A stretch of 64,000 nucleotides of DNA from a virus. The stretch spans positions 19,933 to 83,932 of IMG/VR virus record IMGVR_UViG_3300025913_000027, one strand, 5' to 3'. This document shows, one piece after another, positions 1-64,000 of the stretch. The position numbers and the translations under genes were made by a program. The first letter of the stretch is position 1. Each line of letters starts with the position of its first letter. Below the pieces are notes generated by a model. The model saw only the letters and a program-made list of their open reading frames with translations, did no database searches and was not told where the DNA came from.

Positions 1-213
1 TCGCCACTCATCGACCTCTTCCTGTGTCATCGGCCGCACGTTTTCGAGCGGGCAGTCCTTGAGCGAGATCGCGGTCAGTGTGGCCGCGTCGCTGAGCTTG
101 ATGTTGTCGAGGTCTTTCTCGGCAACGATAGCAGACCATCCGGCGACGAGGTCGGCATCGTCGCTCGTACACATCCGCTGGAGGCGGAGCAAGAAGAGCT
201 GTTCATCGGCCAT
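1..213 (-). CDS. Hypothetical protein, 3' end outside window
   Basis: ATG at 213 (MADEQLFLLRLQRM...), frame open to the window edge, overlaps end of 203..505. Confidence 0.55.
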   Translation of the reverse strand, partial: MADEQLFLLRLQRMCTSDDADLVAGWSAIVAEKDLDNIKLSDAATLTAISLKDCPLENVRPMTQEEVDEWR

Positions 214-505
214 CGGAAGCCTCCCGTCTGCTTATGAGATCAGCCTGTAGCCAATCAGTCATGGCTTGGATAGCCGCCTTCGCGACGTGTTCGTGGGCCA
301 TCTTCTCGCAAAGCTGGCGCGCGGTCTCTCGGTCGTGGAAGCGAGCTACTTCGTCGCTCTCGCCGAGCTTGGCCAGCTCATAGCGTACAACGTGCGCCGG
401 ATCATCGCCGGGATACTTCGAGTAGTCGTAGAGCCCGTAGGCTCTCTGCGCCTGCGCGCGAACGATTGCGTCAGTGACAGCCTCAATTATCGTTTTCTTC
501 GACAT
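203..505 (-). CDS. Hypothetical phage protein
   Basis: 100-aa ORF in tightly packed leftward operon. Confidence 0.7.
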   Translation of the reverse strand: MSKKTIIEAVTDAIVRAQAQRAYGLYDYSKYPGDDPAHVVRYELAKLGESDEVARFHDRETARQLCEKMAHEHVAKAAIQAMTDWLQADLISRREASDGR

Positions 506-617
506 CCCCGCTCCATGGCGTTGCTGATACGATGTGAATGCACTCGGCGGTTCCGAGCCGTGCCGATCCGCCAGACCGAGCGCAATAGCTTGCGCTGTTT
601 CTTGCTGATCTTATGCA

Positions 618-815
618 TTACATTAAGTCCTCTATGTCGTTGCCACCGAGGTCGGCAAAATACTTGCGTCGATCCGCGACCTCGTTGGGCTGGATCGAAT
701 ACTCAATACAGTGGATCAGGAAATCTTTGTCAACGCCTTTCGCGAGCGCCTTGCACAGAGCGACGCAACGGGCGCGCTCCTGCTCGACATAGCTCATGAT
801 GGTGCTCTCGCTCAT
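618..815 (-). CDS. Hypothetical protein ending DIEDLM
   Basis: 65-aa ORF, 4-bp overlap with upstream gene. Confidence 0.65.
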   Translation of the reverse strand: MSESTIMSYVEQERARCVALCKALAKGVDKDFLIHCIEYSIQPNEVADRRKYFADLGGNDIEDLM

Positions 816-1042
816 TTGATCTTCTTGAACGCCAGATCGCAGGCTTCTTTACCGTGCTTCGCCACGAACGCGCGCATCCTCAAGCGCGCCATCACGCGCG
901 TAGCGTTGACACGCGAAGATACATCCTCAACGAGGTTCTCGAACTCTTCAAACTGCTTTTTGGTAAGCTTCTTGGGCGGCAGGAGGCTGTCCGCACCGAG
1001 GGCCTCAACCTGAGCTTTAAGATCATGTTTCACTTTAGGCAT
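812..1042 (-). CDS. Hypothetical protein
   Basis: ATG at 1042 (MPKVKH...), coupled to neighbours. Confidence 0.65.
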   Translation of the reverse strand: MPKVKHDLKAQVEALGADSLLPPKKLTKKQFEEFENLVEDVSSRVNATRVMARLRMRAFVAKHGKEACDLAFKKIK

Positions 1043-1233
1043 TTGGGACAATCCACATAGGCGTTGCGCTCGGCGTGAGCCTCGAAGCGATCACCGGAGG
1101 CAGTCGCGAACTCATTCGATGGACACTTTTCTTGCCAGCCCACTAGCCCGCATACCGTCACCGCTCGCGCCGGATGATATCCGAAGTCGATTATATGGAG
1201 CAAGTGAACGTCGCTGAGCTTGGGCCTAGACAT
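1030..1233 (-). CDS. Small Cys/His-rich (zinc-ribbon-like) protein
   Basis: TVCG...VDCPKC motif; ATG at 1233 overlaps exonuclease stop. Confidence 0.55.
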   Translation of the reverse strand: MSRPKLSDVHLLHIIDFGYHPARAVTVCGLVGWQEKCPSNEFATASGDRFEAHAERNAYVDCPKCLK

Positions 1234-1879
1234 GCGACCAATGGCTCCAGACCTGATACGCTTGCATGATGCAATCGTAGACTGGATCGTGCGGTACGCC
1301 GGGAATGTCGAGCGCGTCACCGATGGGCACGAGCCGGGTCGCAGGCGTCTCGCGGCAGAACGTCCTCATGTCGCGCGGGGCCTGATAGTGCCAGAGATCG
1401 ACAGCGTTTGTCTCCATGACCGTGCCGCTCGCCGCCCACTGCTTATTAAGGCCGACGAGGTTGGACAAATCGAATTGCGTGCCGTTCGCCCAGACGCGAG
1501 ACTTGCCAGCGCAGAACTTCCGAATGAGGTCGAGCGCTGTTGCCACGTGAATTTGTGGGAAGTCAGGATAGGACCAGTGGACGCGGGCCTTCGGGTCTTG
1601 TTTCAGCCACCAATCTTGCGTGCTCTTGCTGACCTCACGGCCGAGCGCGAGCTGCTGTTCTATGTTCATCACGATCAGCGACTTCGAACCGATGCATAGC
1701 TGATTTACCGGCTCAGGGTCGAACTCGATCATTCCCACGGACAGGATCAGCGCGTTATGCGGCGATAGCGACATGGTTTCGATGTCGATCATCACATGAT
1801 CGTAGCTCGGAATTTCGAACTCTTGCCCGCCCGCGTTCGGGCCTTCGCCTCGGGGCTCGTACTCAGAATGGGATGTCAT
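1226..1879 (-). CDS. DEDDh 3'-5' exonuclease (DUF5051/Rv2179c-like)
   Basis: HVMIDIETM (ExoI), VWANGTQFD (ExoII), RDMRT, HDPVYD (ExoIII). Confidence 0.85.
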   Translation of the reverse strand: MTSHSEYEPRGEGPNAGGQEFEIPSYDHVMIDIETMSLSPHNALILSVGMIEFDPEPVNQLCIGSKSLIVMNIEQQLALGREVSKSTQDWWLKQDPKARVHWSYPDFPQIHVATALDLIRKFCAGKSRVWANGTQFDLSNLVGLNKQWAASGTVMETNAVDLWHYQAPRDMRTFCRETPATRLVPIGDALDIPGVPHDPVYDCIMQAYQVWSHWSHV

Positions 1880-2294
1880 CACTATCGTCCTTCGGCTGCT
1901 GATGGCTGATGGCTCTCCGCCGAGCAATGGCGATGCTATGCCAGTGTCCGACAACCGCGCGTTGCGCGTTAGTCTGGGCTACCGTATAGCCGTGTAAAAA
2001 TGCGTCTGTCAACCATTTTCTGATCATCGATTTGCTGCGCCACTCGACGCCGCACAAATCCCTACGCGTCCACTCGTAGCATACCGCGCATGCGAGGTTC
2101 TTCGGCGGCCGGATATCGTGCTTGACCACGAACCGATAAGGCGCATCAGTGAGTTCGATGCACTTGTCGGCGAGCAGCGTCGCGACCTGTAGGTCGGAGG
2201 CCGTCTCGGGCAACTCCAGAAGTTTTTGTGCCGCGCTCACGGCTCGTAACCGGCGCGGATGCATTTGGCCACTGCACGAAGCGAGTTCGCGCAT
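1863..2294 (-). CDS. Hypothetical protein with SSB-like acidic C-terminus (DDSDDIPF)
   Basis: ORF track; start taken at MRELASC. Confidence 0.6.
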   Translation of the reverse strand: MRELASCSGQMHPRRLRAVSAAQKLLELPETASDLQVATLLADKCIELTDAPYRFVVKHDIRPPKNLACAVCYEWTRRDLCGVEWRSKSMIRKWLTDAFLHGYTVAQTNAQRAVVGHWHSIAIARRRAISHQQPKDDSDDIPF

Positions 2295-4420
2295 GCCTCG
2301 ACATCCTTGGCCGCTCGCTCCCACTTCGGGTAGACGCTCGTGACTTTCTTGAACAGCGGCCAGAGCGCATGAGTGGTGTAGGTGCCGTCGAGCCGAATGC
2401 GCGCAGCGCTCGCCTCGAACCGCGCGGCCAGAGCTTCATTCAGCCGGGCGCACCGGTCGCGCTCATGCTGGACGGCATGGCTGACCATGTTGGAGAGTTC
2501 GTCCTCAGTCAGATTTGCCAAGACTTTGCCCTTTCGTGTTGGTGCAGGTATTGTCTTTCCGCAGACACGAGTTGATCGGCAAGAAATAGAAGTCATTGCC
2601 GAGCCGCTCGTGACACTCGCAGTGATAGAAGCCGCTCTCGACAGACCGTTCACGCTGTTGCGCGTCGGGCATGTGAAGGATGTTAGCGCCGAACTTGACT
2701 TCTCTCATCGTGCTAACCCCCACCAAATAAAAGTCCCCCAAATGAATGGAGATAGGATGATTAAAGCTGCCATGGCGAGGTCGGCTACTTCGTCGGTCAT
2801 GCCCGTGGTTTCCTGCTTCTATTCAGCTCAGCGCACATGCGCCGCGCCTCTGCCCGCGTCGGCAATTGCACAATGCCAACAAGTGAAACTGGATGTTTCT
2901 CGCGTCCAACGCCCCAAGGATAATCCTTGTCGCTAAACTCTGCCGAGATTGCGTGCTTCGTGGTATTCAGGTTGATAACATACCACATGGGCCGCTTCAT
3001 TCCCGTGGCCTCCCCAGCGTGATCGTGTAGAGCCCCGAAGCAGTCGTACCGTTTTGCGCGGAGACACTGACCACCGTCCAGCCCTCGGCGGCTTTGCGGT
3101 TCATCAGGTCTTGAGCCTCTTGCGGATAGCCGTAGATGACAATGACAGCGTACTCCATCACTTGAGCCCTCCGTTGATCCGATCTCGTCGATCTTCGGCG
3201 AGCACGTGCTCGAAGCGGACAAGCCAATCTTCAAGAAAGAGCCGTTGCCGGTCGAGCGCGCTATCAATGGTTGATGCAGCGTCGCGCATTGTACTGGCGG
3301 CCGACCGCATGTTGTGGCCAGCCGTGCTGACATCCTCGGCACCGTGCAAGTGGACGCTATCCATTTTTGTGCCCTCTCCATACATCGAAGAGCGCGACCA
3401 TGAGCCCGACCACGAGCATGAGCCCGAACGCCACGAGCACGCTTATACTTATGATGACCAGAAGCAATGGAAACGATATCGGAAGCGTCAGCAGATACGT
3501 GCGCCGAGCCCAGCGCGGCCATGTGGACGGCCGGGAGAGCGTATCGCACCAATCAAACAGCTTAGTCATCTATGTGCTCCATCCACCACGCGGCGAGCAA
3601 CCGCGCCTGTTCCTCGGTATTGCAGACGATCTCGTCGTGGAGCACCATGCAGCCGATGCCGAGCGCGTACTGACGGAGCGAGTGATACAGCCGCTCGGCT
3701 CTCCACGCCTGTTGCTTCAACGCTGAGATGTTGACGCGCATCACACGTACCGCTTGCGTTGGGCGTGACGCTGGAGCGTCGTGACTGGCACTACCTTCGA
3801 GCCTTCGAGCTTCGCGATGAACGGGGTATAATTTGCCCCCTCCACCGCAGGCCGCTTGAACTCGTGCTTCGGACAATACTGTCCGGCGCGGTCGCGCTCG
3901 ACCACTTGGAAAGCGTCTTCGTCCGACACGCGGACCGGCCCGGGCTGACCGACAACTCGAATGCACTTCGCCATCTCAATCTCCCAATAGTCCGGCGTCG
4001 CGCGCCAGACGGTAGCCGCGAACTAACTCTGTGATGTTCTCGACCGAGCAGTGTTGTATCAGCCGCGCAGCATCGGCGCGCACATGATCACCGTTGTTTT
4101 CAAATAGCAAGTCCCACTTGCCGTTCGTGTCACAGATCACGCCGTTGCTATGGTCGCACCCGAACTCGCGCAGCATCGGGCCGTCGATAGGATGCCGCCG
4201 CAACCGAGACAGATCGCTTTCGATCCGGTGAAGCTTCGCATTCGCAATCGTTTTACGCTTGGTCGTATCGATGGACATCATATACACCGCTCGCTTTGCG
4301 TGATCGCGCACCACAAGTGCGCGCTGATCAACGGATCAAGTCCCACCGCTATAGCGATGGCAAGAATAGCTGTCAACATCCCCAGCACGAATTTCATCCC
4401 TCATTCTCCGAGACAGGGTT
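2237..4420 (-). other. Cluster of ~9 small leftward hypothetical ORFs (e.g. 2237..2488, 2505..2741, 2997..3227, 3158..3385, 3357..3569, 3741..3974, 3976..4314)
   Basis: Overlapping start/stop chain on minus strand; 3357..3569 has a hydrophobic TM segment; exact starts uncertain. Confidence 0.55.
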
Positions 4421-4762
4421 AATGTCCAAACCTGAAAATCTGTTGCCGGGCGTTGCGGGCTCTGCCTCGCGGATGGTGGTCACCAGCTCGCGAATGTTGA
4501 CCGGCGCTCGACCTGACGACGCTGGCGCACCGTACTCCGGAGGCATGTAGCGCTCACGCTTCGCCTCCAGCTCATCCACACGACGATCCCAGTCTCGGCG
4601 GCGGTCGGGTATAAGCTGCTGATCGACGAACGCTCGCAGCCGTGCTACCTCGCCGTCAGTCAGGTTGATGATGCCGACCGCCATCTCGCATTCCGTCCCC
4701 ATGTTGTCCGCCGTGCGAGCGCGCTGGGCGACGAACTTGAGCGCTGGGAGTTTTGAAGCCAT
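4394..4762 (-). CDS. Hypothetical protein with C-terminal RFSGLDI motif
   Basis: ATG at 4762 (MASKLPALKF) just after upstream stop. Confidence 0.6.
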   Translation of the reverse strand: MASKLPALKFVAQRARTADNMGTECEMAVGIINLTDGEVARLRAFVDQQLIPDRRRDWDRRVDELEAKRERYMPPEYGAPASSGRAPVNIRELVTTIREAEPATPGNRFSGLDINPVSENEG

Positions 4763-4767
4763 TGATC

Positions 4768-5190
4768 TCAATCCCACGGGTTGGGCTCGGCGGGGGCCGG
4801 ACCGATGTGCCACTGTCGCGTCTCATGGAAAGGACCCATACGCGCGATCTCATCCTCGGTCAAGCGGAGCCGCCGCATGATCTCGGCCGGGCTCTCGCCG
4901 GTTAGCTCGGTCAGCTTCAAAAGACTGCCGCGCGCCTTGGCCTCCCGCCAGTCCATAGCGTTCATGCTCATGGGGTTTGGATTAGCCCGCGCCGGGTCGA
5001 GCAGAGTTTTGATCAATCGCTCGTGCTTCCTGATCAAGCTCTCCCGTGTGAACTCGCGCCGGGGAGCGCGTTCGGGTTTATCGTACCCATATCGCCGGGC
5101 CATCCGCTGCACAGCACTGAGCCGTGCAGGGGGGTGTGCAGCGGGCACCAAAATGCGCTTTTTCGGCCTTTTTAGCATTTTCGACCTCAT
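4768..5190 (-). CDS. Basic hypothetical protein, possibly DNA-binding; first gene of leftward operon
   Basis: K/R-rich; LTELTGESPAEIMRRLRL helix-turn-helix-like segment; sigma70-like promoter upstream. Confidence 0.6.
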   Translation of the reverse strand: MRSKMLKRPKKRILVPAAHPPARLSAVQRMARRYGYDKPERAPRREFTRESLIRKHERLIKTLLDPARANPNPMSMNAMDWREAKARGSLLKLTELTGESPAEIMRRLRLTEDEIARMGPFHETRQWHIGPAPAEPNPWD

Positions 5191-5254
5191 TTTTCAATTT
5201 CGCCGACCCGCATAAACATTGGCTTTCTTGCACGTCGGACTGCCGTTTTTAGGG

Positions 5255-5283
5255 GGTCTACCACCGCTCGGGGCCGAAGTCAA
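5255..5283 (-). promoter_or_regulatory. Sigma70-type promoter for leftward operon
   Basis: TTGACT-17 nt-TAGACC on minus strand. Confidence 0.55.
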
Positions 5284-5299
5284 GCATTGCTAAGTCATT

Positions 5300-5850
5300 G
5301 ACGTTGTTCGGATTGAGGTTTATCTGCACCGTGCAGACACAACTAAACACGGGTAAGCCTCGTGCGGGCTTTCTACAATCAAATCAATCAACTACGCAAC
5401 TCCCATACACTTACAGCTCTTTTTCTGGGTTGATGGGGGATAATTACAGTGAGTAGCAGGTGGGAAAACAGGCTTTACCTGTGTTGCATCGTTTTTCGCA
5501 GGCATTGGCTGGCCCTGCCACGCACCCTACAGGGGCAGTGATTTAGAGTTATGATTAACGCCTTGAAGTGGCGCGTTAACCTTAACTATTAACCTTAATC
5601 CCGCACGAGCACCCATTAACCTTAATTCTTAACCACTTCGCACGCTATAAAGGCCCCTAAATGGCTGTTTTTATTAACCTTTATTGTTTACGTTAACGCC
5701 TGAGCCATGCAGTTTAGACATATCGCCCCCTTCCCTCACACGCTAACATATTGATATCACTACACTATCTCAAAAATGTTCCATAAATGATCTTATGCGC
5801 GCTTCAACTATTTTTGTTAACCCTAATAATTAAGGTTAATGCCAGCTCGT
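5300..5850. promoter_or_regulatory. AT-rich non-coding region with repeated TTAAC(C) boxes (regulatory hub or origin candidate)
   Basis: No credible ORF, low GC, TTAACCTTAA-N3-TTAA-like units at 5576, 5616, 5817. Confidence 0.6.
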
Positions 5851-6021
5851 CACTTGACCCCTCCCAAAGAGGGTGCTACCCTGTGCCCCGGCGAGTTACG
5901 GGGTAGGACCCCAAAATCGCGACGACCGGCCAGATGCTATGTGCCCTAGCTCATTCACACTTTCTCGCTTTTCCATCAAAATTCAGAAAAATAAAAATAC
6001 GAATTTGGGAAAAATCCTCCC

Positions 6022-6051
6022 TTGACAGGAATTTAGAGTTTGTGCTAGGCA
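6022..6051 (+). promoter_or_regulatory. Sigma70-type promoter for rightward small-gene operon
   Basis: TTGACA-18 nt-TAGGCA, upstream of GGAGG and ATG 6089. Confidence 0.55.
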
Positions 6052-6088
6052 GGCGGTCCATTTCACAGACTGCCGGAGGCCCGAGCCC

Positions 6089-9000
6089 ATGCCATCTATC
6101 CCCCGCCTTCGTCGGCAGATTGAGCAGTACGATCAGCTCGCTCAGCGCGACGGACCCGACAGCATCTATCATGCGCTACGCGACGCGGCGCGCGACAAGC
6201 TCGTGCAGGCGATCAACGATGCACGCGGCCGAGCGCCATCCATCGTCGATCACACGACGCACGTTATCGTCGGCGATCACGCTCCCGAACCAAGGGTGTT
6301 CTGATGGCCTCGCGCTTCGACAACAGTCAGGCCTACGCAATCGAAGGTGATCTTCTGCGAAAGCTCGAACGCGTCGCGGTGCGCCTTGGTGCAGAGAAGC
6401 CCATCACGTGGCAGGAAGGCCGCCGCCTGAGCGGCATCGTTATCCGCGTCTTGGATACCGCAACACAGATGGAGCGATACGATGCCGAAGATCAGTGACC
6501 CGCTGCCCGAGGGCTATCCGAAACTGTTCGTGCATCAATCGGAGTGGACCGCCTTCGAGGCGGCCGGATACGACATGCGCTTCTTCGAGCTGATCAAGCC
6601 GATCACCATCGATCATCAGATGCCGTCGAGCGCCGAGATGCGCGCGGAGACACGACGGCGGATCGATACAGGCGAGCCGCTCGGCGCGTTCCACAATGCC
6701 GCGCCATTGCCGCCGGGCACGGTCGTCGCCGGTAGCCTCATGAAGCCAGACGGGTACGCGAACAACAAGTGGCCGCCTCAGCGGAAGCATATCAACTCCA
6801 AGCAGTGTGGGGGCAAAGAGGCAGCATGCCTCGCTGGCAAGAGCGGCCATTGCGTTGCCTGCGCGGATGACGATTGAAGGAGAGCATCATGAGCGGCAGA
6901 CCCGTTAACGAAGATCGACAAGCCGCAATCGCGTTCGGCCTGCGGACATATACCGGCACCGTGCATTCGAAGTGCGGCACCAATCAGCGCTATGTCTCCG
7001 GAGGCGCGTGCGTTCACTGCGCCCGGGTCATCGCGACCGAGCAGCGCGAAGCGAGAAAATTCCTGAAAGCACAGGCGAAGCTCGATATTGAATTGCAAGC
7101 CTCGCTTGACATCGAAGATCAAATGGTTTTAGAACAGGACGACGCCGAGGCCCGCGCGAGGCAGGCCATTGAAGATTTGATGTAGATGACCGGCATGGGC
7201 CGGTCGAGCCATGGAGCGAACATCATGACGGATAAATCCCCGAACTACATTGCGACCCGCGCCGATCAGGAGTTTCTTGAGACCGCTCGACCGCGCTCGC
7301 CGAAGTTTCCCAGCATCGGCGAGGCGCTGGAGCGCCGTCGTCAGCTCCGCGAGACCATCGCGGCGCGTGCGATGCTGATCTTCGCAGGCCTTGGGCTGCT
7401 CTACGCTCTCTTCTGGAGTAGTTTCGGTTGGGTCATCTTCGGCTTCAATCTTGTCGGCTTCATCATCACGTGCTTCATCACTGGCAACCGTCAGTGGCGG
7501 AATGCGGGATCGCCGGGAGGCATCAATGGCCGACGACCGTTCTAGTGTTGACAAGGCTATCGATAACGATAATCACATCTGGGCGCAAGAGCGCCATCGT
7601 CGCCGCGTGATGTTGATGCGCGAACTCGGAAAGACCAACCGCATGGAAGCTCGGATGCGCGTGTTGTGGATCGTAGCTGCCGTGCTCGGTATAATCGCTT
7701 TCGTAATGATGGGGCTGTCGTGACGACCACCTGTGATGTATGCCAAGGCAGCAAACGTATCCGAGTGCCGTCATATCGCGCGCTCAGCGACGACGGGGAT
7801 GTGGGCGTGGGCTTCAAGGAGTTCGACTGTCCGCAGTGCGTGCCGACCGTACCGTATAGGCGCGTGCGAGCGGTGAAGATCGCGACCTCATACGAAGCCG
7901 AGACATTCGGAAAATTCCAGATGCCTATCGAGCGCGCCCTCGCGGCGCGGTTCGGCGAGTACCTGTTGCGCGAGGGGCTGATCCGGTTCTCGACGACAGG
8001 GTCGCGGGATATGGGACAGATGGATAGCAGGATCGGTATCGTCGCGCATCTCGGCGTCGTGTCGCGTGAAGACGTGACGCTCGCGGGCGCTGATGCCGAG
8101 GTCGCGCTTATCAGTCCTCCGCCTGTCCCGCGCAAACTGACAGACAGAGAGCGGGCGCGGCTGCGCGTTCCCGGGAACGCCGTTAGGTGGGAGCCGAAGC
8201 CTGCGCCGTGGGCAAAGGACGAGCCCACCACGGATGAGTTTGACGAACCGAAGGACGCCATCGCGGGTCGCTTCTCTGGATTGGAAATCTTATGACCTAT
8301 CCGTATGAAAAAGCCGCGCTCCGCATCGTGAGTTGGCTGCACGTCGCCGAGGACGACCTCGTCGGCGAGGTCGTGCAAACGTTCAACGGCGAGGTAGGGA
8401 TGTGCAAGGAAGTGAAGCTTGACGATCACCACGGTCTGTGCTTTACGCTTGACGATCCGCCCCGGCCGGGGCGAGACGGCGCTCGACGCTGGTATCCAGT
8501 CTCAACGATCAGGATGAAGTCATGAGCAGCGCCATCAGCAAATTCAGTTCGCCGGTCAAGGCGCTCGACCTCGACGACGATGACTTCCTCGACCGATGCG
8601 TCGCCGCGTACCGCGCGGAGTATGATCGATGGTGCTGGCGTCGAGCCCGGCCCCGCGTGGTCAAGGCTGAAATTCCGAAGAAGACACGCTACGAGCTTGT
8701 CCGCAACACGTCGCCGAACACTCAAGAGATTTTTAACCTCTCAAAATCCGAGTGCAAAGATCACCATGATGCCGAGGCGTGGCTCAACACCATGCGCGGC
8801 AGAGCGGCGATGCGCGCAGCACTGGAGGCAATATGATAATTCAGCGACCCCGGCCCAAGCAGGGCAGTCGCTTCGCGTGGCTCCCGGTCTGGACCCCCGA
8901 TGGTAAGGTTTGGCTTGAGTGGGTCCACTTCTCGTGGAATGATACCGAGTTCGGTAGCTACAGCTATGCGCGCTGGGTCCCCGAGGATCGGTACGAAAAC

Positions 9001-11125
9001 GGCGAGCGCCGCAGCTTCGAGGCGCGGAGCTAGGGAATGCGGCAGATCGTCCATATGGTTAAAGCTGCGTTTGCAATCCCCGGGCCGGACGTTCGCACGC
9101 TATGCGGCGAAGTCGCCAACCCCTTTGAAAAAATCGCTGGCCCTGACCGATACAAGCTGCTATGCGTATCAGGGTCCGTACTCGACGCTACGACAAAATC
9201 AAAGCTCGTCTCGTGCAAGAAATGTCTCAACCTCCTGACCATAGGAACGATCCATGTGCCCCGACCGAGTAGGTCCTCCAGCTCCCAGAAACGAGCCGTG
9301 GTGCCCGCCGCCGGAACAAGCCGCCGACGTGGCGGCCCAACCCCAGCGCGATCCCCTGCCCGACACGCCTGAGCAAGGCGCGGTCCGCACGCGGGAGTGT
9401 CAAGAGTGGATCGCCCGGTGCTTCGGAGGCGATCAACTCAGCGCCCGGGAGCGGCTAGTCGCCGAGCTTGCTTTTTGCGCCGGATGGTCAGCGCGGAAGC
9501 ATGCTCAGTATCGTGCGATCTTAAACCATCTTGGTGGATAATGAGCATGCTGGTGCTCCTAGTCTTCCTCGTGCTCGCGGCTATCATCGGCACGCTGGCC
9601 GGAAACGAACGGAGAGAAAAATGAATGCGACTGAAACCTACTACCGCACGGTCGCGCTGTTCGCGTTCGTGCTGCTCGACCTCGGCGTCTGGAGCCTGAT
9701 CCGATGACGCCGCTGATGCTCAGTCTGATTGCATGGCGCGCGGCGCATACAGCGGCGTATCCAGTCAGCTCGGCATCAGTAGTTGGTGCGCTTGTCAAAC
9801 TGAGCAACCGAGGGCTCATGCTCGTGGACCCAGAAACGTGGGAGTATGTTCTGACCCCGCGCGGTAAGCATCTCGCAGACCGCGTCTTGCAGCGTTGGGA
9901 TTTTCTCTGATGGACCTCAATAGCGCGATGCATGCAGCTCAGTACGGAGGCAAGGTCCGAGATGATGCGACTATGGCCCCGGACTGGACAGTGCGCTTCG
10001 TTTCAAGCGAGAGGCTGTTCTACTATTTCGATCCGGAAGGCAAGAGGGCTCACAAGATAAAATTCAGCGACGCTCAGCGCGCTTCATTCCAGTGGAGAAT
10101 TGTGCCGTGAGCCAATTTCGAGGATCATCCGCGTGGAAGGCCGAGGCGTTCAAGGCCGAGCGCGACATCAACCGGCAGTGGGAGGAATGGTCTCGCGCCA
10201 ACGCCGTGGGTCCGCCCGGTGTTATCTACAGGCCGTATGTCAAGCGTAACGACGGCTGGATATTCTTCGGCCCCACGGACATCCGTGGTCGGCACCGCCG
10301 CTTCCACTTCGCCCTGCAATGGTTGAATTGCGACAGGCAGCTCCGGGTCCGCGTCGGCTGTCGTTACTACACGTTGCCGCAAGCGTGGAAGCACTGGAGC
10401 GAGAAGCGAAGGCGCTCATACGCGGCGTCGAATAAGAACGAAGCCGAGCAGGCGCTTGCGATCATCTCGCTGATGCTCCTACAGGCGAAGGCCTACGGGC
10501 TATTGCCGATGTATCGGACTATTCGGTTCGACAGTTCAATTTGCAAGCCGAAAAGGAAAAAGTGATGTCCCCCTTCGCTGTCTTCGCGTGGTGCATATTC
10601 GCCGTCGCCATCGCTGCTGCACTCCCGTTTGCCTTCTCACGTCGGAAGATCGAAATCGGCCGTAACGCGGCTGGCGAAGTCGTGCCGATCTCGACAAGCC
10701 CTCCAATGCGCTTCGAGAATATCAAGCGCGAGCCGCTGGCGAGGCGCAAACACTTCGGCACTCGCACGTGAGATGCCTCAATACGAGCGACCGAGAAAAA
10801 CTGCTTGACCTCATCGTCGAGGCCGAGCTAGTAGAGATCGTCTACGCTCGCGTCGAGCACGGATCAATCTACTGCACCATTCAACGGAGAAAGAACGACA
10901 ATGGCAACATCAGCCGAACAACTGATCCTTCGGGGTCTCAACCTGATCATCCGAGCGAGCTTTTCGCCGAATGATCCTGTCGCTCAGGCGAAGCACTTCG
11001 CCGGGATCACTGCCGACATCGGCCCATGGTTGAACGACTACGCGGCAGAGATCGAAAAGCCCGCTGTCGATTTCACGCTTACGCGGGCTGACGAGCCGGA
11101 TCAGGGCGGCGGGTTTCAGCAGTAA
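6089..11125 (+). other. Rightward operon of ~18 small hypothetical ORFs (6089..6304, 6304..6498, 6482..6877, 6889..7185, 8292..8525, 8522..8836, 9704..9910, 10107..10565, 10901..11125 etc.)
   Basis: Chain of ATGA/GTGA/TGATG overlaps; several with single TM helices. Confidence 0.65.
7720..8295 (+). CDS. Zinc-finger protein (CxxCxG...CxxC) ending GRFSGLEIL
   Basis: GTG at 7720 overlapping previous stop; CDVCQGSK and CPQC. Confidence 0.65.
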   Translation: MTTTCDVCQGSKRIRVPSYRALSDDGDVGVGFKEFDCPQCVPTVPYRRVRAVKIATSYEAETFGKFQMPIERALAARFGEYLLREGLIRFSTTGSRDMGQMDSRIGIVAHLGVVSREDVTLAGADAEVALISPPPVPRKLTDRERARLRVPGNAVRWEPKPAPWAKDEPTTDEFDEPKDAIAGRFSGLEIL

Positions 11126-11137
11126 AGGGGACAACCA

Positions 11138-11506
11138 ATGGCCAAGACACGACGCACCAAAACTAATCGCTCCCCCGGGAGACCGTATCGCAACTCGCGA
11201 GCTTATGTCATCGAAAAGGGCGACATGATCACGACGAAGGGCGTGCGCGGGCGCACCAAGGTCATCCGTGTCGTCAACGATGAAGGCAAGCGAGTGACCT
11301 CGGTCCGTAGCGTAGCCGTCGTTCCGCAGATCGCGGCGAAGGGGAAGGCCAAGACGATCTTCGTCGGCCGGAAGTACACGGGCGTCGCGCGGAGCAAGGT
11401 CTATCCGACCCACGGTAAGAAGCGAGGCGGCGTCGAGGTGAAACCGGCCGGGCTTTTGGCGCGAGCCGCTAAGGCGGTCAAGAGCGTCATCGTCCATGAG
11501 GCTTGA
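11138..11506 (+). CDS. Very basic small protein (possible nucleic-acid binding)
   Basis: GGGGA SD; K/R-rich 122 aa. Confidence 0.65.
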   Translation: MAKTRRTKTNRSPGRPYRNSRAYVIEKGDMITTKGVRGRTKVIRVVNDEGKRVTSVRSVAVVPQIAAKGKAKTIFVGRKYTGVARSKVYPTHGKKRGGVEVKPAGLLARAAKAVKSVIVHEA

Positions 11507-11897
11507 CGACGCGATCAAGGTCGTCCGGGACCTCCGGCGATATCGTCATCGAAACTGTCGCGTCCCGCACTCGCGGGGCGCGCTTCTCCGTAACACGCTG
11601 ATACCGAACTCGACCTCGGCCGAATTTAGGCTGGCCGTTGATGCCCAGAAGAACCCTTTTGGTAAGGTGGTTTGGGTCGAGATCACCGCGCTCCGTTCCG
11701 AACAGCGCTGCCTCTCTTTTCGGCGGCTGCTGATCCAGTTGCGACGATATCCGCTCAAGAAGTTGCCCATAGTTGTGGGCCTCCCCGGCGGCGTCTATTA
11801 TCTCTGGGATGGCAATCATCGCGCGACAGCGGCGGCGCTGCTCGGCAAGCGTCGCGTGAAGTGTCTGTGTGTTGGCGGGATCAAGGCGCAATTATGA
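11496..11897 (+). CDS. ParB/Srx-like domain protein
   Basis: LPIVV...YYLWDGNHRATAAALLG motif. Confidence 0.7.
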   Translation: MRLDDAIKVVRDLRRYRHRNCRVPHSRGALLRNTLIPNSTSAEFRLAVDAQKNPFGKVVWVEITALRSEQRCLSFRRLLIQLRRYPLKKLPIVVGLPGGVYYLWDGNHRATAAALLGKRRVKCLCVGGIKAQL

Positions 11898-12136
11898 AAA
11901 ATAGACCCGCGAAAAGATCAGCAGATAGGCGTCAGCGATATCTCGCTAGGGCGTATCTAGACCTCGGGATCGAAGAGATCGATCCGAAGCTCGCCGAGCT
12001 ATTACGAAGTAAGGCGTCAGCTCAACGGATCAGGGCGTACTTGATCAGCACGGCCAGTAGATAAATCCACGCGGCGGTCAAGGCTAGTGGGAGGATGCAA
12101 CCGACGAGGTCGTCGATCCATGTCGGCGGATCGCGA

Positions 12137-13219
12137 TCAGGCGGCGTCATCTTTCAACTCTTCGTCGAGGTCGATCCACGCCTCGCCGAGCTGCTGCTCA
12201 GTCATCCGCTTGCGAACGGCTTCGAGTGCTCGGCGCTCTAGCCGGGCAAGCTCCAGAGTGATCTCGTCGTGGATATCGAGCAACATCTCAAAATCCTGCG
12301 CTATCGTCGAATGAGAATGTTCGAACAGGTTGCGTTTCGTCACCATCCGCGAAGACCACCATGTCTCCGTCCGCCACTTCGTCTACCGCGCGGCGGTCCC
12401 AGAACCGGTGAATGAAGTCGGGCCGCCCGAATGCCCTGACGGCAGCCCAGTAGCGATCATCCTTGAACCCTACAAAATGCATCATTGATCTTCTCGCACT
12501 GCTCTTTGCATCGGGTCAGGGTCCGCGCCCAGACGATGCCATGCTCTCGGGTCAGATAGCTCCGCGTCGTGCGCGCCGTGTAGCCGAAGGTCCCGCCACG
12601 ATCATAGGCCCAGACTATATGGAAGGTCCGGTCCTCGGCCGTAGCGTGATACTCGTAGCTCGGCTTGCCATTGTGCTCGCCGTCTCGGGTTCGGGTCCAT
12701 TGCAGGGTCATGTTTGGCTCTCCGTGAAGACGTACTCAATCAGGTAGGCGATGTAGCCCGGAACGTTCTCTTGCTTGAGTTTCCGGTTGATCTCCGGCAT
12801 CGCCGGAGTTACGATCTCGGCGAGGACCCGGCGATGAAAGTTAGAGCGGTCGGTGTTCCAAATCTTGATCGCCCGCTTGATCTCGGCCGGGGTCAGGAAG
12901 TCGCGTAGCGTGATCATCAGACCGAGTTCCTTGCGTAGGCCTCCACGGGCGGCTCCCAGAAGTACGTCGCGACCGGACCCGGAGCGACAGCGCCGTCGAT
13001 CAGACGCACGCGCCACGCGGAGCAGCCCCGAGCATTGAGCTTGTCAACCCAGTTGCGGCAGAGATCGCGAGCGTGCTGCTCGCTGTCGGCATCAAGCTCG
13101 CACCATGAGCCATCGTCGCACTCGACGAACACAACGTACTCGGCCTTGCGAGCAACGCGACCCGCGTTGCGCTCGGCAGTGAGAAGGTCGTTGACGGTAG
13201 AGGCAGAGAACTTCGGCAT
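12137..13219 (-). other. Five small leftward ORFs (12137..12346, 12288..12482, 12457..12711, 12708..12917, 12917..13219)
   Basis: Coupled overlaps; divergent from the 13406 operon. Confidence 0.65.
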
Positions 13220-13405
13220 CGCTGTAGCTCCAGCCCGTGATTGGGCATGGATCGAACATACACGGCCGGACCGGGACCGCAAGCAGAAGCCTGCCATATG
13301 GTTTCCAAACTGTAAAGCCCCTTGTGCCGCAGCCGTTAGGATGGTATTAACCATTGGTTCCGGTTTGCCTTGCGTTCGGCTCCGAGGGGGCGTACATCGG
13401 AGCCT

Positions 13406-13639
13406 ATGAGCAAGCGACTGACACAGAAGGCGACGCGCGTGAAGCAAGTGCTTGACGCTGTCGGCAACAGTCATCTCGATCTAGTCCGTGGTGACGGCTA
13501 CTGGTATTTCGTCTACGACGATGTAGCGAAAGGTCGCTATGAGACGCTCAGCGTCTACACGATGCGGCTCGGCGACTTCTCTGTCGAGCAGTGGGCTGCG
13601 GACGGACGTGAGTTCTGTACGAAAATGGAGAGCAAATGA
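13406..13639 (+). CDS. Hypothetical protein
   Basis: GGAG SD, ATG 13406. Confidence 0.7.
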   Translation: MSKRLTQKATRVKQVLDAVGNSHLDLVRGDGYWYFVYDDVAKGRYETLSVYTMRLGDFSVEQWAADGREFCTKMESK

Positions 13640-13974
13640 CCCGCCCAGCGACGCAAGACGAGATATTCGATCATAACCGCGATCTCCGTAAGCATGAAGA
13701 GGTGCGCTATCCGATACAGGTGCATCTTAACGACCTTCGGCTCGCCGACGTGGTCGAGCTTTTCGAGGGGCCGTTCGGCACCGCCGTCGTGACCCAAATC
13801 GACGGGGATGAAGTGACCCTGCATCGCCCTTATGGCGTGACTGGGGACTTCTCCTACACGGGCGGCGTCCCGTACTCGGTCGGTAACGAGGTTTGCAAGT
13901 ACCTCAAGTGCGACACACGCTACACGGCGAAGTCGCACACGTTCAAGGTCTGGCAGCGAAAGGACCTCCGATGA
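13636..13974 (+). CDS. Hypothetical protein
   Basis: ATGA overlap, GGAG SD. Confidence 0.7.
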   Translation: MTRPATQDEIFDHNRDLRKHEEVRYPIQVHLNDLRLADVVELFEGPFGTAVVTQIDGDEVTLHRPYGVTGDFSYTGGVPYSVGNEVCKYLKCDTRYTAKSHTFKVWQRKDLR

Positions 13975-14282
13975 AGGGACGGCTCACAATCATCCGCTCG
14001 GACGGGACGAGGGCGGTCACCGATCTTTCGGCACCGCCAACTCTTGAGCAGCTACGCGAGGGCGTAGGTGGGCCTATAGAAGTCGTCCCGTTCTTCACGA
14101 CATTCGCTGATGCCGCGTGCGTTGCATTCTGCCACGAAGAGGGAAAGCTAGACGGCCTGCCCGTGAACCTCACTGCTCAGGCGCTTTGGGAGACAGCCGT
14201 TGGTGGACCCATACAGACTGACATTCTTGTCGGTCCGATTGTTATCGTCTCGGGCGATACTGAGCTTCTGGAGGCGCTCTGA
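13971..14282 (+). CDS. DUF3846-like protein
   Basis: LEQLREGVGGPIEVV...HEEGKLDGLPVN...DILVGPIVI pattern. Confidence 0.7.
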   Translation: MKGRLTIIRSDGTRAVTDLSAPPTLEQLREGVGGPIEVVPFFTTFADAACVAFCHEEGKLDGLPVNLTAQALWETAVGGPIQTDILVGPIVIVSGDTELLEAL

Positions 14283-14772
14283 TGAAGAAAGCTGTAATCA
14301 TCGTCTTTAATCTGGCGTTCGCAGGCTTCATGATCATGAGCGCGGCTGCGGAGTTTCGGAAGCCATCGCCTGCCTATGGCGTGAAGGCTGTCTTCGAGGT
14401 GTATCGCTGATGGCAAACGTAGTTAAGCAGGGCGTCCACAAGCGGCTGCCGCGCATTACGAATGGGCTGCTTTCGACGGGCGAGTGTCATGTGGAGGGTA
14501 CGCTTCTCTACACGGTCGGCGTATGGGGTCTCGATCCGGATCAGAAGCACATTGAGTATCAGGTGCAGTTCACGGAAGCAGAGATGGTTCGTATCTGCGG
14601 CCAGTGGCTCACGATGAAGGCGCGACGCCTATGACGAGCGATCTACCTGACATTCCTGAATACCTGAAAATCTCGCAGGAGGAACGAAAGGCCGCGTGGG
14701 AAAAATTCCGCGCGGCAAAACCGCTGCCGCCAGAGAAGAAACTCTATCGGCCGCTAACTGGAGCGATACCTG

Positions 14773-15099
14773 ATGACCCAGCAGACAGTTGACGCCGTGC
14801 TCCGCGATCTTGCGGCGCGTGGAGAACTCAATCATGTGAGCCTCATGCCATCGCAGGATGGCAAGATGTGGCGAGCATCATTCGCAATGTGTTCGAAGTT
14901 CGGTATCTCATTCGCCGAGGACGCTGACCCGGCGCAGGCTATCATCCTCGCTTGCACGACGGCGAAGCTGAAACCCCGTCCGGCGGAGAGGCGTCCGACC
15001 TCAATCGATCTCGAAGCCGAGCGCTTGCCGACCCGCGAGGGCCTGCGTGCTGCTGCGGATGCGGTCGAGGCGGCGAGTGATGTAGAAGACCTCATGTAG
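14773..15099 (+). CDS. Hypothetical protein ending DVEDLM
   Basis: Last of small-gene run 14410..15099. Confidence 0.65.
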   Translation: MTQQTVDAVLRDLAARGELNHVSLMPSQDGKMWRASFAMCSKFGISFAEDADPAQAIILACTTAKLKPRPAERRPTSIDLEAERLPTREGLRAAADAVEAASDVEDLM

Positions 15100-15102
15100 T
15101 GC

Positions 15103-15135
15103 CTAGTTGATCCAGCTCTCGGGATGCGCTAAGTT
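15103..15135 (+). promoter_or_regulatory. CTAG-class promoter (candidate late promoter)
   Basis: CTAG-TTGATC-17 nt-TAAGTT; same architecture at 18777, 27376, 31519, 34926. Confidence 0.5.
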
Positions 15136-15171
15136 TAACGCCCAATCCCGAGAGACCCGGAGGCCCCTGTC

Positions 15172-15414
15172 ATGGCCAAGCTCACTGCGAAAGCGCGCAA
15201 GAAAATCCCGTCGTCGAAGTTTGCCCTCCCGGGCAAAAAGGGTAAACCGGGTAAGTATCCCGTGCCCGACAAGGCGCATGCTGCGAACGCCAAGGCCCGC
15301 GCCAGCGAGATGGTAGCGAAGGGCAAGCTCTCTCCCGAGCAGGCTGCCAAGATCAGGCACAAGGCCGACGCCGTTCTCGGCAAGCACGACACCAATTATC
15401 ACAACAAGGGCTGA
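15172..15414 (+). CDS. Small basic protein, DUF6582-like
   Basis: LTAKARKKIPSSKFALP...YPVPDKAHAANAKAR; GGAGG SD. Confidence 0.7.
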   Translation: MAKLTAKARKKIPSSKFALPGKKGKPGKYPVPDKAHAANAKARASEMVAKGKLSPEQAAKIRHKADAVLGKHDTNYHNKG

Positions 15415-15420
15415 CATCTC

Positions 15421-15675
15421 ATGAAGGACGCCCTCGGTCATGGATCAAACGCTTTGGGGACAGCGCTGAAAGAGCGGCTCGCCGAGCAGGCTCGGATGTT
15501 CGGCGCGCAGACCCCTGTCGTATCGACAGCGCCGAAGTCCAATCCGGTCCCGGTCCATCCCGCGATGGCCCCGGTCATTCGCGCGCCCGAAGTTCGGGCA
15601 AACGATTATCGTTCGAATGGGCAAGAGGCGAACCGCAGTCTTGTGGCGAGCATTCGCAATAGGGGGCTCCGATGA
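15421..15675 (+). CDS. KDxxGHGSN-leader protein 1
   Basis: MKDALGHGSNA. Confidence 0.8.
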   Translation: MKDALGHGSNALGTALKERLAEQARMFGAQTPVVSTAPKSNPVPVHPAMAPVIRAPEVRANDYRSNGQEANRSLVASIRNRGLR

Positions 15676-16016
15676 AAGACGCAAAAGGTCACGGCAGCAA
15701 TGCAGGCGCGCACTCGGGCGGCGTCCAGAAGACCCCACAACTCCAGCGCCGCCACTTTGAGGCGATAGCCGCCGACCTGAAAGCCAAGAACGCGAGCCCA
15801 GACGAGGTTCATGCAATGGCTGACAAACTCGCGACCACCAACCCCGGCTTCCGGCGCGACTTCTTTGTCGCGGCAGCGACCGGCGGCAACTATCGGTTCA
15901 AGGGTCCGGGGGCTAAGGCCGAAGCTGTAGCGAAGAAAGCCGGGAGCTTCCAAGCCGCTGCTCGCGCGTTCTCGGACAAGACTGCAACGATGCGCGCCGA
16001 GCGCGGAAAGAAGTAG
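15672..16016 (+). CDS. KDxxGHGSN-leader protein 2
   Basis: MKDAKGHGSNAGAH; cargo RRHFEAIA...NPGFRRDFF. Confidence 0.8.
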   Translation: MKDAKGHGSNAGAHSGGVQKTPQLQRRHFEAIAADLKAKNASPDEVHAMADKLATTNPGFRRDFFVAAATGGNYRFKGPGAKAEAVAKKAGSFQAAARAFSDKTATMRAERGKK

Positions 16017-16108
16017 TAATGGTATGCGCCGCTTGGTCGATGCCCTGTTTAGGCTCGGCCTGCTGCTGGTAGCAGGGAGTATTCTGCTCGCGTTGATAGG
16101 AAGACGGT

Positions 16109-16348
16109 ATGAAGGATGCATTCGGCCACGGGAGCAATGCCAAGCTGACCCAGACGCACGGCCCCGCGTCACCGATGCCGCGCGGCCCGACCGGTAAGGG
16201 TAGCGGCGAGCACAGTTCGGGCGGCATCGCTGTCACGTCGAACGCGCAGGCGGCTCAGGCGTTGATGTCTGTGTTGAAATCTACGCAAGCCCCTATTCAT
16301 CCTGCGATGGCTTTGCGGTCGTCGCCAGACGGCGGATCAGCATCATGA
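16109..16348 (+). CDS. KDxxGHGSN-leader protein 3
   Basis: MKDAFGHGSNA. Confidence 0.8.
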   Translation: MKDAFGHGSNAKLTQTHGPASPMPRGPTGKGSGEHSSGGIAVTSNAQAAQALMSVLKSTQAPIHPAMALRSSPDGGSAS

Positions 16349-16509
16349 GCACAAAGAGGGAAGTCAATGATCAAGTCGCGCAAGCTGCACTTTGCTATGG
16401 CGGCAAGTCTTGCAAGATGCCTACGCACTCTTCAATGGCAAGCACCGAAGAGAACCCCGACGCCAGTGCGACCGACGCCGAGCCCGATAGCGAAGACTAC
16501 GAAGATTAA
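16345..16509 (+). CDS. 54-aa acidic-tailed protein carrying second shared motif (not in ORF track)
   Basis: ATGA overlap; MSTKREVNDQVAQAALCYGGKSCKMPTHSSM...EDYED*. Confidence 0.7.
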   Translation: MSTKREVNDQVAQAALCYGGKSCKMPTHSSMASTEENPDASATDAEPDSEDYED

Positions 16510-16521
16510 GGGAGTTTGATC

Positions 16522-16968
16522 ATGGCGAAAGATGCACTAGGCCACGGCAGCAATGCGCGCGGCGGTAAGAGGGCTCTCGCGAAACCTATTCCGGGTCACC
16601 CGTTCCATACGAAGTCCGACGCCGAACTTCGCTTCATCGCCAAGGATGCAGCCGAGGCCGGGCGCAACGCGCAGGAGATGGGCGATCAGCGCGGCGTCAG
16701 TAAGTACGCCGATCAAGTCGCGGACGCGGCGACTGTCATGGGTTATCGCAATCGCGGCGGCGCGCAGGACCTCGGGTCGCGGGCAGCGAGCGAGCTGGCC
16801 AGCGGCGCGAAGTCGGCGACTGTTCCGGTTCACGACAGCATGAGCACGGATGCGTTCGGCCGTCCGCGCTCCGCCGAAAACCGCGCCGAGTACGACGAAT
16901 ATAATCGTGATCTCGCTCTACGCGCTCGCAACGGACAGGTCGGAAGCGGCATGAAGTTCCGGGGCTGA
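16522..16968 (+). CDS. KDxxGHGSN-leader protein 4
   Basis: MAKDALGHGSNA; AAGGGAG SD. Confidence 0.8.
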   Translation: MAKDALGHGSNARGGKRALAKPIPGHPFHTKSDAELRFIAKDAAEAGRNAQEMGDQRGVSKYADQVADAATVMGYRNRGGAQDLGSRAASELASGAKSATVPVHDSMSTDAFGRPRSAENRAEYDEYNRDLALRARNGQVGSGMKFRG

Positions 16969-16969
16969 C

Positions 16970-17125
16970 ATGGTCGGCCAGAGAATTTCGAAGCCCGTGC
17001 AACCAATTGTTAAGATTGTTCTGCCAAACCGAGTGCGCCGAACGCCGGTCCCTGCTATCAGCCCCGAGCTGGACAAGGCGCTCGACGAATTTGTTGCGGA
17101 CAAGCCGAAGGACATCGCGAAATGA
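16970..17125 (+). CDS. 51-aa hypothetical protein (not in ORF track)
   Basis: MVGQRISKPVQPIVKIV...KDIAK*, fills gap, ATGA overlap with next gene. Confidence 0.55.
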   Translation: MVGQRISKPVQPIVKIVLPNRVRRTPVPAISPELDKALDEFVADKPKDIAK

Positions 17126-17358
17126 AAGACCCACTGGGACATGGCAGCAACGGGCGCGGGGCTTTCAAGGCCCCGAAGCACCAGTACAAGGTCGAGCGCC
17201 ACATCGCATTCCACGGCCAGACAGCGGCCGGGCAGAAGGTGACTACGTCCGGCAACGTCTGGGGCAAGGTCGGCGCGAGCACGCGTCGCGCGGTCGCAGA
17301 GAAGATCGCCCAGTTCACGCGGGTCGATGATAAAAATGCCCGAGTGAGGATCAGGTGA
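17122..17358 (+). CDS. KDxxGHGSN-leader protein 5
   Basis: MKDPLGHGSNG. Confidence 0.8.
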   Translation: MKDPLGHGSNGRGAFKAPKHQYKVERHIAFHGQTAAGQKVTTSGNVWGKVGASTRRAVAEKIAQFTRVDDKNARVRIR

Positions 17359-17684
17359 AAGACGCGAAGGGACACGGCAGCAACGCGCACAGTGACGGGG
17401 TCGAGAAAATCCCGGGTACAGCTTACGCGGTGCATCGTGACCACAACATTCAGCTAACTGCGATCAACGAAGCGCATGCGAGAGTGCTCGCCCAATTCCC
17501 TAAAGGCCCGATGGGGCTGACCCCGGACCACGTCAGGGCGACGCCGGAGTACAAGACTGCCAAAGCAAATTTCGATAGGTCCTTCGCTGCACTTCGGGAC
17601 CACAACGCATTCATGACCAAGAACTTCAAGAAAGAAATGAAGGCGGATCGCGACGCGAGACGACAGGCGAGGTTAAAGAAATGA
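17355..17684 (+). CDS. KDxxGHGSN-leader protein 6
   Basis: GTG start, KDAKGHGSNAH; cargo FPKGPMGLTPDHVRATPEY. Confidence 0.8.
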   Translation: MKDAKGHGSNAHSDGVEKIPGTAYAVHRDHNIQLTAINEAHARVLAQFPKGPMGLTPDHVRATPEYKTAKANFDRSFAALRDHNAFMTKNFKKEMKADRDARRQARLKK

Positions 17685-18133
17685 AGGACGCGAAGGGACA
17701 CGGCAGCAACGCGCACAACGCGGGCGTCGCGGCCCTCCCGAAGAGCTGGTCGGGTATCGGCTATCACGGGACTGCCTCGAAGTTCGAAGAGTTCAAGGCG
17801 GCCGAGCCTGTCACGCCAGTTGGCAAAGACCTCAAGGGTATCTACTTTTCTGGAGATGCAAGATCGGCATCGGGATACGCGGCCCGGGCGAGCAGACGCG
17901 AAGGGGCGGATCGACAGAGCGTAATCGAGGCTCAGCTCCACATGAATAATCCGCTCGACATCACGGCGGCGATCAAAAACGGACAACGTAGAGGGCTATC
18001 ATTCGGAGATGCGAAGCGGGAGGCGCTCAAAGGCGTGCAGCCGCACCACGACGGCGTCATCTTCAAGGGCAACTCGGCGAACCCGCCGGAGTACATCGTG
18101 TTTCATCCATCGCAGATAAAGAGGACGAAATGA
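17681..18133 (+). CDS. KDxxGHGSN-leader protein 7, ADP-ribosyltransferase-like (ART-PolyVal-like) cargo
   Basis: YHGT..F..F, GIYFS...A.GYA, L.MNNPL, HDGVIF, EYIVFHPSQIK. Confidence 0.75.
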   Translation: MKDAKGHGSNAHNAGVAALPKSWSGIGYHGTASKFEEFKAAEPVTPVGKDLKGIYFSGDARSASGYAARASRREGADRQSVIEAQLHMNNPLDITAAIKNGQRRGLSFGDAKREALKGVQPHHDGVIFKGNSANPPEYIVFHPSQIKRTK

Positions 18134-18579
18134 AGGACGCGAAGGGACATGGCAGCAACGCGCACAATTCCGGTATAGCGAATATCGGGAAACTTCGACT
18201 GCATCCGAACGTCATCAAAACTGTCGTCAGGAACCCCGGCGGATTTTCTGTCAAGCCGGTAAACGGTCAACAGCCCGAGAGCGGCTATATGGTTTCGATA
18301 CCCGGGCACACTCAGATCGTATCCGAGGCGGCGCTGCGCGGGCCGCAGGGTCGAGATATAATTTCGCAATACGCCAACGAGCATGCAGGCGTGCTCCGCG
18401 ATCCCAAGGCGCATATCGGCGGATGGACGGACAAGGAAAGCGGTAAGACCTACCTCGACGTGTCCCATCGGTATGATAACAAAGGCGATGCAGTGAAAGC
18501 CGGAAAGGCTCACAATCAAATCGCCATATGGGATGTGAAACATGGCGCAGAAATCCGGACGGGCGGGACAGGAGAGTAG
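18130..18579 (+). CDS. KDxxGHGSN-leader protein 8
   Basis: MKDAKGHGSNAH; cargo GYMVS...GGWTD...YLDVS...NQIAIWD. Confidence 0.8.
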   Translation: MKDAKGHGSNAHNSGIANIGKLRLHPNVIKTVVRNPGGFSVKPVNGQQPESGYMVSIPGHTQIVSEAALRGPQGRDIISQYANEHAGVLRDPKAHIGGWTDKESGKTYLDVSHRYDNKGDAVKAGKAHNQIAIWDVKHGAEIRTGGTGE

Positions 18580-18582
18580 ATC

Positions 18583-18780
18583 ATGGCGGACCCGATCACA
18601 GTTTCGGACGACGAGGCTGCGAGCGTGCTGGCCAATGGCCATCCTAAAAGCAAGCCTCCGTCCCTTCACGACGGCAATCCGTTCCCTGCGACTAGCACGG
18701 GCGTTGGCTCGGCTCCGGGCGCGAACGGCCCAGCTACGACAGGGGCGATAGGTCCCGGAGGCCCTCTAGCAAGTTGCTAG
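18583..18780 (+). CDS. Small G/P-rich protein with second shared motif
   Basis: VSDDEAASVLANGHPKSKPPSLH; GGAG SD. Confidence 0.7.
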   Translation: MADPITVSDDEAASVLANGHPKSKPPSLHDGNPFPATSTGVGSAPGANGPATTGAIGPGGPLASC

Positions 18781-18846
18781 TTGTTTGCGCGCCGTCGAGC
18801 CTGTAAGCTTGGCAGAGAAATTCCATTTTTGCGCGAGGGCCACATC

Positions 18847-19158
18847 ATGGTTGCAACTCATCCCGGCATGTCCGATCAGACCGACAGCAACATCGCTCGC
18901 GATGGTGCGGCTAAGCGGACCCAGACCAAATTTCCGGTCAAGGAGGGCATGAAGGACATGACCACCTATTCGGCCGGTCCGGCTAACCCCGGCGTAGGCC
19001 CGGACGCGTCTTCGGCCAACCCGCTTGATCCCGAGCCCAAGTCAAAGAAGTCGGGCGAGGTCAAGGCCTCGTGGGGCATGCGAGATGCAAACGGCCAATC
19101 GGTGAACGGCGAACTCGGCAAGGCAGTTCTCGCGGAGGCTGCAAATCTCGGAAGGTAA
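18847..19158 (+). CDS. Low-complexity hypothetical protein
   Basis: ATG 18847 after GAGG; CTAG-class promoter upstream. Confidence 0.7.
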   Translation: MVATHPGMSDQTDSNIARDGAAKRTQTKFPVKEGMKDMTTYSAGPANPGVGPDASSANPLDPEPKSKKSGEVKASWGMRDANGQSVNGELGKAVLAEAANLGR

Positions 19159-19300
19159 AAAGATCATGGTGTGGCTGCAAGCGATCTCATGCGTCTTCTT
19201 TGCTTTCCTTGTTGCCATGCCGATCATTGATCCCGAGATGGAGTTCAAGAAGCCCGACACGCCAGATGCGTGGACCGAGCCTCTTTAAGGGAGAAATACC

Positions 19301-19621
19301 ATGGTGAATGCAGTTGACGCTCAGAGCGCAGACGGTGAAGTTTTCATCGGTTCGCGTGAGAAGGCCAAAAACGGGTATGGGCAGAACGGCTATCATGGGC
19401 CGTCGAGCGATCTTCCCGGGCAGGCCACGCGTGCGAACCGTGACTTCGGTCTCGCCGCTGATCCGTCAGCGAGTGCAGGCGACTGGCAGACCCGCAAGGT
19501 CTCGAAGGACGCCTACCCGACCACGTTCGGGATGAAGGCTCCCGGCGAACCCGCCAAAGTCCCTGACGCCAACATCCGGCGCGCGTCCAAGCAGGCCGCG
19601 CCCGGGTCATTCCAGCGCTAA
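19301..19621 (+). CDS. Low-complexity hypothetical protein
   Basis: AAGGGAG SD, 106 aa. Confidence 0.7.
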   Translation: MVNAVDAQSADGEVFIGSREKAKNGYGQNGYHGPSSDLPGQATRANRDFGLAADPSASAGDWQTRKVSKDAYPTTFGMKAPGEPAKVPDANIRRASKQAAPGSFQR

Positions 19622-19633
19622 AAGGAGACCGCA

Positions 19634-19981
19634 GTGTTGAAACTCGCATCGGCCGCTCTGGCGGCATTGCTCGTTCTGTCCCCCGCACTCGCCTCGACCA
19701 AAAAGCACTCGGCTGCCCCCGCGAAGACATGCACCACTCTTGATGCCCTCTCCGTCAAGCTCGAAGGCGTCCCGCTCTCTGTCAAGCTCGAAGGCGAGAA
19801 GCTCGGCGCGTTCCGGGAGAAGGTTCAAGGCCTCCCGGAGACAGTCGATCTTATCGCGGTCTTTGGTAAGAAGGGGAGCGGAAATTTCTTTGCCGTGTTC
19901 TTCGCCAAGGGGTGTGCGGTAGGCTGGGGCGCGGTCCCGGCCGCACTCATTGAGAAGCCCGCTGACGATGGGTCCATCTGA
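19634..19981 (+). CDS. Exported/periplasmic protein with signal peptide
   Basis: MLKLASAALAALLVLSPALA signal; AAGGAG SD. Confidence 0.7.
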   Translation: MLKLASAALAALLVLSPALASTKKHSAAPAKTCTTLDALSVKLEGVPLSVKLEGEKLGAFREKVQGLPETVDLIAVFGKKGSGNFFAVFFAKGCAVGWGAVPAALIEKPADDGSI

Positions 19982-20134
19982 ATGGCTGAGACTGTGAACA
20001 CGTGTAAACCGTCGAGTTTACACAAGCGGCTCCAGCGTCAACTCGAAGGTATCGAGAAGCATCTGGAACAGTTCCCCAACGACAAGCTCAGTCAGGTCCG
20101 AGCATCCACGATCCGGGCCGAACTCAGCAAATAG
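19982..20134 (+). CDS. 50-aa hypothetical protein (not in ORF track)
   Basis: MAETVNTCKPSSLHKRLQRQLEGIEKHL...*, starts immediately after previous stop. Confidence 0.55.
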   Translation: MAETVNTCKPSSLHKRLQRQLEGIEKHLEQFPNDKLSQVRASTIRAELSK

Positions 20135-20238
20135 GCGCGACCGCGTATATCCCTGAGATATTCGCTGTCGCGTATTTTTGTGGCGCGCATGGGCGCGCTC
20201 CTTCGACATGATGTCGATGCGCGATGGAGGATACCCGC

Positions 20239-21048
20239 ATGAGCGGCAAAGTCGATGATCTAGCAGATTTGCTCGGCCCCGAACCGGAGGTCGAAAACCT
20301 TGTTGACGAGGCTCCAGCCACAGCTCCCGCATCTCGCCCGATGGGCGCGGAAAGCCGAGCCCTCCTAGAACGGTCGCGCACTTATCCAGTCAATCGCGCG
20401 GCCAAGAAGAACACCCCTGAAATGCTCCGCCGACTTTTGAGCTACGCCGCAGAGATGCCCGTGGGCACCACCGCCGCGCGTCGCGCTGGTATCTCCTACA
20501 CGACCCTCCGGTATTGGCTCCAGAAATCTCTCGAAGGAAAACCGGGGGATGGTTTCGATGTCGTCATGGGCGACGCTGACGAGAATGGCACTGAGGATAA
20601 CACAGAGCGGTTTCATATCGCATGGGACCGAGCGATGGAAATGGGCGTCGGTCTCGTGCAGGAAGCGACGATCAAGCGCGCCATGGGCTACGAAGAGGTC
20701 CTGACTTATCGAGGGCGCGTACAGTATCAGTACGACCCTGAGAAGTGCGCGCTATCGCGTGAACTCGGTCTTCCGGAATTTGTCCCTGAGAATTATCTGC
20801 TCGACGAGTTCGGTGCGCCCCGCCCGGAGACGGTCTGGAAGATCGACCCCGATCTTGCGATGTTCATCCTCAAGACGCACATGCCGGAGAAGTATGGCAA
20901 CAAGGCCAGCGTTGATGTCAACGTGCGCGGCGGAGTGCTCGTCGTCGGCGTGCGAGCGGCTACCTCGGAGGCTCTCAATCAGATCGAAGAAGAAAATCTT
21001 CGGGCCAAGCGACCGGCGGTCACGTTCGTTGAGGAGGACGACGAGTAA
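20239..21048 (+). CDS. terS: Terminase small subunit
   Basis: HTH (AARRAGISYTTLRYW), LAMFILK..MPEKYG motif, coupled to terL. Confidence 0.75.
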   Translation: MSGKVDDLADLLGPEPEVENLVDEAPATAPASRPMGAESRALLERSRTYPVNRAAKKNTPEMLRRLLSYAAEMPVGTTAARRAGISYTTLRYWLQKSLEGKPGDGFDVVMGDADENGTEDNTERFHIAWDRAMEMGVGLVQEATIKRAMGYEEVLTYRGRVQYQYDPEKCALSRELGLPEFVPENYLLDEFGAPRPETVWKIDPDLAMFILKTHMPEKYGNKASVDVNVRGGVLVVGVRAATSEALNQIEEENLRAKRPAVTFVEEDDE

Positions 21049-22631
21049 TGGGATTTCCGTGCGTAGCAGAGTTTCGACGAGAAGGCGCGGAGTACGTCCC
21101 GTATGTGCTGGACGACAACAATGTCCTGCGCGCGGTCGCGTGGGCTCCGCAGCCGGGATCACAAGAGCTATTCTTGATGGACCCCACGGTCGAGGTTCTC
21201 TACGAAGGAACGCGCGGCCCCGGCAAAACCGACGCGCTCATCATGGATTTCTGTCAGGAAGTCGGCAAGGGATGGGGCGCGGAGTGGAAGGGCATTCTCT
21301 TCCGACAGACCCATCCGCAGTTGCGCGACATCATTGAAAAATCCAAGAAGTGGATCAAGCGTATCTGGCCGGACGCGGTCTACAACGAAGTGAAGACGAT
21401 GTGGGAGTGGCCCACGGGCGAGCGCCTTTACTTCGCGCACTTCAACACGCCGAGCCAATACAGCGACTATCACGGCCACGCCTATCCATGGATCGGCTGG
21501 GAAGAATTGACGACGTGGGCGAACCCGGACTGCTACAAGGTCATGTTCTCGTGCTCGCGCTCGACCATCAAGGGCATGCCTCGTAAGGTACGCTCGACAA
21601 CGAACCCTTACGGCGTCGGCCACAACTGGGTCAAGTCCCGCTGGCGGCTGCCGATCAGCGGGATGATCAATGGCAAGCGCATCACGGTCGGGCCGCTCAT
21701 CACGGACAGCGTTGACCAAGATGGCAATCCCGAACCGCCGCGTCGCGCCATCCACGGCTACCTCGACGAGAACGTTCTGCTGCTGCACGCTGACCCCGGA
21801 TACAAGGGGCGCATCAAGGCCGCCGCACGAAACGCATCCGAACTCGCGGCGTGGATGGAGGGCTCGTGGGACATCGTCGCGGGCGGCATGTTCGACGACA
21901 TTTGGTATGAGTACCGCGATACGATTGTGATGGAGCCATTCGACATCCCACCGGGCTGGAAAATCTATCGGGCCTACGACCACGGATCGTCGAAGCCATT
22001 CTCGGTCGGCTGGTACGCGGTTAGCGATGGGACAGACTTCAAGCTGCGCGACGGGCGCACGCGCTCGACCGTGCGAGGCGACAAGTTCCGCTTCAAGGAG
22101 TGGTATGGTTGGCGCGGTCAGCCGAACGAAGGTTCGCGCATGCTCGTCGCCGACATCGCGAAGGGCATCATTGAGCGCGAGATCAAATGGGGTCTCCGCG
22201 CTGCCGACGCGTCGTGGACCCGCGTCAGCCGAGGACCGGCCGACAGTTCGATCTTCGACGACAACACGAACGGCTCCGATGTTTCGATTGCGACCGACTT
22301 CGAGAAGCCAGTCACGATCAACGGCGTCAAGCACCGGGGCATCTTCTGGGAGAAAGCCGACAAGGGGCCGGGCTCTCGCGAGCAAGGCTGGGAGCAAATC
22401 CGAAAGCACCTCAAGGCAACCAAGCGCCCGCCGGGCGGCTTCCGGGAAATCCCCGGGCTCTTCATCACGACCGAATGCCAACATTGGCTTCGGTGCGTTC
22501 CCGTGCTCCCGCGCGACGAGACTAAGATCGACGACGTTGACGACGACAGCGAAGACCATAACGGTGACGAGACGAGATATTTCCTGCGCTTCGAAGCGCC
22601 GACCATGCGGTCCGGGCGTGTAGGGGCTTGA
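21048..22631 (+). CDS. terL: Terminase large subunit
   Basis: PQPGSQ, Walker A GTRGPGKT, Walker B IGWEEL, STTNP coupling motif, nuclease YDHGSSKPF and EDHNGDETRY. Confidence 0.95.
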   Translation: MGFPCVAEFRREGAEYVPYVLDDNNVLRAVAWAPQPGSQELFLMDPTVEVLYEGTRGPGKTDALIMDFCQEVGKGWGAEWKGILFRQTHPQLRDIIEKSKKWIKRIWPDAVYNEVKTMWEWPTGERLYFAHFNTPSQYSDYHGHAYPWIGWEELTTWANPDCYKVMFSCSRSTIKGMPRKVRSTTNPYGVGHNWVKSRWRLPISGMINGKRITVGPLITDSVDQDGNPEPPRRAIHGYLDENVLLLHADPGYKGRIKAAARNASELAAWMEGSWDIVAGGMFDDIWYEYRDTIVMEPFDIPPGWKIYRAYDHGSSKPFSVGWYAVSDGTDFKLRDGRTRSTVRGDKFRFKEWYGWRGQPNEGSRMLVADIAKGIIEREIKWGLRAADASWTRVSRGPADSSIFDDNTNGSDVSIATDFEKPVTINGVKHRGIFWEKADKGPGSREQGWEQIRKHLKATKRPPGGFREIPGLFITTECQHWLRCVPVLPRDETKIDDVDDDSEDHNGDETRYFLRFEAPTMRSGRVGA

Positions 22632-22662
22632 CGCCGTTAACCATAACTGATAGAGGGACCCG

Positions 22663-23055
22663 ATGCAGCCATTGACTGAAAATTTTGAGAGACACGGCCC
22701 GAGCCCGGAGACTGTCCGGGTTCGGACATGGCGTCAATCTAATCCAGTCAAGAAGATGCTACAGAACGCGCGGTATCGTTGCGGCAAAACCGGCATGGCC
22801 TTCGATCTTGTCGAGGCTGACTTGCTCCCGCTGCCAACGCATTGCCCCGTGCTCGGCACTCGTCTCCGATATCTTGTCCCCGGTAGAAATCTTCTGAGCG
22901 CGGATCGATACGATTGCGCGTCACTTGATCGGAAGGATAACACGAAGGGCTATGTTCGCGGGAATGTCGCGATCATCAGCTTGAGAGCTAATTTGCTCAA
23001 GGGCAACGGCACCGCAGCCGAACATCGCGCGATAGCGCAATGGATGGAGACGTAG
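22663..23055 (+). CDS. HNH-type endonuclease
   Basis: CPVLG...SLDRKDNTKGYVRGNVAIISLRANLLK. Confidence 0.75.
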   Translation: MQPLTENFERHGPSPETVRVRTWRQSNPVKKMLQNARYRCGKTGMAFDLVEADLLPLPTHCPVLGTRLRYLVPGRNLLSADRYDCASLDRKDNTKGYVRGNVAIISLRANLLKGNGTAAEHRAIAQWMET

Positions 23056-23056
23056 C

Positions 23057-24763
23057 ATGGCACTCCCAGATAAACACCCCGAGTATGTTGAGCGCTTGGG
23101 AGAGTGGATACAGATGGCCGATACCTATGCGGGCGAGCGCGCTGTTAAGTCGAAGCGGCTCGACTACCTCCCCGCGACCGAGGGCATGGTGCAGGACGGG
23201 ATGACCACGCCGAACTCGCCGGGCTGGAAGGACTATGAGGCGTATCTGCTGCGCGCGTATTTCCATGACGTTGTCAAAGATGCCGTCAAGGCCATGGTCG
23301 GGATCATGCACAACAAGCCCGCCGTCATCAAGCTGCCCAAGCGGCTTGAGGGCATGATGGAGAAGGCGACGATCCAAGGCGAGGGGCTCCAGATGTTGCT
23401 CCGCCGGATCAATGTAGCGCAGCTCGTTTACGGCCGATGCGGACTGCTCGCCGATGCACCGCAAGGCGTGGATGTGGATAAGGCAACTCCCTACCTCTCG
23501 TTCTACGACCCTTTGCGGATCATCAACTGGGACGCGGGCAAGCTCAACGAGGGCCGGAACGAACTCGACCTCGTCGTGCTCGACGAAAGCGGGTATCGGC
23601 GCGAAGGCTTCACATGGAAGACCGAACGCAAATACCGTGTCCTGACACGTGGCGGAGAGCCGGAGCTGGAAAGCGGCTGGGAGCGTCCGCCTGCTGGAGC
23701 GCCCTACGGCGTCGCCATCAAAGTCAACGACACGAGTATGCCGATCCTTGAGGACTTCATCTATCCGAGTATCGGCGGTAAAATGCTTGACAACATCCCG
23801 TTCGTCTTCATCGGGGCGAACGATCTAGTACCCGAACCGGAAGTGTCCCCGCTTCTCGGCCTGTCCAATTTGGCGCTCGCGATCTATCGCGCCGAGGCGG
23901 ACTACCGACAGACCCTCTACTTGCAGGGCCAGAATACGCTCGTCGTGATCGGCGGCGCGATTGACGAAGCCGCCCCGACGCAACTGCGCGTCGGCAACAA
24001 AGGCGTCATTGACTTGAAGATCGGCGGCGACGCAAAATACATCGGCGTCTCGGCGGCCGGGCTCGGCGAAATGCGCCAGAGCTTGAAGAATGATCAGGAG
24101 GCGGCAGCCGCGCTGGGGGTTTCATTCTTGGATGTCGGCAATGCTCGCGGCGAAAGCGGCGAGGCGCTTCGCATTCGTGTGGCCGCGCGCACGACCACGA
24201 TCTCTTCGGTTGCCCAGTGCGCCGGAGCTGGACTTGAGCAAGTCCTCAAATACTGCGCGGAGTGGGTCGGTGAAGACCCCGAGGAAGTTTCGGTCGAGCC
24301 CACCACGGACTTTGCCGATCAGACTGTCGCTGGCGCTGCGCTGCTTGCGTTCATGCAGGCGAAGCAACTGGGTCTGCCACTGTCGTTGCGCTCTATGCAC
24401 CGCATGATGAAGCTTAACGACATGACGGAGATGGATTTTGAAGAAGAGAATGAGCAGATCGAAGAGGAAGCCGCGTCGATGCTCGGAACGATGGTTGGCC
24501 CGTTTCAGCAGTCGGTCACAGACGATACATTCTTGGATGAGGATGTCAGCCCTATCGCTGATCCTGCTGCGGGCACGCCCGGCGGAGCTATGCCTCCCGC
24601 ATCTCCGGAGGCCCCCGCCTCAACAGCGCCGCCCAATTCGAATGTTCCGATTAAGCCGAACAGTCAAAGTCCAAAGGGCCATACGCGTGGGTCACCTGTT
24701 CCGTTGAAGCGCAAGGTCGGCAAGAAAGGCGCGTCGGCCGGAAAGACGAAGGGCGGCGCGTGA
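23057..24763 (+). CDS. Portal protein (DUF4055-like)
   Basis: Follows terL; HPEY..., YLP, Y.AYL.RA, PLLGL.NL.LA.YR..ADY, ESGEAL motifs. Confidence 0.9.
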   Translation: MALPDKHPEYVERLGEWIQMADTYAGERAVKSKRLDYLPATEGMVQDGMTTPNSPGWKDYEAYLLRAYFHDVVKDAVKAMVGIMHNKPAVIKLPKRLEGMMEKATIQGEGLQMLLRRINVAQLVYGRCGLLADAPQGVDVDKATPYLSFYDPLRIINWDAGKLNEGRNELDLVVLDESGYRREGFTWKTERKYRVLTRGGEPELESGWERPPAGAPYGVAIKVNDTSMPILEDFIYPSIGGKMLDNIPFVFIGANDLVPEPEVSPLLGLSNLALAIYRAEADYRQTLYLQGQNTLVVIGGAIDEAAPTQLRVGNKGVIDLKIGGDAKYIGVSAAGLGEMRQSLKNDQEAAAALGVSFLDVGNARGESGEALRIRVAARTTTISSVAQCAGAGLEQVLKYCAEWVGEDPEEVSVEPTTDFADQTVAGAALLAFMQAKQLGLPLSLRSMHRMMKLNDMTEMDFEEENEQIEEEAASMLGTMVGPFQQSVTDDTFLDEDVSPIADPAAGTPGGAMPPASPEAPASTAPPNSNVPIKPNSQSPKGHTRGSPVPLKRKVGKKGASAGKTKGGA

Positions 24764-24924
24764 TGGCTGACGAGCAAGAGAGCGAAAATGGAGACCCGTG
24801 GCTCGACCAATTCTTGGCCGGGCAGGCGCGTAAGGAAGCGCGTGCTAACGCCACGGGCTGGTCAATTGTGATCGCGCTCGGGATCGCGGTGCTTCTCGTC
24901 ATTTTGTTAGCGAGCAAGCCGTGA
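24763..24924 (+). CDS. Small membrane protein (not in ORF track)
   Basis: MADEQES...WSIVIALGIAVLLVILLASKP*. Confidence 0.55.
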   Translation: MADEQESENGDPWLDQFLAGQARKEARANATGWSIVIALGIAVLLVILLASKP

Positions 24925-25172
24925 GTGATCCGGCTGGGCCGCACATCGTAAAAACCTTTCACGAGGCCATCGATATCCTCGACGCCTGTGAACCGGCGAT
25001 ACGGGACATGATCGAGACGCACTTGATGGATGTTGCCGGGATTAACAAGACACGGGTCAGCGATGCCATGCTGTCCCGTGACGAGCTGACGAAGCGCATC
25101 GTTGCGCTTCGTCATCACCACATCAAGGCGGCATTCCGCCATCTGAGAGAGCATCTACCCAGTGACATATAA
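24921..25172 (+). CDS. Hypothetical protein
   Basis: GTGA overlap, 83 aa. Confidence 0.6.
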   Translation: MSDPAGPHIVKTFHEAIDILDACEPAIRDMIETHLMDVAGINKTRVSDAMLSRDELTKRIVALRHHHIKAAFRHLREHLPSDI

Positions 25173-26151
25173 CCCCGCCCAACCCCGCAACAATCATGGC
25201 GAGTTCGGCACGACCGACGTAGCCTTGAAGGGGCCGCAACAAACTGGAGGCGCGAGTGCAGTCGTTACCGAACGGCCGATCAATGTTGCTGCTCACAAGG
25301 GGGCGACCACTCCCGAAGAGGCGCAGGCGCAAGCGGTCCTTGTCGCGGCTGGAGCAAAACCTCTTGATGGGTTACCTCAGAAGCCTATCGCGCTTGAAGG
25401 ACAGTGGTATGTTCCGGGACCAATCGGGCGGCTCCGCGACGCGGCCAGTGAGTATATGAGATCGGCCGGGCTGCCCTACAGCCCGCCAACCGAATACGCG
25501 AAGCTCGATAAGGAGCGGGCTGCACGGATCGCGACTGAGTACGACAACGAGAAAAACGACCCGACCGATCCGAAGGTGAAGGCGAGCTACGAGGCGATGG
25601 CCAAGGAAACTCTCGCGCAGTGGGAAGTGATCAAGAAGACGGGTCTTCAAGTCGAGTGGGTCAAGCCCGGGCAGAAGGACCCCTACGCCCTGTCGCCGCG
25701 TCTCGCGGCGATGGACGTGAGCGAGAACAACCATTGGTGGGGATTTCCCACGGACCTCGGGTACGGCTCCGGCGTCGGCGCGAGCGACATGAGCAAAGAC
25801 AATCCGCTGCTGCGACCGACCGGCGAAGTGATCGACGGGCGCAAGGTTGTCGTCAACGATGTCTTTCGCATCGTGCATGACATGATGGGCCATTTGAAGG
25901 AAGGCAATGGTTTCAGAGCCGAGGGCGAGGAAAACGCTTGGCGCTCCCATGCCGCGATGTATTCGGACCTCGCGCGTCCGGCGATGACGAACGAAACGCG
26001 CGGACAAAATTCGTGGGTCAACTATGGCCCGCATGGTGTGACCAACCGAACGGCTGACGCGGAGCATACGATCTTCGCTCCGCAGAAGATTGGGCTCATG
26101 CCAGACTGGACAGAGAACGAGGGTCGGATCGATGACAAACGCCCTCATTGA
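25162..26151 (+). CDS. Head-region protein with polyvalent-protein-like (zincin-like) domain; possible ejected protein
   Basis: N-terminal NPAQPRNNHGEFG; FRIVHDMMGH...GEENAW..H..MYS...ETRGQNSWVN. Confidence 0.65.
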   Translation: MTYNPAQPRNNHGEFGTTDVALKGPQQTGGASAVVTERPINVAAHKGATTPEEAQAQAVLVAAGAKPLDGLPQKPIALEGQWYVPGPIGRLRDAASEYMRSAGLPYSPPTEYAKLDKERAARIATEYDNEKNDPTDPKVKASYEAMAKETLAQWEVIKKTGLQVEWVKPGQKDPYALSPRLAAMDVSENNHWWGFPTDLGYGSGVGASDMSKDNPLLRPTGEVIDGRKVVVNDVFRIVHDMMGHLKEGNGFRAEGEENAWRSHAAMYSDLARPAMTNETRGQNSWVNYGPHGVTNRTADAEHTIFAPQKIGLMPDWTENEGRIDDKRPH

Positions 26152-26467
26152 GGAAGAACACGAGCACGACGGCGAGGCGTGGGCCAAGCACCGTATTCGG
26201 ACTGGACAGAAGAAGGTCCTGAAAATTCACGGGCACGAACTCGCGCGCTGGGCGAGGCACATCGCTGCTCAGGATGCCCAGCGCATCCACACTGCAATCA
26301 GCGTCGGCCTCACGGCTGGCGAGGATAACACGGATATCGCCCATCGCGTCATAGGCAGCCGCCGTAACAACGGCTCCAACGGCGTGACGGAGATCACGAG
26401 ACAGCACATCCTCCGCCTTGGTCGAGGACTGCTGCATAAGCGTAAATCCCGCATGAGCGGTGCCTGA
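26132..26467 (+). CDS. Short MuF/minor-head-like protein (N-terminal part only)
   Basis: RIHTAISVGLTAGE...IAHRVIGS...GVTEITRQH; position between portal and scaffold. Confidence 0.5.
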   Translation: MTNALIEEEHEHDGEAWAKHRIRTGQKKVLKIHGHELARWARHIAAQDAQRIHTAISVGLTAGEDNTDIAHRVIGSRRNNGSNGVTEITRQHILRLGRGLLHKRKSRMSGA

Positions 26468-26505
26468 GTGGATGTCCACTTAGGTAATTTCGGAGGACTA
26501 TCCCT

Positions 26506-27366
26506 ATGTTGAAAACAGTCTATGATACCGCCGAGGAAATCCCGGAGGGCTATGCGGACCTCTACAAGGAACGCAACGGCAAGTGGGAGCTGACTGGCAT
26601 CCAAGGCGTGAAAACGCAAGCGGATGTTGATCGCGTGCAAGCTGCGCTCGTGAAGGAGCGCAACGACCACAAAGCGACCAAGGCGCTGCTCGCGCCGTTC
26701 GAGGGCCTCGACCCCGATCAGATCACGGCCAACGCAACCGCGCTTGAAGAGGCCCGTGCTCAGTTGGACGCCATCAACAAGGATGGTCGGCTCGATGAGG
26801 CCAAGCTGGAGCCGATTATTGCGGCTCGCGTCAAGCAGGCTACGGCCCCGCTGGAGCGCGACAAGCAAAATCTGGAGCGCCAGCTCGAAGCGCAAAAGAA
26901 GGCCGTTGCCGAGAAGGACGGCGAGGTCACCTCCTTGAAGACTTCGATCACCACGGGCGAGATCACCCGGCAGATCAGTGACGCGGCGATCAAGGCCAAG
27001 ACACTGCCCTCCGCCGTGCAGGATGCTGTCCGTTATGGTAAGGACATCTTCGAGCGCACCGAAGATGGCCGCACCATCACCAAGGATGTCCCCGGCGTTG
27101 TCCCCGGACTGTCCCCGGATGAATGGTTGAAGGACATGATGGAAAAGGCTCCGCATTGGTGGCCTGCGTCTGTCGGCGGCGGCTCGCAGGGCGGCGGCCC
27201 CAACGGTCGGGGCGGTTACGGCGGAGCCAACAATCCTTGGTCGAAGGAAGGTTGGAACATGACCAAGCAGGGCGCTCTCGTGCGTCAGCTCGGCGAGGCG
27301 AAGGCGGCGGAGATCGCAGCCCAAGTCGGTGCCAAGATCGGCGATACGAAACCCGCCGCTGCCTGA
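26506..27366 (+). CDS. Capsid scaffolding protein
   Basis: LK..YDT.EEIPEGY.DLY.E N-terminus, coiled coil, SVGGGSQGG, C-terminal NNPWSKEGWNMTKQG. Confidence 0.85.
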   Translation: MLKTVYDTAEEIPEGYADLYKERNGKWELTGIQGVKTQADVDRVQAALVKERNDHKATKALLAPFEGLDPDQITANATALEEARAQLDAINKDGRLDEAKLEPIIAARVKQATAPLERDKQNLERQLEAQKKAVAEKDGEVTSLKTSITTGEITRQISDAAIKAKTLPSAVQDAVRYGKDIFERTEDGRTITKDVPGVVPGLSPDEWLKDMMEKAPHWWPASVGGGSQGGGPNGRGGYGGANNPWSKEGWNMTKQGALVRQLGEAKAAEIAAQVGAKIGDTKPAAA

Positions 27367-27390
27367 TCGAGGTTGCTAGTAGTATCAAAG

Positions 27391-27422
27391 GCGCGTCCCG
27401 ACTAATATCGGGGCGCGCTTTA
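27391..27422 (+). terminator. Intrinsic terminator-like hairpin after scaffold
   Basis: GCGCGTCCCGA/TCGGGGCGCGC followed by T-run. Confidence 0.5.
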
Positions 27423-27438
27423 ATATGGGAGATAATCC

Positions 27439-27780
27439 ATGGCCAATCCGTCGATCAAACGTACTTTCGGTCCTGTCGCGTTGTCGGCGACCTTGACCAC
27501 GAATGTCTACAATCAGAGTTCTGCTCTGATCTACGATATCATCAAGCACATCCACGTGGTCAACAAGACCGGCGGAGCCGTGACTTTCAGCTTGTGGCTC
27601 GGCGCGACCGGCGCGAATGCAGCAGGCACAGAGCTTTTCAGTGCTCACTCGGTTGCCGCGAACAGCGAGTTCGATTGGTATGGCAATCTGAAAATGCTCA
27701 GCACTGACTTCCTTGTCGGCGGCGCGAGCGCAGGCTCTTCGCTGACCATAACAGGCGAGGGAGAGCAATACGTCGTCTAA
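27439..27780 (+). CDS. Small beta-rich virion structural protein (head decoration candidate)
   Basis: Head module position, S/T/A/G-rich beta pattern, GGGAG SD. Confidence 0.6.
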   Translation: MANPSIKRTFGPVALSATLTTNVYNQSSALIYDIIKHIHVVNKTGGAVTFSLWLGATGANAAGTELFSAHSVAANSEFDWYGNLKMLSTDFLVGGASAGSSLTITGEGEQYVV

Positions 27781-27801
27781 CACAGAAGAGGCGTACTTGC
27801 T

Positions 27802-30308
<2,507 letters not shown>

Positions 30309-30365
30309 CGGATCAACATCCGTGTGCTACCGGAGCTATGGTTTAGTTAAGGAGTGTCCCCCGCA

Positions 30366-31490
30366 ATGCGTTTCCATGTTCTCGGCATTCCGCACACGAT
30401 CTCGACCCCGGAGTATTCGAGTTGTGCCTTTACCCAGAAGGTCGTCAAGCTCTGCAAGATGCTGATGATGGAGGGTCACGAAGTCTTTCACTATGGACAC
30501 TCCCAGTCGAAGGTCAGTTGCACAGAGAATGTTGTCTGCACGACGCCGCAGGACTTGAAAATTTCCTACCCGGGCCACGACTGGCGCAAGAGCGGTTTCC
30601 CCGACTACAAATTATCCGATCACTGCTATCAGGTGTTTTACTGTAGCGCGAAGGAAGAGATCGGTCGCCGCAAGCAACCCGGAGACTTCCTTCTCTGTCC
30701 GTTCGGAATGGGACACAAAGCGGTTGCTGACGCGCATCGGGATATGCTCGTGGTGGAGAGCGGCATTGGCTATCCGCACGGCACCTTTGCTCCGTACCGA
30801 GTTTTCGAAAGCTACGCGATCATGCACGCGTATCAGGGCACGGCGGCGGCAATCGACGCGCGCAATGATTTTTGGTATGACGCCGTGATCCCAAACTCTT
30901 TCGATCTCGACGAGTTTGATTTTTCGGATAGCTTCGATCTCCCCGACGATGAAGGCTATTTCCTCTTCCTCGGTCGGCAGAACTCAGGCAAAGGCCTGCA
31001 CATCGCTAAGCAGATTGCGGAAACGACAAAGACCAAGCTCGTCGTCGCTGGCCCCGGCCCGCTGGAGATGCCATCCGAATTTATCCAACCATTGGGCGTC
31101 GTCGGCCCGGCGAGGCGGCGAAAACTTCTGAGCCAAGCCAAGGCGACAATATGCGCCTCGACCTTTCTCGAACCATTTTGCGGAGTGCAGATCGAAAGCA
31201 TGCTCTCGGGCACGCCGGTCATCTCGTCGGACTGGGGCGCGTTTGCGGAGTATAACGTCCACGGCCAGACGGGTTACCGATGCAAGACTTTCGAGCAGTT
31301 CGTTTGGGCTGCAAACAATATCGGAGGGATTAAACGGCGGCAGTGTCGTAACTGGGCCATGAACTTTTCGCTGGAGAAAATCGCTCCGATGTACTCGGAC
31401 TACTTCCGCTCGGTGCAGGATATTTACGGCGGAAAAGGCTGGTATGAGACCCGCACGGATCGGCAAAATCTAAGCACGTCGAGCTTCTGA
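30366..31490 (+). CDS. Glycosyltransferase, GT4/GT-B fold
   Basis: FLFLGR...KGLHIA, EPFCGVQIESMLSGTPVISSDWGAFAE (E-x7-E motif). Confidence 0.9.
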   Translation: MRFHVLGIPHTISTPEYSSCAFTQKVVKLCKMLMMEGHEVFHYGHSQSKVSCTENVVCTTPQDLKISYPGHDWRKSGFPDYKLSDHCYQVFYCSAKEEIGRRKQPGDFLLCPFGMGHKAVADAHRDMLVVESGIGYPHGTFAPYRVFESYAIMHAYQGTAAAIDARNDFWYDAVIPNSFDLDEFDFSDSFDLPDDEGYFLFLGRQNSGKGLHIAKQIAETTKTKLVVAGPGPLEMPSEFIQPLGVVGPARRRKLLSQAKATICASTFLEPFCGVQIESMLSGTPVISSDWGAFAEYNVHGQTGYRCKTFEQFVWAANNIGGIKRRQCRNWAMNFSLEKIAPMYSDYFRSVQDIYGGKGWYETRTDRQNLSTSSF

Positions 31491-31674
31491 ATGGTTTCAA
31501 AATTCTAAACCGAACTTGCTAGTTGTTTTCCTCAATTGTGTGCGGTAATCTCTCGCCAACAATGCAGACGTTCTGACCCCGCATGTGCGAGCGCGTCGAA
31601 CCTCCTGCATCAGATTTTGCCAGAGACCTCCATGGGGAGGTGTGCTGAAAAGCCCTCATCCCTAGGAGAGTACC

Positions 31675-32772
31675 ATGGTCAATGTGTCCACTCAAATTTC
31701 GGACGTTATCGTTCCCGCTGTCTTCACTCCGTACACTCAGCAGCTCACGATGGAGAAGACCGCGATCATTCAGAGCGGCGTCGCTGCTCGCGATGACTTC
31801 CTCGACAATTTGCTCGCTGGCGGCGGTCTGACCTTCACCGTGCCGTCTTGGCAGGACATCGGCGATCCGGCGGAGAACGTTTCCTCGGATGACCCGAACA
31901 CCTCTTCGACCCCGAACATCACTCAGACCTCCGCCGAAGTCGCGGTGCGCCTCTCGCGTAATGCGAGCTGGAGCACGATGCGTCTGGCGACCGCTCTGGC
32001 CGGTTCCGATCCGATGCAGTCCATCGCATCGCGCGTTTCCGACTACTGGGTCCGCCGGTTGCAGCGCGCGTTCGTCGCAGTTGCCAACGGCATCTTTGCC
32101 AACAACGCTCTGGCCGACCCCACGCTGGGCCGTTCCGGGCAAGTCGGCATCAATGCGGCCTACGGCACTCAGAATGACTTGACCCACGACGTTTCGGGCG
32201 TGTCGTTCTCGGCAGGCGTGACCAACTTCTCAGGCTCGGCGTTTATCGATGCCTGCACGCTGCTCGGCGACGCCGCCGAGGACGTGACCGCCGTGTTCAT
32301 GCACTCCATCGTCTATTCGACGGCGCAGAAGAACAACCTGATCGACTTCGTCCCGGACAGCGAAGGCAAGGTCAACATTCCGACCTTTATGGGCCGTCGC
32401 GTGATCGTTGACGACGGTATGCCCAACCCCGCTGGCGACGCCAGCAACGGCGCGCAGACCGCCGCAGGCATCTATCATACGTGGCTTGTGGGTCCTGCCG
32501 CGTTCCGGCTCGGCGTGGGTACGCCCATCGTGCCGACCGAAGTCTTCCGCAATCCGGACCGTGGTAACGGCGCGGGTAGCGATACTCTCTACAACCGCGT
32601 CGAGTGGTGCATCCATCCGGTCGGCCATGCCTACGTCGGCTCGCCCGCTACCGATGGTGGCCCGACCAACGCCGCGACCGCGAACAACCTCGCGTATTCC
32701 CACTCGTGGGTCCGCGTGTTCCCGGAACGCAAGCAGATCAAGCTTGCCCGCCTGATCACCCGCGAGAGCTAA
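31675..32772 (+). CDS. Major capsid protein
   Basis: TQISDVIVPAVFTPY N-terminus, MHS.VY, IPTFMGRRVIVDD, W.RVFPERKQI; strong codon bias, AGGAG SD, downstream terminator. Confidence 0.9.
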   Translation: MVNVSTQISDVIVPAVFTPYTQQLTMEKTAIIQSGVAARDDFLDNLLAGGGLTFTVPSWQDIGDPAENVSSDDPNTSSTPNITQTSAEVAVRLSRNASWSTMRLATALAGSDPMQSIASRVSDYWVRRLQRAFVAVANGIFANNALADPTLGRSGQVGINAAYGTQNDLTHDVSGVSFSAGVTNFSGSAFIDACTLLGDAAEDVTAVFMHSIVYSTAQKNNLIDFVPDSEGKVNIPTFMGRRVIVDDGMPNPAGDASNGAQTAAGIYHTWLVGPAAFRLGVGTPIVPTEVFRNPDRGNGAGSDTLYNRVEWCIHPVGHAYVGSPATDGGPTNAATANNLAYSHSWVRVFPERKQIKLARLITRES

Positions 32773-32798
32773 AGGCTCTCGTCGAGCGCCTGCATTAT

Positions 32799-32836
32799 AA
32801 GAGCCCGCTCGGCAATCGGGCGGGCTCTTTCTCTTT
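32799..32836 (+). terminator. Intrinsic terminator after capsid gene
   Basis: GAGCCCGCTCG...CGGGCGGGCTC hairpin followed by TTTCTCTTT. Confidence 0.8.
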
Positions 32837-32848
32837 CGGAGGATCACC

Positions 32849-33073
32849 ATGGCCAATCAGCTTTCCGGTCAGACCACGCCCTCGCCGCGTGAATACAACA
32901 AACATCAGCGTCATGCTCCGTATGCCCGTCTGCGGCATTCGCAGCAGGCCATTGCTTTCCTCGCCGCGCAGGCTGCGCGCTTGTCGAGCACCGCTGCAAC
33001 GATTTACGCCAAGCTGACCAAGTACGGTGCGGACCGGGTCAAGGCCGCTACCAATATCAGTCAGCTCCCCTGA
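32849..33073 (+). CDS. Hypothetical protein
   Basis: GGAGG SD, 74 aa. Confidence 0.7.
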   Translation: MANQLSGQTTPSPREYNKHQRHAPYARLRHSQQAIAFLAAQAARLSSTAATIYAKLTKYGADRVKAATNISQLP

Positions 33074-33209
33074 TCTAATTGCTCGACGTAGCGGGCTAAG
33101 AGGGGGACACTTTCGGTTCGCACGTTTGAGCATAGGGGTCGGGAGAGCAGACTTCGCATCTGACTTCCGACCCCGACCTATTCTGTCCCCCGCACCATGA
33201 GGTGAAATA

Positions 33210-33899
33210 ATGCCTACGTTCCCCAAAGAAGCTATCAAGCAAATTCTCGAAGGTCTCGACCACACGAACGATGCGCTCTGGACCGACGATGGTGCGCCGC
33301 TCGTGACCGAGGTGCAGCGCCTCGCGAACGACAAGACCATCACCCGGGCGCAGATTAACGATGCCTTCCCCGGCTTCGCGCGTAAAACGACTGACAGCGT
33401 CTCCGAGGATGTGCAGCCCGACGATGAAGCTGCCGAGACGAAAGCCTCGACCGACACGATCATCGATCCGGTTGCGGCTGGGCCGAAGATGGATGACGAA
33501 GACAGCGACGAGCCACTCTCGCCCGAGCAAGAGCACGAGCGTCTCCGCAAACTGGCTCTTGCCCGCGTGCATGCGGCAGAAGAGGCAGTCGCAGCGGCCA
33601 AGAGTGCCGTCTCGGAAGCTCAGCGCGGCGTGCAACAGGCCGAAGGCCGTCTTACTCGTGCGCTCCAAGTCTACAGCTCGAAGTATCCGCCAATCTCTCC
33701 GGCCGAAGCGATCAAAATCCACCTTGCTCGGCAGCAGGAGCTTCTTCGGGAGCGCGTGACCGGTTCGCGGTTTGAGCCCAATGTCGCGGCGAACCCGGTC
33801 GATCAGACCCTCATGGACCGCAAACGCAACAATGGTCGCAATGGGCGAGGCCCGACGCCGGGGCCATTCCTTCCCCGCAAAGCAGCGGTGAACTACTAA
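33210..33899 (+). CDS. Hypothetical head-region protein (N-terminal LDHxND..WTxDGxP domain, coiled coil)
   Basis: GAGG SD; typical post-capsid position. Confidence 0.7.
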   Translation: MPTFPKEAIKQILEGLDHTNDALWTDDGAPLVTEVQRLANDKTITRAQINDAFPGFARKTTDSVSEDVQPDDEAAETKASTDTIIDPVAAGPKMDDEDSDEPLSPEQEHERLRKLALARVHAAEEAVAAAKSAVSEAQRGVQQAEGRLTRALQVYSSKYPPISPAEAIKIHLARQQELLRERVTGSRFEPNVAANPVDQTLMDRKRNNGRNGRGPTPGPFLPRKAAVNY

Positions 33900-33947
33900 A
33901 GAGGTCTCTGCCCAATGGTTTCGCTCATCTCGGGCAAGGCTACCCCC

Positions 33948-33982
33948 AAAGCGCCGCCGTGCAGCGATGCAGGCGGCGCTTT
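33948..33982 (+). terminator. Terminator-like hairpin
   Basis: AAAGCGCCGCC...GGCGGCGCTTT. Confidence 0.6.
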
Positions 33983-34001
33983 AGCATAGAAAGCACGAGT
34001 G

Positions 34002-34913
34002 ATGACCGCGATCTTTTCGGTACAGGATGAGACAGGCACCGTCGCGCAAGTGACGATAATGCCCTCGCCATCGCCCGCCCAGCATATTACGGTCGGCGAC
34101 ACTGGCGTCTATGCGGGCTTCCCGGATGACGGGACCGCCAGTTTTGCAACCCCGACGTTTCAGTCCCTCCCCTTCACTGTCAGTCAGGTTCTCGATGACG
34201 AGCATTTCTCGGTCTCGACGATCAATGCGAACATGGCCGACTGGCCCGCGTTCGGGCAGATCACGTGGACGACTGGCGCGAACACCGACGAGACCTCGAC
34301 CGTGTCAGAGATTGACGGGGCGAACGCGTACATTTCGGTCGAAGAGTTTACCAAATATCACGCGGCGCGCGGCAACGCGGTCCCGGCGGACGCTACTGTG
34401 CAGCAAATAAGGGCTGCCATCGTGCAAGGCACGGACTATCTTGATCAGCGCTATCGCTACAGCGGCGTAAAGCGCTTGCAGACTATCGGCTCCGCCGTGA
34501 TGGATGCGAACGCCACTTTCCTCGAAACGTGGCTCACGCCTTATGCGCTGAATGGCGTCTCCTACCTCACGCCGACGACCTCGAAGCAAAGCACTGAATG
34601 GCCGCGACAGGGCGTCATCGACTTCAACGGCGACACGGTCAACGGCATCCCCAAGCAGATCAGGGCGGCGTGCGCCGAGCTGGCGATCAGGGTCCTCAAC
34701 GGGACCGTGCTCCAGCCGGACTACGATCCCAACCTCGTCGGCGCGGGCGGCGTCGTCTCGTCGATCACCAAGAAAGTCGGCCCGCTGGAGACTGTGACCG
34801 CTTATGACACCAAGCTAGGAATTGGCTTCTTTGCGTCTTTCCCTATGGTGGATCGAATGCTCTCGAAAGCGGGGCTGCTCAACTCGGGCGGCGGCCGGAC
34901 AGTCATCCGGTAA
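34002..34913 (+). CDS. Head-tail adaptor with N-terminal extra domain
   Basis: ANAYISVEEF..YH..RG, GTDYLD, Q..EWPR, IPKQIRAACAELA, KKVGPLE. Confidence 0.7.
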   Translation: MTAIFSVQDETGTVAQVTIMPSPSPAQHITVGDTGVYAGFPDDGTASFATPTFQSLPFTVSQVLDDEHFSVSTINANMADWPAFGQITWTTGANTDETSTVSEIDGANAYISVEEFTKYHAARGNAVPADATVQQIRAAIVQGTDYLDQRYRYSGVKRLQTIGSAVMDANATFLETWLTPYALNGVSYLTPTTSKQSTEWPRQGVIDFNGDTVNGIPKQIRAACAELAIRVLNGTVLQPDYDPNLVGAGGVVSSITKKVGPLETVTAYDTKLGIGFFASFPMVDRMLSKAGLLNSGGGRTVIR

Positions 34914-34956
34914 GCCGCGAACATGCTAGTTGTTCGCCCCCATAGGATAACATAGA

Positions 34957-35334
34957 ATGGCCACGAAATTCGACTACCAAGGCGCTATCACGGATGCCGA
35001 CAACCTCATCCAATACTTCGGGATGGACGCGGTTCTCCGGCGCGCAGGGAGTAGCCCAGAAGATCGGCCCTGTCGGGTCGTGATCATCAGCTACGATCCG
35101 CGCGAGAAGCCCGCCGACCTTGCTAATCCGACCGACCGAAAGGTCATCATGTCGGCGGCAAATTCGGAGGTGCAACTGATGCCGCCGGACAATGAACAGG
35201 ATCAATTGGTGACGTTCGTGCAGCCCCCAACGAGCCCGCCCGTGATCCACGAAATTCTGCCGTTGACTTGTAAGCCCAAGCCAACTGCGCCTGCCGGGGT
35301 AACTGTTCTCTGGGAATTTACGGTACGGCGATGA
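34957..35334 (+). CDS. Head closure/stopper protein
   Basis: Size, position, ADNLIQYFG...P..PAGVTVLWE. Confidence 0.6.
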   Translation: MATKFDYQGAITDADNLIQYFGMDAVLRRAGSSPEDRPCRVVIISYDPREKPADLANPTDRKVIMSAANSEVQLMPPDNEQDQLVTFVQPPTSPPVIHEILPLTCKPKPTAPAGVTVLWEFTVRR

Positions 35335-35834
35335 GCGCAAAGGTAGATCGGCGGCAACTGATTTTGGATAGGCTTGTGACCCTCTTGTCCGGCCTGACCA
35401 TTCAACTTTCTACGGGAACGATCCCGGCGGGAAACATCGTGCATAATCGCGATGAACTCCCGAAGGAGCTTGTCCCGGGCATCATCCTCTTGGATGCTGA
35501 CGAGGTTCGTGATTTTAACTTCCCCTCTATGCAAGGGCGGAGTGAGCGTCCCGGACCCGGTATCCTGAAAATGACGCCGGAGATTTATGTTGTGCTCGAC
35601 GTTCGCAAACCGAAGAACGTGCTAGTCGGGCAGGACTTGGGTTTAGCGCGTGTGGCGATCATCAATCTGATCCTACACGATAGGGACCTACAGGCCATTA
35701 CAGGGTCGAGTGGGTCAATACTATACGACGGATGCGTCACTGACCTCGCGCGCAACCGGCAGATGAAGGGGCAGATGGGCTTGAGCTTCACGTTCTCATA
35801 CCCGTTCATCCCTGACGAGTTCGCGGCAGCCTAA
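35331..35834 (+). CDS. Tail terminator-like protein
   Basis: Position before tail tube; size 167 aa. Confidence 0.55.
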   Translation: MSAKVDRRQLILDRLVTLLSGLTIQLSTGTIPAGNIVHNRDELPKELVPGIILLDADEVRDFNFPSMQGRSERPGPGILKMTPEIYVVLDVRKPKNVLVGQDLGLARVAIINLILHDRDLQAITGSSGSILYDGCVTDLARNRQMKGQMGLSFTFSYPFIPDEFAAA

Positions 35835-35846
35835 CGGAGAGAACCT

Positions 35847-36416
35847 ATGCCCATTGGAAACGAACATATCGAGGGCTCCCTCGTTAGCCCGAACATCGGC
35901 AACTACTACATCGGCAAGGGCATCGTCAGCATCAAGCTGCTTGGCGAGACCGAGTTTGTTGATTGCGGCAACGTTCCGCAGTTCGAGTTTCTGGCGAAGG
36001 TCACTCAGCTTGACCACTTCTCCAGCCGGACCGGCGTTCGTGTCAAGGACTTCACCGCCGTCATTGAGATCGCGGGCTCGCTTACGATGCAGCTCGAAGA
36101 GCTGACCGCGCGCAACATGGGCTTCGCTCTGCTCGGTCTGCCGACCGGCGGCCCGTCGCCGGTCCCGGATACAATCGACATCTTCTCCAGCCCGGTCATC
36201 TACGGCTCGGTGCGGTTCGTCGGCACCAACGACATCGGCCCCATCTGGACGGTGAACTTCCCTCTCGTGAAACTGTCGCCCTCGAAGGCTCTCGGCCTGA
36301 TCGCGAATACGTGGGGCGTCATCGATCTCGAAGGCGACGTGCTGTTCGATCAGTTGCAACAGACCTTCGGCACCGCGACCGTCTCGCTGCCGAACTCGCC
36401 TACCAGCAACCTCTAA
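35847..36416 (+). CDS. Major tail tube protein
   Basis: YYIGKG, GNVPQFE, DHFSSRTGVR.KD motifs; biased codons. Confidence 0.8.
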   Translation: MPIGNEHIEGSLVSPNIGNYYIGKGIVSIKLLGETEFVDCGNVPQFEFLAKVTQLDHFSSRTGVRVKDFTAVIEIAGSLTMQLEELTARNMGFALLGLPTGGPSPVPDTIDIFSSPVIYGSVRFVGTNDIGPIWTVNFPLVKLSPSKALGLIANTWGVIDLEGDVLFDQLQQTFGTATVSLPNSPTSNL

Positions 36417-36422
36417 GCTATC

Positions 36423-36469
36423 AGCCCGTGGCCTGTTTTCAGCATCCGTTGAAACAGGCCACGGGGCTT
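36423..36469 (+). terminator. Long inverted repeat after tail tube gene
   Basis: CCCGTGGCCTGTTT / AAACAGGCCACGGG. Confidence 0.6.
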
Positions 36470-36543
36470 ATGGTTTCATAGGCCAAAACGGACAGAAAAT
36501 GTCCGTTTCGGCGTATGAAGTATCCCACCGGAGAACTCCCCCC

Positions 36544-36927
36544 ATGACCGACGAAACTCAAGACCCCGCTGCCGCCCCTGTAGTGGCTCAGGATGCGCCC
36601 GCTGCCGACCCGGCCCCGGAAGTCGCCGCCGACCCGGCAGCCGCTCCAGACCCCGTTTCTGAGGCTCCGGCCGCCGACCCGGCCCCGGAAGTCGCTGCCG
36701 ACCCGGCCCCGGAAGTCGCTGCCGACCCGGCCCCGGAAGTCGCTGCCGACCCGGCCCCGGAAGTCGCCGCCGACCCCGCTCCGGCGGCTGATCCCGCTCC
36801 GGCTGCCGACCCCGTAGCGGACGACGAGGACCTCGAAATCGAGATCACCGAAACGATCCGGGTCCACAATCCGAACGCCCTCCGTGGCGTCCCCGCCGGT
36901 CCGCCTCCGCATCCGCGTACCGTATAA
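36544..36927 (+). CDS. Acidic Pro/Ala-rich protein with AADPAPEV tandem repeats
   Basis: GGAG SD, ATG 36544; 24-bp tandem repeats. Confidence 0.65.
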   Translation: MTDETQDPAAAPVVAQDAPAADPAPEVAADPAAAPDPVSEAPAADPAPEVAADPAPEVAADPAPEVAADPAPEVAADPAPAADPAPAADPVADDEDLEIEITETIRVHNPNALRGVPAGPPPHPRTV

Positions 36928-36972
36928 GGTTTCTACCCTATCGAATGTCCCCCTTCGAATAAGGAATAGATT

Positions 36973-37434
36973 ATGAGCACCAAGCCGGGCCTCAATCTGG
37001 CCGATCTCGCCCCAATGTATGAAGACGTGCCAATTGGAGACAGCTACCTCCGCGTCCACGGTATCAGCGCGAAGACCGGCCTCGAAATCTTCAAGCGCTT
37101 TCCCAAGGTTCTGGGAATGGTTGGTGAAGGGTTCAATCTCGGAAACTTTCTGGCAGTAGCTCCCGATGCCGTGGCCGCGATCATCGCAGCCGCGACCGAC
37201 AACCTCGGCGATGAGAAGGCAGAAGCGGTAGCAGCCGGGCTCGGGGTCGAGACCCAGTTTGATATTTTGGAAGCGGTAGGGAGGCTTACCTTTACAAGAG
37301 GGTTCGCCCCTTTCGCGGAGAGGATCATGGCCCTCGCAGGCGCAGCCAACTCCGGCCTCTCTTCAAAGGTGCCGGATTTGAAATCGCCGCCAGCATCGAA
37401 GCCCTCATCGCCGCCGGACACCCCCCAAGCGTAG
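36973..37434 (+). CDS. Tail assembly chaperone (G)
   Basis: Position after tail tube; slippery C CCT TTC at 37308..37314. Confidence 0.75.
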   Translation: MSTKPGLNLADLAPMYEDVPIGDSYLRVHGISAKTGLEIFKRFPKVLGMVGEGFNLGNFLAVAPDAVAAIIAAATDNLGDEKAEAVAAGLGVETQFDILEAVGRLTFTRGFAPFAERIMALAGAANSGLSSKVPDLKSPPASKPSSPPDTPQA

Positions 37435-37595
37435 TCTGGGACTACACCCCCAGACAGATGGCAGCTTTCACGTTTCTCGCGGTCAAACGGAAGAACCGTG
37501 AGGACCATGCCTCGCTCTCGTTGATGCTACTCGCGCAGAGTGGTGACGAGAAGGCGGTCAAGAAGCAATTGGAGACTTGGGAGAGGGATGCCTGA
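37308..37595 (+). CDS. -1 frameshift extension of tail chaperone (G-T)
   Basis: -1 frame open to TGA 37595, encodes IEALIAAGHPPSVVWDYTPRQ. Confidence 0.7.
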   Translation, partial: PFRGEDHGPRRRSQLRPLFKGAGFEIAASIEALIAAGHPPSVVWDYTPRQMAAFTFLAVKRKNREDHASLSLMLLAQSGDEKAVKKQLETWERDA

Positions 37596-38143
37596 TGCCC
37601 CTTCGCATCACAACCGATAAGATCGCGGCCCCGAAGTTCAAACAGAATTTGGCTGGGCTCCGAGACCGGTTCGAGAAGGCCCTGACTGCCTCAGTCAACA
37701 TGGCTGCGTCCATGATCAAAGAACAGGCCGATGCGGATATCGCTGGAGCTGGAAATTTCGGACAACGCTGGACGGAGGGCCTGCATGTAGACGTGAGCGA
37801 CACGCTCGGCAACATGCGGATCAGCGTCACGCATGATATCCCTTATGCCGGGATTTTCGAGACCGGCGGTGTGATCAAGGGAAATCCATTCCTCTGGATA
37901 CCGATCAGCGGGACGGATGCCGAGCGCACTCCCGCAAGCGCGTATAGTGGAGGGCTCTTCTCCGTCAACCGCAAGAGCGGCGGCCCACCGCTGCTCTTCT
38001 CCATTTCGGATAAACAACCGAAGTATTTCGGGGTCGAGAGCGTCACGATCCCGAAGAAATTCCATACCGGCGAAATCGTGAAGAGTGTGATGGGGAATTT
38101 CCGTCAGATATTCGATAGCGCGTTTAGGAGTAGGACCGTCTGA
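37595..38143 (+). CDS. Tail completion/neck protein (HK97 gp10-like)
   Basis: IPYAGIFETGGVIKG..LWIP; TGATG overlap. Confidence 0.55.
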   Translation: MPLRITTDKIAAPKFKQNLAGLRDRFEKALTASVNMAASMIKEQADADIAGAGNFGQRWTEGLHVDVSDTLGNMRISVTHDIPYAGIFETGGVIKGNPFLWIPISGTDAERTPASAYSGGLFSVNRKSGGPPLLFSISDKQPKYFGVESVTIPKKFHTGEIVKSVMGNFRQIFDSAFRSRTV

Positions 38144-40443
38144 TGCCCAATCTTGACGACATCACGCAAAAGATTTTGATCGACGGCGACGCCGAGGTCA
38201 TCAATAAGCTCAGTGAGATCGGAGAGAAAGGCTTCGAGGCGATCAAGGAGCTTAGCGAAGCGGCGGAGAGCGGAGCGAGCGGACTTGAAATCTTCGGGAC
38301 AGCAATCGGCGAAGTAGGCGCGACGATCATCGGGGTCGTCGGCGCGATCTCAGCGTTCGTCGATGCCAATGACGAAGCCATCCAGCGTACCAACTTCCTC
38401 GCGCAGGCGTTCGGGGCCACGACTGAGCAAGTCGTCGGGCTCGAAGCCGCGTTTGCCGCCGCTGGCGTCAGCACGCGTACCTTCGAGCAGTTCGCCCAGC
38501 GGCTCACGACGACTATCGCGCGTGAGTGGCCTGCGATTACCGAGAGTATCCGGACTTCGTCCAACGAACAGGACGCGGCTCAGGAGCGTGTTGTCTCTTC
38601 GACCATCAAAGTGCAGGAGGCCCAGCGGGCACTTGGTTTCGTAAATGACGAGACCGCCAGCAAGATCGCTAACTCGTCCCTTCGGGCACAAGCGGCATAC
38701 ACCGCGCTCCAGTTCGCGGCCTCCCATGCGCTCCAGCAAATCCAGCACGACACGGATAGCGTGCGCGGTGCCGATCTTAGTTTGGAGAGCGCGCAACAGC
38801 GGCTCGCCGAGCTAGAGGGCCGCCCAGTATCGGAAGCGGACAAGCAGGCCCTTCAAATTCGCGAAGCTCAGCTTGCCGTGGACAAAGCCCGGCAGGCGGC
38901 AGCGGATGCTCGCATCGCGCAGCAGGAGCATGCGGCGCAAGCGGCGGCTAAGCAAGCTCAGCTCGAACAGGCGGCGGAGGATGCCGCCCTAAAACACGAG
39001 ACTGCCATTTCCGAGGCTGCGACCTCGCGACAGAAGGCGGAAGAGGCCGTGCGCTCTGCGATCACCGCTCGCGCCGAGGCCGAGGATCGCGCTCAGCAGA
39101 TCGCGCTCAAGAGCATCCCGGCGATCAAGTCGGCAATCGAAGGGCTGACCGACGGTAGCAAGGCGGCCACGACGGCTATCGATCTGACGCAAGTTTCGGT
39201 CACCAATCTGACTAAGGGCATCATTGCTGCCGCTCAGGTCGGCGATAAGCCGCCGACCGGTTTTCAGGTTATGGTCGAGCTGTCCCGTGTTCTTTCCAGC
39301 GAACAGGGCAAGCTCATCGACAGCTCGCAAAAACTCGCTATCGTCCAGCAGCTCAGTCAGCGCGGTTTCAGCACAACGAGTGGAGCGGCCTTTGAGCTGC
39401 TCAACGCGCTGGAGCGCGGGCCGGAGTATTTCAAGAGGTTCGAGAACGCGGCCAAATCCCATTTCTCGGTCAACGAGCAAGGGCGGCAGAACGTCGAACA
39501 CTTTAGAGATGCTATCGCTGCGCTAGGTCAGAGCATCGAACTTGTCAATCGCGACTTCGCGGCTGCCGCGAGCCCAATCTTCACGAGCTTCCTTGAAGCG
39601 CTCAATGAGAGCCTGACCACGAGCGACGGGCTGCTGCATGCGGTCGTAGCGGGCGTTCAAGCTATCGGTGCGGGTCTTGGGGTCGTTATCGAGGGCTATC
39701 AGAAGCTCGCGACTGCGATTGATCATGCGTTCAATCTTGAGCCCGGGAGGGCGATGCAGGCTCTTATTGGGGCGGCTATCACGGCGGTTGCGCTCTTCGC
39801 ATCCGCGTGGCTGGCGGTCCCGGCTGCGATTGCGGTCGTGGTGACAGCTATCGGCTACATCGCGGAAAACTGGGATAAAGTACGAGAAGGGGCAGCTCGC
39901 GCATGGGAGGCGGTCACCAATAGCTCGGTAGTCAAATTCTTGGAGAGCGTCCTCGAAGAGGTGAAGGCTATCTGGAGTTTCCTCTCGAAGATCGTCGCGG
40001 CAGCGAACACCCTATCTCCGATAAGCGGCAAGAGCGGCGGCGCGAGTGCTGGCGCGGGAGGCAGCGAAAGTGGCGCGCAGGGGTTCGCGGAAGGCGGCCC
40101 CATCAACGGCCCGGGAACGACTACGAGCGACAGCATCCTCGCGCGCCTGTCGCGCGGCGAGTTCGTCATCAAGGCAGCGGCGGTGCAGACATATGGCGCT
40201 GGGCTCTTCCATGCGCTGAACAACATGATGCTGCCCGGCTTCGCGTCCGGTGGCCTCGTGCCATCTCCGGTCCGTCTGCCCGGCGGCGGCAGCGTGCCCG
40301 CGACGAGCACATTGAACTTGTCAATCGACGGACGATCCTTTAATGGTTTGCGGGGGCCGAAGAGCACGATTGACGACCTCTCCAGCTTCGCGATTGCCCG
40401 CCAGACTTCGGCGGCGGGTAGCAACCCTTCATGGATGAAGTAA
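38143..40443 (+). CDS. Tail tape measure protein
   Basis: Ala-rich helical, coiled coil, GYIAENWDKV, C-terminal GFAEGGPINGPGTTTSDSILARLSRGEFVI. Confidence 0.9.
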   Translation: MPNLDDITQKILIDGDAEVINKLSEIGEKGFEAIKELSEAAESGASGLEIFGTAIGEVGATIIGVVGAISAFVDANDEAIQRTNFLAQAFGATTEQVVGLEAAFAAAGVSTRTFEQFAQRLTTTIAREWPAITESIRTSSNEQDAAQERVVSSTIKVQEAQRALGFVNDETASKIANSSLRAQAAYTALQFAASHALQQIQHDTDSVRGADLSLESAQQRLAELEGRPVSEADKQALQIREAQLAVDKARQAAADARIAQQEHAAQAAAKQAQLEQAAEDAALKHETAISEAATSRQKAEEAVRSAITARAEAEDRAQQIALKSIPAIKSAIEGLTDGSKAATTAIDLTQVSVTNLTKGIIAAAQVGDKPPTGFQVMVELSRVLSSEQGKLIDSSQKLAIVQQLSQRGFSTTSGAAFELLNALERGPEYFKRFENAAKSHFSVNEQGRQNVEHFRDAIAALGQSIELVNRDFAAAASPIFTSFLEALNESLTTSDGLLHAVVAGVQAIGAGLGVVIEGYQKLATAIDHAFNLEPGRAMQALIGAAITAVALFASAWLAVPAAIAVVVTAIGYIAENWDKVREGAARAWEAVTNSSVVKFLESVLEEVKAIWSFLSKIVAAANTLSPISGKSGGASAGAGGSESGAQGFAEGGPINGPGTTTSDSILARLSRGEFVIKAAAVQTYGAGLFHALNNMMLPGFASGGLVPSPVRLPGGGSVPATSTLNLSIDGRSFNGLRGPKSTIDDLSSFAIARQTSAAGSNPSWMK

Positions 40444-41061
40444 ATGCCCAAAGACGCACTGGGACACGGAAGTAATCCTAGAGGCCTCGCGGGCGAACAC
40501 TTGCCCGTGTGGTATCACGGCTCGCCGACCGGCTTTCCCGGTCTGACTGGCCCTATCCATGTCGGCACTTATCGCGCCGCCCGCATGGCGCTTGAAGCGC
40601 GCATCGGCGTGCCTGCGGATGGGAAAGGCTGGGACGGGACGCGAGAGTATGGAAAGACGCTGCTCGCCGGAAAGGAAACGCTCGCTAAAATGGAGAGTGG
40701 CGAGAAGCCCTACTACAATAAGTATCCGGCGTCCGGATACAATGCAGGTAGTTGCGACGAAGAGGTCCCGCAAAAAGACTACTATCCAGATCAGCGAAAG
40801 AGCTTGCCGACGATGGGGAGGGACCGAACGCCAATGTCATTGACCATGCGCCCGGCTGTCCGGGCCTATCAGATAAATGGCCCGATGAAGAACTCTCCGG
40901 GAACGCCGTACACCGACACGCGAGCCAATGCTCTTGCCCGAGCGCAGCAGACCAAGGGCAACGGCAAGCACGGCTTCTATTACACAAATGATGCCGAAGA
41001 CAGCGGCAGTATCTCGGCTGTCGTGCCGAACCACGAGCACTTAACAGGATTGGTAGAATAG
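40444..41061 (+). CDS. KDxxGHGSN-leader protein 9, ART-like cargo
   Basis: MPKDALGHGSN; WYHGS, IHVGT..AA, GFYYTNDAEDSGSISAVV. Confidence 0.7.
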   Translation: MPKDALGHGSNPRGLAGEHLPVWYHGSPTGFPGLTGPIHVGTYRAARMALEARIGVPADGKGWDGTREYGKTLLAGKETLAKMESGEKPYYNKYPASGYNAGSCDEEVPQKDYYPDQRKSLPTMGRDRTPMSLTMRPAVRAYQINGPMKNSPGTPYTDTRANALARAQQTKGNGKHGFYYTNDAEDSGSISAVVPNHEHLTGLVE

Positions 41062-41062
41062 C

Positions 41063-41533
41063 ATGCCCGGCGGATTTGAAAACATTCTCCCCGCGAATGC
41101 GGATACGATCCTAACGATCTCATCGTTCGGGAACATGCTGTATCAGGCGCGTGGCCTGACGCAAACCCTGTCCGTGATCGGCGAGGCAACTCAGCAGGAC
41201 CGCACGATCAACGGCACTCTCGTCGATCTCTCAGTCGCGCAGTTCCGCAAGTATTCCTCGAAGATCACCTCTCCGAGCGATACGAACGCTCCGCCGCTCG
41301 ACGGCGTCTTCCCCGGTATGATCGTCACCGTACAGTGCGCGGTCGGGCTCTCGTATCTCACGAGCGGCGGGAACGGCCCCAACCATCGCACGCCAGTCTC
41401 CGGCTCTGTCTATACCGAAGGAGCATACACCTTCTATCGACCCGAACTCACGATGATGGTCAAGACCGTCGAAACTCAGTTTGATGAATGGAAGAACGTG
41501 GTAGGCTGGACCTTAGAGCTTGAGGAAGTCTGA
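41063..41533 (+). CDS. Distal tail protein
   Basis: ARGLTQTL, RTINGTLVDLS..QFRKY, GWTLELEEV; follows TMP. Confidence 0.7.
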   Translation: MPGGFENILPANADTILTISSFGNMLYQARGLTQTLSVIGEATQQDRTINGTLVDLSVAQFRKYSSKITSPSDTNAPPLDGVFPGMIVTVQCAVGLSYLTSGGNGPNHRTPVSGSVYTEGAYTFYRPELTMMVKTVETQFDEWKNVVGWTLELEEV

Positions 41534-41913
41534 TGAAAGATGCCAAGGGTCACGGCAGTAACGCGCATAATTCCGGCATCGATAAAATTCCGGGCTGGAG
41601 CCCGGTCAAACTTGTGCCGACGAATAGCCTCCGTCCGCGCCCAGAGAATACCGCGATGATTGAGAAATTCAAAGCGCGAGATGCGGCCAGCGAGAGGGCT
41701 TTTCGCGAAGCATATCCCGGAGAGAAATACGTGCCGTATCCGGGCGACATGCGCTACAAAGTAGACGAGATCAGAAAGACGATCCGGACAGGGGGCTCTC
41801 TTCCGCCGCTCGCGGTCAACAAAGACAACACGATAGAAGACGGCGAAAACCGCTGGAATGCCTATAAGGCCGAAGGCGTAAAGATGATCCCGGTTAGGAT
41901 TAAAACTAGATGA
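41533..41913 (+). CDS. KDxxGHGSN-leader protein 10, ParB/Srx-like cargo
   Basis: MKDAKGHGSNAH; LRPRPEN, LPPLAV...IEDGENRWNAY...IPV. Confidence 0.75.
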   Translation: MKDAKGHGSNAHNSGIDKIPGWSPVKLVPTNSLRPRPENTAMIEKFKARDAASERAFREAYPGEKYVPYPGDMRYKVDEIRKTIRTGGSLPPLAVNKDNTIEDGENRWNAYKAEGVKMIPVRIKTR

Positions 41914-44483
41914 CCCTCCCCTTCACCTTCGCGTGGGTCGATGAGACCCAGACGACCTTCGATCCGAACACGATGAACGTGTTCGACGAGGACATCTTCT
42001 CGTTCGTCATCCAGCACGACGAGGGACAAATCCCGACGCTTGACATCATCGTAAAGAACCCCCGCATCGGGCTGCTCTCGCCCGGGCGCAAAGTCTGGGC
42101 ATGGCTTGGATGGCAGAGCCCGGCGTCCGATCCGAACTATCACGGAGCGCTCGTACCGCTGTTCTTCGGCGTGCTTGTCGGCGTCCCTACGAGCCTCTTC
42201 AAGGAGAAGGTGACGCTCCAGTTCATCGCGCGCTCGCCGCAGTTCATTGCGAACAAACAGGCGCTCGCCGAAACCATGAAGACCTCGCCCTACTACGATC
42301 CGATCTTTATTGAGACGACCAAGCGGGATGACCCGGACACGATCCTCGAAGGATGGTCGGCGCTCTGGCATATCGACCGCACGTCGCTCGCGATCACCGC
42401 GTCCGACATCCTCGTTGGCGAAGACGGCAACGCCGAGTTCGACGAGGATCACGCGTTCTACGATAGCGTCTCGCTGCAATTAGGGCAGCCCCCGCTCGTG
42501 AACATCCGCGTTGAGGCCACTGTCAATTGGACCCAGCGCACGTCGGGCTTCTTCAAGGTGCCAGCAGTCAACATCTCCAGCTATACGGGCGAGACGCTGC
42601 TCAGCGATTGGCCGAAGCCCGGGGCAAGCCTCGGCGGCGGGTACAAGTGCGAGACAAGCTTTGTGACGGATGTCTACTTCATCTCCGAGACGCCAAACAC
42701 GTCTTACAACTATTCGTGGACGAACTCTGACCCCAATCCGGGTCAGTGCTCGACCGCGTCGTCGTCGTATTCGTCGAGCGGCCCTGCCCTGCTTGCGCCC
42801 GATCCGTTGCAAAATGTGTTGACGAGTTACTATCGAGGCGGCGTCTGCTTTCCAGACAGTGATCCGCCGACCAATACCTCCCTCGAAGCGTCTTCTAGCG
42901 GCGTGATCATTCCGCTCTGGAATGTTTCGATGGACATGACAATTCGCTATGACGCGAACCGGCAGTTCTCGGAAGTGCTGTCATTCGACATGCTTGCAAA
43001 CGTGCAGGGCATTCTCGCTTCGCCAACTGTCGATCAAAACACTGAATTGCTCACAGTCTCGTCGGTCGATATCGGGCAACCGCTGATCGAAGTGGACGCG
43101 TGGACTGATTTTGCGGGCAGGCACGTCAGTCTCGCACAGATGATCTTCCCGAACAACCCAACTACGCCGGGAGGTCTATCGTATCAGGTTTGCGTGCAGG
43201 CTGGCACCGCTGGCGTGGTCGAGCCGGTATTCAGCGACATCCCCGGCTTCATCACGAATGATAATGGCGTCGTCTGGGCCAGCCTCGGTACGCAAGGCGT
43301 GTCGCAGGCCTCGGCTTGGGCTCCGGGCGCGTATGTCCCGCTCGGGCAGATCATGCTTCTGCAAAATCAGGTATTCAACACGAGCACCGGCACCTTCGAG
43401 GATGTCCCCGGAGCAACGAGCTATTATCTCTGCACCACGGCGGGCCAGACGAACGGCAAGTACATCGTCAAGACGTACACGCCCCCAGTTACGTCCAATG
43501 TCGAGCCCACTCCAGCAGTCCGCCACATCAACTATATCAAGCAGCCGAACTTCTCGACGGTGGTAGGCGCGTCAATTGCGGACGGCACCGTGATCTGGAC
43601 CGTACTCGGCACGTCTCCCGCGCTTCTGGGTATCCCGATTGGCGGCACCGCGAACGACGTGCGAGCGCGCAGCTACTTCCCGACATCTCGGGGCATTGCC
43701 AGTGTCGAGTATCTTATCAGTCGCGCTCGTGCTCGTCTGCGGTTCCGGGCGCGAGCGGTGAAGATCGGCTGGGAGTGTCGGTTCGCCGACGCGGTCCCGC
43801 TCTCGTGCCGTAAGAACGGCACGCTGTTCGATCCCCGGCTCCCCGGCGGCGCGGCCACTGGCAAGATCACTGCGTACTCGCTCTCATGCAGCGGCGACGG
43901 CAAGCTTCGGGGCAAAGTCGAAATCGGATGTGCCATTGGTTTCGGCGACAGCATTGACGAGATCACGGGAACGCCGGAGTACGCGGCTCCCGGCTACATG
44001 CAAGTCGGATATCAACGCTATGACGGAGCGATGGTGCCACACGGTAGCAATGACACTACGTTTTCATTGCCGGTCTACGGCGGGTTCGATGATGGGCTTC
44101 ACTTCCCCCTCCGCTGGCAAGATGTTAGCGATGGCGGGCTCGTCAGCGGCAGTCTCGCCGATCAGAAGAAGGCGATTGAGGCCTCATTCGCGACCGCGCG
44201 TATCCTCCAGTATTTGAACCAAGCGGGCGGCTCGGTCGGCTCAGCGAATGCGACGGTTCATCAAAACGGCGTCGCGCCGGATGTGGCGTGGCAGATCACG
44301 CGCGAACAGCTCGCGTTGCTCAGTCAGAATACGCCCTACGTGATGGCTGCAAATCCGATCTCATGGTCCTGTCTTTTGAAGCCCTGCGCGGGTAACGGGC
44401 CGTTCGGCGGATCATACGCCATCTCGGTCTCGCCGCTCGTCGTTCCGAAAGGGATCAATCTGGAGGCTCCGTCGTCGCCATGA
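41910..44483 (+). CDS. Tail tip/hub protein
   Basis: 857 aa after Dit; FAWV.., RSYFPTSRG..SVEYLI..ARA.L, GKITAY. Confidence 0.75.
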   Translation: MTLPFTFAWVDETQTTFDPNTMNVFDEDIFSFVIQHDEGQIPTLDIIVKNPRIGLLSPGRKVWAWLGWQSPASDPNYHGALVPLFFGVLVGVPTSLFKEKVTLQFIARSPQFIANKQALAETMKTSPYYDPIFIETTKRDDPDTILEGWSALWHIDRTSLAITASDILVGEDGNAEFDEDHAFYDSVSLQLGQPPLVNIRVEATVNWTQRTSGFFKVPAVNISSYTGETLLSDWPKPGASLGGGYKCETSFVTDVYFISETPNTSYNYSWTNSDPNPGQCSTASSSYSSSGPALLAPDPLQNVLTSYYRGGVCFPDSDPPTNTSLEASSSGVIIPLWNVSMDMTIRYDANRQFSEVLSFDMLANVQGILASPTVDQNTELLTVSSVDIGQPLIEVDAWTDFAGRHVSLAQMIFPNNPTTPGGLSYQVCVQAGTAGVVEPVFSDIPGFITNDNGVVWASLGTQGVSQASAWAPGAYVPLGQIMLLQNQVFNTSTGTFEDVPGATSYYLCTTAGQTNGKYIVKTYTPPVTSNVEPTPAVRHINYIKQPNFSTVVGASIADGTVIWTVLGTSPALLGIPIGGTANDVRARSYFPTSRGIASVEYLISRARARLRFRARAVKIGWECRFADAVPLSCRKNGTLFDPRLPGGAATGKITAYSLSCSGDGKLRGKVEIGCAIGFGDSIDEITGTPEYAAPGYMQVGYQRYDGAMVPHGSNDTTFSLPVYGGFDDGLHFPLRWQDVSDGGLVSGSLADQKKAIEASFATARILQYLNQAGGSVGSANATVHQNGVAPDVAWQITREQLALLSQNTPYVMAANPISWSCLLKPCAGNGPFGGSYAISVSPLVVPKGINLEAPSSP

Positions 44484-44713
44484 CACTCGAAGCAATCATC
44501 CGTCCATTCGTGGGCGATCAGGTCAGTCCGCAGCCGTTCCATCCGGGTAACTCGGCGAGCGCCCCGCCCGTGCGCCTGTCTGTTGGCCAGATCGGCGGCA
44601 GTAAAACATTCAGCTTTAGCTCAAGTACGTCGATCTCTTCCTACATGGCCGCCGTCCATACGGAGAAAACTTCGACGGCATTCGACATGACCACCGGGAA
44701 GCTGGCGCAGTAA
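44480..44713 (+). CDS. Small tail-associated protein
   Basis: LEAIIRPF N-terminus; ATGA overlap. Confidence 0.6.
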   Translation: MTLEAIIRPFVGDQVSPQPFHPGNSASAPPVRLSVGQIGGSKTFSFSSSTSISSYMAAVHTEKTSTAFDMTTGKLAQ

Positions 44714-44714
44714 G

Positions 44715-46361
44715 ATGGCAACACGTAAAACCCATGTCGTCCGGATCGGAACGACTAAACAGTTTATCGACATAGAGGTGCTCGATGCTATCGCGTTCCG
44801 TCACGCGAACGGCAAAGAGATGGTCCTCGACCTCGCTGCGGAAAAAGCAGTCCCGTACATCGTCGATGAAACCGGCGGTGGCAATGGAAAGACGCCGGGC
44901 AAAGCGACGCGACGCTCGCATATGAAGCGGCTCAAGGGAGCGGACAAGACCCAGATTATCGATGTCGAGGTCCTCGACGCAATCGCGTTCAAAGACGAGA
45001 ACGGCAAAGAGTGGATTTTGGACCTGACCCGCAACGACGGGGCCGCAGTCTATAACACGACGACCGGCGAGGGCAATGCGAAAGCTACTCGCCGTGTCCA
45101 CTATGAAAAACTCTACAGCGACCCTAACGACCCGACCTCGGACTTCCTTCTAGTCGAGCGGTGCGATACGATGGCTTTCCGAACGATCAACGGGGAAGAG
45201 ATGGTCGTTGTGATGCCGTCGAGTGACGACGGCTCCGGCTCGGGTCGCGCCTCGACCGCCATGACGCCGTCCGGGTATGATCCAAAGGGGAACACCGCTC
45301 CGCCGTCAAACTCTGATCCTTCCGTGTATGCGTCTTTTCCGAAAGAGAGCAAAGGGGCGCTCCTAAACAAGAGCGGCACTTCGTATGCTGATGCAGTGAA
45401 GGTCGCGTGCGGTCCGCTATGGTGGCCGCGCGCGATCAACCCGAAGGGCGGCCCGTGGTATTGGTACGTCCCTACTCAGACTGCGAAGACGTTTAGCTTG
45501 TACGTGGACCCGGGTCAGTATGTCTGGGCTGGCAACCCCAGCCTCAGCAGCTTCGCGGGCACGCCTCCCAGCTTTACATGGAAATGGCTGCCGGGCATCC
45601 TCACTCAGAACCTCAACGATACCCAAGTATTTTTCTTTCCGTTTCAGCCATTCGGATACGGGTCGCTTGAAGACGCGATCACCGCAGGGGATACGGGAGA
45701 CTGGGGGCTGGTAGATTTTTCTGATACGCATCTCGACGACAAAGAGCCCAACGGGCTTAGTGCGGACCCATGCATCGTCGGCGTCAGGGGCAATCCGGAT
45801 ATCTGGCAGCTCACTGGGATCGCGCCTCCCAAACTCATCAAGCCTATCCCTCCAGCCATCAAGTGGACCGCCGAGCCACTGACCAAGAAGCTCGCCGCGC
45901 AAGCGGCGAAGGCATGGGCGGATGACTGGAACGCAACTTCGGATGCGTTCAATCAGCAGATGGCGGGTTGCGCGATCACTCTCGAAAACATTTGGTGGTA
46001 CATCCATTGGCCCTATCCCGTTGACAATGGCGGCACTCAGCGCTTCTTGGGAGCTACCCGGCCATCGGTCTTCACTTACCCCAGTACAGCTTTCCACGTT
46101 CCGCTGTACGACGAACACACGACCGAGACGCCCGGCCCGAAGGAAACGGGCGGCCGATATATCGGCGGTCTCCCGGGCCAGTTCTGGGTGATCGGCAGCT
46201 CTGACATCACTGTCATCAACGGGATGGCTTTGCAGCTATATCCGCCGGGCGACATCGTAGGCCTGCACGGGGCATATGCGAGCTACATCGCTGTCGGGCA
46301 ACTGGACCCAAACAAGTGGGACACGTCTGATCCTGAAAAACCGAAGCTCAAAGGCCGGTAG
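44715..46361 (+). CDS. Tail-associated protein with three N-terminal repeats
   Basis: ATR(K/R)xH...EVLDAIAF...NG(K/E)E repeated. Confidence 0.7.
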   Translation: MATRKTHVVRIGTTKQFIDIEVLDAIAFRHANGKEMVLDLAAEKAVPYIVDETGGGNGKTPGKATRRSHMKRLKGADKTQIIDVEVLDAIAFKDENGKEWILDLTRNDGAAVYNTTTGEGNAKATRRVHYEKLYSDPNDPTSDFLLVERCDTMAFRTINGEEMVVVMPSSDDGSGSGRASTAMTPSGYDPKGNTAPPSNSDPSVYASFPKESKGALLNKSGTSYADAVKVACGPLWWPRAINPKGGPWYWYVPTQTAKTFSLYVDPGQYVWAGNPSLSSFAGTPPSFTWKWLPGILTQNLNDTQVFFFPFQPFGYGSLEDAITAGDTGDWGLVDFSDTHLDDKEPNGLSADPCIVGVRGNPDIWQLTGIAPPKLIKPIPPAIKWTAEPLTKKLAAQAAKAWADDWNATSDAFNQQMAGCAITLENIWWYIHWPYPVDNGGTQRFLGATRPSVFTYPSTAFHVPLYDEHTTETPGPKETGGRYIGGLPGQFWVIGSSDITVINGMALQLYPPGDIVGLHGAYASYIAVGQLDPNKWDTSDPEKPKLKGR

Positions 46362-46408
46362 TTGACTTTTCACTGAAATACGGTTAATGACACAACCTTC
46401 AAAGGATC

Positions 46409-47260
46409 ATGCCCATGCCCGCCAGTCTTGTCTTTCGTACCGACGATCCAGCTCGCTGGGGCGGGGGCCAAGGCTCCGACCTCGCAGCGGTCACTATCGA
46501 TCTCAATTTCTGGACGCTCTTTAGCGCGGTACAGGCCCTTGAAGATCACCAATCTGTCGGCGCGGGGATCGATTATATCAATCAGCCAGCAGGCGGCAAT
46601 CTCTTCTATATTCATCTGACAGATCATCGTGTGCTCGGGCCGTTTGTGATCCCGAGTTCGCAGTGGAACCCGCGCGATGAATGGGAGCCGATCACGACGT
46701 ATGCGGCTTACGATGTCGTCTCGCATGACGGGGCGCTCTATCTCATTGTCATTCCTCACACGAGCGGCACGACATTCTCCGCGTTCGCGACTGACGGGCA
46801 GGGACATCTACTCTACAACCTCCTGCTCGCGGAGCCCGCGAACGGGGTTCCGCCCAACGGCACTCGGGGCCAGCGGCTCGTCGCTACCGCAGGCAGCCCG
46901 GCGTCAGAATGGCAGAACGACTTCATTCGACTGCACGTTTTTGTCGAAGGTCAGCCCAATCCGGCGGAGACGCTGTTGCAGTACACCGTCACTGATGACA
47001 TGACGCTGCCGATCAATCTTGAAGGTTCGGTCTTCTATCAGCGCATCCCCAGCGTGACTAACGTAGTCTACGAGATCGCGAAGAACGGGACAAGCATCGG
47101 CACCATCGAATTTGATGGCCCGTCGCCTGTCGATATCCTCGTCACGTTCACGACAGCAGTCACTTTCGTTCCGGGAGATATTCTGACCCTTATCGGCCCG
47201 ACCACTCCGGATGCGGTGCAGCTCGACATCTCGTTCACGCTTCTTGCTACCCTGACGTGA
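46409..47260 (+). CDS. Tail fibre/accessory protein with carbohydrate-binding-like module
   Basis: WGGGQGSDL...IDLNFW; W...TTYAAYDVVSHDGALY...HTSG..F. Confidence 0.65.
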   Translation: MPMPASLVFRTDDPARWGGGQGSDLAAVTIDLNFWTLFSAVQALEDHQSVGAGIDYINQPAGGNLFYIHLTDHRVLGPFVIPSSQWNPRDEWEPITTYAAYDVVSHDGALYLIVIPHTSGTTFSAFATDGQGHLLYNLLLAEPANGVPPNGTRGQRLVATAGSPASEWQNDFIRLHVFVEGQPNPAETLLQYTVTDDMTLPINLEGSVFYQRIPSVTNVVYEIAKNGTSIGTIEFDGPSPVDILVTFTTAVTFVPGDILTLIGPTTPDAVQLDISFTLLATLT

Positions 47261-47264
47261 TCCG

Positions 47265-48434
47265 ATGACAGTTGCCATTGAAGAAATCCACGGCGGTACG
47301 AACTTCAATGTCGGCAGCAATGTCGGTATCTCGTCCTCGCAAGGCGGCACGATCACTACGGACGGGACCGACCGTCTTGTCGTGCTCGCGTTCTTCACCG
47401 GCCGGTCGGACAACTCACTAAATCAGGTTCATGTCAACAGCGTCACCGCGTCCGGCCTGACCTTCACGCGCGTCTTCACCGATCACTATACCTACACCGA
47501 TGGGTCCTACGGCAGCTTCACGCACGGCACCATCTCAATCGACATCTTCACCGCCCCGGCCGCCGCGCAGCAGACTAACGTAGCGTGGACCACCACTACG
47601 GATGGAGATGGCTTCACCAATAACGGCGGATGCACCGGCTTCGCGGTCTCAGGCCTGTTCGATATCAATAGCCCGTTCGATCCGTCGAACGCTTTCGATG
47701 TCAGTTCGGACACGAGCGGATCGTCCACGACCCCAACCGTGACTGGCGTCGATACGGCGAATAGCTCGGACCTGATCGTCGGCTTCTTCACAGAGCATTC
47801 GGTTAACCCGGCCTCGGCGGACATCACGGCAGGGAGCGGCTGGACCAATATCGGCTCCGTTGCGGCGAACGGAAGCTTTAGCAGCTCCCAGTTCGCAACG
47901 CGAGCCGAGTACAAGAATTTCTCGTCACCGCAGTCTTCGCTTTCCGTCCCGCTCGGCTCCAGCAACGCCTATTGGTATGGCGTCGCAATCTCTTTCACGG
48001 CGGTCGGCGGAAACACTTGGGCCTCGACCGAGGCAACCGACGTTATGGCTTTCTCGGGCTACCCGGGCGTGCCATGGCCGCACGGTGACCTCGCCTCGAC
48101 CGAAGCCACGGACACGTTCGCGGGCGCAGGGTATCCGGCGATGTACGCCGCGATGGCCGCCAGTGAATTTCCGGATGCTTTTTCGGCCTACGGTTTCCAG
48201 CCATTGGTCGGGACACTGAGCGCTACAGAGCGAAAAGATACGTTCGCGGGCGCGGGCATCGGATACGGATCAGATGGGACGTGGGCGTCAACGGAGGCGA
48301 TTGACATTTTCACGGCAACTGGATATGCTCCGGTCTCCGGAACCTTCAACACATCTGAAAGTCCTGATCGCTTCAACGCCTTGGGCGCAGGCGTCACTCG
48401 GGTTCGGCGTCGCCGCACCGTCATTGTTGCATAA
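47265..48434 (+). CDS. S/T-rich tail fibre-like protein with C-terminal STE.xD.F.G.GY repeats
   Basis: Repeat units in last ~140 aa. Confidence 0.65.
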   Translation: MTVAIEEIHGGTNFNVGSNVGISSSQGGTITTDGTDRLVVLAFFTGRSDNSLNQVHVNSVTASGLTFTRVFTDHYTYTDGSYGSFTHGTISIDIFTAPAAAQQTNVAWTTTTDGDGFTNNGGCTGFAVSGLFDINSPFDPSNAFDVSSDTSGSSTTPTVTGVDTANSSDLIVGFFTEHSVNPASADITAGSGWTNIGSVAANGSFSSSQFATRAEYKNFSSPQSSLSVPLGSSNAYWYGVAISFTAVGGNTWASTEATDVMAFSGYPGVPWPHGDLASTEATDTFAGAGYPAMYAAMAASEFPDAFSAYGFQPLVGTLSATERKDTFAGAGIGYGSDGTWASTEAIDIFTATGYAPVSGTFNTSESPDRFNALGAGVTRVRRRRTVIVA

Positions 48435-48445
48435 GGAGAAGCGAT

Positions 48446-48823
48446 ATGTCTGTCAACTATAACACCACTCTCAAGAACACGCGCATGACCGATGTGGTCA
48501 CTGCGATTGGCGCGACCGGCTACCTCAACATCTACACGTCCGGGCTAGGCACGCTGCTTGCGTCCGTGCCTTTGGCGAACCCGGCTGGCACCGTCACGGG
48601 CGGCGTCTTGTCGTTCTCTGGCGCTCCGCTGACGGATACCTCGGCTAACGCGTCGGGTACGGCGGCAGCAGCTACCGTGACGACCGCAGTCGATGGCGGC
48701 GGCACCGTGATCATCTCGGGCCTGACGGTCAGCGCGACTTCGGGCGACATCGTTGTGTCCTCGACGAACCTCGTCGCTGGGCAGCCCTTCACGATCACTT
48801 CGGCCTCCATTACGCACGGCTGA
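48446..48823 (+). CDS. Small virion structural protein
   Basis: T/G/S/A-rich, AAGGAG SD. Confidence 0.6.
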   Translation: MSVNYNTTLKNTRMTDVVTAIGATGYLNIYTSGLGTLLASVPLANPAGTVTGGVLSFSGAPLTDTSANASGTAAAATVTTAVDGGGTVIISGLTVSATSGDIVVSSTNLVAGQPFTITSASITHG

Positions 48824-48831
48824 CCTTCGAA

Positions 48832-49770
48832 GTGAAGCCCCCTCTTCACATTCAGGGCATGCACGGCCTTGGCGACAACCTGCATCAGCGGGCCGTGATC
48901 CGGCAGTTGATGCAGACGCGGGACGTGACGTTGGAGACCTCGTGGCCTGCGGTCTATCATGACCTCATGGCCGAAGGGCTTAAAGTCACTCGGCGGCCAG
49001 TCGCCCTGCGGACCCAATCCAAAAACGCCGCTCGCGAAAGCGAAGCGGCGAAATTCTCGTCTAGGCACCCGTTCGCGCGGGCCGGGCTCCGCGTTGCCTA
49101 CGGCGGGGGCCAAGTCCTCCAGACGCCGAGCAAGACAATTTTAGAGGTCATGTGCAGCGTCACCGGCACGAGCTACGCTGAGGCGGACTACAGGCTTCCC
49201 ATTCCGGACGCGTGGGACAGCGCTCTCTTCAAGGTGCTCGACGCGCTCCCGATGCAGGCCTCGGGCAAGCCGTGGATGTTCTATCGGCCGCTCGTTGCGC
49301 GCCCGGAGTGGCGCGGCGGGGCCATGCGAAACGCGGACGCCGGGGCCTATCACGAAATCTTCAACTCCATACGGGACAAGTTCTTTGTCGTCTCCGTCGC
49401 CGATCTCGTCGAGGGGCAGGAGTGGATCGTCGGCCCGGATGCTCAAGCCGACCTGAATTTCCACCGGGGCGAGTTAGTATTCGAGGCTATGGCTGCCTTG
49501 GCGAAGCAATGTGACCTCGTCTTCACCTCCAGCGGCTTCCCGGCCATTCTCGGTCCGGCAGTCGGGACGCCGACAATCTCCATCGTCGGGGGATACGAAG
49601 ACCCACGATGCCATGACAGCGGCGCTCGCTTCGCCCCCTACCTCTCAATCGGCCCGAGGGCTCCATGCTCGTGCTGGACTTCCCAGTGCAAGAAAGTCTG
49701 TGATAAATCTATCGATCTCGACACGGCGAAGCGCGCCGTCGCTGAGTTCGTGTCCCGAGAGTGTATATAA
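48832..49770 (+). CDS. Glycosyltransferase, GT9 (heptosyltransferase)-like
   Basis: GMHGLGDNL N-terminal motif; MAALAKQCDLVFTSSG...AVGTPTI; PCSC...C. Confidence 0.7.
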   Translation: MKPPLHIQGMHGLGDNLHQRAVIRQLMQTRDVTLETSWPAVYHDLMAEGLKVTRRPVALRTQSKNAARESEAAKFSSRHPFARAGLRVAYGGGQVLQTPSKTILEVMCSVTGTSYAEADYRLPIPDAWDSALFKVLDALPMQASGKPWMFYRPLVARPEWRGGAMRNADAGAYHEIFNSIRDKFFVVSVADLVEGQEWIVGPDAQADLNFHRGELVFEAMAALAKQCDLVFTSSGFPAILGPAVGTPTISIVGGYEDPRCHDSGARFAPYLSIGPRAPCSCWTSQCKKVCDKSIDLDTAKRAVAEFVSRECI

Positions 49771-50414
49771 ACATGCCCGGCTACGTGATGCGCCCACCGG
49801 TCGCGCCGCTCAATATCGTCGCGCCGACCACACAAGATATCGCCGTCGTCATGTGCGGCGGCGGAGACCCGTTCGCAGAGTGGAAACTCGCTCAGGAGAT
49901 GTGCGAGCACGTCGGCAAGAATGCCAGTATCTTTGCCGGGAATGACATGATAGAACACTTTCCGGGAAACATCGATCACGCCGTCTCGCTACATCCCGAC
50001 AAACTCAAGATATGGCTTTCACGCCGTAAATTTACGGGCTTTAACGACCCGCCGAAGGTGTGGGCGCATCGCAACTACGAAGGGGCAGTCACACACTGGA
50101 CGCGGGATTGGTCAGGCTCGACCGGCCTGTTCTGTGTCAAGATCGCACGGGAGAACGGCTTCACGCATATCGTTTTGTGTGGCGTCCACATGACCGTAGA
50201 TGGGAACCACTTCGTTCGCAAGCAGCCATGGAATGCCGCGCACGGTTTTAGACGCGGCTGGACAGCGCGGATACCGGAGTTGCGGCCCTACGTTCGAAGC
50301 TTCGGCGGCTGGACCCGAGAAGAGTTCGGAGCGCCGACCGAGGAATGGCTCAAGCAGGATATCGAAGATTTGCATCGGACTAATCGACACTTCAATGGGG
50401 GACTGAAAGCATGA
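49761..50414 (+). CDS. Putative nucleotide-sugar/transferase-like protein
   Basis: AVVMCGGG, AGND, SLHPDK, GSTGLFCVKIA...GF.HIVLCGV. Confidence 0.5.
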   Translation: MYINMPGYVMRPPVAPLNIVAPTTQDIAVVMCGGGDPFAEWKLAQEMCEHVGKNASIFAGNDMIEHFPGNIDHAVSLHPDKLKIWLSRRKFTGFNDPPKVWAHRNYEGAVTHWTRDWSGSTGLFCVKIARENGFTHIVLCGVHMTVDGNHFVRKQPWNAAHGFRRGWTARIPELRPYVRSFGGWTREEFGAPTEEWLKQDIEDLHRTNRHFNGGLKA

Positions 50415-50698
50415 TCGATCTCAAGGACGTTGACCCGAGCATTAAGCGGCTGTTCCCTTGGCTGCTCTTTCTGCTGCTCGCCGCTGCTCTCTCGCTTGGC
50501 GCGATCACGCTTGCCCGGGCCGACATCTCATGCGAAGAAGTCGTCACCCGCGTCGGTCTCAAGCCATTGTGGCTCGCCGAACGTATCGCTCGGCACGAAC
50601 ACCCGGAGCTGACCGAGGCCCAGATCGCGTGGGGCCGGAAGTGTGTCCGGGACTATCGCCGCGCCGTCAAGGAGCGCATTGAGAGCGCGTTCCGATGA
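50411..50698 (+). CDS. Small membrane/exported protein
   Basis: N-terminal hydrophobic helix. Confidence 0.6.
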   Translation: MIDLKDVDPSIKRLFPWLLFLLLAAALSLGAITLARADISCEEVVTRVGLKPLWLAERIARHEHPELTEAQIAWGRKCVRDYRRAVKERIESAFR

Positions 50699-51294
50699 CA
50701 CTCGGCCCGTCTCCCCCAACTACGCCCGCGCCAATTCGCGACCCAGCGCCAGCCTTCGCGCTGATCACGTCGCCGTCTGGCAACCTCGGGGCAATGGCGG
50801 AGTTCGGATACAATCAGGCCAACATCGCGGTCGGCGGGACCGCTCCCTACACGTATTCGCTCGCGAGTGGTTCGCTTCCGGCGGGCACCGTGCTTAAAAG
50901 CGATGGCACTGTCGAAGGGACTGCGACAACGCCCGGCCCATTCAACTACACGATCAAAGTCACAGACAGCAGCGTACCGCCTAAGAGCGAGACGGCTACC
51001 ATCAGCGGCACCATCACTCCCGTTGTCTCCGGGACTGCATCCTTCTCGGTTGCCGGAGCGACCGGAAGCTACGACCTCCCTCCGTACAACACCTTGAAGA
51101 TTGAAATCTTCGGGACGGCGACCAACCCCACTACGGTCGCACAGATGGGGCAGATACCGGCGGACATCGGGCTATCGGCGGGCGGAGGCGGCCCGCTCTA
51201 TGCGACCGTTACATGGTCAGTCAACATCGTTGGTGCTCCGCTCAACTATTCGATTGGCGCATCTGGCGGTACAATCAAAATTACATGGAGTTGA
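50695..51294 (+). CDS. Ig-like (He_PIG-type) domain virion protein
   Basis: [19 protein letters not shown]...G.V.GT.T..G...YTIKVTDS. Confidence 0.75.
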
Positions 51295-51298
51295 GCAG

Positions 51299-52303
51299 AT
51301 GAAGAGAGCACTGATCACCGGGGTCACCGGACAAGACGGCTCGTATCTCGCCGAGCTTCTGCTCGCCAAGGGGTATGAGGTGCATGGCATCAAACGCCGC
51401 GCATCCAGTTTCAACACTTCGCGCATCGATCACCTTCCAGAACTCAAGCTCCACTATGGAGACATGACGGACGGCATGAACATCGCGCGCTTGATCTTCG
51501 ATATCGAGCCCGATGAGGTCTACAATCTCGCAGCGCAGAGCCACGTGCAAGTCAGCTTCGAAACGCCGGAGTACACGGCCAATGCCGACGCGCTCGGGGC
51601 CATGCGCCTGCTGGAGACACTTCGAACCTACGGCCTCCCAACGCGGGTCTATCAGGCCTCGACCTCAGAGCTATACGGCAACTCGGGCGGCTACTTTCGC
51701 AACGAGGGAACGCCATTCCAGCCCCGCTCCCCATACGCGGCGGCAAAGCTCTATGCCTATTGGCTGACAGTCAACTATCGCGAGGCTTACGGCATCCACG
51801 CCAGCAACGGCATCCTCTTCAATCACGAGAGCCCGCGCCGTGGCCCGACCTTCGTCACACGCAAGATCACCAAGGCGGTTGCGGCGATATCCAAGGGCGA
51901 GCAGGACTGCCTCTACCTCGGCAATATCGACGCGCTCCGCGACTGGGGCCACGCGAAGGACTACGTCGAGGCGATGTATCTGGCCCTCCAGCAAGACAAG
52001 CCCGACGACTACGTCGTGGCGACCGGAGAAGCGCATAGCGTGCGCGAGTTCGTCGAGCTGGCATTCGCCGAAGTCGGTATCGACCTCCGCTGGCGCGGGA
52101 CCGGCGAGAACGAAGTCGGGCTCGACGACAAGACCGGCCGCACGCTTCTGCGGATCGACCCAAAATACTTTCGACCGACCGAAGTAGACCTCTTGCGCGG
52201 CGACGCGACAAAGGCTATGACACGCCTCGGCTGGCGGCCGAAAGTCGGCTTCCGAGCGCTCGTCAAGGAAATGGTTTCAGCAGATTTGAAAGGGAGTGAG
52301 TGA
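51299..52303 (+). CDS. gmd: GDP-mannose 4,6-dehydratase
   Basis: [59 protein letters not shown]. Confidence 0.95.
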
Positions 52304-53169
52304 TGGGCGTCAATGACGGAAGAGATACACGGGTCGCGGTCTGTTGCTACGAAGGCGACGGCCATCAAGTCATCGAAGCGCTGGAGTTCTTTCTCCATCA
52401 CGAGCTGCCGCTGACAGTGCTCTCCCCCGAGGACAGCAAGGTCGAGGTCAACTACCCCGGCGTCACGAGCCGCTTCGGCGGCAAGCGCGCCTACATCGGA
52501 CAGGACAGTCTCGACCGACAGGCCGAGCATCTCCGCCTCCTTCTTGAATTTCCCGAGAGTACGTTCCTGATCCATGACGCGGATAGCGTGCTCCTTGATC
52601 CTGTCCTTCCGCAATACCTCTACGACGAGCCGGACGTGGTGTGGTCGAACCAAGTCAACGATGCGATCCCCCAGCATCAATCGACCTTCAAGCCCGGATG
52701 GCCGCACGTCGCATTTCAGCCGCCGTACTTCCTGAGCCGAAAGACCATCGAAGCCATGCTGGCCGTGAAGGATCATCCGGACGTGCAGGCAACGCCGGTC
52801 ATGCCCTTTATCGATTACTACATGGTGCAGTTGACGATGGTCGCCGGGCTCCCATGGAAGCGGCTGCTCGACAGCATCTCATGCCCGATCTCCATCGATC
52901 TCCGCAAGAAGAACCCGCCAGCGGCGGACCTTCTCACGTATGAGCAGGGCTACAAGATCGCGATGGATAGCGTGCTCAACAAGGGGACGAACGTTCTTCA
53001 CTCCGTCAAGAACTCCGTCGCTATCCGCAATCTCGCTGCCGCGCGGCAAGAGTACCTACGCACGCATCCGGGCGCGGGCTCCAAATTCTTCCCTGCCCCC
53101 AAGATCGGGAGCGGTCCACTCGACGTGACCGGCCAGATGCCGCTCAACAACGTCGGGCAGAAAGCCTAA
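52303..53169 (+). CDS. Putative GT-A glycosyltransferase-like protein
   Basis: FLIHDADS (DxD) motif, QPPYFLSR; between gmd and fcl-like gene. Confidence 0.5.
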   Translation: MGVNDGRDTRVAVCCYEGDGHQVIEALEFFLHHELPLTVLSPEDSKVEVNYPGVTSRFGGKRAYIGQDSLDRQAEHLRLLLEFPESTFLIHDADSVLLDPVLPQYLYDEPDVVWSNQVNDAIPQHQSTFKPGWPHVAFQPPYFLSRKTIEAMLAVKDHPDVQATPVMPFIDYYMVQLTMVAGLPWKRLLDSISCPISIDLRKKNPPAADLLTYEQGYKIAMDSVLNKGTNVLHSVKNSVAIRNLAAARQEYLRTHPGAGSKFFPAPKIGSGPLDVTGQMPLNNVGQKA

Positions 53170-53181
53170 CGGAGATCGAAG

Positions 53182-54048
53182 ATGCTCGACCTGTCCCGCG
53201 TCACCCTTCTCTTTGTCGAGACCCGTGCCCACGACATCACCAAGCGAGTGATCGACGACTGCCTAACCAAGGCGACCTTTGGCGACGTGCTGATCTACTC
53301 CGATCAGCCCGAGCGCATCCCGGTCGAGGGCGCGCGGTACGAGATCGTGCCGGACTGGCCGACCAAGAAGGAGGCCGGGCAGTTCTACTACTCGGCCGCC
53401 ATGAGCAAGGTCGAGACCGACTTCGCGCTCATGCTGGAATGGGACGGCGGTATCGTCGATCCCAAGAAGTGGGTCCCCGAGTTTTTCGACTACGACTACA
53501 TTGGGGCTCCGTGGGTTGTGCGTCCGGGCGACCCTTACGATGTCGGCAACGGCGGCTTCACACTGATGTCGAAGCGCCTCGGGCACTTCTTGTGCGAGAA
53601 CCGAGCTACTCATCCGGTCGCAACTGACTGGGATGTGTGCCGCATTCAGCGTCGCACGCTCGAAGACAAGTTCAAGTGGCCAACCGCTGCGCTCGCGTCC
53701 CGGTTCTCGTGGGAGCTGGCCCCGCGCGACCCAAACAACTTCGGCTTCCACGGCGCGTTCCGCTGGACCGAGCTGCTCTCTCGCGAGGAAGTCCTCATCC
53801 GGGCTAAGATGATGAACACGCCCTACCTCCTGACCAAGATGAAGGACATCTTCCGATACGATCAGGCGAGATGGCTTCGCGAAGCGCTCGGAGGCGAGGT
53901 GCCGAGTAACCATCCTCCATATCCCGGCTTCGTTCAACCTAAATTCCCCGGTGTGATGTCGGCCCAGCAGCGTGCGGCGATGCAGTTGATGCAGGCGCAA
54001 CGGCGCGGGCTCGTCACTCATCAACAGAATAAGGGCCTCAAGGCATAA
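53182..54048 (+). CDS. DUF5672-like glycosyltransferase
   Basis: EWDG, FFDYDYIGAPW, VGNGGFTLMSKR, A.RFS.E, FGFHG. Confidence 0.8.
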   Translation: MLDLSRVTLLFVETRAHDITKRVIDDCLTKATFGDVLIYSDQPERIPVEGARYEIVPDWPTKKEAGQFYYSAAMSKVETDFALMLEWDGGIVDPKKWVPEFFDYDYIGAPWVVRPGDPYDVGNGGFTLMSKRLGHFLCENRATHPVATDWDVCRIQRRTLEDKFKWPTAALASRFSWELAPRDPNNFGFHGAFRWTELLSREEVLIRAKMMNTPYLLTKMKDIFRYDQARWLREALGGEVPSNHPPYPGFVQPKFPGVMSAQQRAAMQLMQAQRRGLVTHQQNKGLKA

Positions 54049-54129
54049 AGGTTAATAGCATTTCGGGGCTTGACAGGACACCCCTAGCCCGAGAAGGATA
54101 GGGGAGCAAACTTTAGATAAGGTGCAACC

Positions 54130-55074
54130 ATGAAACGGAACTCGCCCATTGTGGTGACCGGGGCGGACGGGCTCGCCGGATCAGCCGTAGTCGAGCATCT
54201 CCGCCAAAATCTATTCACGTGTGTCGTACCGATCACGCGTCAGGATGTCGATCTTCGTGATCACAAGGCAGTCTGCGATCTCTTCGCCCGCCTCGGCGAC
54301 AACAACCCGCTCTATGTCTTCCATGCGGCGGCGACCGTCTACGGCCTCGGCGGTAACATGGCCAATCAGGGCAAGAGTATCCTAGATAACACGCTGATCA
54401 ATACCGCCGTGATCGATGCGGCCCAGCGCGTGGGCTGTCGTAAGATCACTGTCATGGGGACGAACGCTGCGTATCCGTGGCCCACTCCCATCCCCTTCAA
54501 AGAAGAGAACCTCTACAACGGTCGCCCGGACGCGGGAGAGTTCGGCTATGGCCACGCTAAGCGGCACATGCTGGCGATGCTCGAAGCCTACCAGCAGAGC
54601 TACGGACTGGAGTATTGCTACCTCGTCAGCGGCAACCTCTATGGCCCCCGCGACAAGTTCAACACAGAGACCGGCCACGTGCTGCCGTCTTTGATCAAGA
54701 AGTTCTCGACGGCGAGAGTAACCAGCGGCGAGGTTGAGATATGGGGAGATGGCTCGGCGACGCGGGACTTCCTCTATAGCAAGGACCTCGCGCGGCTCGT
54801 GCAGATGCTCATGTCGGAAGAACTCAAGCCCGGGCCGATCAATATCGGCAGCGGCGAAACAGTCAGCATCCGCTACCTTGTCGAGACCCTGTGTTCGATC
54901 TCCGGCGTCAGCGCGGATCGTGTCCGCTGGAATGCTTCGAAGCCAAGTGGCCGGGAAACCTGCTATGCGGACCTGTCGCGTATCGGGTCGCTCGGCTTTA
55001 CGCCCCAGTATGACATCCGCACCGGCCTCCGGGAGACGTGGGATTGGTTTGAGGCGAACCGGCGAGCGACTTAA
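54130..55074 (+). CDS. fcl: GDP-L-fucose synthase-family epimerase/reductase (atypical)
   Basis: GADGLAG, HAAA.V.G.GGN, YGHAK (YxxxK), NLYGP.D.F....HVLP.LI.KF, WGDGS.TRDFLY. Confidence 0.75.
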   Translation: MKRNSPIVVTGADGLAGSAVVEHLRQNLFTCVVPITRQDVDLRDHKAVCDLFARLGDNNPLYVFHAAATVYGLGGNMANQGKSILDNTLINTAVIDAAQRVGCRKITVMGTNAAYPWPTPIPFKEENLYNGRPDAGEFGYGHAKRHMLAMLEAYQQSYGLEYCYLVSGNLYGPRDKFNTETGHVLPSLIKKFSTARVTSGEVEIWGDGSATRDFLYSKDLARLVQMLMSEELKPGPINIGSGETVSIRYLVETLCSISGVSADRVRWNASKPSGRETCYADLSRIGSLGFTPQYDIRTGLRETWDWFEANRRAT

Positions 55075-55154
55075 TTTAGCGCCCTATCCGGCTTGACACA
55101 GAACGTGGTTACCGCTACACGTGGAGGGTTCCCATCCCCGCGAAAGGCCTCCCC

Positions 55155-55481
55155 ATGTTCTCATTCCTGACAAACTTCAATCTTGCTCTCGGCGGAGCGG
55201 TCATCGCCTTCGCCGCTGGCGTCGTGCTTTCGACAAAGGTCAAGGACTTCTTCAAGGGCATCCCGGCGCAAGCTCGTGCCGCGCTCAACAATGTCGAAGC
55301 GGATACAATCGCCAAGATCAGAGGCGCGCAGGCTCAGGTCCTCGCGCAACTCCCGAGTGCTCCGGCCGCGAAAGCTCCGCTCGCTCCGGCCCCGGTCGCC
55401 CCAGCTCAGGCTCCGGTCGCCACGGCTCCGGCTCAAGCTCCGGTCGCCCCCGCTGCAAAGCCCGACGCTCCGGCAGCGTAA
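55155..55481 (+). CDS. Membrane protein with Pro/Ala-rich tail
   Basis: N-terminal TM helix; promoter TTGACA at 55093. Confidence 0.65.
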   Translation: MFSFLTNFNLALGGAVIAFAAGVVLSTKVKDFFKGIPAQARAALNNVEADTIAKIRGAQAQVLAQLPSAPAAKAPLAPAPVAPAQAPVATAPAQAPVAPAAKPDAPAA

Positions 55482-55547
55482 TCTCCGCAATCCATGAAGA
55501 GATTAGCACGCCTAATCTCTTCACTAGTCTTCTTGGGGGACTGATCC

Positions 55548-56390
55548 ATGGCCTTGAACACGTACAAGCCATTCGTTGATCGCATGATCAGCAAGTATGA
55601 AGGTGGCTATGGTTGGAACCCGAAGGATACGGGCGGCCCGACCAAGTACGGTATCACGTGCTACGACCTCGCCGAGTTCATGGGCCAGAAGATGAACTCA
55701 ATGTCGCAGTGGGCTCCTATCGTCCGCGCGATGACGCTCGCGACTGCTGAGCAGATTTATAAGAATAAGTACGCCACTGCGATCAACTACGATGCGCTCC
55801 CCGCCGGAGTGGATGTCGAGATGATGGACTATGGCGTCAACTCCGGGACCGCTCGACCGCTGCGCGTTGTGCGCGCGATCCTCGGCGTCCCCGGCCCCGC
55901 CGTCATGGATCAGAAACTTCTCGACGCCATCCGCAAGGCCGATCCCGCCAAACTGATCGCCCAGATCACCGCAGAGCGGTTACAGTTCATGCACGCCATC
56001 CGAAATGGCTCCGCGTGGGCTGAGTTCGGAGGCGGCTGGAGCGCTCGCGTAGCGGACCTCAAGGCCTATGCCCTGCATCTCTTGGCCGGGGTCGGCTCGA
56101 CCGGCGAACCCACCGCTCCTGACCTCACGAAGGTCTCGACGCCGAAAGCTCGGCACGGAGACCCGGCTCTCGGGAAGAAGACGACTAGCGGCACCGTGGG
56201 CGGCGTAGCCGGAACCGCTGGCACGCATTTCGCTGGCGCACCGCTGGAGCTTATCCTCATCATCGGCGGCTTCATCGTCGTCGGCGGCTTCGCCTATTTC
56301 ATGTATCAGAAGCAAAAGGCCGACAAGCTCAACGCGACGGTTGTGCTGCCCCCGCCGGTCCTCCCAGCGCTACAGGTGCCCCATGTCTAA
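55548..56390 (+). CDS. Endolysin, glycoside hydrolase family 108, with C-terminal TM segment
   Basis: YEGGY...KDTGGPTKYGIT, Y...Y, LPAGVD..MMDYGVNSG, FGGGWSARV. Confidence 0.9.
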   Translation: MALNTYKPFVDRMISKYEGGYGWNPKDTGGPTKYGITCYDLAEFMGQKMNSMSQWAPIVRAMTLATAEQIYKNKYATAINYDALPAGVDVEMMDYGVNSGTARPLRVVRAILGVPGPAVMDQKLLDAIRKADPAKLIAQITAERLQFMHAIRNGSAWAEFGGGWSARVADLKAYALHLLAGVGSTGEPTAPDLTKVSTPKARHGDPALGKKTTSGTVGGVAGTAGTHFAGAPLELILIIGGFIVVGGFAYFMYQKQKADKLNATVVLPPPVLPALQVPHV

Positions 56391-56871
56391 TCTCGACCCG
56401 CATACCCTCGCCAACTATCTTCTGCCCGCCCTGATCGTCTTCACGGTCGCCGTGGCGTATTGGTTCGGCGTGCGCCCAGTGCTGCGCGAGACCCCGGTCC
56501 TTCGCGACCTGTACGACACCGAGGCGAGCTACTTCAAGGCCGTCGCCATCAAGTTCTCTGGCGTCAAGCAGAAGCTCACGACGATCTTCCTGTCGGCCGC
56601 CAGCTTTATCGTGCTCGCTCACGACGAACTCGCGCCGCTCGTCACGCAAGCTGGCGTCGATCCCTCGCAATACCTGCCCAAGGTTCCGACGTGGGCGTGG
56701 CCCCTGATCACGCTGGCCGTCCTTTGGCTTGTGCAGTATTTCCGTAGCCTCGCCGACAGCGCCGCGCACAAGAATGCCGAGGCTCTGCTCAATGCGGGTC
56801 AGCCGCTCGCCGCCCCAGCGCCCGGGATCACAGTCCTGCCGTCTCCTGCGTTTCCAGACAAGGTTTCCTGA
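56383..56871 (+). CDS. Holin-like membrane protein
   Basis: Three hydrophobic segments, next to endolysin. Confidence 0.55.
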   Translation: MSNLDPHTLANYLLPALIVFTVAVAYWFGVRPVLRETPVLRDLYDTEASYFKAVAIKFSGVKQKLTTIFLSAASFIVLAHDELAPLVTQAGVDPSQYLPKVPTWAWPLITLAVLWLVQYFRSLADSAAHKNAEALLNAGQPLAAPAPGITVLPSPAFPDKVS

Positions 56872-56873
56872 TC

Positions 56874-57320
56874 ATGTGGCTCTCCCTCATCACCGCCATT
56901 CCATCTATTCTCGGGCAGCTCTTTGGCACTGTCAATGGGATCACCAAGGCCATTGCCGACGAGAAGATCGCAGGCATCAACGCGACGACCGAGCAGGAGC
57001 GTATCCACTCGGCCGAGCGCGTACAGACATTGCAGGCCAAGCGAGACCTGATGATCGCGGAGGCCGGAACTTCGCGGCTCAACATCATCGTGCGTTCCGT
57101 TATCGCTCTTGGGCCAGCAACGATCCTGACGAAGCTGTTCATCTGGGACAAGGTCATCGGTTCCCTAGTCGGCTGTTCCCAAGCTCCGAGGGGAACCTGC
57201 GGAATTTTCACTACTGACCCGCTTGACGTAAATCAGTGGCAAATCGTTATGATAGTGGTCGGCTTCTATTTCCTCTATGAGGGCGCGACCGCCGTTACTC
57301 GAATGGCAAAATCGAGGTGA
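56874..57320 (+). CDS. Holin-like (3TM) membrane protein
   Basis: Amphipathic N-terminus, IVVGFYF C-terminal TM. Confidence 0.6.
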   Translation: MWLSLITAIPSILGQLFGTVNGITKAIADEKIAGINATTEQERIHSAERVQTLQAKRDLMIAEAGTSRLNIIVRSVIALGPATILTKLFIWDKVIGSLVGCSQAPRGTCGIFTTDPLDVNQWQIVMIVVGFYFLYEGATAVTRMAKSR

Positions 57321-57323
57321 GCT

Positions 57324-57533
57324 ATGCCCATTATCCTCGCAGCGTGCTTTCTGTTTATCTTCTGTTCGGGGCATCACCACAAGTCGCCCAGTCGGGTCGC
57401 GGATCGTAACTGCGACAAGATCGTAGCTGCCTATCACTTTGCCGATAAGAGCCGGGACGATTTCGTCAGCTCCTATCCAGTCGCACGTCAGCATCGTGTG
57501 TTAGTTTGCTTAGACAAGGCCGGGGGACAGTAA
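57324..57533 (+). CDS. Small exported/lipoprotein-like protein
   Basis: Hydrophobic N-terminus with Cys; GAGG SD. Confidence 0.5.
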   Translation: MPIILAACFLFIFCSGHHHKSPSRVADRNCDKIVAAYHFADKSRDDFVSSYPVARQHRVLVCLDKAGGQ

Positions 57534-57755
57534 ATGAGCGGGGATGCAGAAACCCAAAGGCTGCTCGGCGCGCTTAACGCCAACGTCACCTCCTTGATTG
57601 AGCGGCAAGACCGAATGGAGAAGAAGCTCGACAGCGTCGTCGCTATGACGAACCGCTGGAAGGGCGCGACAACCATTCTCATCGTTCTCGGCGGCATCAT
57701 CGGCTGGGCCGGGAATTTCGTTCTGCGATTTCTCCCCAGCAACCATAGTGGATAG
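57534..57755 (+). CDS. Small coiled-coil + TM protein
   Basis: LGAL.A.V..L...Q, WKGA + TM. Confidence 0.65.
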   Translation: MSGDAETQRLLGALNANVTSLIERQDRMEKKLDSVVAMTNRWKGATTILIVLGGIIGWAGNFVLRFLPSNHSG

Positions 57756-57758
57756 CGC

Positions 57759-58238
57759 ATGATTTATCCGTTCGCGAAGTTCTATGACAATGGGACGTGG
57801 GCCACGCTTGTCTTGAATGTCTCGTCTGGGGCCGCGCTGTTGTTCGCCGCAGCGTGGTTCTCCTATACGCTGTTCTCGGCCCGAGATGCGGAGCTGCCCC
57901 CGCGCGTCGTAAACAGCATCACAATCGAACCATCGATCCTGCTCGCGGGCAAGCCGTTCAATGCGAACATCAACGTCACGCTCAACCGGCTCTGCCCATA
58001 TGAGGTCCAGTGGTCTCTCGTGCGCCAGAGCGATGGCGTCGAGGTCGTCAAGATCATTGAGCCGCTCAAGCCGCCCCCGACCCAGCTCGGCACTCAGGAC
58101 TTGCCGCCGAGCCCGCGTTACGTTCCCTCCAGTGTAGAGCCGGGCGCGTACAAGTATGTCTCGGAGGTCTATGATCTCTGTCCGGACGGGAAGACCTACA
58201 CCTCGGTCCGGCGCAATCTCCCGATTACGATCCGCTGA
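57759..58238 (+). CDS. Membrane-anchored periplasmic protein
   Basis: TM helix then beta domain with two Cys. Confidence 0.65.
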   Translation: MIYPFAKFYDNGTWATLVLNVSSGAALLFAAAWFSYTLFSARDAELPPRVVNSITIEPSILLAGKPFNANINVTLNRLCPYEVQWSLVRQSDGVEVVKIIEPLKPPPTQLGTQDLPPSPRYVPSSVEPGAYKYVSEVYDLCPDGKTYTSVRRNLPITIR

Positions 58239-58244
58239 CAAGAG

Positions 58245-58276
58245 AAAGACCCCAGAGATCGCTCTCTGGGGCCTTT
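58245..58276. terminator. Bidirectional intrinsic terminator
   Basis: AAAG-CCCCAGAGA-tcgc-TCTCTGGGG-CTTT between convergent units. Confidence 0.75.
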
Positions 58277-58746
58277 ACGTTCCTCGAAGAGCAGTTACGC
58301 TCTTATGTCCCGTGGGCAACAACCCCACGCCGCGTATCGAGCGAACGGAACCTTACCGGGCCTTGGGCATGTGGGCTGCGTCCCCCTTGCCAACAAGCGC
58401 GCACCGGATTTCTGCGCGCCTGCCCTGCTATCTTTGCGCCTCACTGGAGTTTCTCACAGGGTAGTCTCCAGATCGTCCGGCGTAACCTTACTTCATTGGC
58501 CGTCTCCCTTGTGTGCCTCAGAACTTAGCGCGCCATCCCGGATAGGGCAAGCCCCCAATCATTCGGATGGTTAATCTAGTGCTACCCTCTCCCCGAGGGC
58601 CTCGAATTTTGTCGGGGTCTCCTAAGACGGTTCCTTTCCTCGGGCGAGCCGAGGCTGGAGGGAACCGCCGACCATCTTTCTATCCCCGACCGTTTGAACG
58701 GTCCTTGCGAGAAGGCGTTTGGCCGGGCATCAAACCCGGGGACGCG
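58277..58746 (-). ncRNA. Candidate large structured non-coding RNA (~470 nt)
   Basis: Promoter TTGACT-18-TAAGAA (58782..58753), many nested stems, ends at terminator, no convincing ORF. Confidence 0.5.
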
Positions 58747-58778
58747 GGCGAGTTCTTAGCCCGCTCCCCGGGTTGAAG

Positions 58779-59297
58779 TCAAGCCCCTATTTGCCGGGCC
58801 AGCCGAGCCCGCTGGCGCGTCAGCTTCCGCAGGGCCGTCTCTGCCCGGCGGAGCTTCGTAGTCCAACGCTTGAGGCTGGCGTCGAGCCTGACGATACGCC
58901 CCGGCTTGGGGCGGGGCGTACCCAGTTTGGGGCGCAATCGACCGTCCAACCATCCCGACTTGATCACGTAGGCAACCATCTCCTTTTCGAGGAAGTGATG
59001 GTTGGCTCCGTGGGGCTTCGCCCGGGGGAATTGCTCCCGATGGCAGTAGTGGCTCATCATATGCACGAGATCGCGCCAGCCGCCGTGTAGCCCGTCGCCC
59101 CGGGCCGGGTTAACGTAGAAGGTCCGGCCGCGCGGCCACGTGTAGCGCCGCCCCGAGGTCAGCTTCCAAGTTCCCTTCCATGCTCGCTTCATCGCGAAAC
59201 GGTAGAGCCGCTTCGCAGCGGCGACCGCTTCGGGACCTGTCAGCTCCGGAACATCCTCCGGCCACTGACCATTGACGGCATGATACCGCTCAGTCAT
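58779..59297 (-). CDS. Zincin/SprT-like putative metalloprotein
   Basis: DLVHMMSHYCH...PHG.NH; GGAG SD before ATG 59297. Confidence 0.55.
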   Translation of the reverse strand: MTERYHAVNGQWPEDVPELTGPEAVAAAKRLYRFAMKRAWKGTWKLTSGRRYTWPRGRTFYVNPARGDGLHGGWRDLVHMMSHYCHREQFPRAKPHGANHHFLEKEMVAYVIKSGWLDGRLRPKLGTPRPKPGRIVRLDASLKRWTTKLRRAETALRKLTRQRARLARQIGA

Positions 59298-59565
59298 TCG
59301 TTCTCTCCACGTTTTCAAACAGCCCGCGCATCTCGTGCGCGTGAGGAGAGTATAGCAAATCGACTTTTGGGATTTTCGGATTTTGATCTACAATTACCGA
59401 TCACGACCCCGGTTTGATTGGGTATCCTGTATCAAAAAGTTTTTCTTGACACGACCGATGCTGGAGAAGTTGAACGCCATAGCAGCTATGCAACGTGAGA
59501 AGTCACTGCGGCTCTGGAGTAACATTTTGTGATATCGGGCTCTGCGCGCTCGTCGCGCGGGACTG

Positions 59566-59739
59566 TCATTTCGAGCCCCGCTCCACTGCTACGACATGGT
59601 GTTTGGCGGGAACGTATTGCTTGACGACAACCTCCATGTGTCGCCACCGCCTATAGATCGAAAGGTCAATCGGGACTTCGATCCATCTTCCTTCGTTATT
59701 CGGCTCGGCATCCGGGACAACCTTGATCCGCGCGCTCAT
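59566..59739 (-). CDS. Small hypothetical protein
   Basis: MSARIKVVPD..., ATGA overlap. Confidence 0.55.
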   Translation of the reverse strand: MSARIKVVPDAEPNNEGRWIEVPIDLSIYRRWRHMEVVVKQYVPAKHHVVAVERGSK

Positions 59740-60185
59740 AGGCCAAACTCCCCCAATGGTTTCAGCATCAGATACCACTCGCTGCCGAGATGGCGGACCT
59801 GAAAGAACCCGTGCTTCTGGTAGAACGCTCGCTCCTGAGAAATGACTTCGACGAGAGTGCAATCCTGATCATCGGCCTTCTGGAGGCAGGCCCCGAGCAG
59901 ATGCCTGCCGATAGCCTTTCCTCGGAGGTCGGGGTTCACGGCGAGCCAGATGATGTTGTGCGTGCATTGCATCGTGCGATGCACGGCAGCGAAACCGAGG
60001 AAGCTGTCTTTGCCGTCATCGGACGCGGCGACGAAAAAGTCGGGAGCGTATTTGCCGCCCTTGAAGCACTCGACGAATTGATCGTGGCACCGCTCAGCGG
60101 CGGCTCGACCCCAGTAGTGAGCGACGAGGTCCTTGCACGGATGCAGCTCGGTGTAGTGAGGCGGCCTAACGCGAACGAAAATCAT
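59736..60185 (-). CDS. GNAT acetyltransferase
   Basis: LAVNPDLRGKAIGRHLL acetyl-CoA motif; FYQKHGF. Confidence 0.85.
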   Translation of the reverse strand: MIFVRVRPPHYTELHPCKDLVAHYWGRAAAERCHDQFVECFKGGKYAPDFFVAASDDGKDSFLGFAAVHRTMQCTHNIIWLAVNPDLRGKAIGRHLLGACLQKADDQDCTLVEVISQERAFYQKHGFFQVRHLGSEWYLMLKPLGEFGL

Positions 60186-60192
60186 GGCGTCC

Positions 60193-60504
60193 TCACTTAT
60201 CGATGTGCTGATAAATTTCGGTCCGCTCCCGCGCGACGGGAGTGGGCCGAGCGTTATAGTAGAAAATCTGCCCCAGCCAGATCGCATTGGCGCTCACTAG
60301 GGCAACCCCGCCCCAGAAAGAGAACCATTGGTCGAGGTGCGGGTAGAAGTATAAATTCCACAACCCCCACGACGAAAAGAATGCGACGTGGAGCCACGAG
60401 ACGCCACGCACAGTCTTCTCGCGATGGAGCTTGATGATGGACAGAGCAATGAAGCCGCCGCCTAGGGTCTCATAGAGCCCATTGATCAGATCAGGGAGGT
60501 GCAT
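60193..60504 (-). CDS. PQ-loop/SemiSWEET-like 3-TM membrane protein
   Basis: KTVRGVSW..VAFF..WG.WN.YFY. Confidence 0.6.
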   Translation of the reverse strand: MHLPDLINGLYETLGGGFIALSIIKLHREKTVRGVSWLHVAFFSSWGLWNLYFYPHLDQWFSFWGGVALVSANAIWLGQIFYYNARPTPVARERTEIYQHIDK

Positions 60505-60927
60505 TTAGACCGGTCCCTCTCTACGCGAGCCGTCCTGAGTTGTGAGGGCATCGGCTTCCGATCTCCACTCATGCACTGTGTAAGGGTCCTCGCCGGGGCC
60601 GTGCATCGGCGCGAACGGCCGAAGCTTGTCAGGACCAAAGCACAGAGCCTCGCCGATCTCGTGGTTCATTGTGCGGAGGCACTGTTCGAAAATCCAGCGC
60701 CGCCACGACTTCTCGTTGTACGTTGTGATCGGGACAGGATGATAGTGGCTGATGGTCAGCTTGCGATCATGCGCGTAGTTATCGACGCCAGAGATCGTGA
60801 TGACGAGCCGAAGCGCACCGTCTTCGTCTTTGATCCGAAAGGACCAGCCCGGCTTACACTGGACCTCGGCGACGAGCCGTCTAAGAATATCGAAAGTGTC
60901 TTCTGCCACGATGCTCTCCGTCCACAT
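60505..60927 (-). CDS. Hypothetical protein
   Basis: HEIGE motif, RPFAPMHGPGEDPY; start uncertain. Confidence 0.6.
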   Translation of the reverse strand: MWTESIVAEDTFDILRRLVAEVQCKPGWSFRIKDEDGALRLVITISGVDNYAHDRKLTISHYHPVPITTYNEKSWRRWIFEQCLRTMNHEIGEALCFGPDKLRPFAPMHGPGEDPYTVHEWRSEADALTTQDGSRREGPV

Positions 60928-60969
60928 ACGACAGGGACCCGTGCTTGGTAGCGCGGGTCCCGGATATTG

Positions 60970-62100
60970 TCAAACAGTTTTTGGCTTGTTTGTATCCCAC
61001 GCGCACCACGCGGTTGATCCGGGCTTGCGGCGCTCATCGCCGTCGAGATAGATCGGCCACTGGGCCGTGATCCCGCGCTTCGGATGGATGAAAGCCAATG
61101 CTTGCGTCGGCCGCGTCGGACCGGCGCGCAACAGCAGACGGGCGTACTCGTTGTAGCCGATTAGCGAGCCGTTCGCGAGCACCGGCACCGCATCTCCGCG
61201 AGGGATGTACGTGTGATAGTGCCCGATGAGCAGCGTGTCGAAGTCCCGGCCGCACTGAGCCTCGGAGCGGCCGACCTTGATCGCGCCCCGCGCGATGGGG
61301 CCGAGCGCGCCGATGATACCGTCCCCGCCCTTCACGCCGAGCGTATCGCCGTGCGTGAGCATGAAGCGGTGACCGTAGATCGCGAAGTGGGCGTCCACCT
61401 CGTTGGGCACGTGGATCGTGACGCGGGGATCGTCGCGGAACCACTGCTCAAGATGCTGATAGATGACCCACTCCCAACTGTCGAACACGCGGTTCTTCGC
61501 GCGGGGCTTGAGCGTGGTGCGCCCGTGATTGCCCGGCACGCACGGTACGAACACCTTGCCGAACTTGTCGGCGAGCATCGTGATGAAGCCGATGAGCTGT
61601 TCCTCGACCTCGACCACGGACAGCGTCACTGTGCCATCGTTAGTCTCGCGGAGGTCCTCGTGGATGCCGCCCGTGATCATATCTCCGCCTACACAGAAGA
61701 CGACACCCGGATAGGATGGCGAGGTCATATGGTTGAAGCAGAGATCGATCACGGCCTTGCCGAAGGTCTTGACGCGCTCCTTGGCAATCTTACGGTTGAA
61801 CGCATTCATGCCGCCGACCTGATCGGGATCGACTGTCTCGCCCCAGTGCCAGTCCGAAGCGAGGATCAGCGGGACGCCCGTGATCGAGCCCGTCTTGTGA
61901 GGCTGATCGAGCCACTTCGGCGGCTCGCGGGTATAGGCTTCGAGCCCAAAGATTTCCTGTCGCAGGCTCTCCGCCGTGTCATTGGCTTGTGACCGAGCGC
62001 GCAGCTCCTTGTTGAGCGCATTGATTTGCGCTTGCTTATTTCGGATCAAGTCGTTTGCGTCGGCGAGACGTTCGGCGTCGGTCTTTGACGGTTTCGTCAT
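60970..62100 (-). CDS. Calcineurin-like metallophosphoesterase
   Basis: SDWH, GGD, GNHG, THGD, GHYH motifs. Confidence 0.85.
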   Translation of the reverse strand: MTKPSKTDAERLADANDLIRNKQAQINALNKELRARSQANDTAESLRQEIFGLEAYTREPPKWLDQPHKTGSITGVPLILASDWHWGETVDPDQVGGMNAFNRKIAKERVKTFGKAVIDLCFNHMTSPSYPGVVFCVGGDMITGGIHEDLRETNDGTVTLSVVEVEEQLIGFITMLADKFGKVFVPCVPGNHGRTTLKPRAKNRVFDSWEWVIYQHLEQWFRDDPRVTIHVPNEVDAHFAIYGHRFMLTHGDTLGVKGGDGIIGALGPIARGAIKVGRSEAQCGRDFDTLLIGHYHTYIPRGDAVPVLANGSLIGYNEYARLLLRAGPTRPTQALAFIHPKRGITAQWPIYLDGDERRKPGSTAWCAWDTNKPKTV

Positions 62101-62244
62101 GTCTATATTCCCTGTCAGTTGCGCGCCCCTTTGGCGACTGTTGATAGATACGTTTGCGGTCGAGATATTTCGGCGACTGCTGATACTTCCGGCGGCGCTC
62201 AAGCCCCTTCGGTGACCGATTGTAGCGAGTGTGTCTGTCCTCCG

Positions 62245-62664
62245 TCATGCTGGGCGAGTGGGGACGGTAAATTCCAGACGCCGAAGATGGCCTTCGAGCT
62301 TGCGAAGACTTGCTACGGAGGTCCGCTGATCCGGGAATTTCGAACGACAGGCAGCGCCTATGCTGGCGTATTTAAGCCCTGCCCCATTGCGCTGTCGCAG
62401 TAACATGCTGAGCGCATACTCCTGCGCGAGCGCGCGGCGCGAGCGGCGTCGGACCGGCAATCTCTCGCTGCGGTTGAGGACATAAGCCATATCTTGGAGC
62501 CAACGCCGCGAGGTGTTAGCGTGCGGGAAGTGCTTCTTGATCTCGGCAAGGATAGTGCTGTAGTCGTAGCCGATGTTGCGGCCGTAAATATCGACGAAGC
62601 TTACCTTCACGAAATACTCGTGAGCAAACCTCTTGATCGTCATCTTGGGCTGTTTCGAGGGCAT
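62245..62664 (-). CDS. Basic hypothetical protein
   Basis: ATG 62664 next to upstream stop. Confidence 0.6.
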   Translation of the reverse strand: MPSKQPKMTIKRFAHEYFVKVSFVDIYGRNIGYDYSTILAEIKKHFPHANTSRRWLQDMAYVLNRSERLPVRRRSRRALAQEYALSMLLRQRNGAGLKYASIGAACRSKFPDQRTSVASLRKLEGHLRRLEFTVPTRPA

Positions 62665-62665
62665 C

Positions 62666-63103
62666 TTACCAGCCCTCACATGCTCTAAGGAGCACTTCCG
62701 CGAGATTGGCATCGGGCCTGACGACGGACATCTCGGCGAGGACTGCCTCGGGCGCGATGATCTCGTCATATCGATTTCCGCAGATGAGGTAGAGCCGTGC
62801 TGCATGTGCCTCGCCAACCTGTATCAAAACCCAGTGAATGCGGCTGCCCGCTTCTGTCCTCTCGCGGTGCCAGATCGATTGGCTCTCCCGCGTCTTCGAC
62901 CTGATCGCGGTGCCCGCGCGTTTCGGCCGGTCGTTTGATTTCAGTTCGATCCAGCACTGATCGCCGTTGATGACACCCTCGACATCGGGATGGCCCTCTC
63001 CGGCAGCGTTCTCGACGCGACAGAAGTGCGCCCTGTGACCACACGCCCTGAGACGCTTGATCCCCGTGAGGCAGCGCTGCCAGAGTGAACTCTCACGCGC
63101 CAT
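62666..63103 (-). CDS. PD-(D/E)xK nuclease (VRR-NUC/resolvase-like)
   Basis: RVEN..GEGHPDV...WIELK, Q..W. Confidence 0.8.
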   Translation of the reverse strand: MARESSLWQRCLTGIKRLRACGHRAHFCRVENAAGEGHPDVEGVINGDQCWIELKSNDRPKRAGTAIRSKTRESQSIWHRERTEAGSRIHWVLIQVGEAHAARLYLICGNRYDEIIAPEAVLAEMSVVRPDANLAEVLLRACEGW

Positions 63104-63536
63104 AGGAGCCTTTGGGCACTTCGAGCGGCGCTTGCTCGCCGTTCGGGCCGACGAGCGAATTGGTTTCCGGGAAGGCGCGCGGATCGATGACGCCCTCGGG
63201 AAGCTCCAGTCCGTATTTGCGCTCCAGAACTTCTTGACAGAGAGCACCAGCTCGCCAGAACAGCGCAACAGCTTCGAGCGCATCGCCGTCGAGCCCGTTG
63301 TAGTTGGCGAGGTGCCGCATAATACAGTCAGTATGATCCATGCTCTTGCCGCGTGCGTGGTGCAGCGGCTCGCCCGGGTTGTGCTTCTCGTTGCCCTTGA
63401 AAGAGTGCTCGGCAAGCGCCGCAATCGCATCCGGGAAGTATGCCATCACGCCAGAGAACATTGGGACCTTCTTGCGACCCGCGCTGTCGAAGCGGTCGAG
63501 ATATCGGCGGTAGCGAACGATGGGGCTATCAGACAT
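63093..63536 (-). CDS. dATP/dGTP diphosphohydrolase-like (DUF5664) protein
   Basis: RKKVP..SG...YFPDA...S..GN.KH...EPLH..R.KS.DH.D...RHL. Confidence 0.7.
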   Translation of the reverse strand: MSDSPIVRYRRYLDRFDSAGRKKVPMFSGVMAYFPDAIAALAEHSFKGNEKHNPGEPLHHARGKSMDHTDCIMRHLANYNGLDGDALEAVALFWRAGALCQEVLERKYGLELPEGVIDPRAFPETNSLVGPNGEQAPLEVPKGSYGA

Positions 63537-63713
63537 GCGAGATCATCCTCGGGTTGGGGGACTATGGTAAAAATTTTTGCTGGGGGATTTCTAAAGCGCG
63601 TGACGAGCGGGAATTATGGCAATAGGGCGCGGCATGAAAAACTCCCGATGTCAACGGTTGCTACCGGAATTGCCTACACGACGCCGGAAATAAAAGCAAG
63701 AGGGTTAACAAAC

Positions 63714-63743
63714 GAAAAACGCCGCCCCTTGGGACGGCGCTTT
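63714..63743 (-). terminator. Terminator-like hairpin downstream of tRNA cluster
   Basis: CGCCGTCCC-aa-GGGGCGGCG-TTTTT on minus strand. Confidence 0.5.
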
Positions 63744-63878
63744 AGAGGGATGACGGCGACGGGCCTATCGTATAACCGACCCCGGCCCGAGGATTTGTCG
63801 CCGAGCGTAGGGTCCTTAAACAACACCACTCTGCGCGTCATCTGAGTTTGATCGCACACTGCGCGACCGTTGTCAAGA

Positions 63879-63953
63879 TGGCTGGGAGATCAGGGATCGA
63901 ACCTGAGATATACCGATTAACAATCGGCCGCGTCACCACTTCGCCTTCTCCCA
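63879..63953 (-). tRNA. tRNA-Asn (GTT)
   Basis: Acceptor TGGGAGA/TCTCCCA, discriminator G + CCA, anticodon arm GCCGA-TTGTTAA-TCGGT, T-loop TTCGATC. Confidence 0.9.
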
Positions 63954-63980
63954 ATTTGGTGGAGCGCCCGGGTACTGCAT

Positions 63981-64000
63981 TGGTGCCAGCCGAGGGATTT
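63981..64000 (-). tRNA. 3' end of a further tRNA (truncated by window edge; identity unknown)
   Basis: Minus strand ...AAATCCCTCGGCTGGCACCA. Confidence 0.6.

What the first reader, a model, noticed from the sequence alone, without database searches (positions are those of the whole stretch)
15421..18579. Family of unrelated cargo proteins sharing an N-terminal KDxxGHGSN leader: candidate addressed effector system
Seen: eight ORFs here (15421, 15672, 16109, 16522, 17122, 17355, 17681, 18130) and two more at 40444 and 41533 begin M(x)KD(A/P)(K/L/F)GHGSN. Five extend it to AHxxG(V/I). The bodies are unrelated. Codons vary synonymously (GGT/GGC/GGA, CAT/CAC, TCA/AGC/AGT), so selection acts on the peptide. 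Many genes are coupled by ATGA/GTGA overlaps, and the cluster lies upstream of the packaging genes. Known analogy: T4 internal proteins carry a short shared N-terminal capsid-targeting sequence that loads diverse anti-host proteins into the head. Inference: this is a distinct packaging or ejection tag on a swappable arsenal of host-takeover or counter-defence proteins. No prohead protease is evident in the window, so the tag may stay uncleaved.
Basis: partly seen in the sequence, partly recalled or inferred. Interest (0 to 1): 0.92.

Follow-up and report, generated by a model that had tools for sequence, protein, structure and literature searches.

The report
Shared leader peptide on phage cargo
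Ten small, basic and mostly unrelated proteins of this uncultured phage start with the same nine-residue peptide, which in other phages sits at the joints of large head-associated multi-domain proteins, so it probably marks proteins carried in the virus particle, though this has not been shown.

Summary
Ten + strand ORFs begin M(x)KD[AP]xGHGSN, and the motif occurs nowhere else in the 83.9-kb genome. Codons vary synonymously and upstream DNA is unrelated.

The tag is clade-wide. In the window plus 57 related viral loci, all 249 instances lie 1-2 codons after a start codon. Bodies are diverse and strongly basic. The few that can be named are ADP-ribosyltransferase, ParB-like and GNAT.

The peptide is not private to this clade. 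A profile search found 455 proteins, including large proteins with 2-4 internal copies at module joints, one behind an XkdF-type head protease. In T4-like marine phages it directly follows a CTS-like propeptide that ends in a gp21-type L-x-E|A site. This genome matches none of five head-protease families.

Best reading, about 0.5: the array is a "polyvalent" head-effector protein split into genes, each module encoding directly the N-terminus that cleavage exposes elsewhere. Loading into the virion is inferred, not shown.

The scan noted the same tag on another genome (e1-6071071). I found no description in print.

The parts
15421..15675 (+). Leader gene 1, 84 aa, MKDALGHGSN. Carries motif 3 (..KSNPVPVHPAM..). 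pI 11.2.
15672..16016 (+). Leader gene 2, 114 aa, MKDAKGHGSNAGAHSGGV. Its cargo family is seen in 14 clade sequences (the window and 13 loci).
16109..16348 (+). Leader gene 3, 79 aa, MKDAFGHGSN. Carries motif 3 (..LKSTQAPIHPAM..).
16522..16968 (+). Leader gene 4, 148 aa, MAKDALGHGSNARGG. Has the KPIPGHPFH family body plus motif 3.
17122..17358 (+). Leader gene 5, 78 aa, MKDPLGHGSNGRGAFKAPKHQYKVE. The family is seen in 12 clade loci.
17355..17684 (+). Leader gene 6, 109 aa, GTG start. The body matches phrog_7560 (4.3e-12).
17681..18133 (+). Leader gene 7, 150 aa. The cargo is ART-PolyVal, PF18760 (8.7e-14). It also matches positions 551-671 of the 1664-position phrog_21376.
18130..18579 (+). 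Leader gene 8, 149 aa, a conserved member of the cluster (full-length relatives in 22 clade proteins). In the AF2 model, residues 1-19 have pLDDT below 50 and the body at 25-149 is confident. The body is fused to the 25162-type domain in P0090 and in mycobacteriophage Alice gp99.
40444..41061 (+). Leader gene 9, 205 aa, MPKDALGHGSNPRG. It starts one base after the tape-measure stop. The slot and the family are conserved in L033 and L016/L039.
41533..41913 (+). Leader gene 10, 126 aa. It has a weak ParB_N hit (2.7e-4, below the Pfam cut-off). It lies between the distal-tail gene and the hub gene, in a slot whose cargo varies (ART in L042, a 33-aa stub in L035, an unclassified 145-aa body in L033).
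15172..15414 (+). Context: an 80-aa basic protein (phrog_16160, 1.7e-22) that lies just upstream of the leader cluster in 26 of 57 loci. It has no leader.
25162..26151 (+). Context: a 329-aa protein, two genes after the portal gene, that starts with the sister motif (M-T-Y-N-P-x3-R-N-x-H-G-E-F). Longer relatives carry extra modules, each headed by [FY][DN]P..R[DN]..G.[FW].
26090..26467 (+). Context: a 125-aa fragment like head-morphogenesis (MuF-type) proteins (phrog_241, 3.9e-9). It is fused to the 25162 family in P0088.

Best explanation
The KDxxGHGS peptide is the N-terminal 'head' of modules that belong to the phage's packaged, probably injected, protein cargo. This array is the split-gene form of a polyvalent head-effector protein.

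In phages that encode a prohead protease, the modules are strung together in polyproteins or sit behind a removable capsid-targeting propeptide. Cleavage inside the procapsid would then expose (A)KDxxGHGS as the new N-terminus.

This siphophage clade has no recognisable head protease. Each module is its own tightly coupled gene, so translation gives that N-terminus directly and the peptide stays on the protein.

The disordered, glycine-rich peptide most likely works as a common handle, read by some conserved virion component or by the DNA, that keeps basic effector modules in the head or tail and lets them leave with the DNA.

Shown: the motif, its strict N-terminal position here, its internal and junction position elsewhere, the cargo types, the basic charge and the absence of protease families.

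Inferred: cleavage at the joints, presence in virions, and what reads the peptide.
For: 1. Position in the clade. 249 of 249 instances lie 1-2 codons after a start codon. 198 of 249 have an SD-like 4-mer upstream, against 19% at random positions. By my hand addition's match column (131), 108 of the 239 instances in the loci were not selected by the ATG-containing search pattern.

2. All 57 loci belong to one phage clade. The loci that include these genes show TerL at 49-92% and portal at 63-94% identity to the window. The cluster always lies just upstream of TerS on the same strand.

3. Profile search of 1.84 billion representatives: 455 hits at E<=1e-3. Of the 150 listed, 127 start at residue 1 and 23 do not. 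I read all 23. Eighteen are proteins with 1-4 internal copies at module joints, 4 look like mis-called starts (M-KD a few residues in), and 1 (P0124) is a false hit.

4. P0123 is an XkdF-type protease domain (PF14550, 2.2e-15) followed by three KD-headed modules. The L113 protein has the same domain (2.8e-20). It has an internal '..PVMFNDVVKA|KDAKGHGSN..' joint and ends '..PVMFNDVLAKS', that is, where a joint would lie.

5. In T4-like records, ligase-like and nucleotidyltransferase-like proteins start M-x-[ST]-F-x-E-L-F-E-A-KDAGGHGS. Peptidase_S77 is present in 3 of 5 records and in 2 of 2 near-complete ones. L-x-E|A is the gp21 rule (PMC9026906, passages read).

6. Protease present versus absent. 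Internal-motif records: XkdF-type match in 3 of 5, one of them below the cut-off; the two records without a match are 14% and 27% complete. Own genome: 0 matches to S78, S78_2, S77, ClpP or S49.

7. Cargo. ART-PolyVal x4, Arr-ms x1, ParB_N x1 and GNAT x1 among 141 representatives. The 18130 body is fused to the 25162-type head-module domain in P0090 and in Alice gp99, which is encoded among head genes. Related Pamexvirus phages fuse an ART to MuF (PMC9206674, passages read).

8. Charge. 189 complete leader proteins have median pI 9.9 and 94% are above pI 8. For 34 other ORFs of the window that I picked by hand, the median is 5.4 and 21% are above 8.

9. The leader is disordered in the AF2 model, with pLDDT below 50 for residues 1-19.

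10. Two leader genes sit inside the tail-tip operon.
Against: - No virion proteome, expression data or cultured relative exists. The cluster DNA and the 16522 protein have no match in 50,697 phage records.
- Cleavage at the joints is inferred only.
- The protease correlation rests on 11 records. Several are fragments, and this genome is itself only 80% complete by CheckV.
- In T4-like phages a separate CTS-like peptide precedes the motif, so the motif need not be a loading signal at all.
- In cultured Methylophilales phage Melnitz, the homologous proteins keep the CTS-like start but lack the KD motif. The motif is therefore dispensable for those cargos.
- Only 7 of 141 cargos have a Pfam name, so 'effector' is an extrapolation for the rest.
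- Exact conservation across very different phages argues for a conserved reader. None has been identified.
- A later check of this scan marked the bold reading of the sister motif (e1-3065813) as fallen. The ground was not shown to me.
Confidence: 0.5

Rival explanations
1. The motif is the P'-side part of maturation cleavage sites. The conserved peptide serves substrate recognition by assemblin-fold prohead proteases. In this clade it is recognised by an unrecognised phage protease or a host protease, which trims the leader.
For: - Internal copies sit at joints next to XkdF-type protease domains.
- A gp21-type L-x-E|A site lies one residue before the motif in T4-like phages.
- The residues upstream of KD differ between proteins but repeat within one protein, as lineage-specific P-side specificity would give.
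Against: - Five prohead-protease families are absent from this genome.
- A cleavage-recognition element has no obvious use at the extreme N-terminus, with nothing upstream to remove. Yet it is strictly kept there in 249 of 249 cases.
- gp21 needs only L/I-x-E (PMC9026906).
Confidence: 0.15
2. The peptide acts after delivery. It is a common docking or protective peptide that takes every module to one conserved host component, or shields the N-terminus. Packaging is achieved by other means or does not occur.
For: - The same nine residues are kept in GC-rich soil siphophages, AT-rich marine T4-like phages and a 197-kb phage. This fits a conserved, non-phage partner better than fast-evolving capsid proteins.
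- In T4-like phages and XkdF polyproteins, separate targeting elements seem to exist.
Against: - There is no candidate host partner.
- The motif also heads helical, scaffold-like modules fused to head proteases, which are not expected to act in the host.
- The gene positions, next to the terminase genes and inside the tail operon, point to late, virion-linked expression.
Confidence: 0.15
3. These are intracellular, non-virion proteins. The leader is a shared regulatory element of a non-packaged gene family, such as a translation-enhancing start, a degron or a recognition site for a modifying enzyme.
For: - Another shared-leader family in this scan was re-read as an enzyme recognition site (e1-127136, not tested here).
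- The invariant residues K, D, H and S are of the polar, reactive kind.
- The cluster lies between replication-side genes and the terminase genes, so its timing is not known (one search found no informative promoter or terminator).
Against: - No modifying enzyme is conserved beside the clusters. The conserved neighbours are small proteins with no Pfam hit.
- Internal copies in head-protease polyproteins and behind CTS-like propeptides are not explained.
- Codon variation excludes an mRNA-level element.
Confidence: 0.1

Closest known systems
T4 internal proteins (IPI-III, Alt) with the capsid-targeting sequence
   Same: A short shared N-terminal peptide sits on unrelated, basic proteins, some of them anti-host (an ADP-ribosyltransferase among them). 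The cargo repertoire varies between relatives (PMC9026906 and PMC3012670, passages read).
   Different: - The sequences are not similar.
- The T4 tag is a propeptide removed by gp21 at L/I-x-E. Here no gp21-type protease is found and the leader has no L-x-E.
- In T4-like marine phages the KD motif lies downstream of a CTS-like peptide, so the two are separate elements.
Polyvalent proteins of phages and conjugative elements (Iyer et al. 2017, PMC5512222)
   Same: - Shared domain repertoire (ART-PolyVal, ParB-type, GNAT) and a context of portal-terminase head genes.
- The paper notes that 'solo' versions of the domains lie next to virion genes (passages read).
- The KD motif joins modules in large proteins of this kind.
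   Different: - Here each module is a separate small gene.
- The paper's main text has no hit for linker, junction-type or N-terminal motif terms. Its supplementary alignments could not be seen.
MuF polymorphic toxins and MuF-ART minor head proteins (Jamet et al. 2017, PMC5576092; AXL1 gp16, PMC9206674)
   Same: Effector domains ride into the head with a head-morphogenesis protein encoded beside the portal gene. The capsid type of this phage is related to Pamexvirus-like phages (MCP about 57% identical).
   Different: - There is no Phage_Mu_F match in this genome, only a 125-aa head-morphogenesis-like fragment.
- The effectors are not fused to it.
Sister motif [FY][DN]P-x3-R[DN]-x2-G-[RKE]-[FW]
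   Same: - It heads the 25162 family and each extra module of its longer relatives.
- It occurs together with the KD motif in the same polyproteins: P0150, P0121 and the L113 protein.
- It shares the core basic-Asp-x-x-Gly-basic/His.
   Different: It has an aromatic residue where the KD motif has Gly-Ser, and it is longer on the N-terminal side. Whether the two motifs are homologous or only analogous was not tested.

Membership tests
T4-type CTS-tagged internal proteins | A shared N-terminal peptide of about 10 residues on otherwise unrelated head proteins | tested here: met
   Ten genes in the window and 249 instances in the clade, all N-terminal.
T4-type CTS-tagged internal proteins | The peptide is a propeptide removed by a gp21-family prohead protease at L/I-x-E | tested here: not met
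   There is no Peptidase_S77 match in the own genome and the leader has no L-x-E. The genome is only 80% complete.
T4-type CTS-tagged internal proteins | The peptide is sufficient to load a protein into the head | not testable with these tools
   This needs reporter fusions and virion analysis.
Polyvalent proteins (Iyer et al. 2017) | 2 to 15 domains of disparate activity in one polypeptide | tested here: not met
   The leader proteins are 27-205 aa, median 126. Most hold one body, and some hold two short modules.
Polyvalent proteins (Iyer et al. 2017) | Domain repertoire of the family (ART-PolyVal, ParB-type, GNAT, LPDs) | tested here: inconclusive
   7 of 141 representatives match such Pfam families and 134 match none.
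Polyvalent proteins (Iyer et al. 2017) | Encoded with the portal-terminase head genes of a phage | tested here: met
   The cluster ends 1.6 kb upstream of TerS on the same strand, and this is conserved in the loci that contain TerS.
MuF polymorphic toxins | An N-terminal Phage_Mu_F domain fused to a C-terminal toxin | tested here: not met
   PF04233 gives 0 matches in the own genome at E<=10. The leader proteins have no such domain.

The most novel reading that the evidence does not exclude
KDxxGHGS, and perhaps its sister motif R[DN]xxG[RK][FW], is a universal 'neo-N-terminal' signal of tailed phages. Once it is at a free N-terminus, by separate genes here and by prohead-protease cleavage elsewhere, a conserved part of the particle (portal channel, DNA or tape measure) reads it and licenses the module to be retained and then expelled with the genome. 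If so, the injected proteome of uncultured phages could be read from sequence, and the tag could carry foreign proteins into cells.
Probability: 0.2. Interest if true: 0.85.

Novelty: new variant of a known kind. Interest (0 to 1): 0.62.

Why it matters
Packaged and injected phage proteins act first in an infection, taking over the host and countering its defences. They are hard to recognise from sequence.

A short, strictly conserved peptide could be a sequence-level marker for this cargo. It heads split effector genes in one clade, sits at the joints of head-protease polyproteins in others, and follows T4-type propeptides in a third. It would link three known delivery schemes: the T4 capsid-targeting sequence, polyvalent proteins and MuF fusions.

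It also suggests why some phages have arrays of tiny tagged genes. A phage without a head protease cannot cut a polyprotein, so it encodes each module separately.

The leader-tagged arrays are a ready catalogue of mostly unknown, fast-exchanging proteins to screen for anti-defence activity. In this clade there are 36 BLAST clusters among 195 cargos.

Tried and rejected
- **Complex prediction.** The chains were the leader alignment against the major capsid protein, the scaffold and 25162 (residues 41-329). The verdict was no answer (score 0.05, mark 0.32, controls not run). It counts neither for nor against binding.
- **Fold searches.** Neither model matched anything clearly. The 25162 model (pLDDT 84) gave Foldseek best E 0.76 and VIA-align wide best Z 2.2. 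The 18130 model gave Foldseek best E 0.37. Function stays open, and this does not show that the folds are new.
- **ESM Atlas for 25162.** Best score was 0.83, with unnamed viral clusters only.
- **Cultured relatives.**
  - Cluster DNA (blastn) and the 16522 protein (tblastn) have no match in the 'phages' collection.
  - The 18130 body matches 207 records, 199 of them mycobacteriophages, without the leader.
- **Context of P0123 and P0129.** The search for related loci in viral contigs found no relative.
- **Promoter and terminator scan of 12000-23500.** Counts were at or below shuffle expectation, so it gives no information on timing.
- **Genome-contig scan.**
  - It gave 15 matches, which by my own estimate from the pattern's information content is about the number expected by chance.
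  - Five loci carry 6 genuine N-terminal instances. All five are alphaproteobacterial MAG contigs: Hyphomicrobiales, Xanthobacteraceae and three uncultured.
  - This hints at the host group. There are no prophage-like clusters.
- **Literature.** Searches for 'GHGS' + phage (173 papers, 15 listed, none relevant), for five leader strings (0 papers) and for six spellings of the sister motif (0 papers) found nothing in print. Jamet 2017 has no hit for motif, linker or cleavage terms.
- **Rejected explanations.** Chance is rejected. A DNA- or RNA-level element is rejected. Recent duplication as the only cause is rejected because upstream and downstream DNA are unrelated.
- **Withdrawn.** I thought from memory that P0129 and the L083 protein start with a DUF2213-like domain. 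Pfam gave no hit for P0129, so I drop the claim.

Full report
**1. The observation**

Ten + strand ORFs start with M(x)KD[AP][KLF]GHGSN. Eight lie at 15421-18579 and two in the tail-tip operon at 40444 and 41533. A six-frame scan of the window and of the whole 83,932-base record finds the nine-residue motif only at these ten N-termini. The six other GHGS or HGSN strings lack the KD context. The window is bases 19933-83932 of that record.

At the seven invariant residues, 167 of 315 codon pairs differ, all synonymously. The 30 nt upstream are 29% identical on average, against 75% in the leader. Selection is therefore on the peptide. The start-stop overlaps (ATGA/GTGA) follow from the coordinates.

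**2. The phage**

The window holds TerS (20224), TerL (21048), a portal (23057, phrog_145), a scaffold (26506, phrog_206) and a collagen-like protein (28035). It also holds a glycosyltransferase (30354), a major capsid protein (31675, phrog_247), an adaptor (33999) and a tape measure (38143-40443).

The capsid protein is about 57% identical to those of Roseobacter, Pseudomonas (PaMx25/NP1-like), Xanthomonas and Sphingomonas siphophages. The record is an IMG/VR virus that CheckV rates 80% complete.

None of five prohead-protease Pfam families matches it: S78, S78_2, S77, ClpP and S49. Phage_Mu_F does not match either. A 125-aa ORF (26090) resembles part of head-morphogenesis proteins (phrog_241, 3.9e-9).

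**3. The tag in the clade**

A degenerate DNA pattern for M-K-D-x-x-G-H-G-S-N found 57 stretches in IMG/VR. Those that contain the genes have TerL at 49-92% and portal at 63-94% identity to the window, so they form one clade.

The gene order is shared: g14773, g15172, the leader cluster, g18583, g18844, g19301, TerS, TerL, portal.

- In the window plus loci there are 249 instances (198 distinct proteins of 27-205 aa, median 126).
- All 249 lie 1 codon (207) or 2 codons (42) after a start codon.
- 198 of 249 have an SD-like 4-mer upstream, against 19% at random positions.
- By my count, 131 instances were selected by the ATG-containing pattern. The other 108 locus instances were not, and they are N-terminal too.

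Leader genes also occur right after the portal gene (L001) and in the two tail slots (L033, L016/L039, L042, L035).

The ART body of 17681 lies in the main cluster in L014 and in the Dit-hub slot in L042 (67% identity), with the leader in both places. The Dit-hub slot holds a ParB-like body here, an ART in L042 and a 33-aa stub in L035. L033 has an unclassified 145-aa body there, and L039 shows no motif-bearing gene between Dit and hub.

**4. The cargo**

- Of 141 representatives, Pfam names 7: ART-PolyVal x4, Arr-ms x1, ParB_N x1 (below the cut-off) and GNAT x1.
- PHROGs adds only unnamed families, some of them long proteins in which the cargo is one segment.
- BLAST single-linkage clustering of 195 cargo parts gave 36 clusters, 25 of them singletons. 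The largest, with 111 members, is held together by shuffled short motifs.
- Those motifs are [A]HxxG[VI] in 70 of 198 proteins and a roughly 20-residue motif (..ALASGPKSAPVPVHDSM..) in 43 of 198, at variable positions.
- The proteins are strongly basic: median pI 9.9, and 94% of 189 are above pI 8. For 34 other hand-picked ORFs of the window, the median is 5.4 and 21% are above 8.
- An AF2 model of the 18130 family puts residues 1-19 below pLDDT 50 and the body at 80-95. The leader is thus a disordered extension.

**5. Links to head proteins**

The 18130 body matches positions 297-398 of phrog_3170. The protein at 25162, two genes after the portal gene, matches positions 198-267 of the same family.

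In mycobacteriophage Alice the two segments are one 433-aa protein, gp99. It is encoded among head genes, and no KD motif joins the segments. In P0090 the order is reversed.

The 25162 family has at least 601 relatives. All 28 aligned members carry [FY][DN]P-x3-R[DN]-x2-G-x-[FW] at the N-terminus or after an N-terminal extension. Longer members add ART-like, zeta-toxin-like or 18130-like modules, and most modules are headed by that sister motif.

**6. The tag outside the clade**

A profile of 141 leader N-termini (30 residues each), searched against 1.84 billion representatives, gave 455 hits at E<=1e-3. Of the 150 listed, 127 start at residue 1. I read the other 23.

- Eighteen are proteins of 216-1590 aa with one to four internal copies at evident module joints, such as '..AKAKDAxGHGS[NE]KRG..'.
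- Four look like mis-called starts.
- One (P0124) is a false hit.

P0123 is an XkdF-type protease domain (PF14550, 2.2e-15) followed by three KD-headed helical modules.

A second DNA scan added further cases. The L113 protein (528 aa) has the XkdF domain (2.8e-20). It carries both motif kinds in tandem near its N-terminus, an internal '..PVMFNDVVKA|KDAKGHGSN..' joint, and a natural C-terminus '..PVMFNDVLAKS' exactly where a joint would be.

Of five records with internal copies, three have an XkdF-type match. One of these is the complete 197-kb genome and one is below the cut-off. The other two records are 14% and 27% complete. S78 and S77 gave nothing in these five.

**7. T4-like phages**

In AT-rich records of 110-167 kb, a ligase-like protein (K-x-D-G motif, my reading) and a nucleotidyltransferase-like protein of 1000-1270 aa begin M-[KI]-[ST]-F-x-E-L-F-E-A-KDAGGHGSEKHH or MKSFLTYLKEE-KDALGHGSD.

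- Peptidase_S77 (gp21) is present in 3 of 5 such records, and in 2 of 2 near-complete ones.
- Each of three such genomes has two motif copies.
- gp21 cuts after Glu in L/I-x-E, first seen at a Glu-Ala bond, and the first ten residues of IPIII are the capsid-targeting sequence (PMC9026906, passages).

Cleavage at L-F-E|A would leave A-KDAGGHGS. That is the same N-terminus as the MAKD genes of the siphophage clade would have if their initiator Met is removed, as is usual before Ala (established knowledge).

In cultured phage Melnitz the homologues keep a CTS-like start (MKKFSEIIEA..) but have no KD motif. The motif is therefore an optional element and is distinct from the CTS-like peptide.

**8. 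Reading**

The simplest account of all three contexts is that KDxxGHGS is the N-terminal head of a mature module of capsid-internal cargo.

- Where a prohead protease exists, modules can be made as polyproteins or behind a propeptide. Because prohead proteases act inside the procapsid (established knowledge), the modules would be inside the particle.
- This clade has no recognisable protease, so each module is a separate, translationally coupled gene.

This explains the strict N-terminal position, the small gene size, the cassette exchange and the polyvalent-type cargo.

It does not tell what reads the peptide. Conservation across very different phages suggests a conserved reader, such as the portal, DNA or a host factor. 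The one complex prediction gave no answer.

The steps 'cleaved at the joint', 'present in virions' and 'ejected' are inferences. I put the virion-cargo reading at about 0.5. The rivals are:

- a protease P'-side recognition element (0.15);
- a post-delivery function (0.15);
- a non-virion regulatory peptide (0.1).

**9. Known and new**

The concept is known from the T4 CTS and internal proteins, from polyvalent proteins (PMC5512222, which notes solo domains beside virion genes) and from MuF-toxin or MuF-ART fusions (PMC5576092; PMC9206674).

The peptide itself was not found in print by three full-text searches.

Within this scan the same tag was already reported on another genome, with a similar reading (e1-6071071). 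The sister motif was also reported (e1-3065813), and a later check marked its bold reading as fallen without showing me the ground. These notes are leads, not evidence.

I class the finding as a new variant of a known kind.

Noticed in passing
window 25162-26151: A 329-aa protein, two genes after the portal gene, with at least 601 relatives. The AF2 model is confident (pLDDT 84, pTM 0.86). No match was found in the PDB by Foldseek (best E 0.76) or by VIA-align wide (best Z 2.2). Conserved His, Asp and Glu residues (..VHDMMGH....GEENAWRSH..) suggest an enzyme. Relatives are fused to zeta-toxin-like, ART-like and 18130-like modules.
   Followed up: partly
window 15421-16968, and 43 of 198 clade leader proteins: A second conserved peptide of about 20 residues (..[SD][ND]AxAAxALASGxKSxxxP[VI]H[DPG][SA]M..) occurs at variable positions (residues 21-113) in otherwise different leader proteins. 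The leaderless ORF 18583-18780 carries a degenerate copy. Its function is unknown; it could be a second docking or processing site.
   Followed up: partly
L059, L074, L066 and similar loci (T4-like marine phages); L147 (phage Melnitz): Several neighbouring genes start with a T4-CTS-like peptide, M-K-[KS]-F-x-[ETY]-[LI]-x-x-E. They are a ligase-like gene, a nucleotidyltransferase-like gene of 650-1270 aa and small ORFs. This suggests packaged nucleic-acid enzymes in marine T4-like phages.
   Followed up: partly
window 27802-28038 and 28035-30308: A 78-aa ORF whose start (..[17 protein letters not shown]..) resembles the scaffold C-terminus (..NNPWSKEGWNMTKQGAL..). It lies just before, and overlaps the start of, a 757-aa collagen-like protein (Collagen repeats, 2.8e-59). 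A glycosyltransferase gene follows, between the scaffold and capsid genes. I saw the resemblance by eye only.
   Followed up: no
window 15172-15414: An 80-aa basic protein (phrog_16160, 1.7e-22) with a ..YPVPDKAHAANAKARAS.. stretch lies just upstream of the leader cluster in 26 of 57 loci. A similar stretch (..YPIENKGDLSNAIRAIGRA..) occurs in the L112 protein, which also carries a KD joint.
   Followed up: no
window 16345-16509 and 16970-17125: Two small ORFs without the leader (54 and 51 aa) are embedded in the cluster and coupled by ATGA overlaps to leader genes. I did not test whether they are real genes.
   Followed up: no

Follow-up and report, generated by a model that had tools for sequence, protein, structure and literature searches.

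Morons are optional genes that lie between the conserved late genes of tailed phages and carry their own promoter and terminator, and the Alt protein of phage T4 is an injected ADP-ribosyltransferase. T4 internal proteins, according to the parts of two papers that treat them, are diverse defence proteins with only a capsid targeting sequence (CTS) in common (PMC3012670, PMC9026906), and this sequence both addresses its proteins and gets cut (PMC9026906). Solo ParB and other modules, including DdrB-like ParB domains, adjoin virion genes in the relevant sections of the work on polyvalent proteins (PMC5512222; Iyer, Burroughs, Anand, de Souza, Aravind 2017). The start peptide analysed here, KDAxGHGS, was not found described in the literature on polyvalent proteins, capsid targeting sequences or ejection proteins.

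Ten open reading frames (ORFs) of an 84-kb uncultured soil phage, all on the + strand, begin M(x)KDAxGHGSN. Eight of them form a main cluster at 15421..18579 of the window (the whole stretch of 64,000 nucleotides that was analysed), with the leader at each ORF start, and two, leader genes 9 (MPKDALGHGSN) and 10 (MKDAKGHGSN), lie in the tail block; the leaders that an earlier note had read on these two genes are real, being the same start peptide as that of the eight main-cluster ORFs. The tag has the form M-KDA-x-GHGS-N/D, spans 13–25 residues and often continues with xRG or xxHxxG[IV]xx[IL]G. In the whole 83,932-base record, a degenerate leader pattern has 10 hits, all on the + strand; the − strand has none, and neither has the reversed pattern, used as control. 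The recurrence of the leader is not chance. All ten copies (10/10) are ORF starts, each behind a Shine-Dalgarno-like purine run. Third codon positions within the leader vary freely and serine is encoded by TCA, AGC or AGT, and because synonymous change is free, selection acts on the peptide and not on the DNA. An RNA-level signal was ruled out by this synonymous variation together with the copies internal to proteins given below, and whole-gene paralogy by the ten cargos, which have no pairwise similarity once the first 22 residues are taken off, except for a 12-residue motif in two. In the AF2 model of gene 9, the leader peptide (residues 1–17, 40444..40494, + strand) is predicted to be disordered, with pLDDT <50, and the remainder is confident (88.3 for the whole model).

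The main-cluster genes, all on the + strand, are located at 15421–15675, 15672–16016, 16109–16348, 16522–16968, 17122–17358, 17355–17684, 17681–18133 and 18130–18579, with terminase genes directly downstream on the same strand. The cargo of 17681–18133 is ART-PolyVal (E 8.7e-14, 52.9 bits against a Pfam cutoff of 31.2). The protein of 18130–18579 matches positions 297–398 of phrog_3170 and, in Mycobacterium phage Alice, the C-terminal part of gp99, and its cargo is fused in 207 phage records to a larger protein encoded amid head genes. Positions 198–267 of the same phrog_3170 are matched by the post-portal 329-aa protein P0001 (25162..26151, + strand), the N-terminal motif of which differs from the leader. 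No prohead protease family was recognised with PHROGs and Pfam among 29 late ORFs, so a T4-style cycle of loading and then cutting would run in this phage with no identified enzyme. A protease that these families miss is compatible with this result.

The tail block begins with the tape measure protein gene (38143..40443, + strand, 766 aa, stop TAA), residues ~600–740 of which match PHROG tape-measure families with a best E of 6.3e-18. Leader gene 9 (40444..41061, + strand, 205 aa), with a cargo of an uncatalogued family, abuts it as described earlier, its ATG being the very next base after the TAA. It is followed by a conserved 156-aa gene (41063..41533, + strand), by leader gene 10 (41533..41913, + strand, 126 aa), in which the extended leader MKDAKGHGSNAHNSGIDKIPG precedes a ParB/Srx-like C-terminal half, and by a gene for an 857-aa tail-tip protein (41910..44483, + strand). 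Gene 10 overlaps both neighbours, by TGATG at 41531–41535 and ATGA at 41910–41913, and gene 9 lies 21.9 kb beyond the end of the main cluster (18579); both agree with the earlier note, which had placed gene 10 about 22 kb from that cluster. Of the names given there to the structural genes, tape measure is supported by the PHROG match; distal tail protein (the 156-aa gene) and hub (the 857-aa gene) are names by position only. Neither the 156-aa nor the 857-aa protein had a match in Pfam, PHROGs or PDB sequence profiles. The AF2 model of the 156-aa protein failed to fold (pLDDT 49.6) and was too poor for a structure search, and an Atlas lead to DUF2460 reached a score of 0.87 only. Among cultured phage records, the sole match to the DNA from the tape-measure to the hub gene was a 90-base tape-measure motif, and the gene 9 protein had no match.

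Both junctions were compared across related loci, in which L094 and L139 are one contig and L095 and L143 are one contig. The 156-aa gene is present in 18/18 loci at 59–89% identity; the C-terminal end of the tape-measure protein and the place of the 156-aa gene after the tape-measure gene are likewise conserved in 18/18, and the 857-aa protein has 62–79% identity in four relatives. In a tree built from the 156-aa protein, resolution is low (9/12 inner branches open). In 4/18 related loci a gene-9 homologue occupies the site 3′ of the tape-measure gene, and in 14/18 this site is empty. One near-identical metagenome contig joins 40443 to 41063 and skips 40444–41062, which takes out gene 9 exactly. 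Gene 9 is also missing from L136, the relative whose 156-aa protein is closest (87% identity). All leader-bearing gene-9 homologues with visible context (in the window, L139/L140, L143 and L153) lie directly 3′ of the tape-measure stop. The junction between the 156-aa and 857-aa genes is empty in 5/16 loci, carries other leader genes in 4/16 and untagged genes only in 7/16 (HNH-type endonucleases, a signal-peptide protein and a 71-aa gene); the gene 10 cargo was found there in 0/16 related loci. In three loci (L009, L011, L012), the tape-measure, 153–156-aa and large tip genes stand in direct succession. A leader plus ART-PolyVal cassette occupies the 156-aa/857-aa junction of L142 (34.1 bits, against the same Pfam cutoff of 31.2), to which the main-cluster cassette of the window is 68% identical over 152 aa, and the junction insert of L143 (L095:2564–2998) scores 39.2 bits for ART-PolyVal.

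Genes 9 and 10 are accessory. Relatives with an empty site were found at both junctions and relatives with other cargo at the same junction, as the proposal in the earlier note foresaw, and fixation of both genes as structural parts in all relatives, which would have spoken against it, was not observed. Its further claim, that leader and cargo move together as cassettes into late-expressed operons, is supported in part, by presence and absence, by exchange of cargo and by the ART cassette, which occurs in two operons; the junction, on the other side, is a general hot spot, and nothing of a mechanism for movement is visible except the ATGA motif that couples the cassette to its neighbours at either end. 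Among 14 listed runs, no RNA run contained the stretch, and the need for expression at assembly time that the earlier note suggests is putative. Since untagged genes also enter the junction, position says little on the function of the tag. Scans with promoter and terminator consensus patterns gave site counts no higher than in shuffles, and no terminator-like site was found on the + strand between 40443 and 41913.

The cargo of gene 9 has 263 homologues at E ≤ 1e-3 and no Pfam family. With VIA-align its model gave a best Z of 4.8, with RES, ParT, MbcT, diphtheria-toxin and PARP chains prominent and none at Z ≥ 5; Foldseek returned no match at E ≤ 0.001, and a comparison by hhalign with leader proteins of the ART-PolyVal type reached E 0.097, with only a YHG[ST] stretch aligned. 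The gene 9 domain is widespread and uncatalogued, and its model hints weakly at an ADP-ribosyltransferase-like fold. Among the 120 homologues listed, 53 bear the leader and 67 do not, and in 7/29 loci the domain lies 380–1728 codons into long open frames. In L156, L157 and L160 the cargo starts instead with MKL[ST]KILE, and in other phages with MIKLKDLI (L178), MKRLKEII (L169) or MD[TP]LDLAK (L175–177), each peptide being common to neighbouring genes. These starts show that tags are swapped on one cargo family. The other start peptides may be T4-type targeting sequences; around the MKL[ST]KILE cluster of L156, no head-gene annotation was found.

Gene 10 matches Pfam ParB_N (PF02195) at E 2.7e-4 and 21.4 bits, under the gathering cutoff of 26.3, and its family profile aligns over residues 72–122 with a solved structure, the ParB family protein 7bnk_A (E 4.2e-5); 10/27 family members match ParB_N at E ≤ 0.01, and the leader is present on 27/29 homologues. 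Gene 10 is weakly ParB-like, a putative member of the ParB/Srx family. A Pfam family was assigned to only 5/139 related proteins scanned; for the majority of cargos, enzyme function can therefore not be claimed.

In IMG/VR the leader pattern was present in 112 stretches, from which came 156 different proteins of 33–205 aa with the tag at the N-terminus; the 155 cargos with at least 20 aa beyond the tag fell into 45 groups. A leader profile matched 424 cluster representatives at E ≤ 1e-3 among 1.84 billion. Among the 148 matches listed, the motif lay within the first 4 residues in 133 and was internal in 15, and 13 proteins of up to 1590 aa held 2–4 copies. Internal copies are ~100–400 residues apart, mostly after ..K[AE] or ..A. 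Tagged small genes number 5–11 per genome, with the same start peptide in each, and G008 has nine tag copies; the complete genome of a distant jumbo phage (G005) has eight, all either internal to longer proteins or at a good distance from their starts. Inside giant proteins the tag evidently marks module boundaries.

Candidate partners of the leader were sought among the virion proteins. P0001 was rejected, as homologues occur in the leader-bearing G005, G007 and G009 and are absent from G008 and G006; neither Atlas nor PDB gave it an identity. Portal, scaffold and capsid were rejected as universal partners since no homologue was detectable in G005, a comparison of sequences with which a shared fold is compatible. 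No receptor or partner that co-occurs with the tag in all phages was found.

Genes 9 and 10 are read here, with slightly better than even confidence, as optional effector cassettes, that is, as tagged polyvalent modules that are presumably loaded into the virion and that sit at hot-spot junctions. Each cassette would consist of a flexible N-terminal tag and an unrelated small domain, and the ten tagged genes would be the equivalent, split into separate genes, of the giant polyvalent proteins that travel in the virion and are delivered with the phage DNA. The tag may act as an address, a processing signal or both, taking late-made proteins into the assembling particle, from which tagged enzymes would enter the next host cell together with the genome, as an analogue of the T4 CTS; translational coupling to structural genes would give late co-expression with no promoter of their own. 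In favour of this reading stand the modularity of tag and cargo, the polyvalent type of cargo, the swapping of tags, the disordered tag, the late-gene context, the accessory status and the published precedents; loading, injection, any cleavage and a receptor are inferred. A bolder and rather improbable version takes KDAxGHGS for a virion-loading code that is in wide use among soil phages, has not been described before and operates without a prohead protease; a free N-terminal peptide would dock any small protein to a conserved site of the assembling particle and effectors would be shuffled between a terminase-side depot and the tail junctions. The free KDAxGHGS end would in that case arise by a translation start or by a polyprotein cut just before the Lys.

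The peptide could instead be mainly a processing site or module delimiter at which a phage or host protease cuts modules out of polyproteins, and on stand-alone genes a vestige of origin from such polyproteins, with no addressing role. The multi-copy proteins, with their conserved small residue before the Lys, and the exclusively internal or late copies of G005 are in line with this, which is nevertheless not very likely: K, D, G, H, G and S are invariant in 120/120 leaders (selected by the motif) over ~45 cargo groups, where a vestige would drift, a motif at residues 1–4, as in 133 of the 148 matches listed, has nothing before it to release, and no protease was recognised in the late region (29 ORFs). 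The two roles are also compatible, as the T4 tag does both in the account given by part of PMC9026906. It is unlikely, too, that the tagged proteins act unpackaged in the producing cell, with the tag as a regulatory handle that they share, for instance a degron, a site for a chaperone or a modification, or a context for translation initiation. Many cargos are short, of low complexity and without known fold or family, and no virion partner was identified among portal, scaffold, capsid and P0001, as would suit such a role; yet the same cargo families also occur as parts of giant proteins and of a protein from the head-gene region, internal copies exclude a purely translation-initiation function, tagged genes lie within structural operons or right beside them, and ART-PolyVal and ParB-type modules are described, in the sections of PMC5512222 devoted to them, as capsid-delivered early effectors.

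Two further explanations concern the tail block itself. That the products of genes 9 and 10 go into the tail and not the head (for example, the tape-measure lumen or the tip), their position reflecting the destination, would fit the constant place of leader-bearing gene-9 homologues behind the tape-measure stop. That place could be inheritance within a sub-lineage, the tag types of both genes are the same as in the main cluster beside head genes, and the ART cassette occurs at either place in different phages, all of which makes loading into the tail very unlikely. The tight translational coupling with structural genes is what one would expect if genes 9 and 10 were fixed structural parts of the tail tip, an explanation that is scarcely credible against the absence of gene 9 from 14/18 loci and of the gene 10 cargo from the junction in 16/16, the loci with tail genes in direct succession and the near-identical contig that has no gene 9.

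If the tag of these optional cassettes is a loading signal, it would be a second, sequence-unrelated counterpart of the T4 CTS, in long-tailed phages with a scaffold-type head. Several hundred protein clusters with no known function would then become candidate injected effectors, among which anti-defence proteins would be expected, and the tag would offer a simple handle to pack foreign proteins into such phages. Gain, loss and exchange of these effectors can be seen directly in the comparison of junctions, with the same cassette in different operons of related phages and a natural variant from which gene 9 is missing to the exact base.

Among known systems, the T4 CTS (IPI–III, Alt) is like the tag described here in that a short N-terminal peptide alone is common to diverse small proteins; here too, one such peptide is shared by otherwise unrelated proteins of one phage, and ART-PolyVal among the cargos has a parallel in Alt. 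The peptide is unrelated in sequence to the T4 CTS, however. The phage that bears it is of siphovirus type, its head module includes a scaffolding protein, and no prohead protease was recognised among its 29 late ORFs; the peptide also recurs inside giant proteins and marks some genes inside a tail operon, with targeting and cleavage putative. Polyvalent proteins, as far as the main text of PMC5512222 describes them, share with these phages ART-PolyVal and, weakly, ParB-like domains as well as solo versions that adjoin virion genes, and the ART-PolyVal cargo above cutoff and the gene 9 domain inside very long ORFs place both cargos close to such modules; the word leader is absent from that main text, and the supplementary alignments of the paper might show the motif. 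The domains of polyvalent proteins, so described, differ from those found here, which are unbundled into 5–11 small genes per genome with the same start peptide. Like morons, genes 9 and 10 are precisely present or absent between conserved neighbours, with varied content at one junction, but translational coupling ties these cassettes to the genes on either side, and they have no promoter or terminator of their own.

Genes 9 and 10 lie inside the tail block of the late region. Gene 9 (40444-41061) starts at the base after the tape-measure stop and is followed by a conserved 156-aa gene in the distal-tail position (41063-41533), gene 10 (41533-41913) and an 857-aa gene in the hub position (41910-44483); gene 10 overlaps the 156-aa gene by TGATG and the 857-aa gene by ATGA. 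Both tail-gene identities are by position only. Upstream, the IMG/VR record (83,932 bases, of which the window covers 19933-83932; linear, completeness ~80% by CheckV) carries small and large terminase genes (20224-22631), an HNH gene, the portal (23057-24763), a 329-aa post-portal protein (25162-26151), the scaffolding protein (26506-27366), a collagen-repeat protein, a glycosyltransferase, the major head protein (31675-32772), connector and major tail genes, and the tape measure (38143-40443). Genes 9 and 10 share the start peptide M(x)KDAxGHGSN (the leader) with eight ORFs at 15421-18579, just before the terminase genes and 21.9 kb upstream of gene 9. The layout and overlaps given in the earlier note are confirmed.

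Other features of the late region were recorded. At 28035-31490, between scaffold and major head, lie the genes for the collagen-repeat protein (757 aa; E 2.8e-59 to Pfam Collagen) and the group-1 glycosyltransferase, which may represent a glycosylated fibre or decoration of the head. A 142-aa ORF (36499-36927), located after the major tail gene and ahead of the tape-measure chaperone region, consists mostly of tandem DPAPEVAA-type repeats. Sugar-nucleotide genes at 51101-52303 and 54130-55074, 3′ of the tail-fibre genes and 5′ of the endolysin, encode GDP-mannose 4,6-dehydratase (Pfam E 1.8e-144) and an NAD-dependent epimerase.

The degenerate leader pattern gave 10 forward, 0 reverse and 0 control matches over the entire record. 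Third codon positions vary and Ser is written TCA, AGC and AGT, so the conserved entity is the peptide. Once the first 22 residues were removed, the ten proteins were mutually unrelated. Several leader proteins (15421-15675, 16109-16348 and 16522-16968 in the window, others in L191 and L028) have a second short motif, roughly (S/A)xxVP[VI]H[PD][AS]M, near the C-terminal part.

Judged from gene order, genes 9 and 10 are not part of the tail tip. Related loci were gathered through the 857-aa protein (four) and the 156-aa protein (18); L139/L140, L146/L147 and L149-151 each form a near-identical set, which makes the number of independent cases smaller than the raw counts. The tape-measure/156-aa junction held a gene-9 homologue in 4 of 18 loci (L139, L140, L143, L153) and was empty (<70 bases between genes) in the other 14. 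L136, the closest relative of the window by the 156-aa protein (87% identity; branch support 93/84), is without gene 9. The 156-aa/857-aa junction was judged in 16 loci, as L136 and L153 end before it, and was empty in five (L137, L146, L147, L148, L152). Another leader gene stood there in four: a 127-aa leader cargo plus an untagged 78-aa gene in L138, leader plus ART-PolyVal in L142, the same with an untagged 76-aa gene in L143, and in L144 a 33-aa ORF, scarcely longer than the leader, that abuts the 156-aa stop and overlaps the 857-aa start. The remaining seven held untagged genes only, encoding an HNH-type endonuclease (L139/L140), an HNH-related 132-aa protein (L149-151), a signal-peptide protein (L141) or a 71-aa protein (L145). 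Within this sample, the ParB-like cargo of gene 10 occupied this junction in the window only. The L142 insert is 68% identical to the main-cluster gene at 17681-18133 over all 152 residues, and the same leader-ART unit thus occurs in different operons of related phages.

A 567-base contig from rhizosphere metagenome run X5 (depth 6.5) fuses 40443 directly to 41063, with 9 differing letters over the 498 bases aligned to 41063-41560, and extends into the gene 10 leader. The joint is the exact gene-9 boundary, a natural deletion seen in one contig. The earlier proposal that leader-cargo units move as cassettes into late operons gains support from the empty sites, from the exchange of cargo, from the ART cassette's change of place and from this deletion. 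Under that proposal the units would also need to be expressed at assembly time; no RNA run was found to contain the stretch. The junction also takes untagged mobile genes, so its occupation points to a tolerant site where late expression is already provided, and to nothing tag-specific. The first ~20 bases (MTLPLT...) of the HNH-type gene in L139/L140 (3968-4429 in L140) match the start of the 857-aa gene (4426 onwards), a duplication of the target's 5′ terminus such as insertion or homing leaves behind. Just 5′ of the 857-aa gene, three relatives carry a small untagged 71-78-aa gene (..SFRCVI..GLTR.QAIDY[IV]TG[AV]IA..), with or without a preceding leader gene (L138 4351-4587; L143 4387-4617; L145 3957-4172).

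The exact leader pattern was found in 112 IMG/VR stretches, a few matches being chance ones within tail-fibre repeats. These stretches and the relatives gave 156 distinct proteins with the motif at most 3 codons from the start codon (33-205 aa, median 128); 155 cargos that extend 20 aa or more past the tag fell into 45 groups, the largest (45/155) defined by the (S/A)xxVP[VI]H[PD][AS]M motif. Past the selected core the consensus is [AG][RH]G[GA], in many proteins followed by HxxG[IV]xx[IL]G. Virus records held 6 (G003), 11 (G007), 8 (G013), 9 (G008), 5 (G009), 4 (G004) and 1 (G002) copies, and G001, a 20.8-kb fragment, 0; copies within each record are all on one strand, and controls gave 0. 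At E<=1e-3, a profile of 120 leaders picked out 424 cluster representatives from 1.84 billion proteins. Among the 148 matches listed, the motif was at residues 1-4 in 133 and internal in 15, and thirteen proteins of up to 1590 aa had 2-4 copies. In G005, a complete 197-kb phage, it lies inside 237-, 369- and 1082-aa proteins, preceded by ..K[AE]. The peptide therefore marks borders between modules within giant proteins, in addition to serving as a start peptide. The 166-kb record G006 and relatives (L032, L051, L113) encode a ~405-aa protein with KDALGHGSN 11-12 residues behind the start and a KYDG stretch that we take to resemble a ligase motif; G006 gave no homologue for the portal, capsid, scaffold or post-portal protein of the phage studied here.

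Large post-portal proteins (window 25162-26151; L191 of G008, 10681-13095 and 13526-14551; L189 of G005, minus-strand ORFs at G005 positions 9638-11941 and 16387-18633) open with another short motif that differs from the leader, [YF][DN]P..[EQ].R[DN]..G.[WF] in type. Examples are VTYNPAQPRNNHGEFG, MTFDPNEERDPHGRWT and MAYDPNEQRDPKGQWS; the G005 form is EHPRVPAG..GGGEFT. Its [KR]-D-x-x-G pattern resembles KDAxG of the leader, and the two tags may therefore be related.

Pfam families were assigned to only 5 of 139 related proteins scanned (three ART-PolyVal, one weak GNAT, one Arr-ms). The C-terminal half of gene 10 is ParB/Srx-like, with a score under the Pfam cutoff, and its family profile (27 members) matches solved ParB proteins (E 4.2e-5); the leader is on 27 of 29 homologues, the other two being 84-85-aa forms starting at an internal Met. 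For gene 9, 263 homologues were found at E<=1e-3, with no Pfam family and no match among 50,697 cultured-phage records. The AF2 model of gene 9 is of high confidence (pLDDT 88.3, pTM 0.83; leader residues 1-17 below 50) and gave no Foldseek match at E<=0.001. ADP-ribosyltransferase-fold proteins were prominent in an all-against-representatives structural search (RES, ParT, MbcT and NatT toxins, diphtheria-toxin relatives, PARPs, Arr and an ejection protein of cyanophage A4), with a best Z of 4.8 and none at Z>=5, which may reflect common arrangement only. Against ART-PolyVal-type leader proteins, the gene 9 profile aligned only a YHG[ST] stretch (E 0.097). Because of these values and the Foldseek result, an ART-like gene 9 cargo is a lead, not a result.

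The most likely mechanism, to which we give a little better than an even chance, is that the shared tag would load unbundled polyvalent-type effectors into the virion. Three observations point to this destination: gene-9 cargo bears different tags, it occurs in giant ORFs, and the 18130-18579 cargo is part of a larger phage protein. The leader was absent from 67 of the 120 gene-9 homologues among the matches listed. Of 34 viral loci with gene-9 cargo, 29 were analysed (four lacked a start or motif and one had a 38-residue match); in 11 the cargo had another start peptide with at least 6 of 10 residues common to neighbouring ORFs, nine clear (L156, L157, L159, L160, L169, L175-177, L178) and two doubtful (L167, L172), and in seven it was embedded in giant ORFs. 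In Mycobacterium phage Alice, the 18130-18579 cargo makes up the C-terminal portion of gp99 (433 aa), whose gene lies between annotated head-fibre and head-decoration genes, and it is likewise C-terminal in proteins of 206 further phage records; the post-portal protein of the window also has a match to the PHROG family of this cargo. Against virion loading, most cargos are without a known family, a prohead protease was not recognised in the late region examined, and no partner common to all leader-bearing phages was found. The main rival is that the leader is a pure processing signal.

No published description of the leader peptide was found, and the word "leader" is absent from the main text of the polyvalent-protein paper (PMC5512222), which describes solo modules beside virion genes. 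The T4 internal proteins are diverse defence proteins with the capsid targeting sequence as their sole common part (PMC3012670, PMC9026906).
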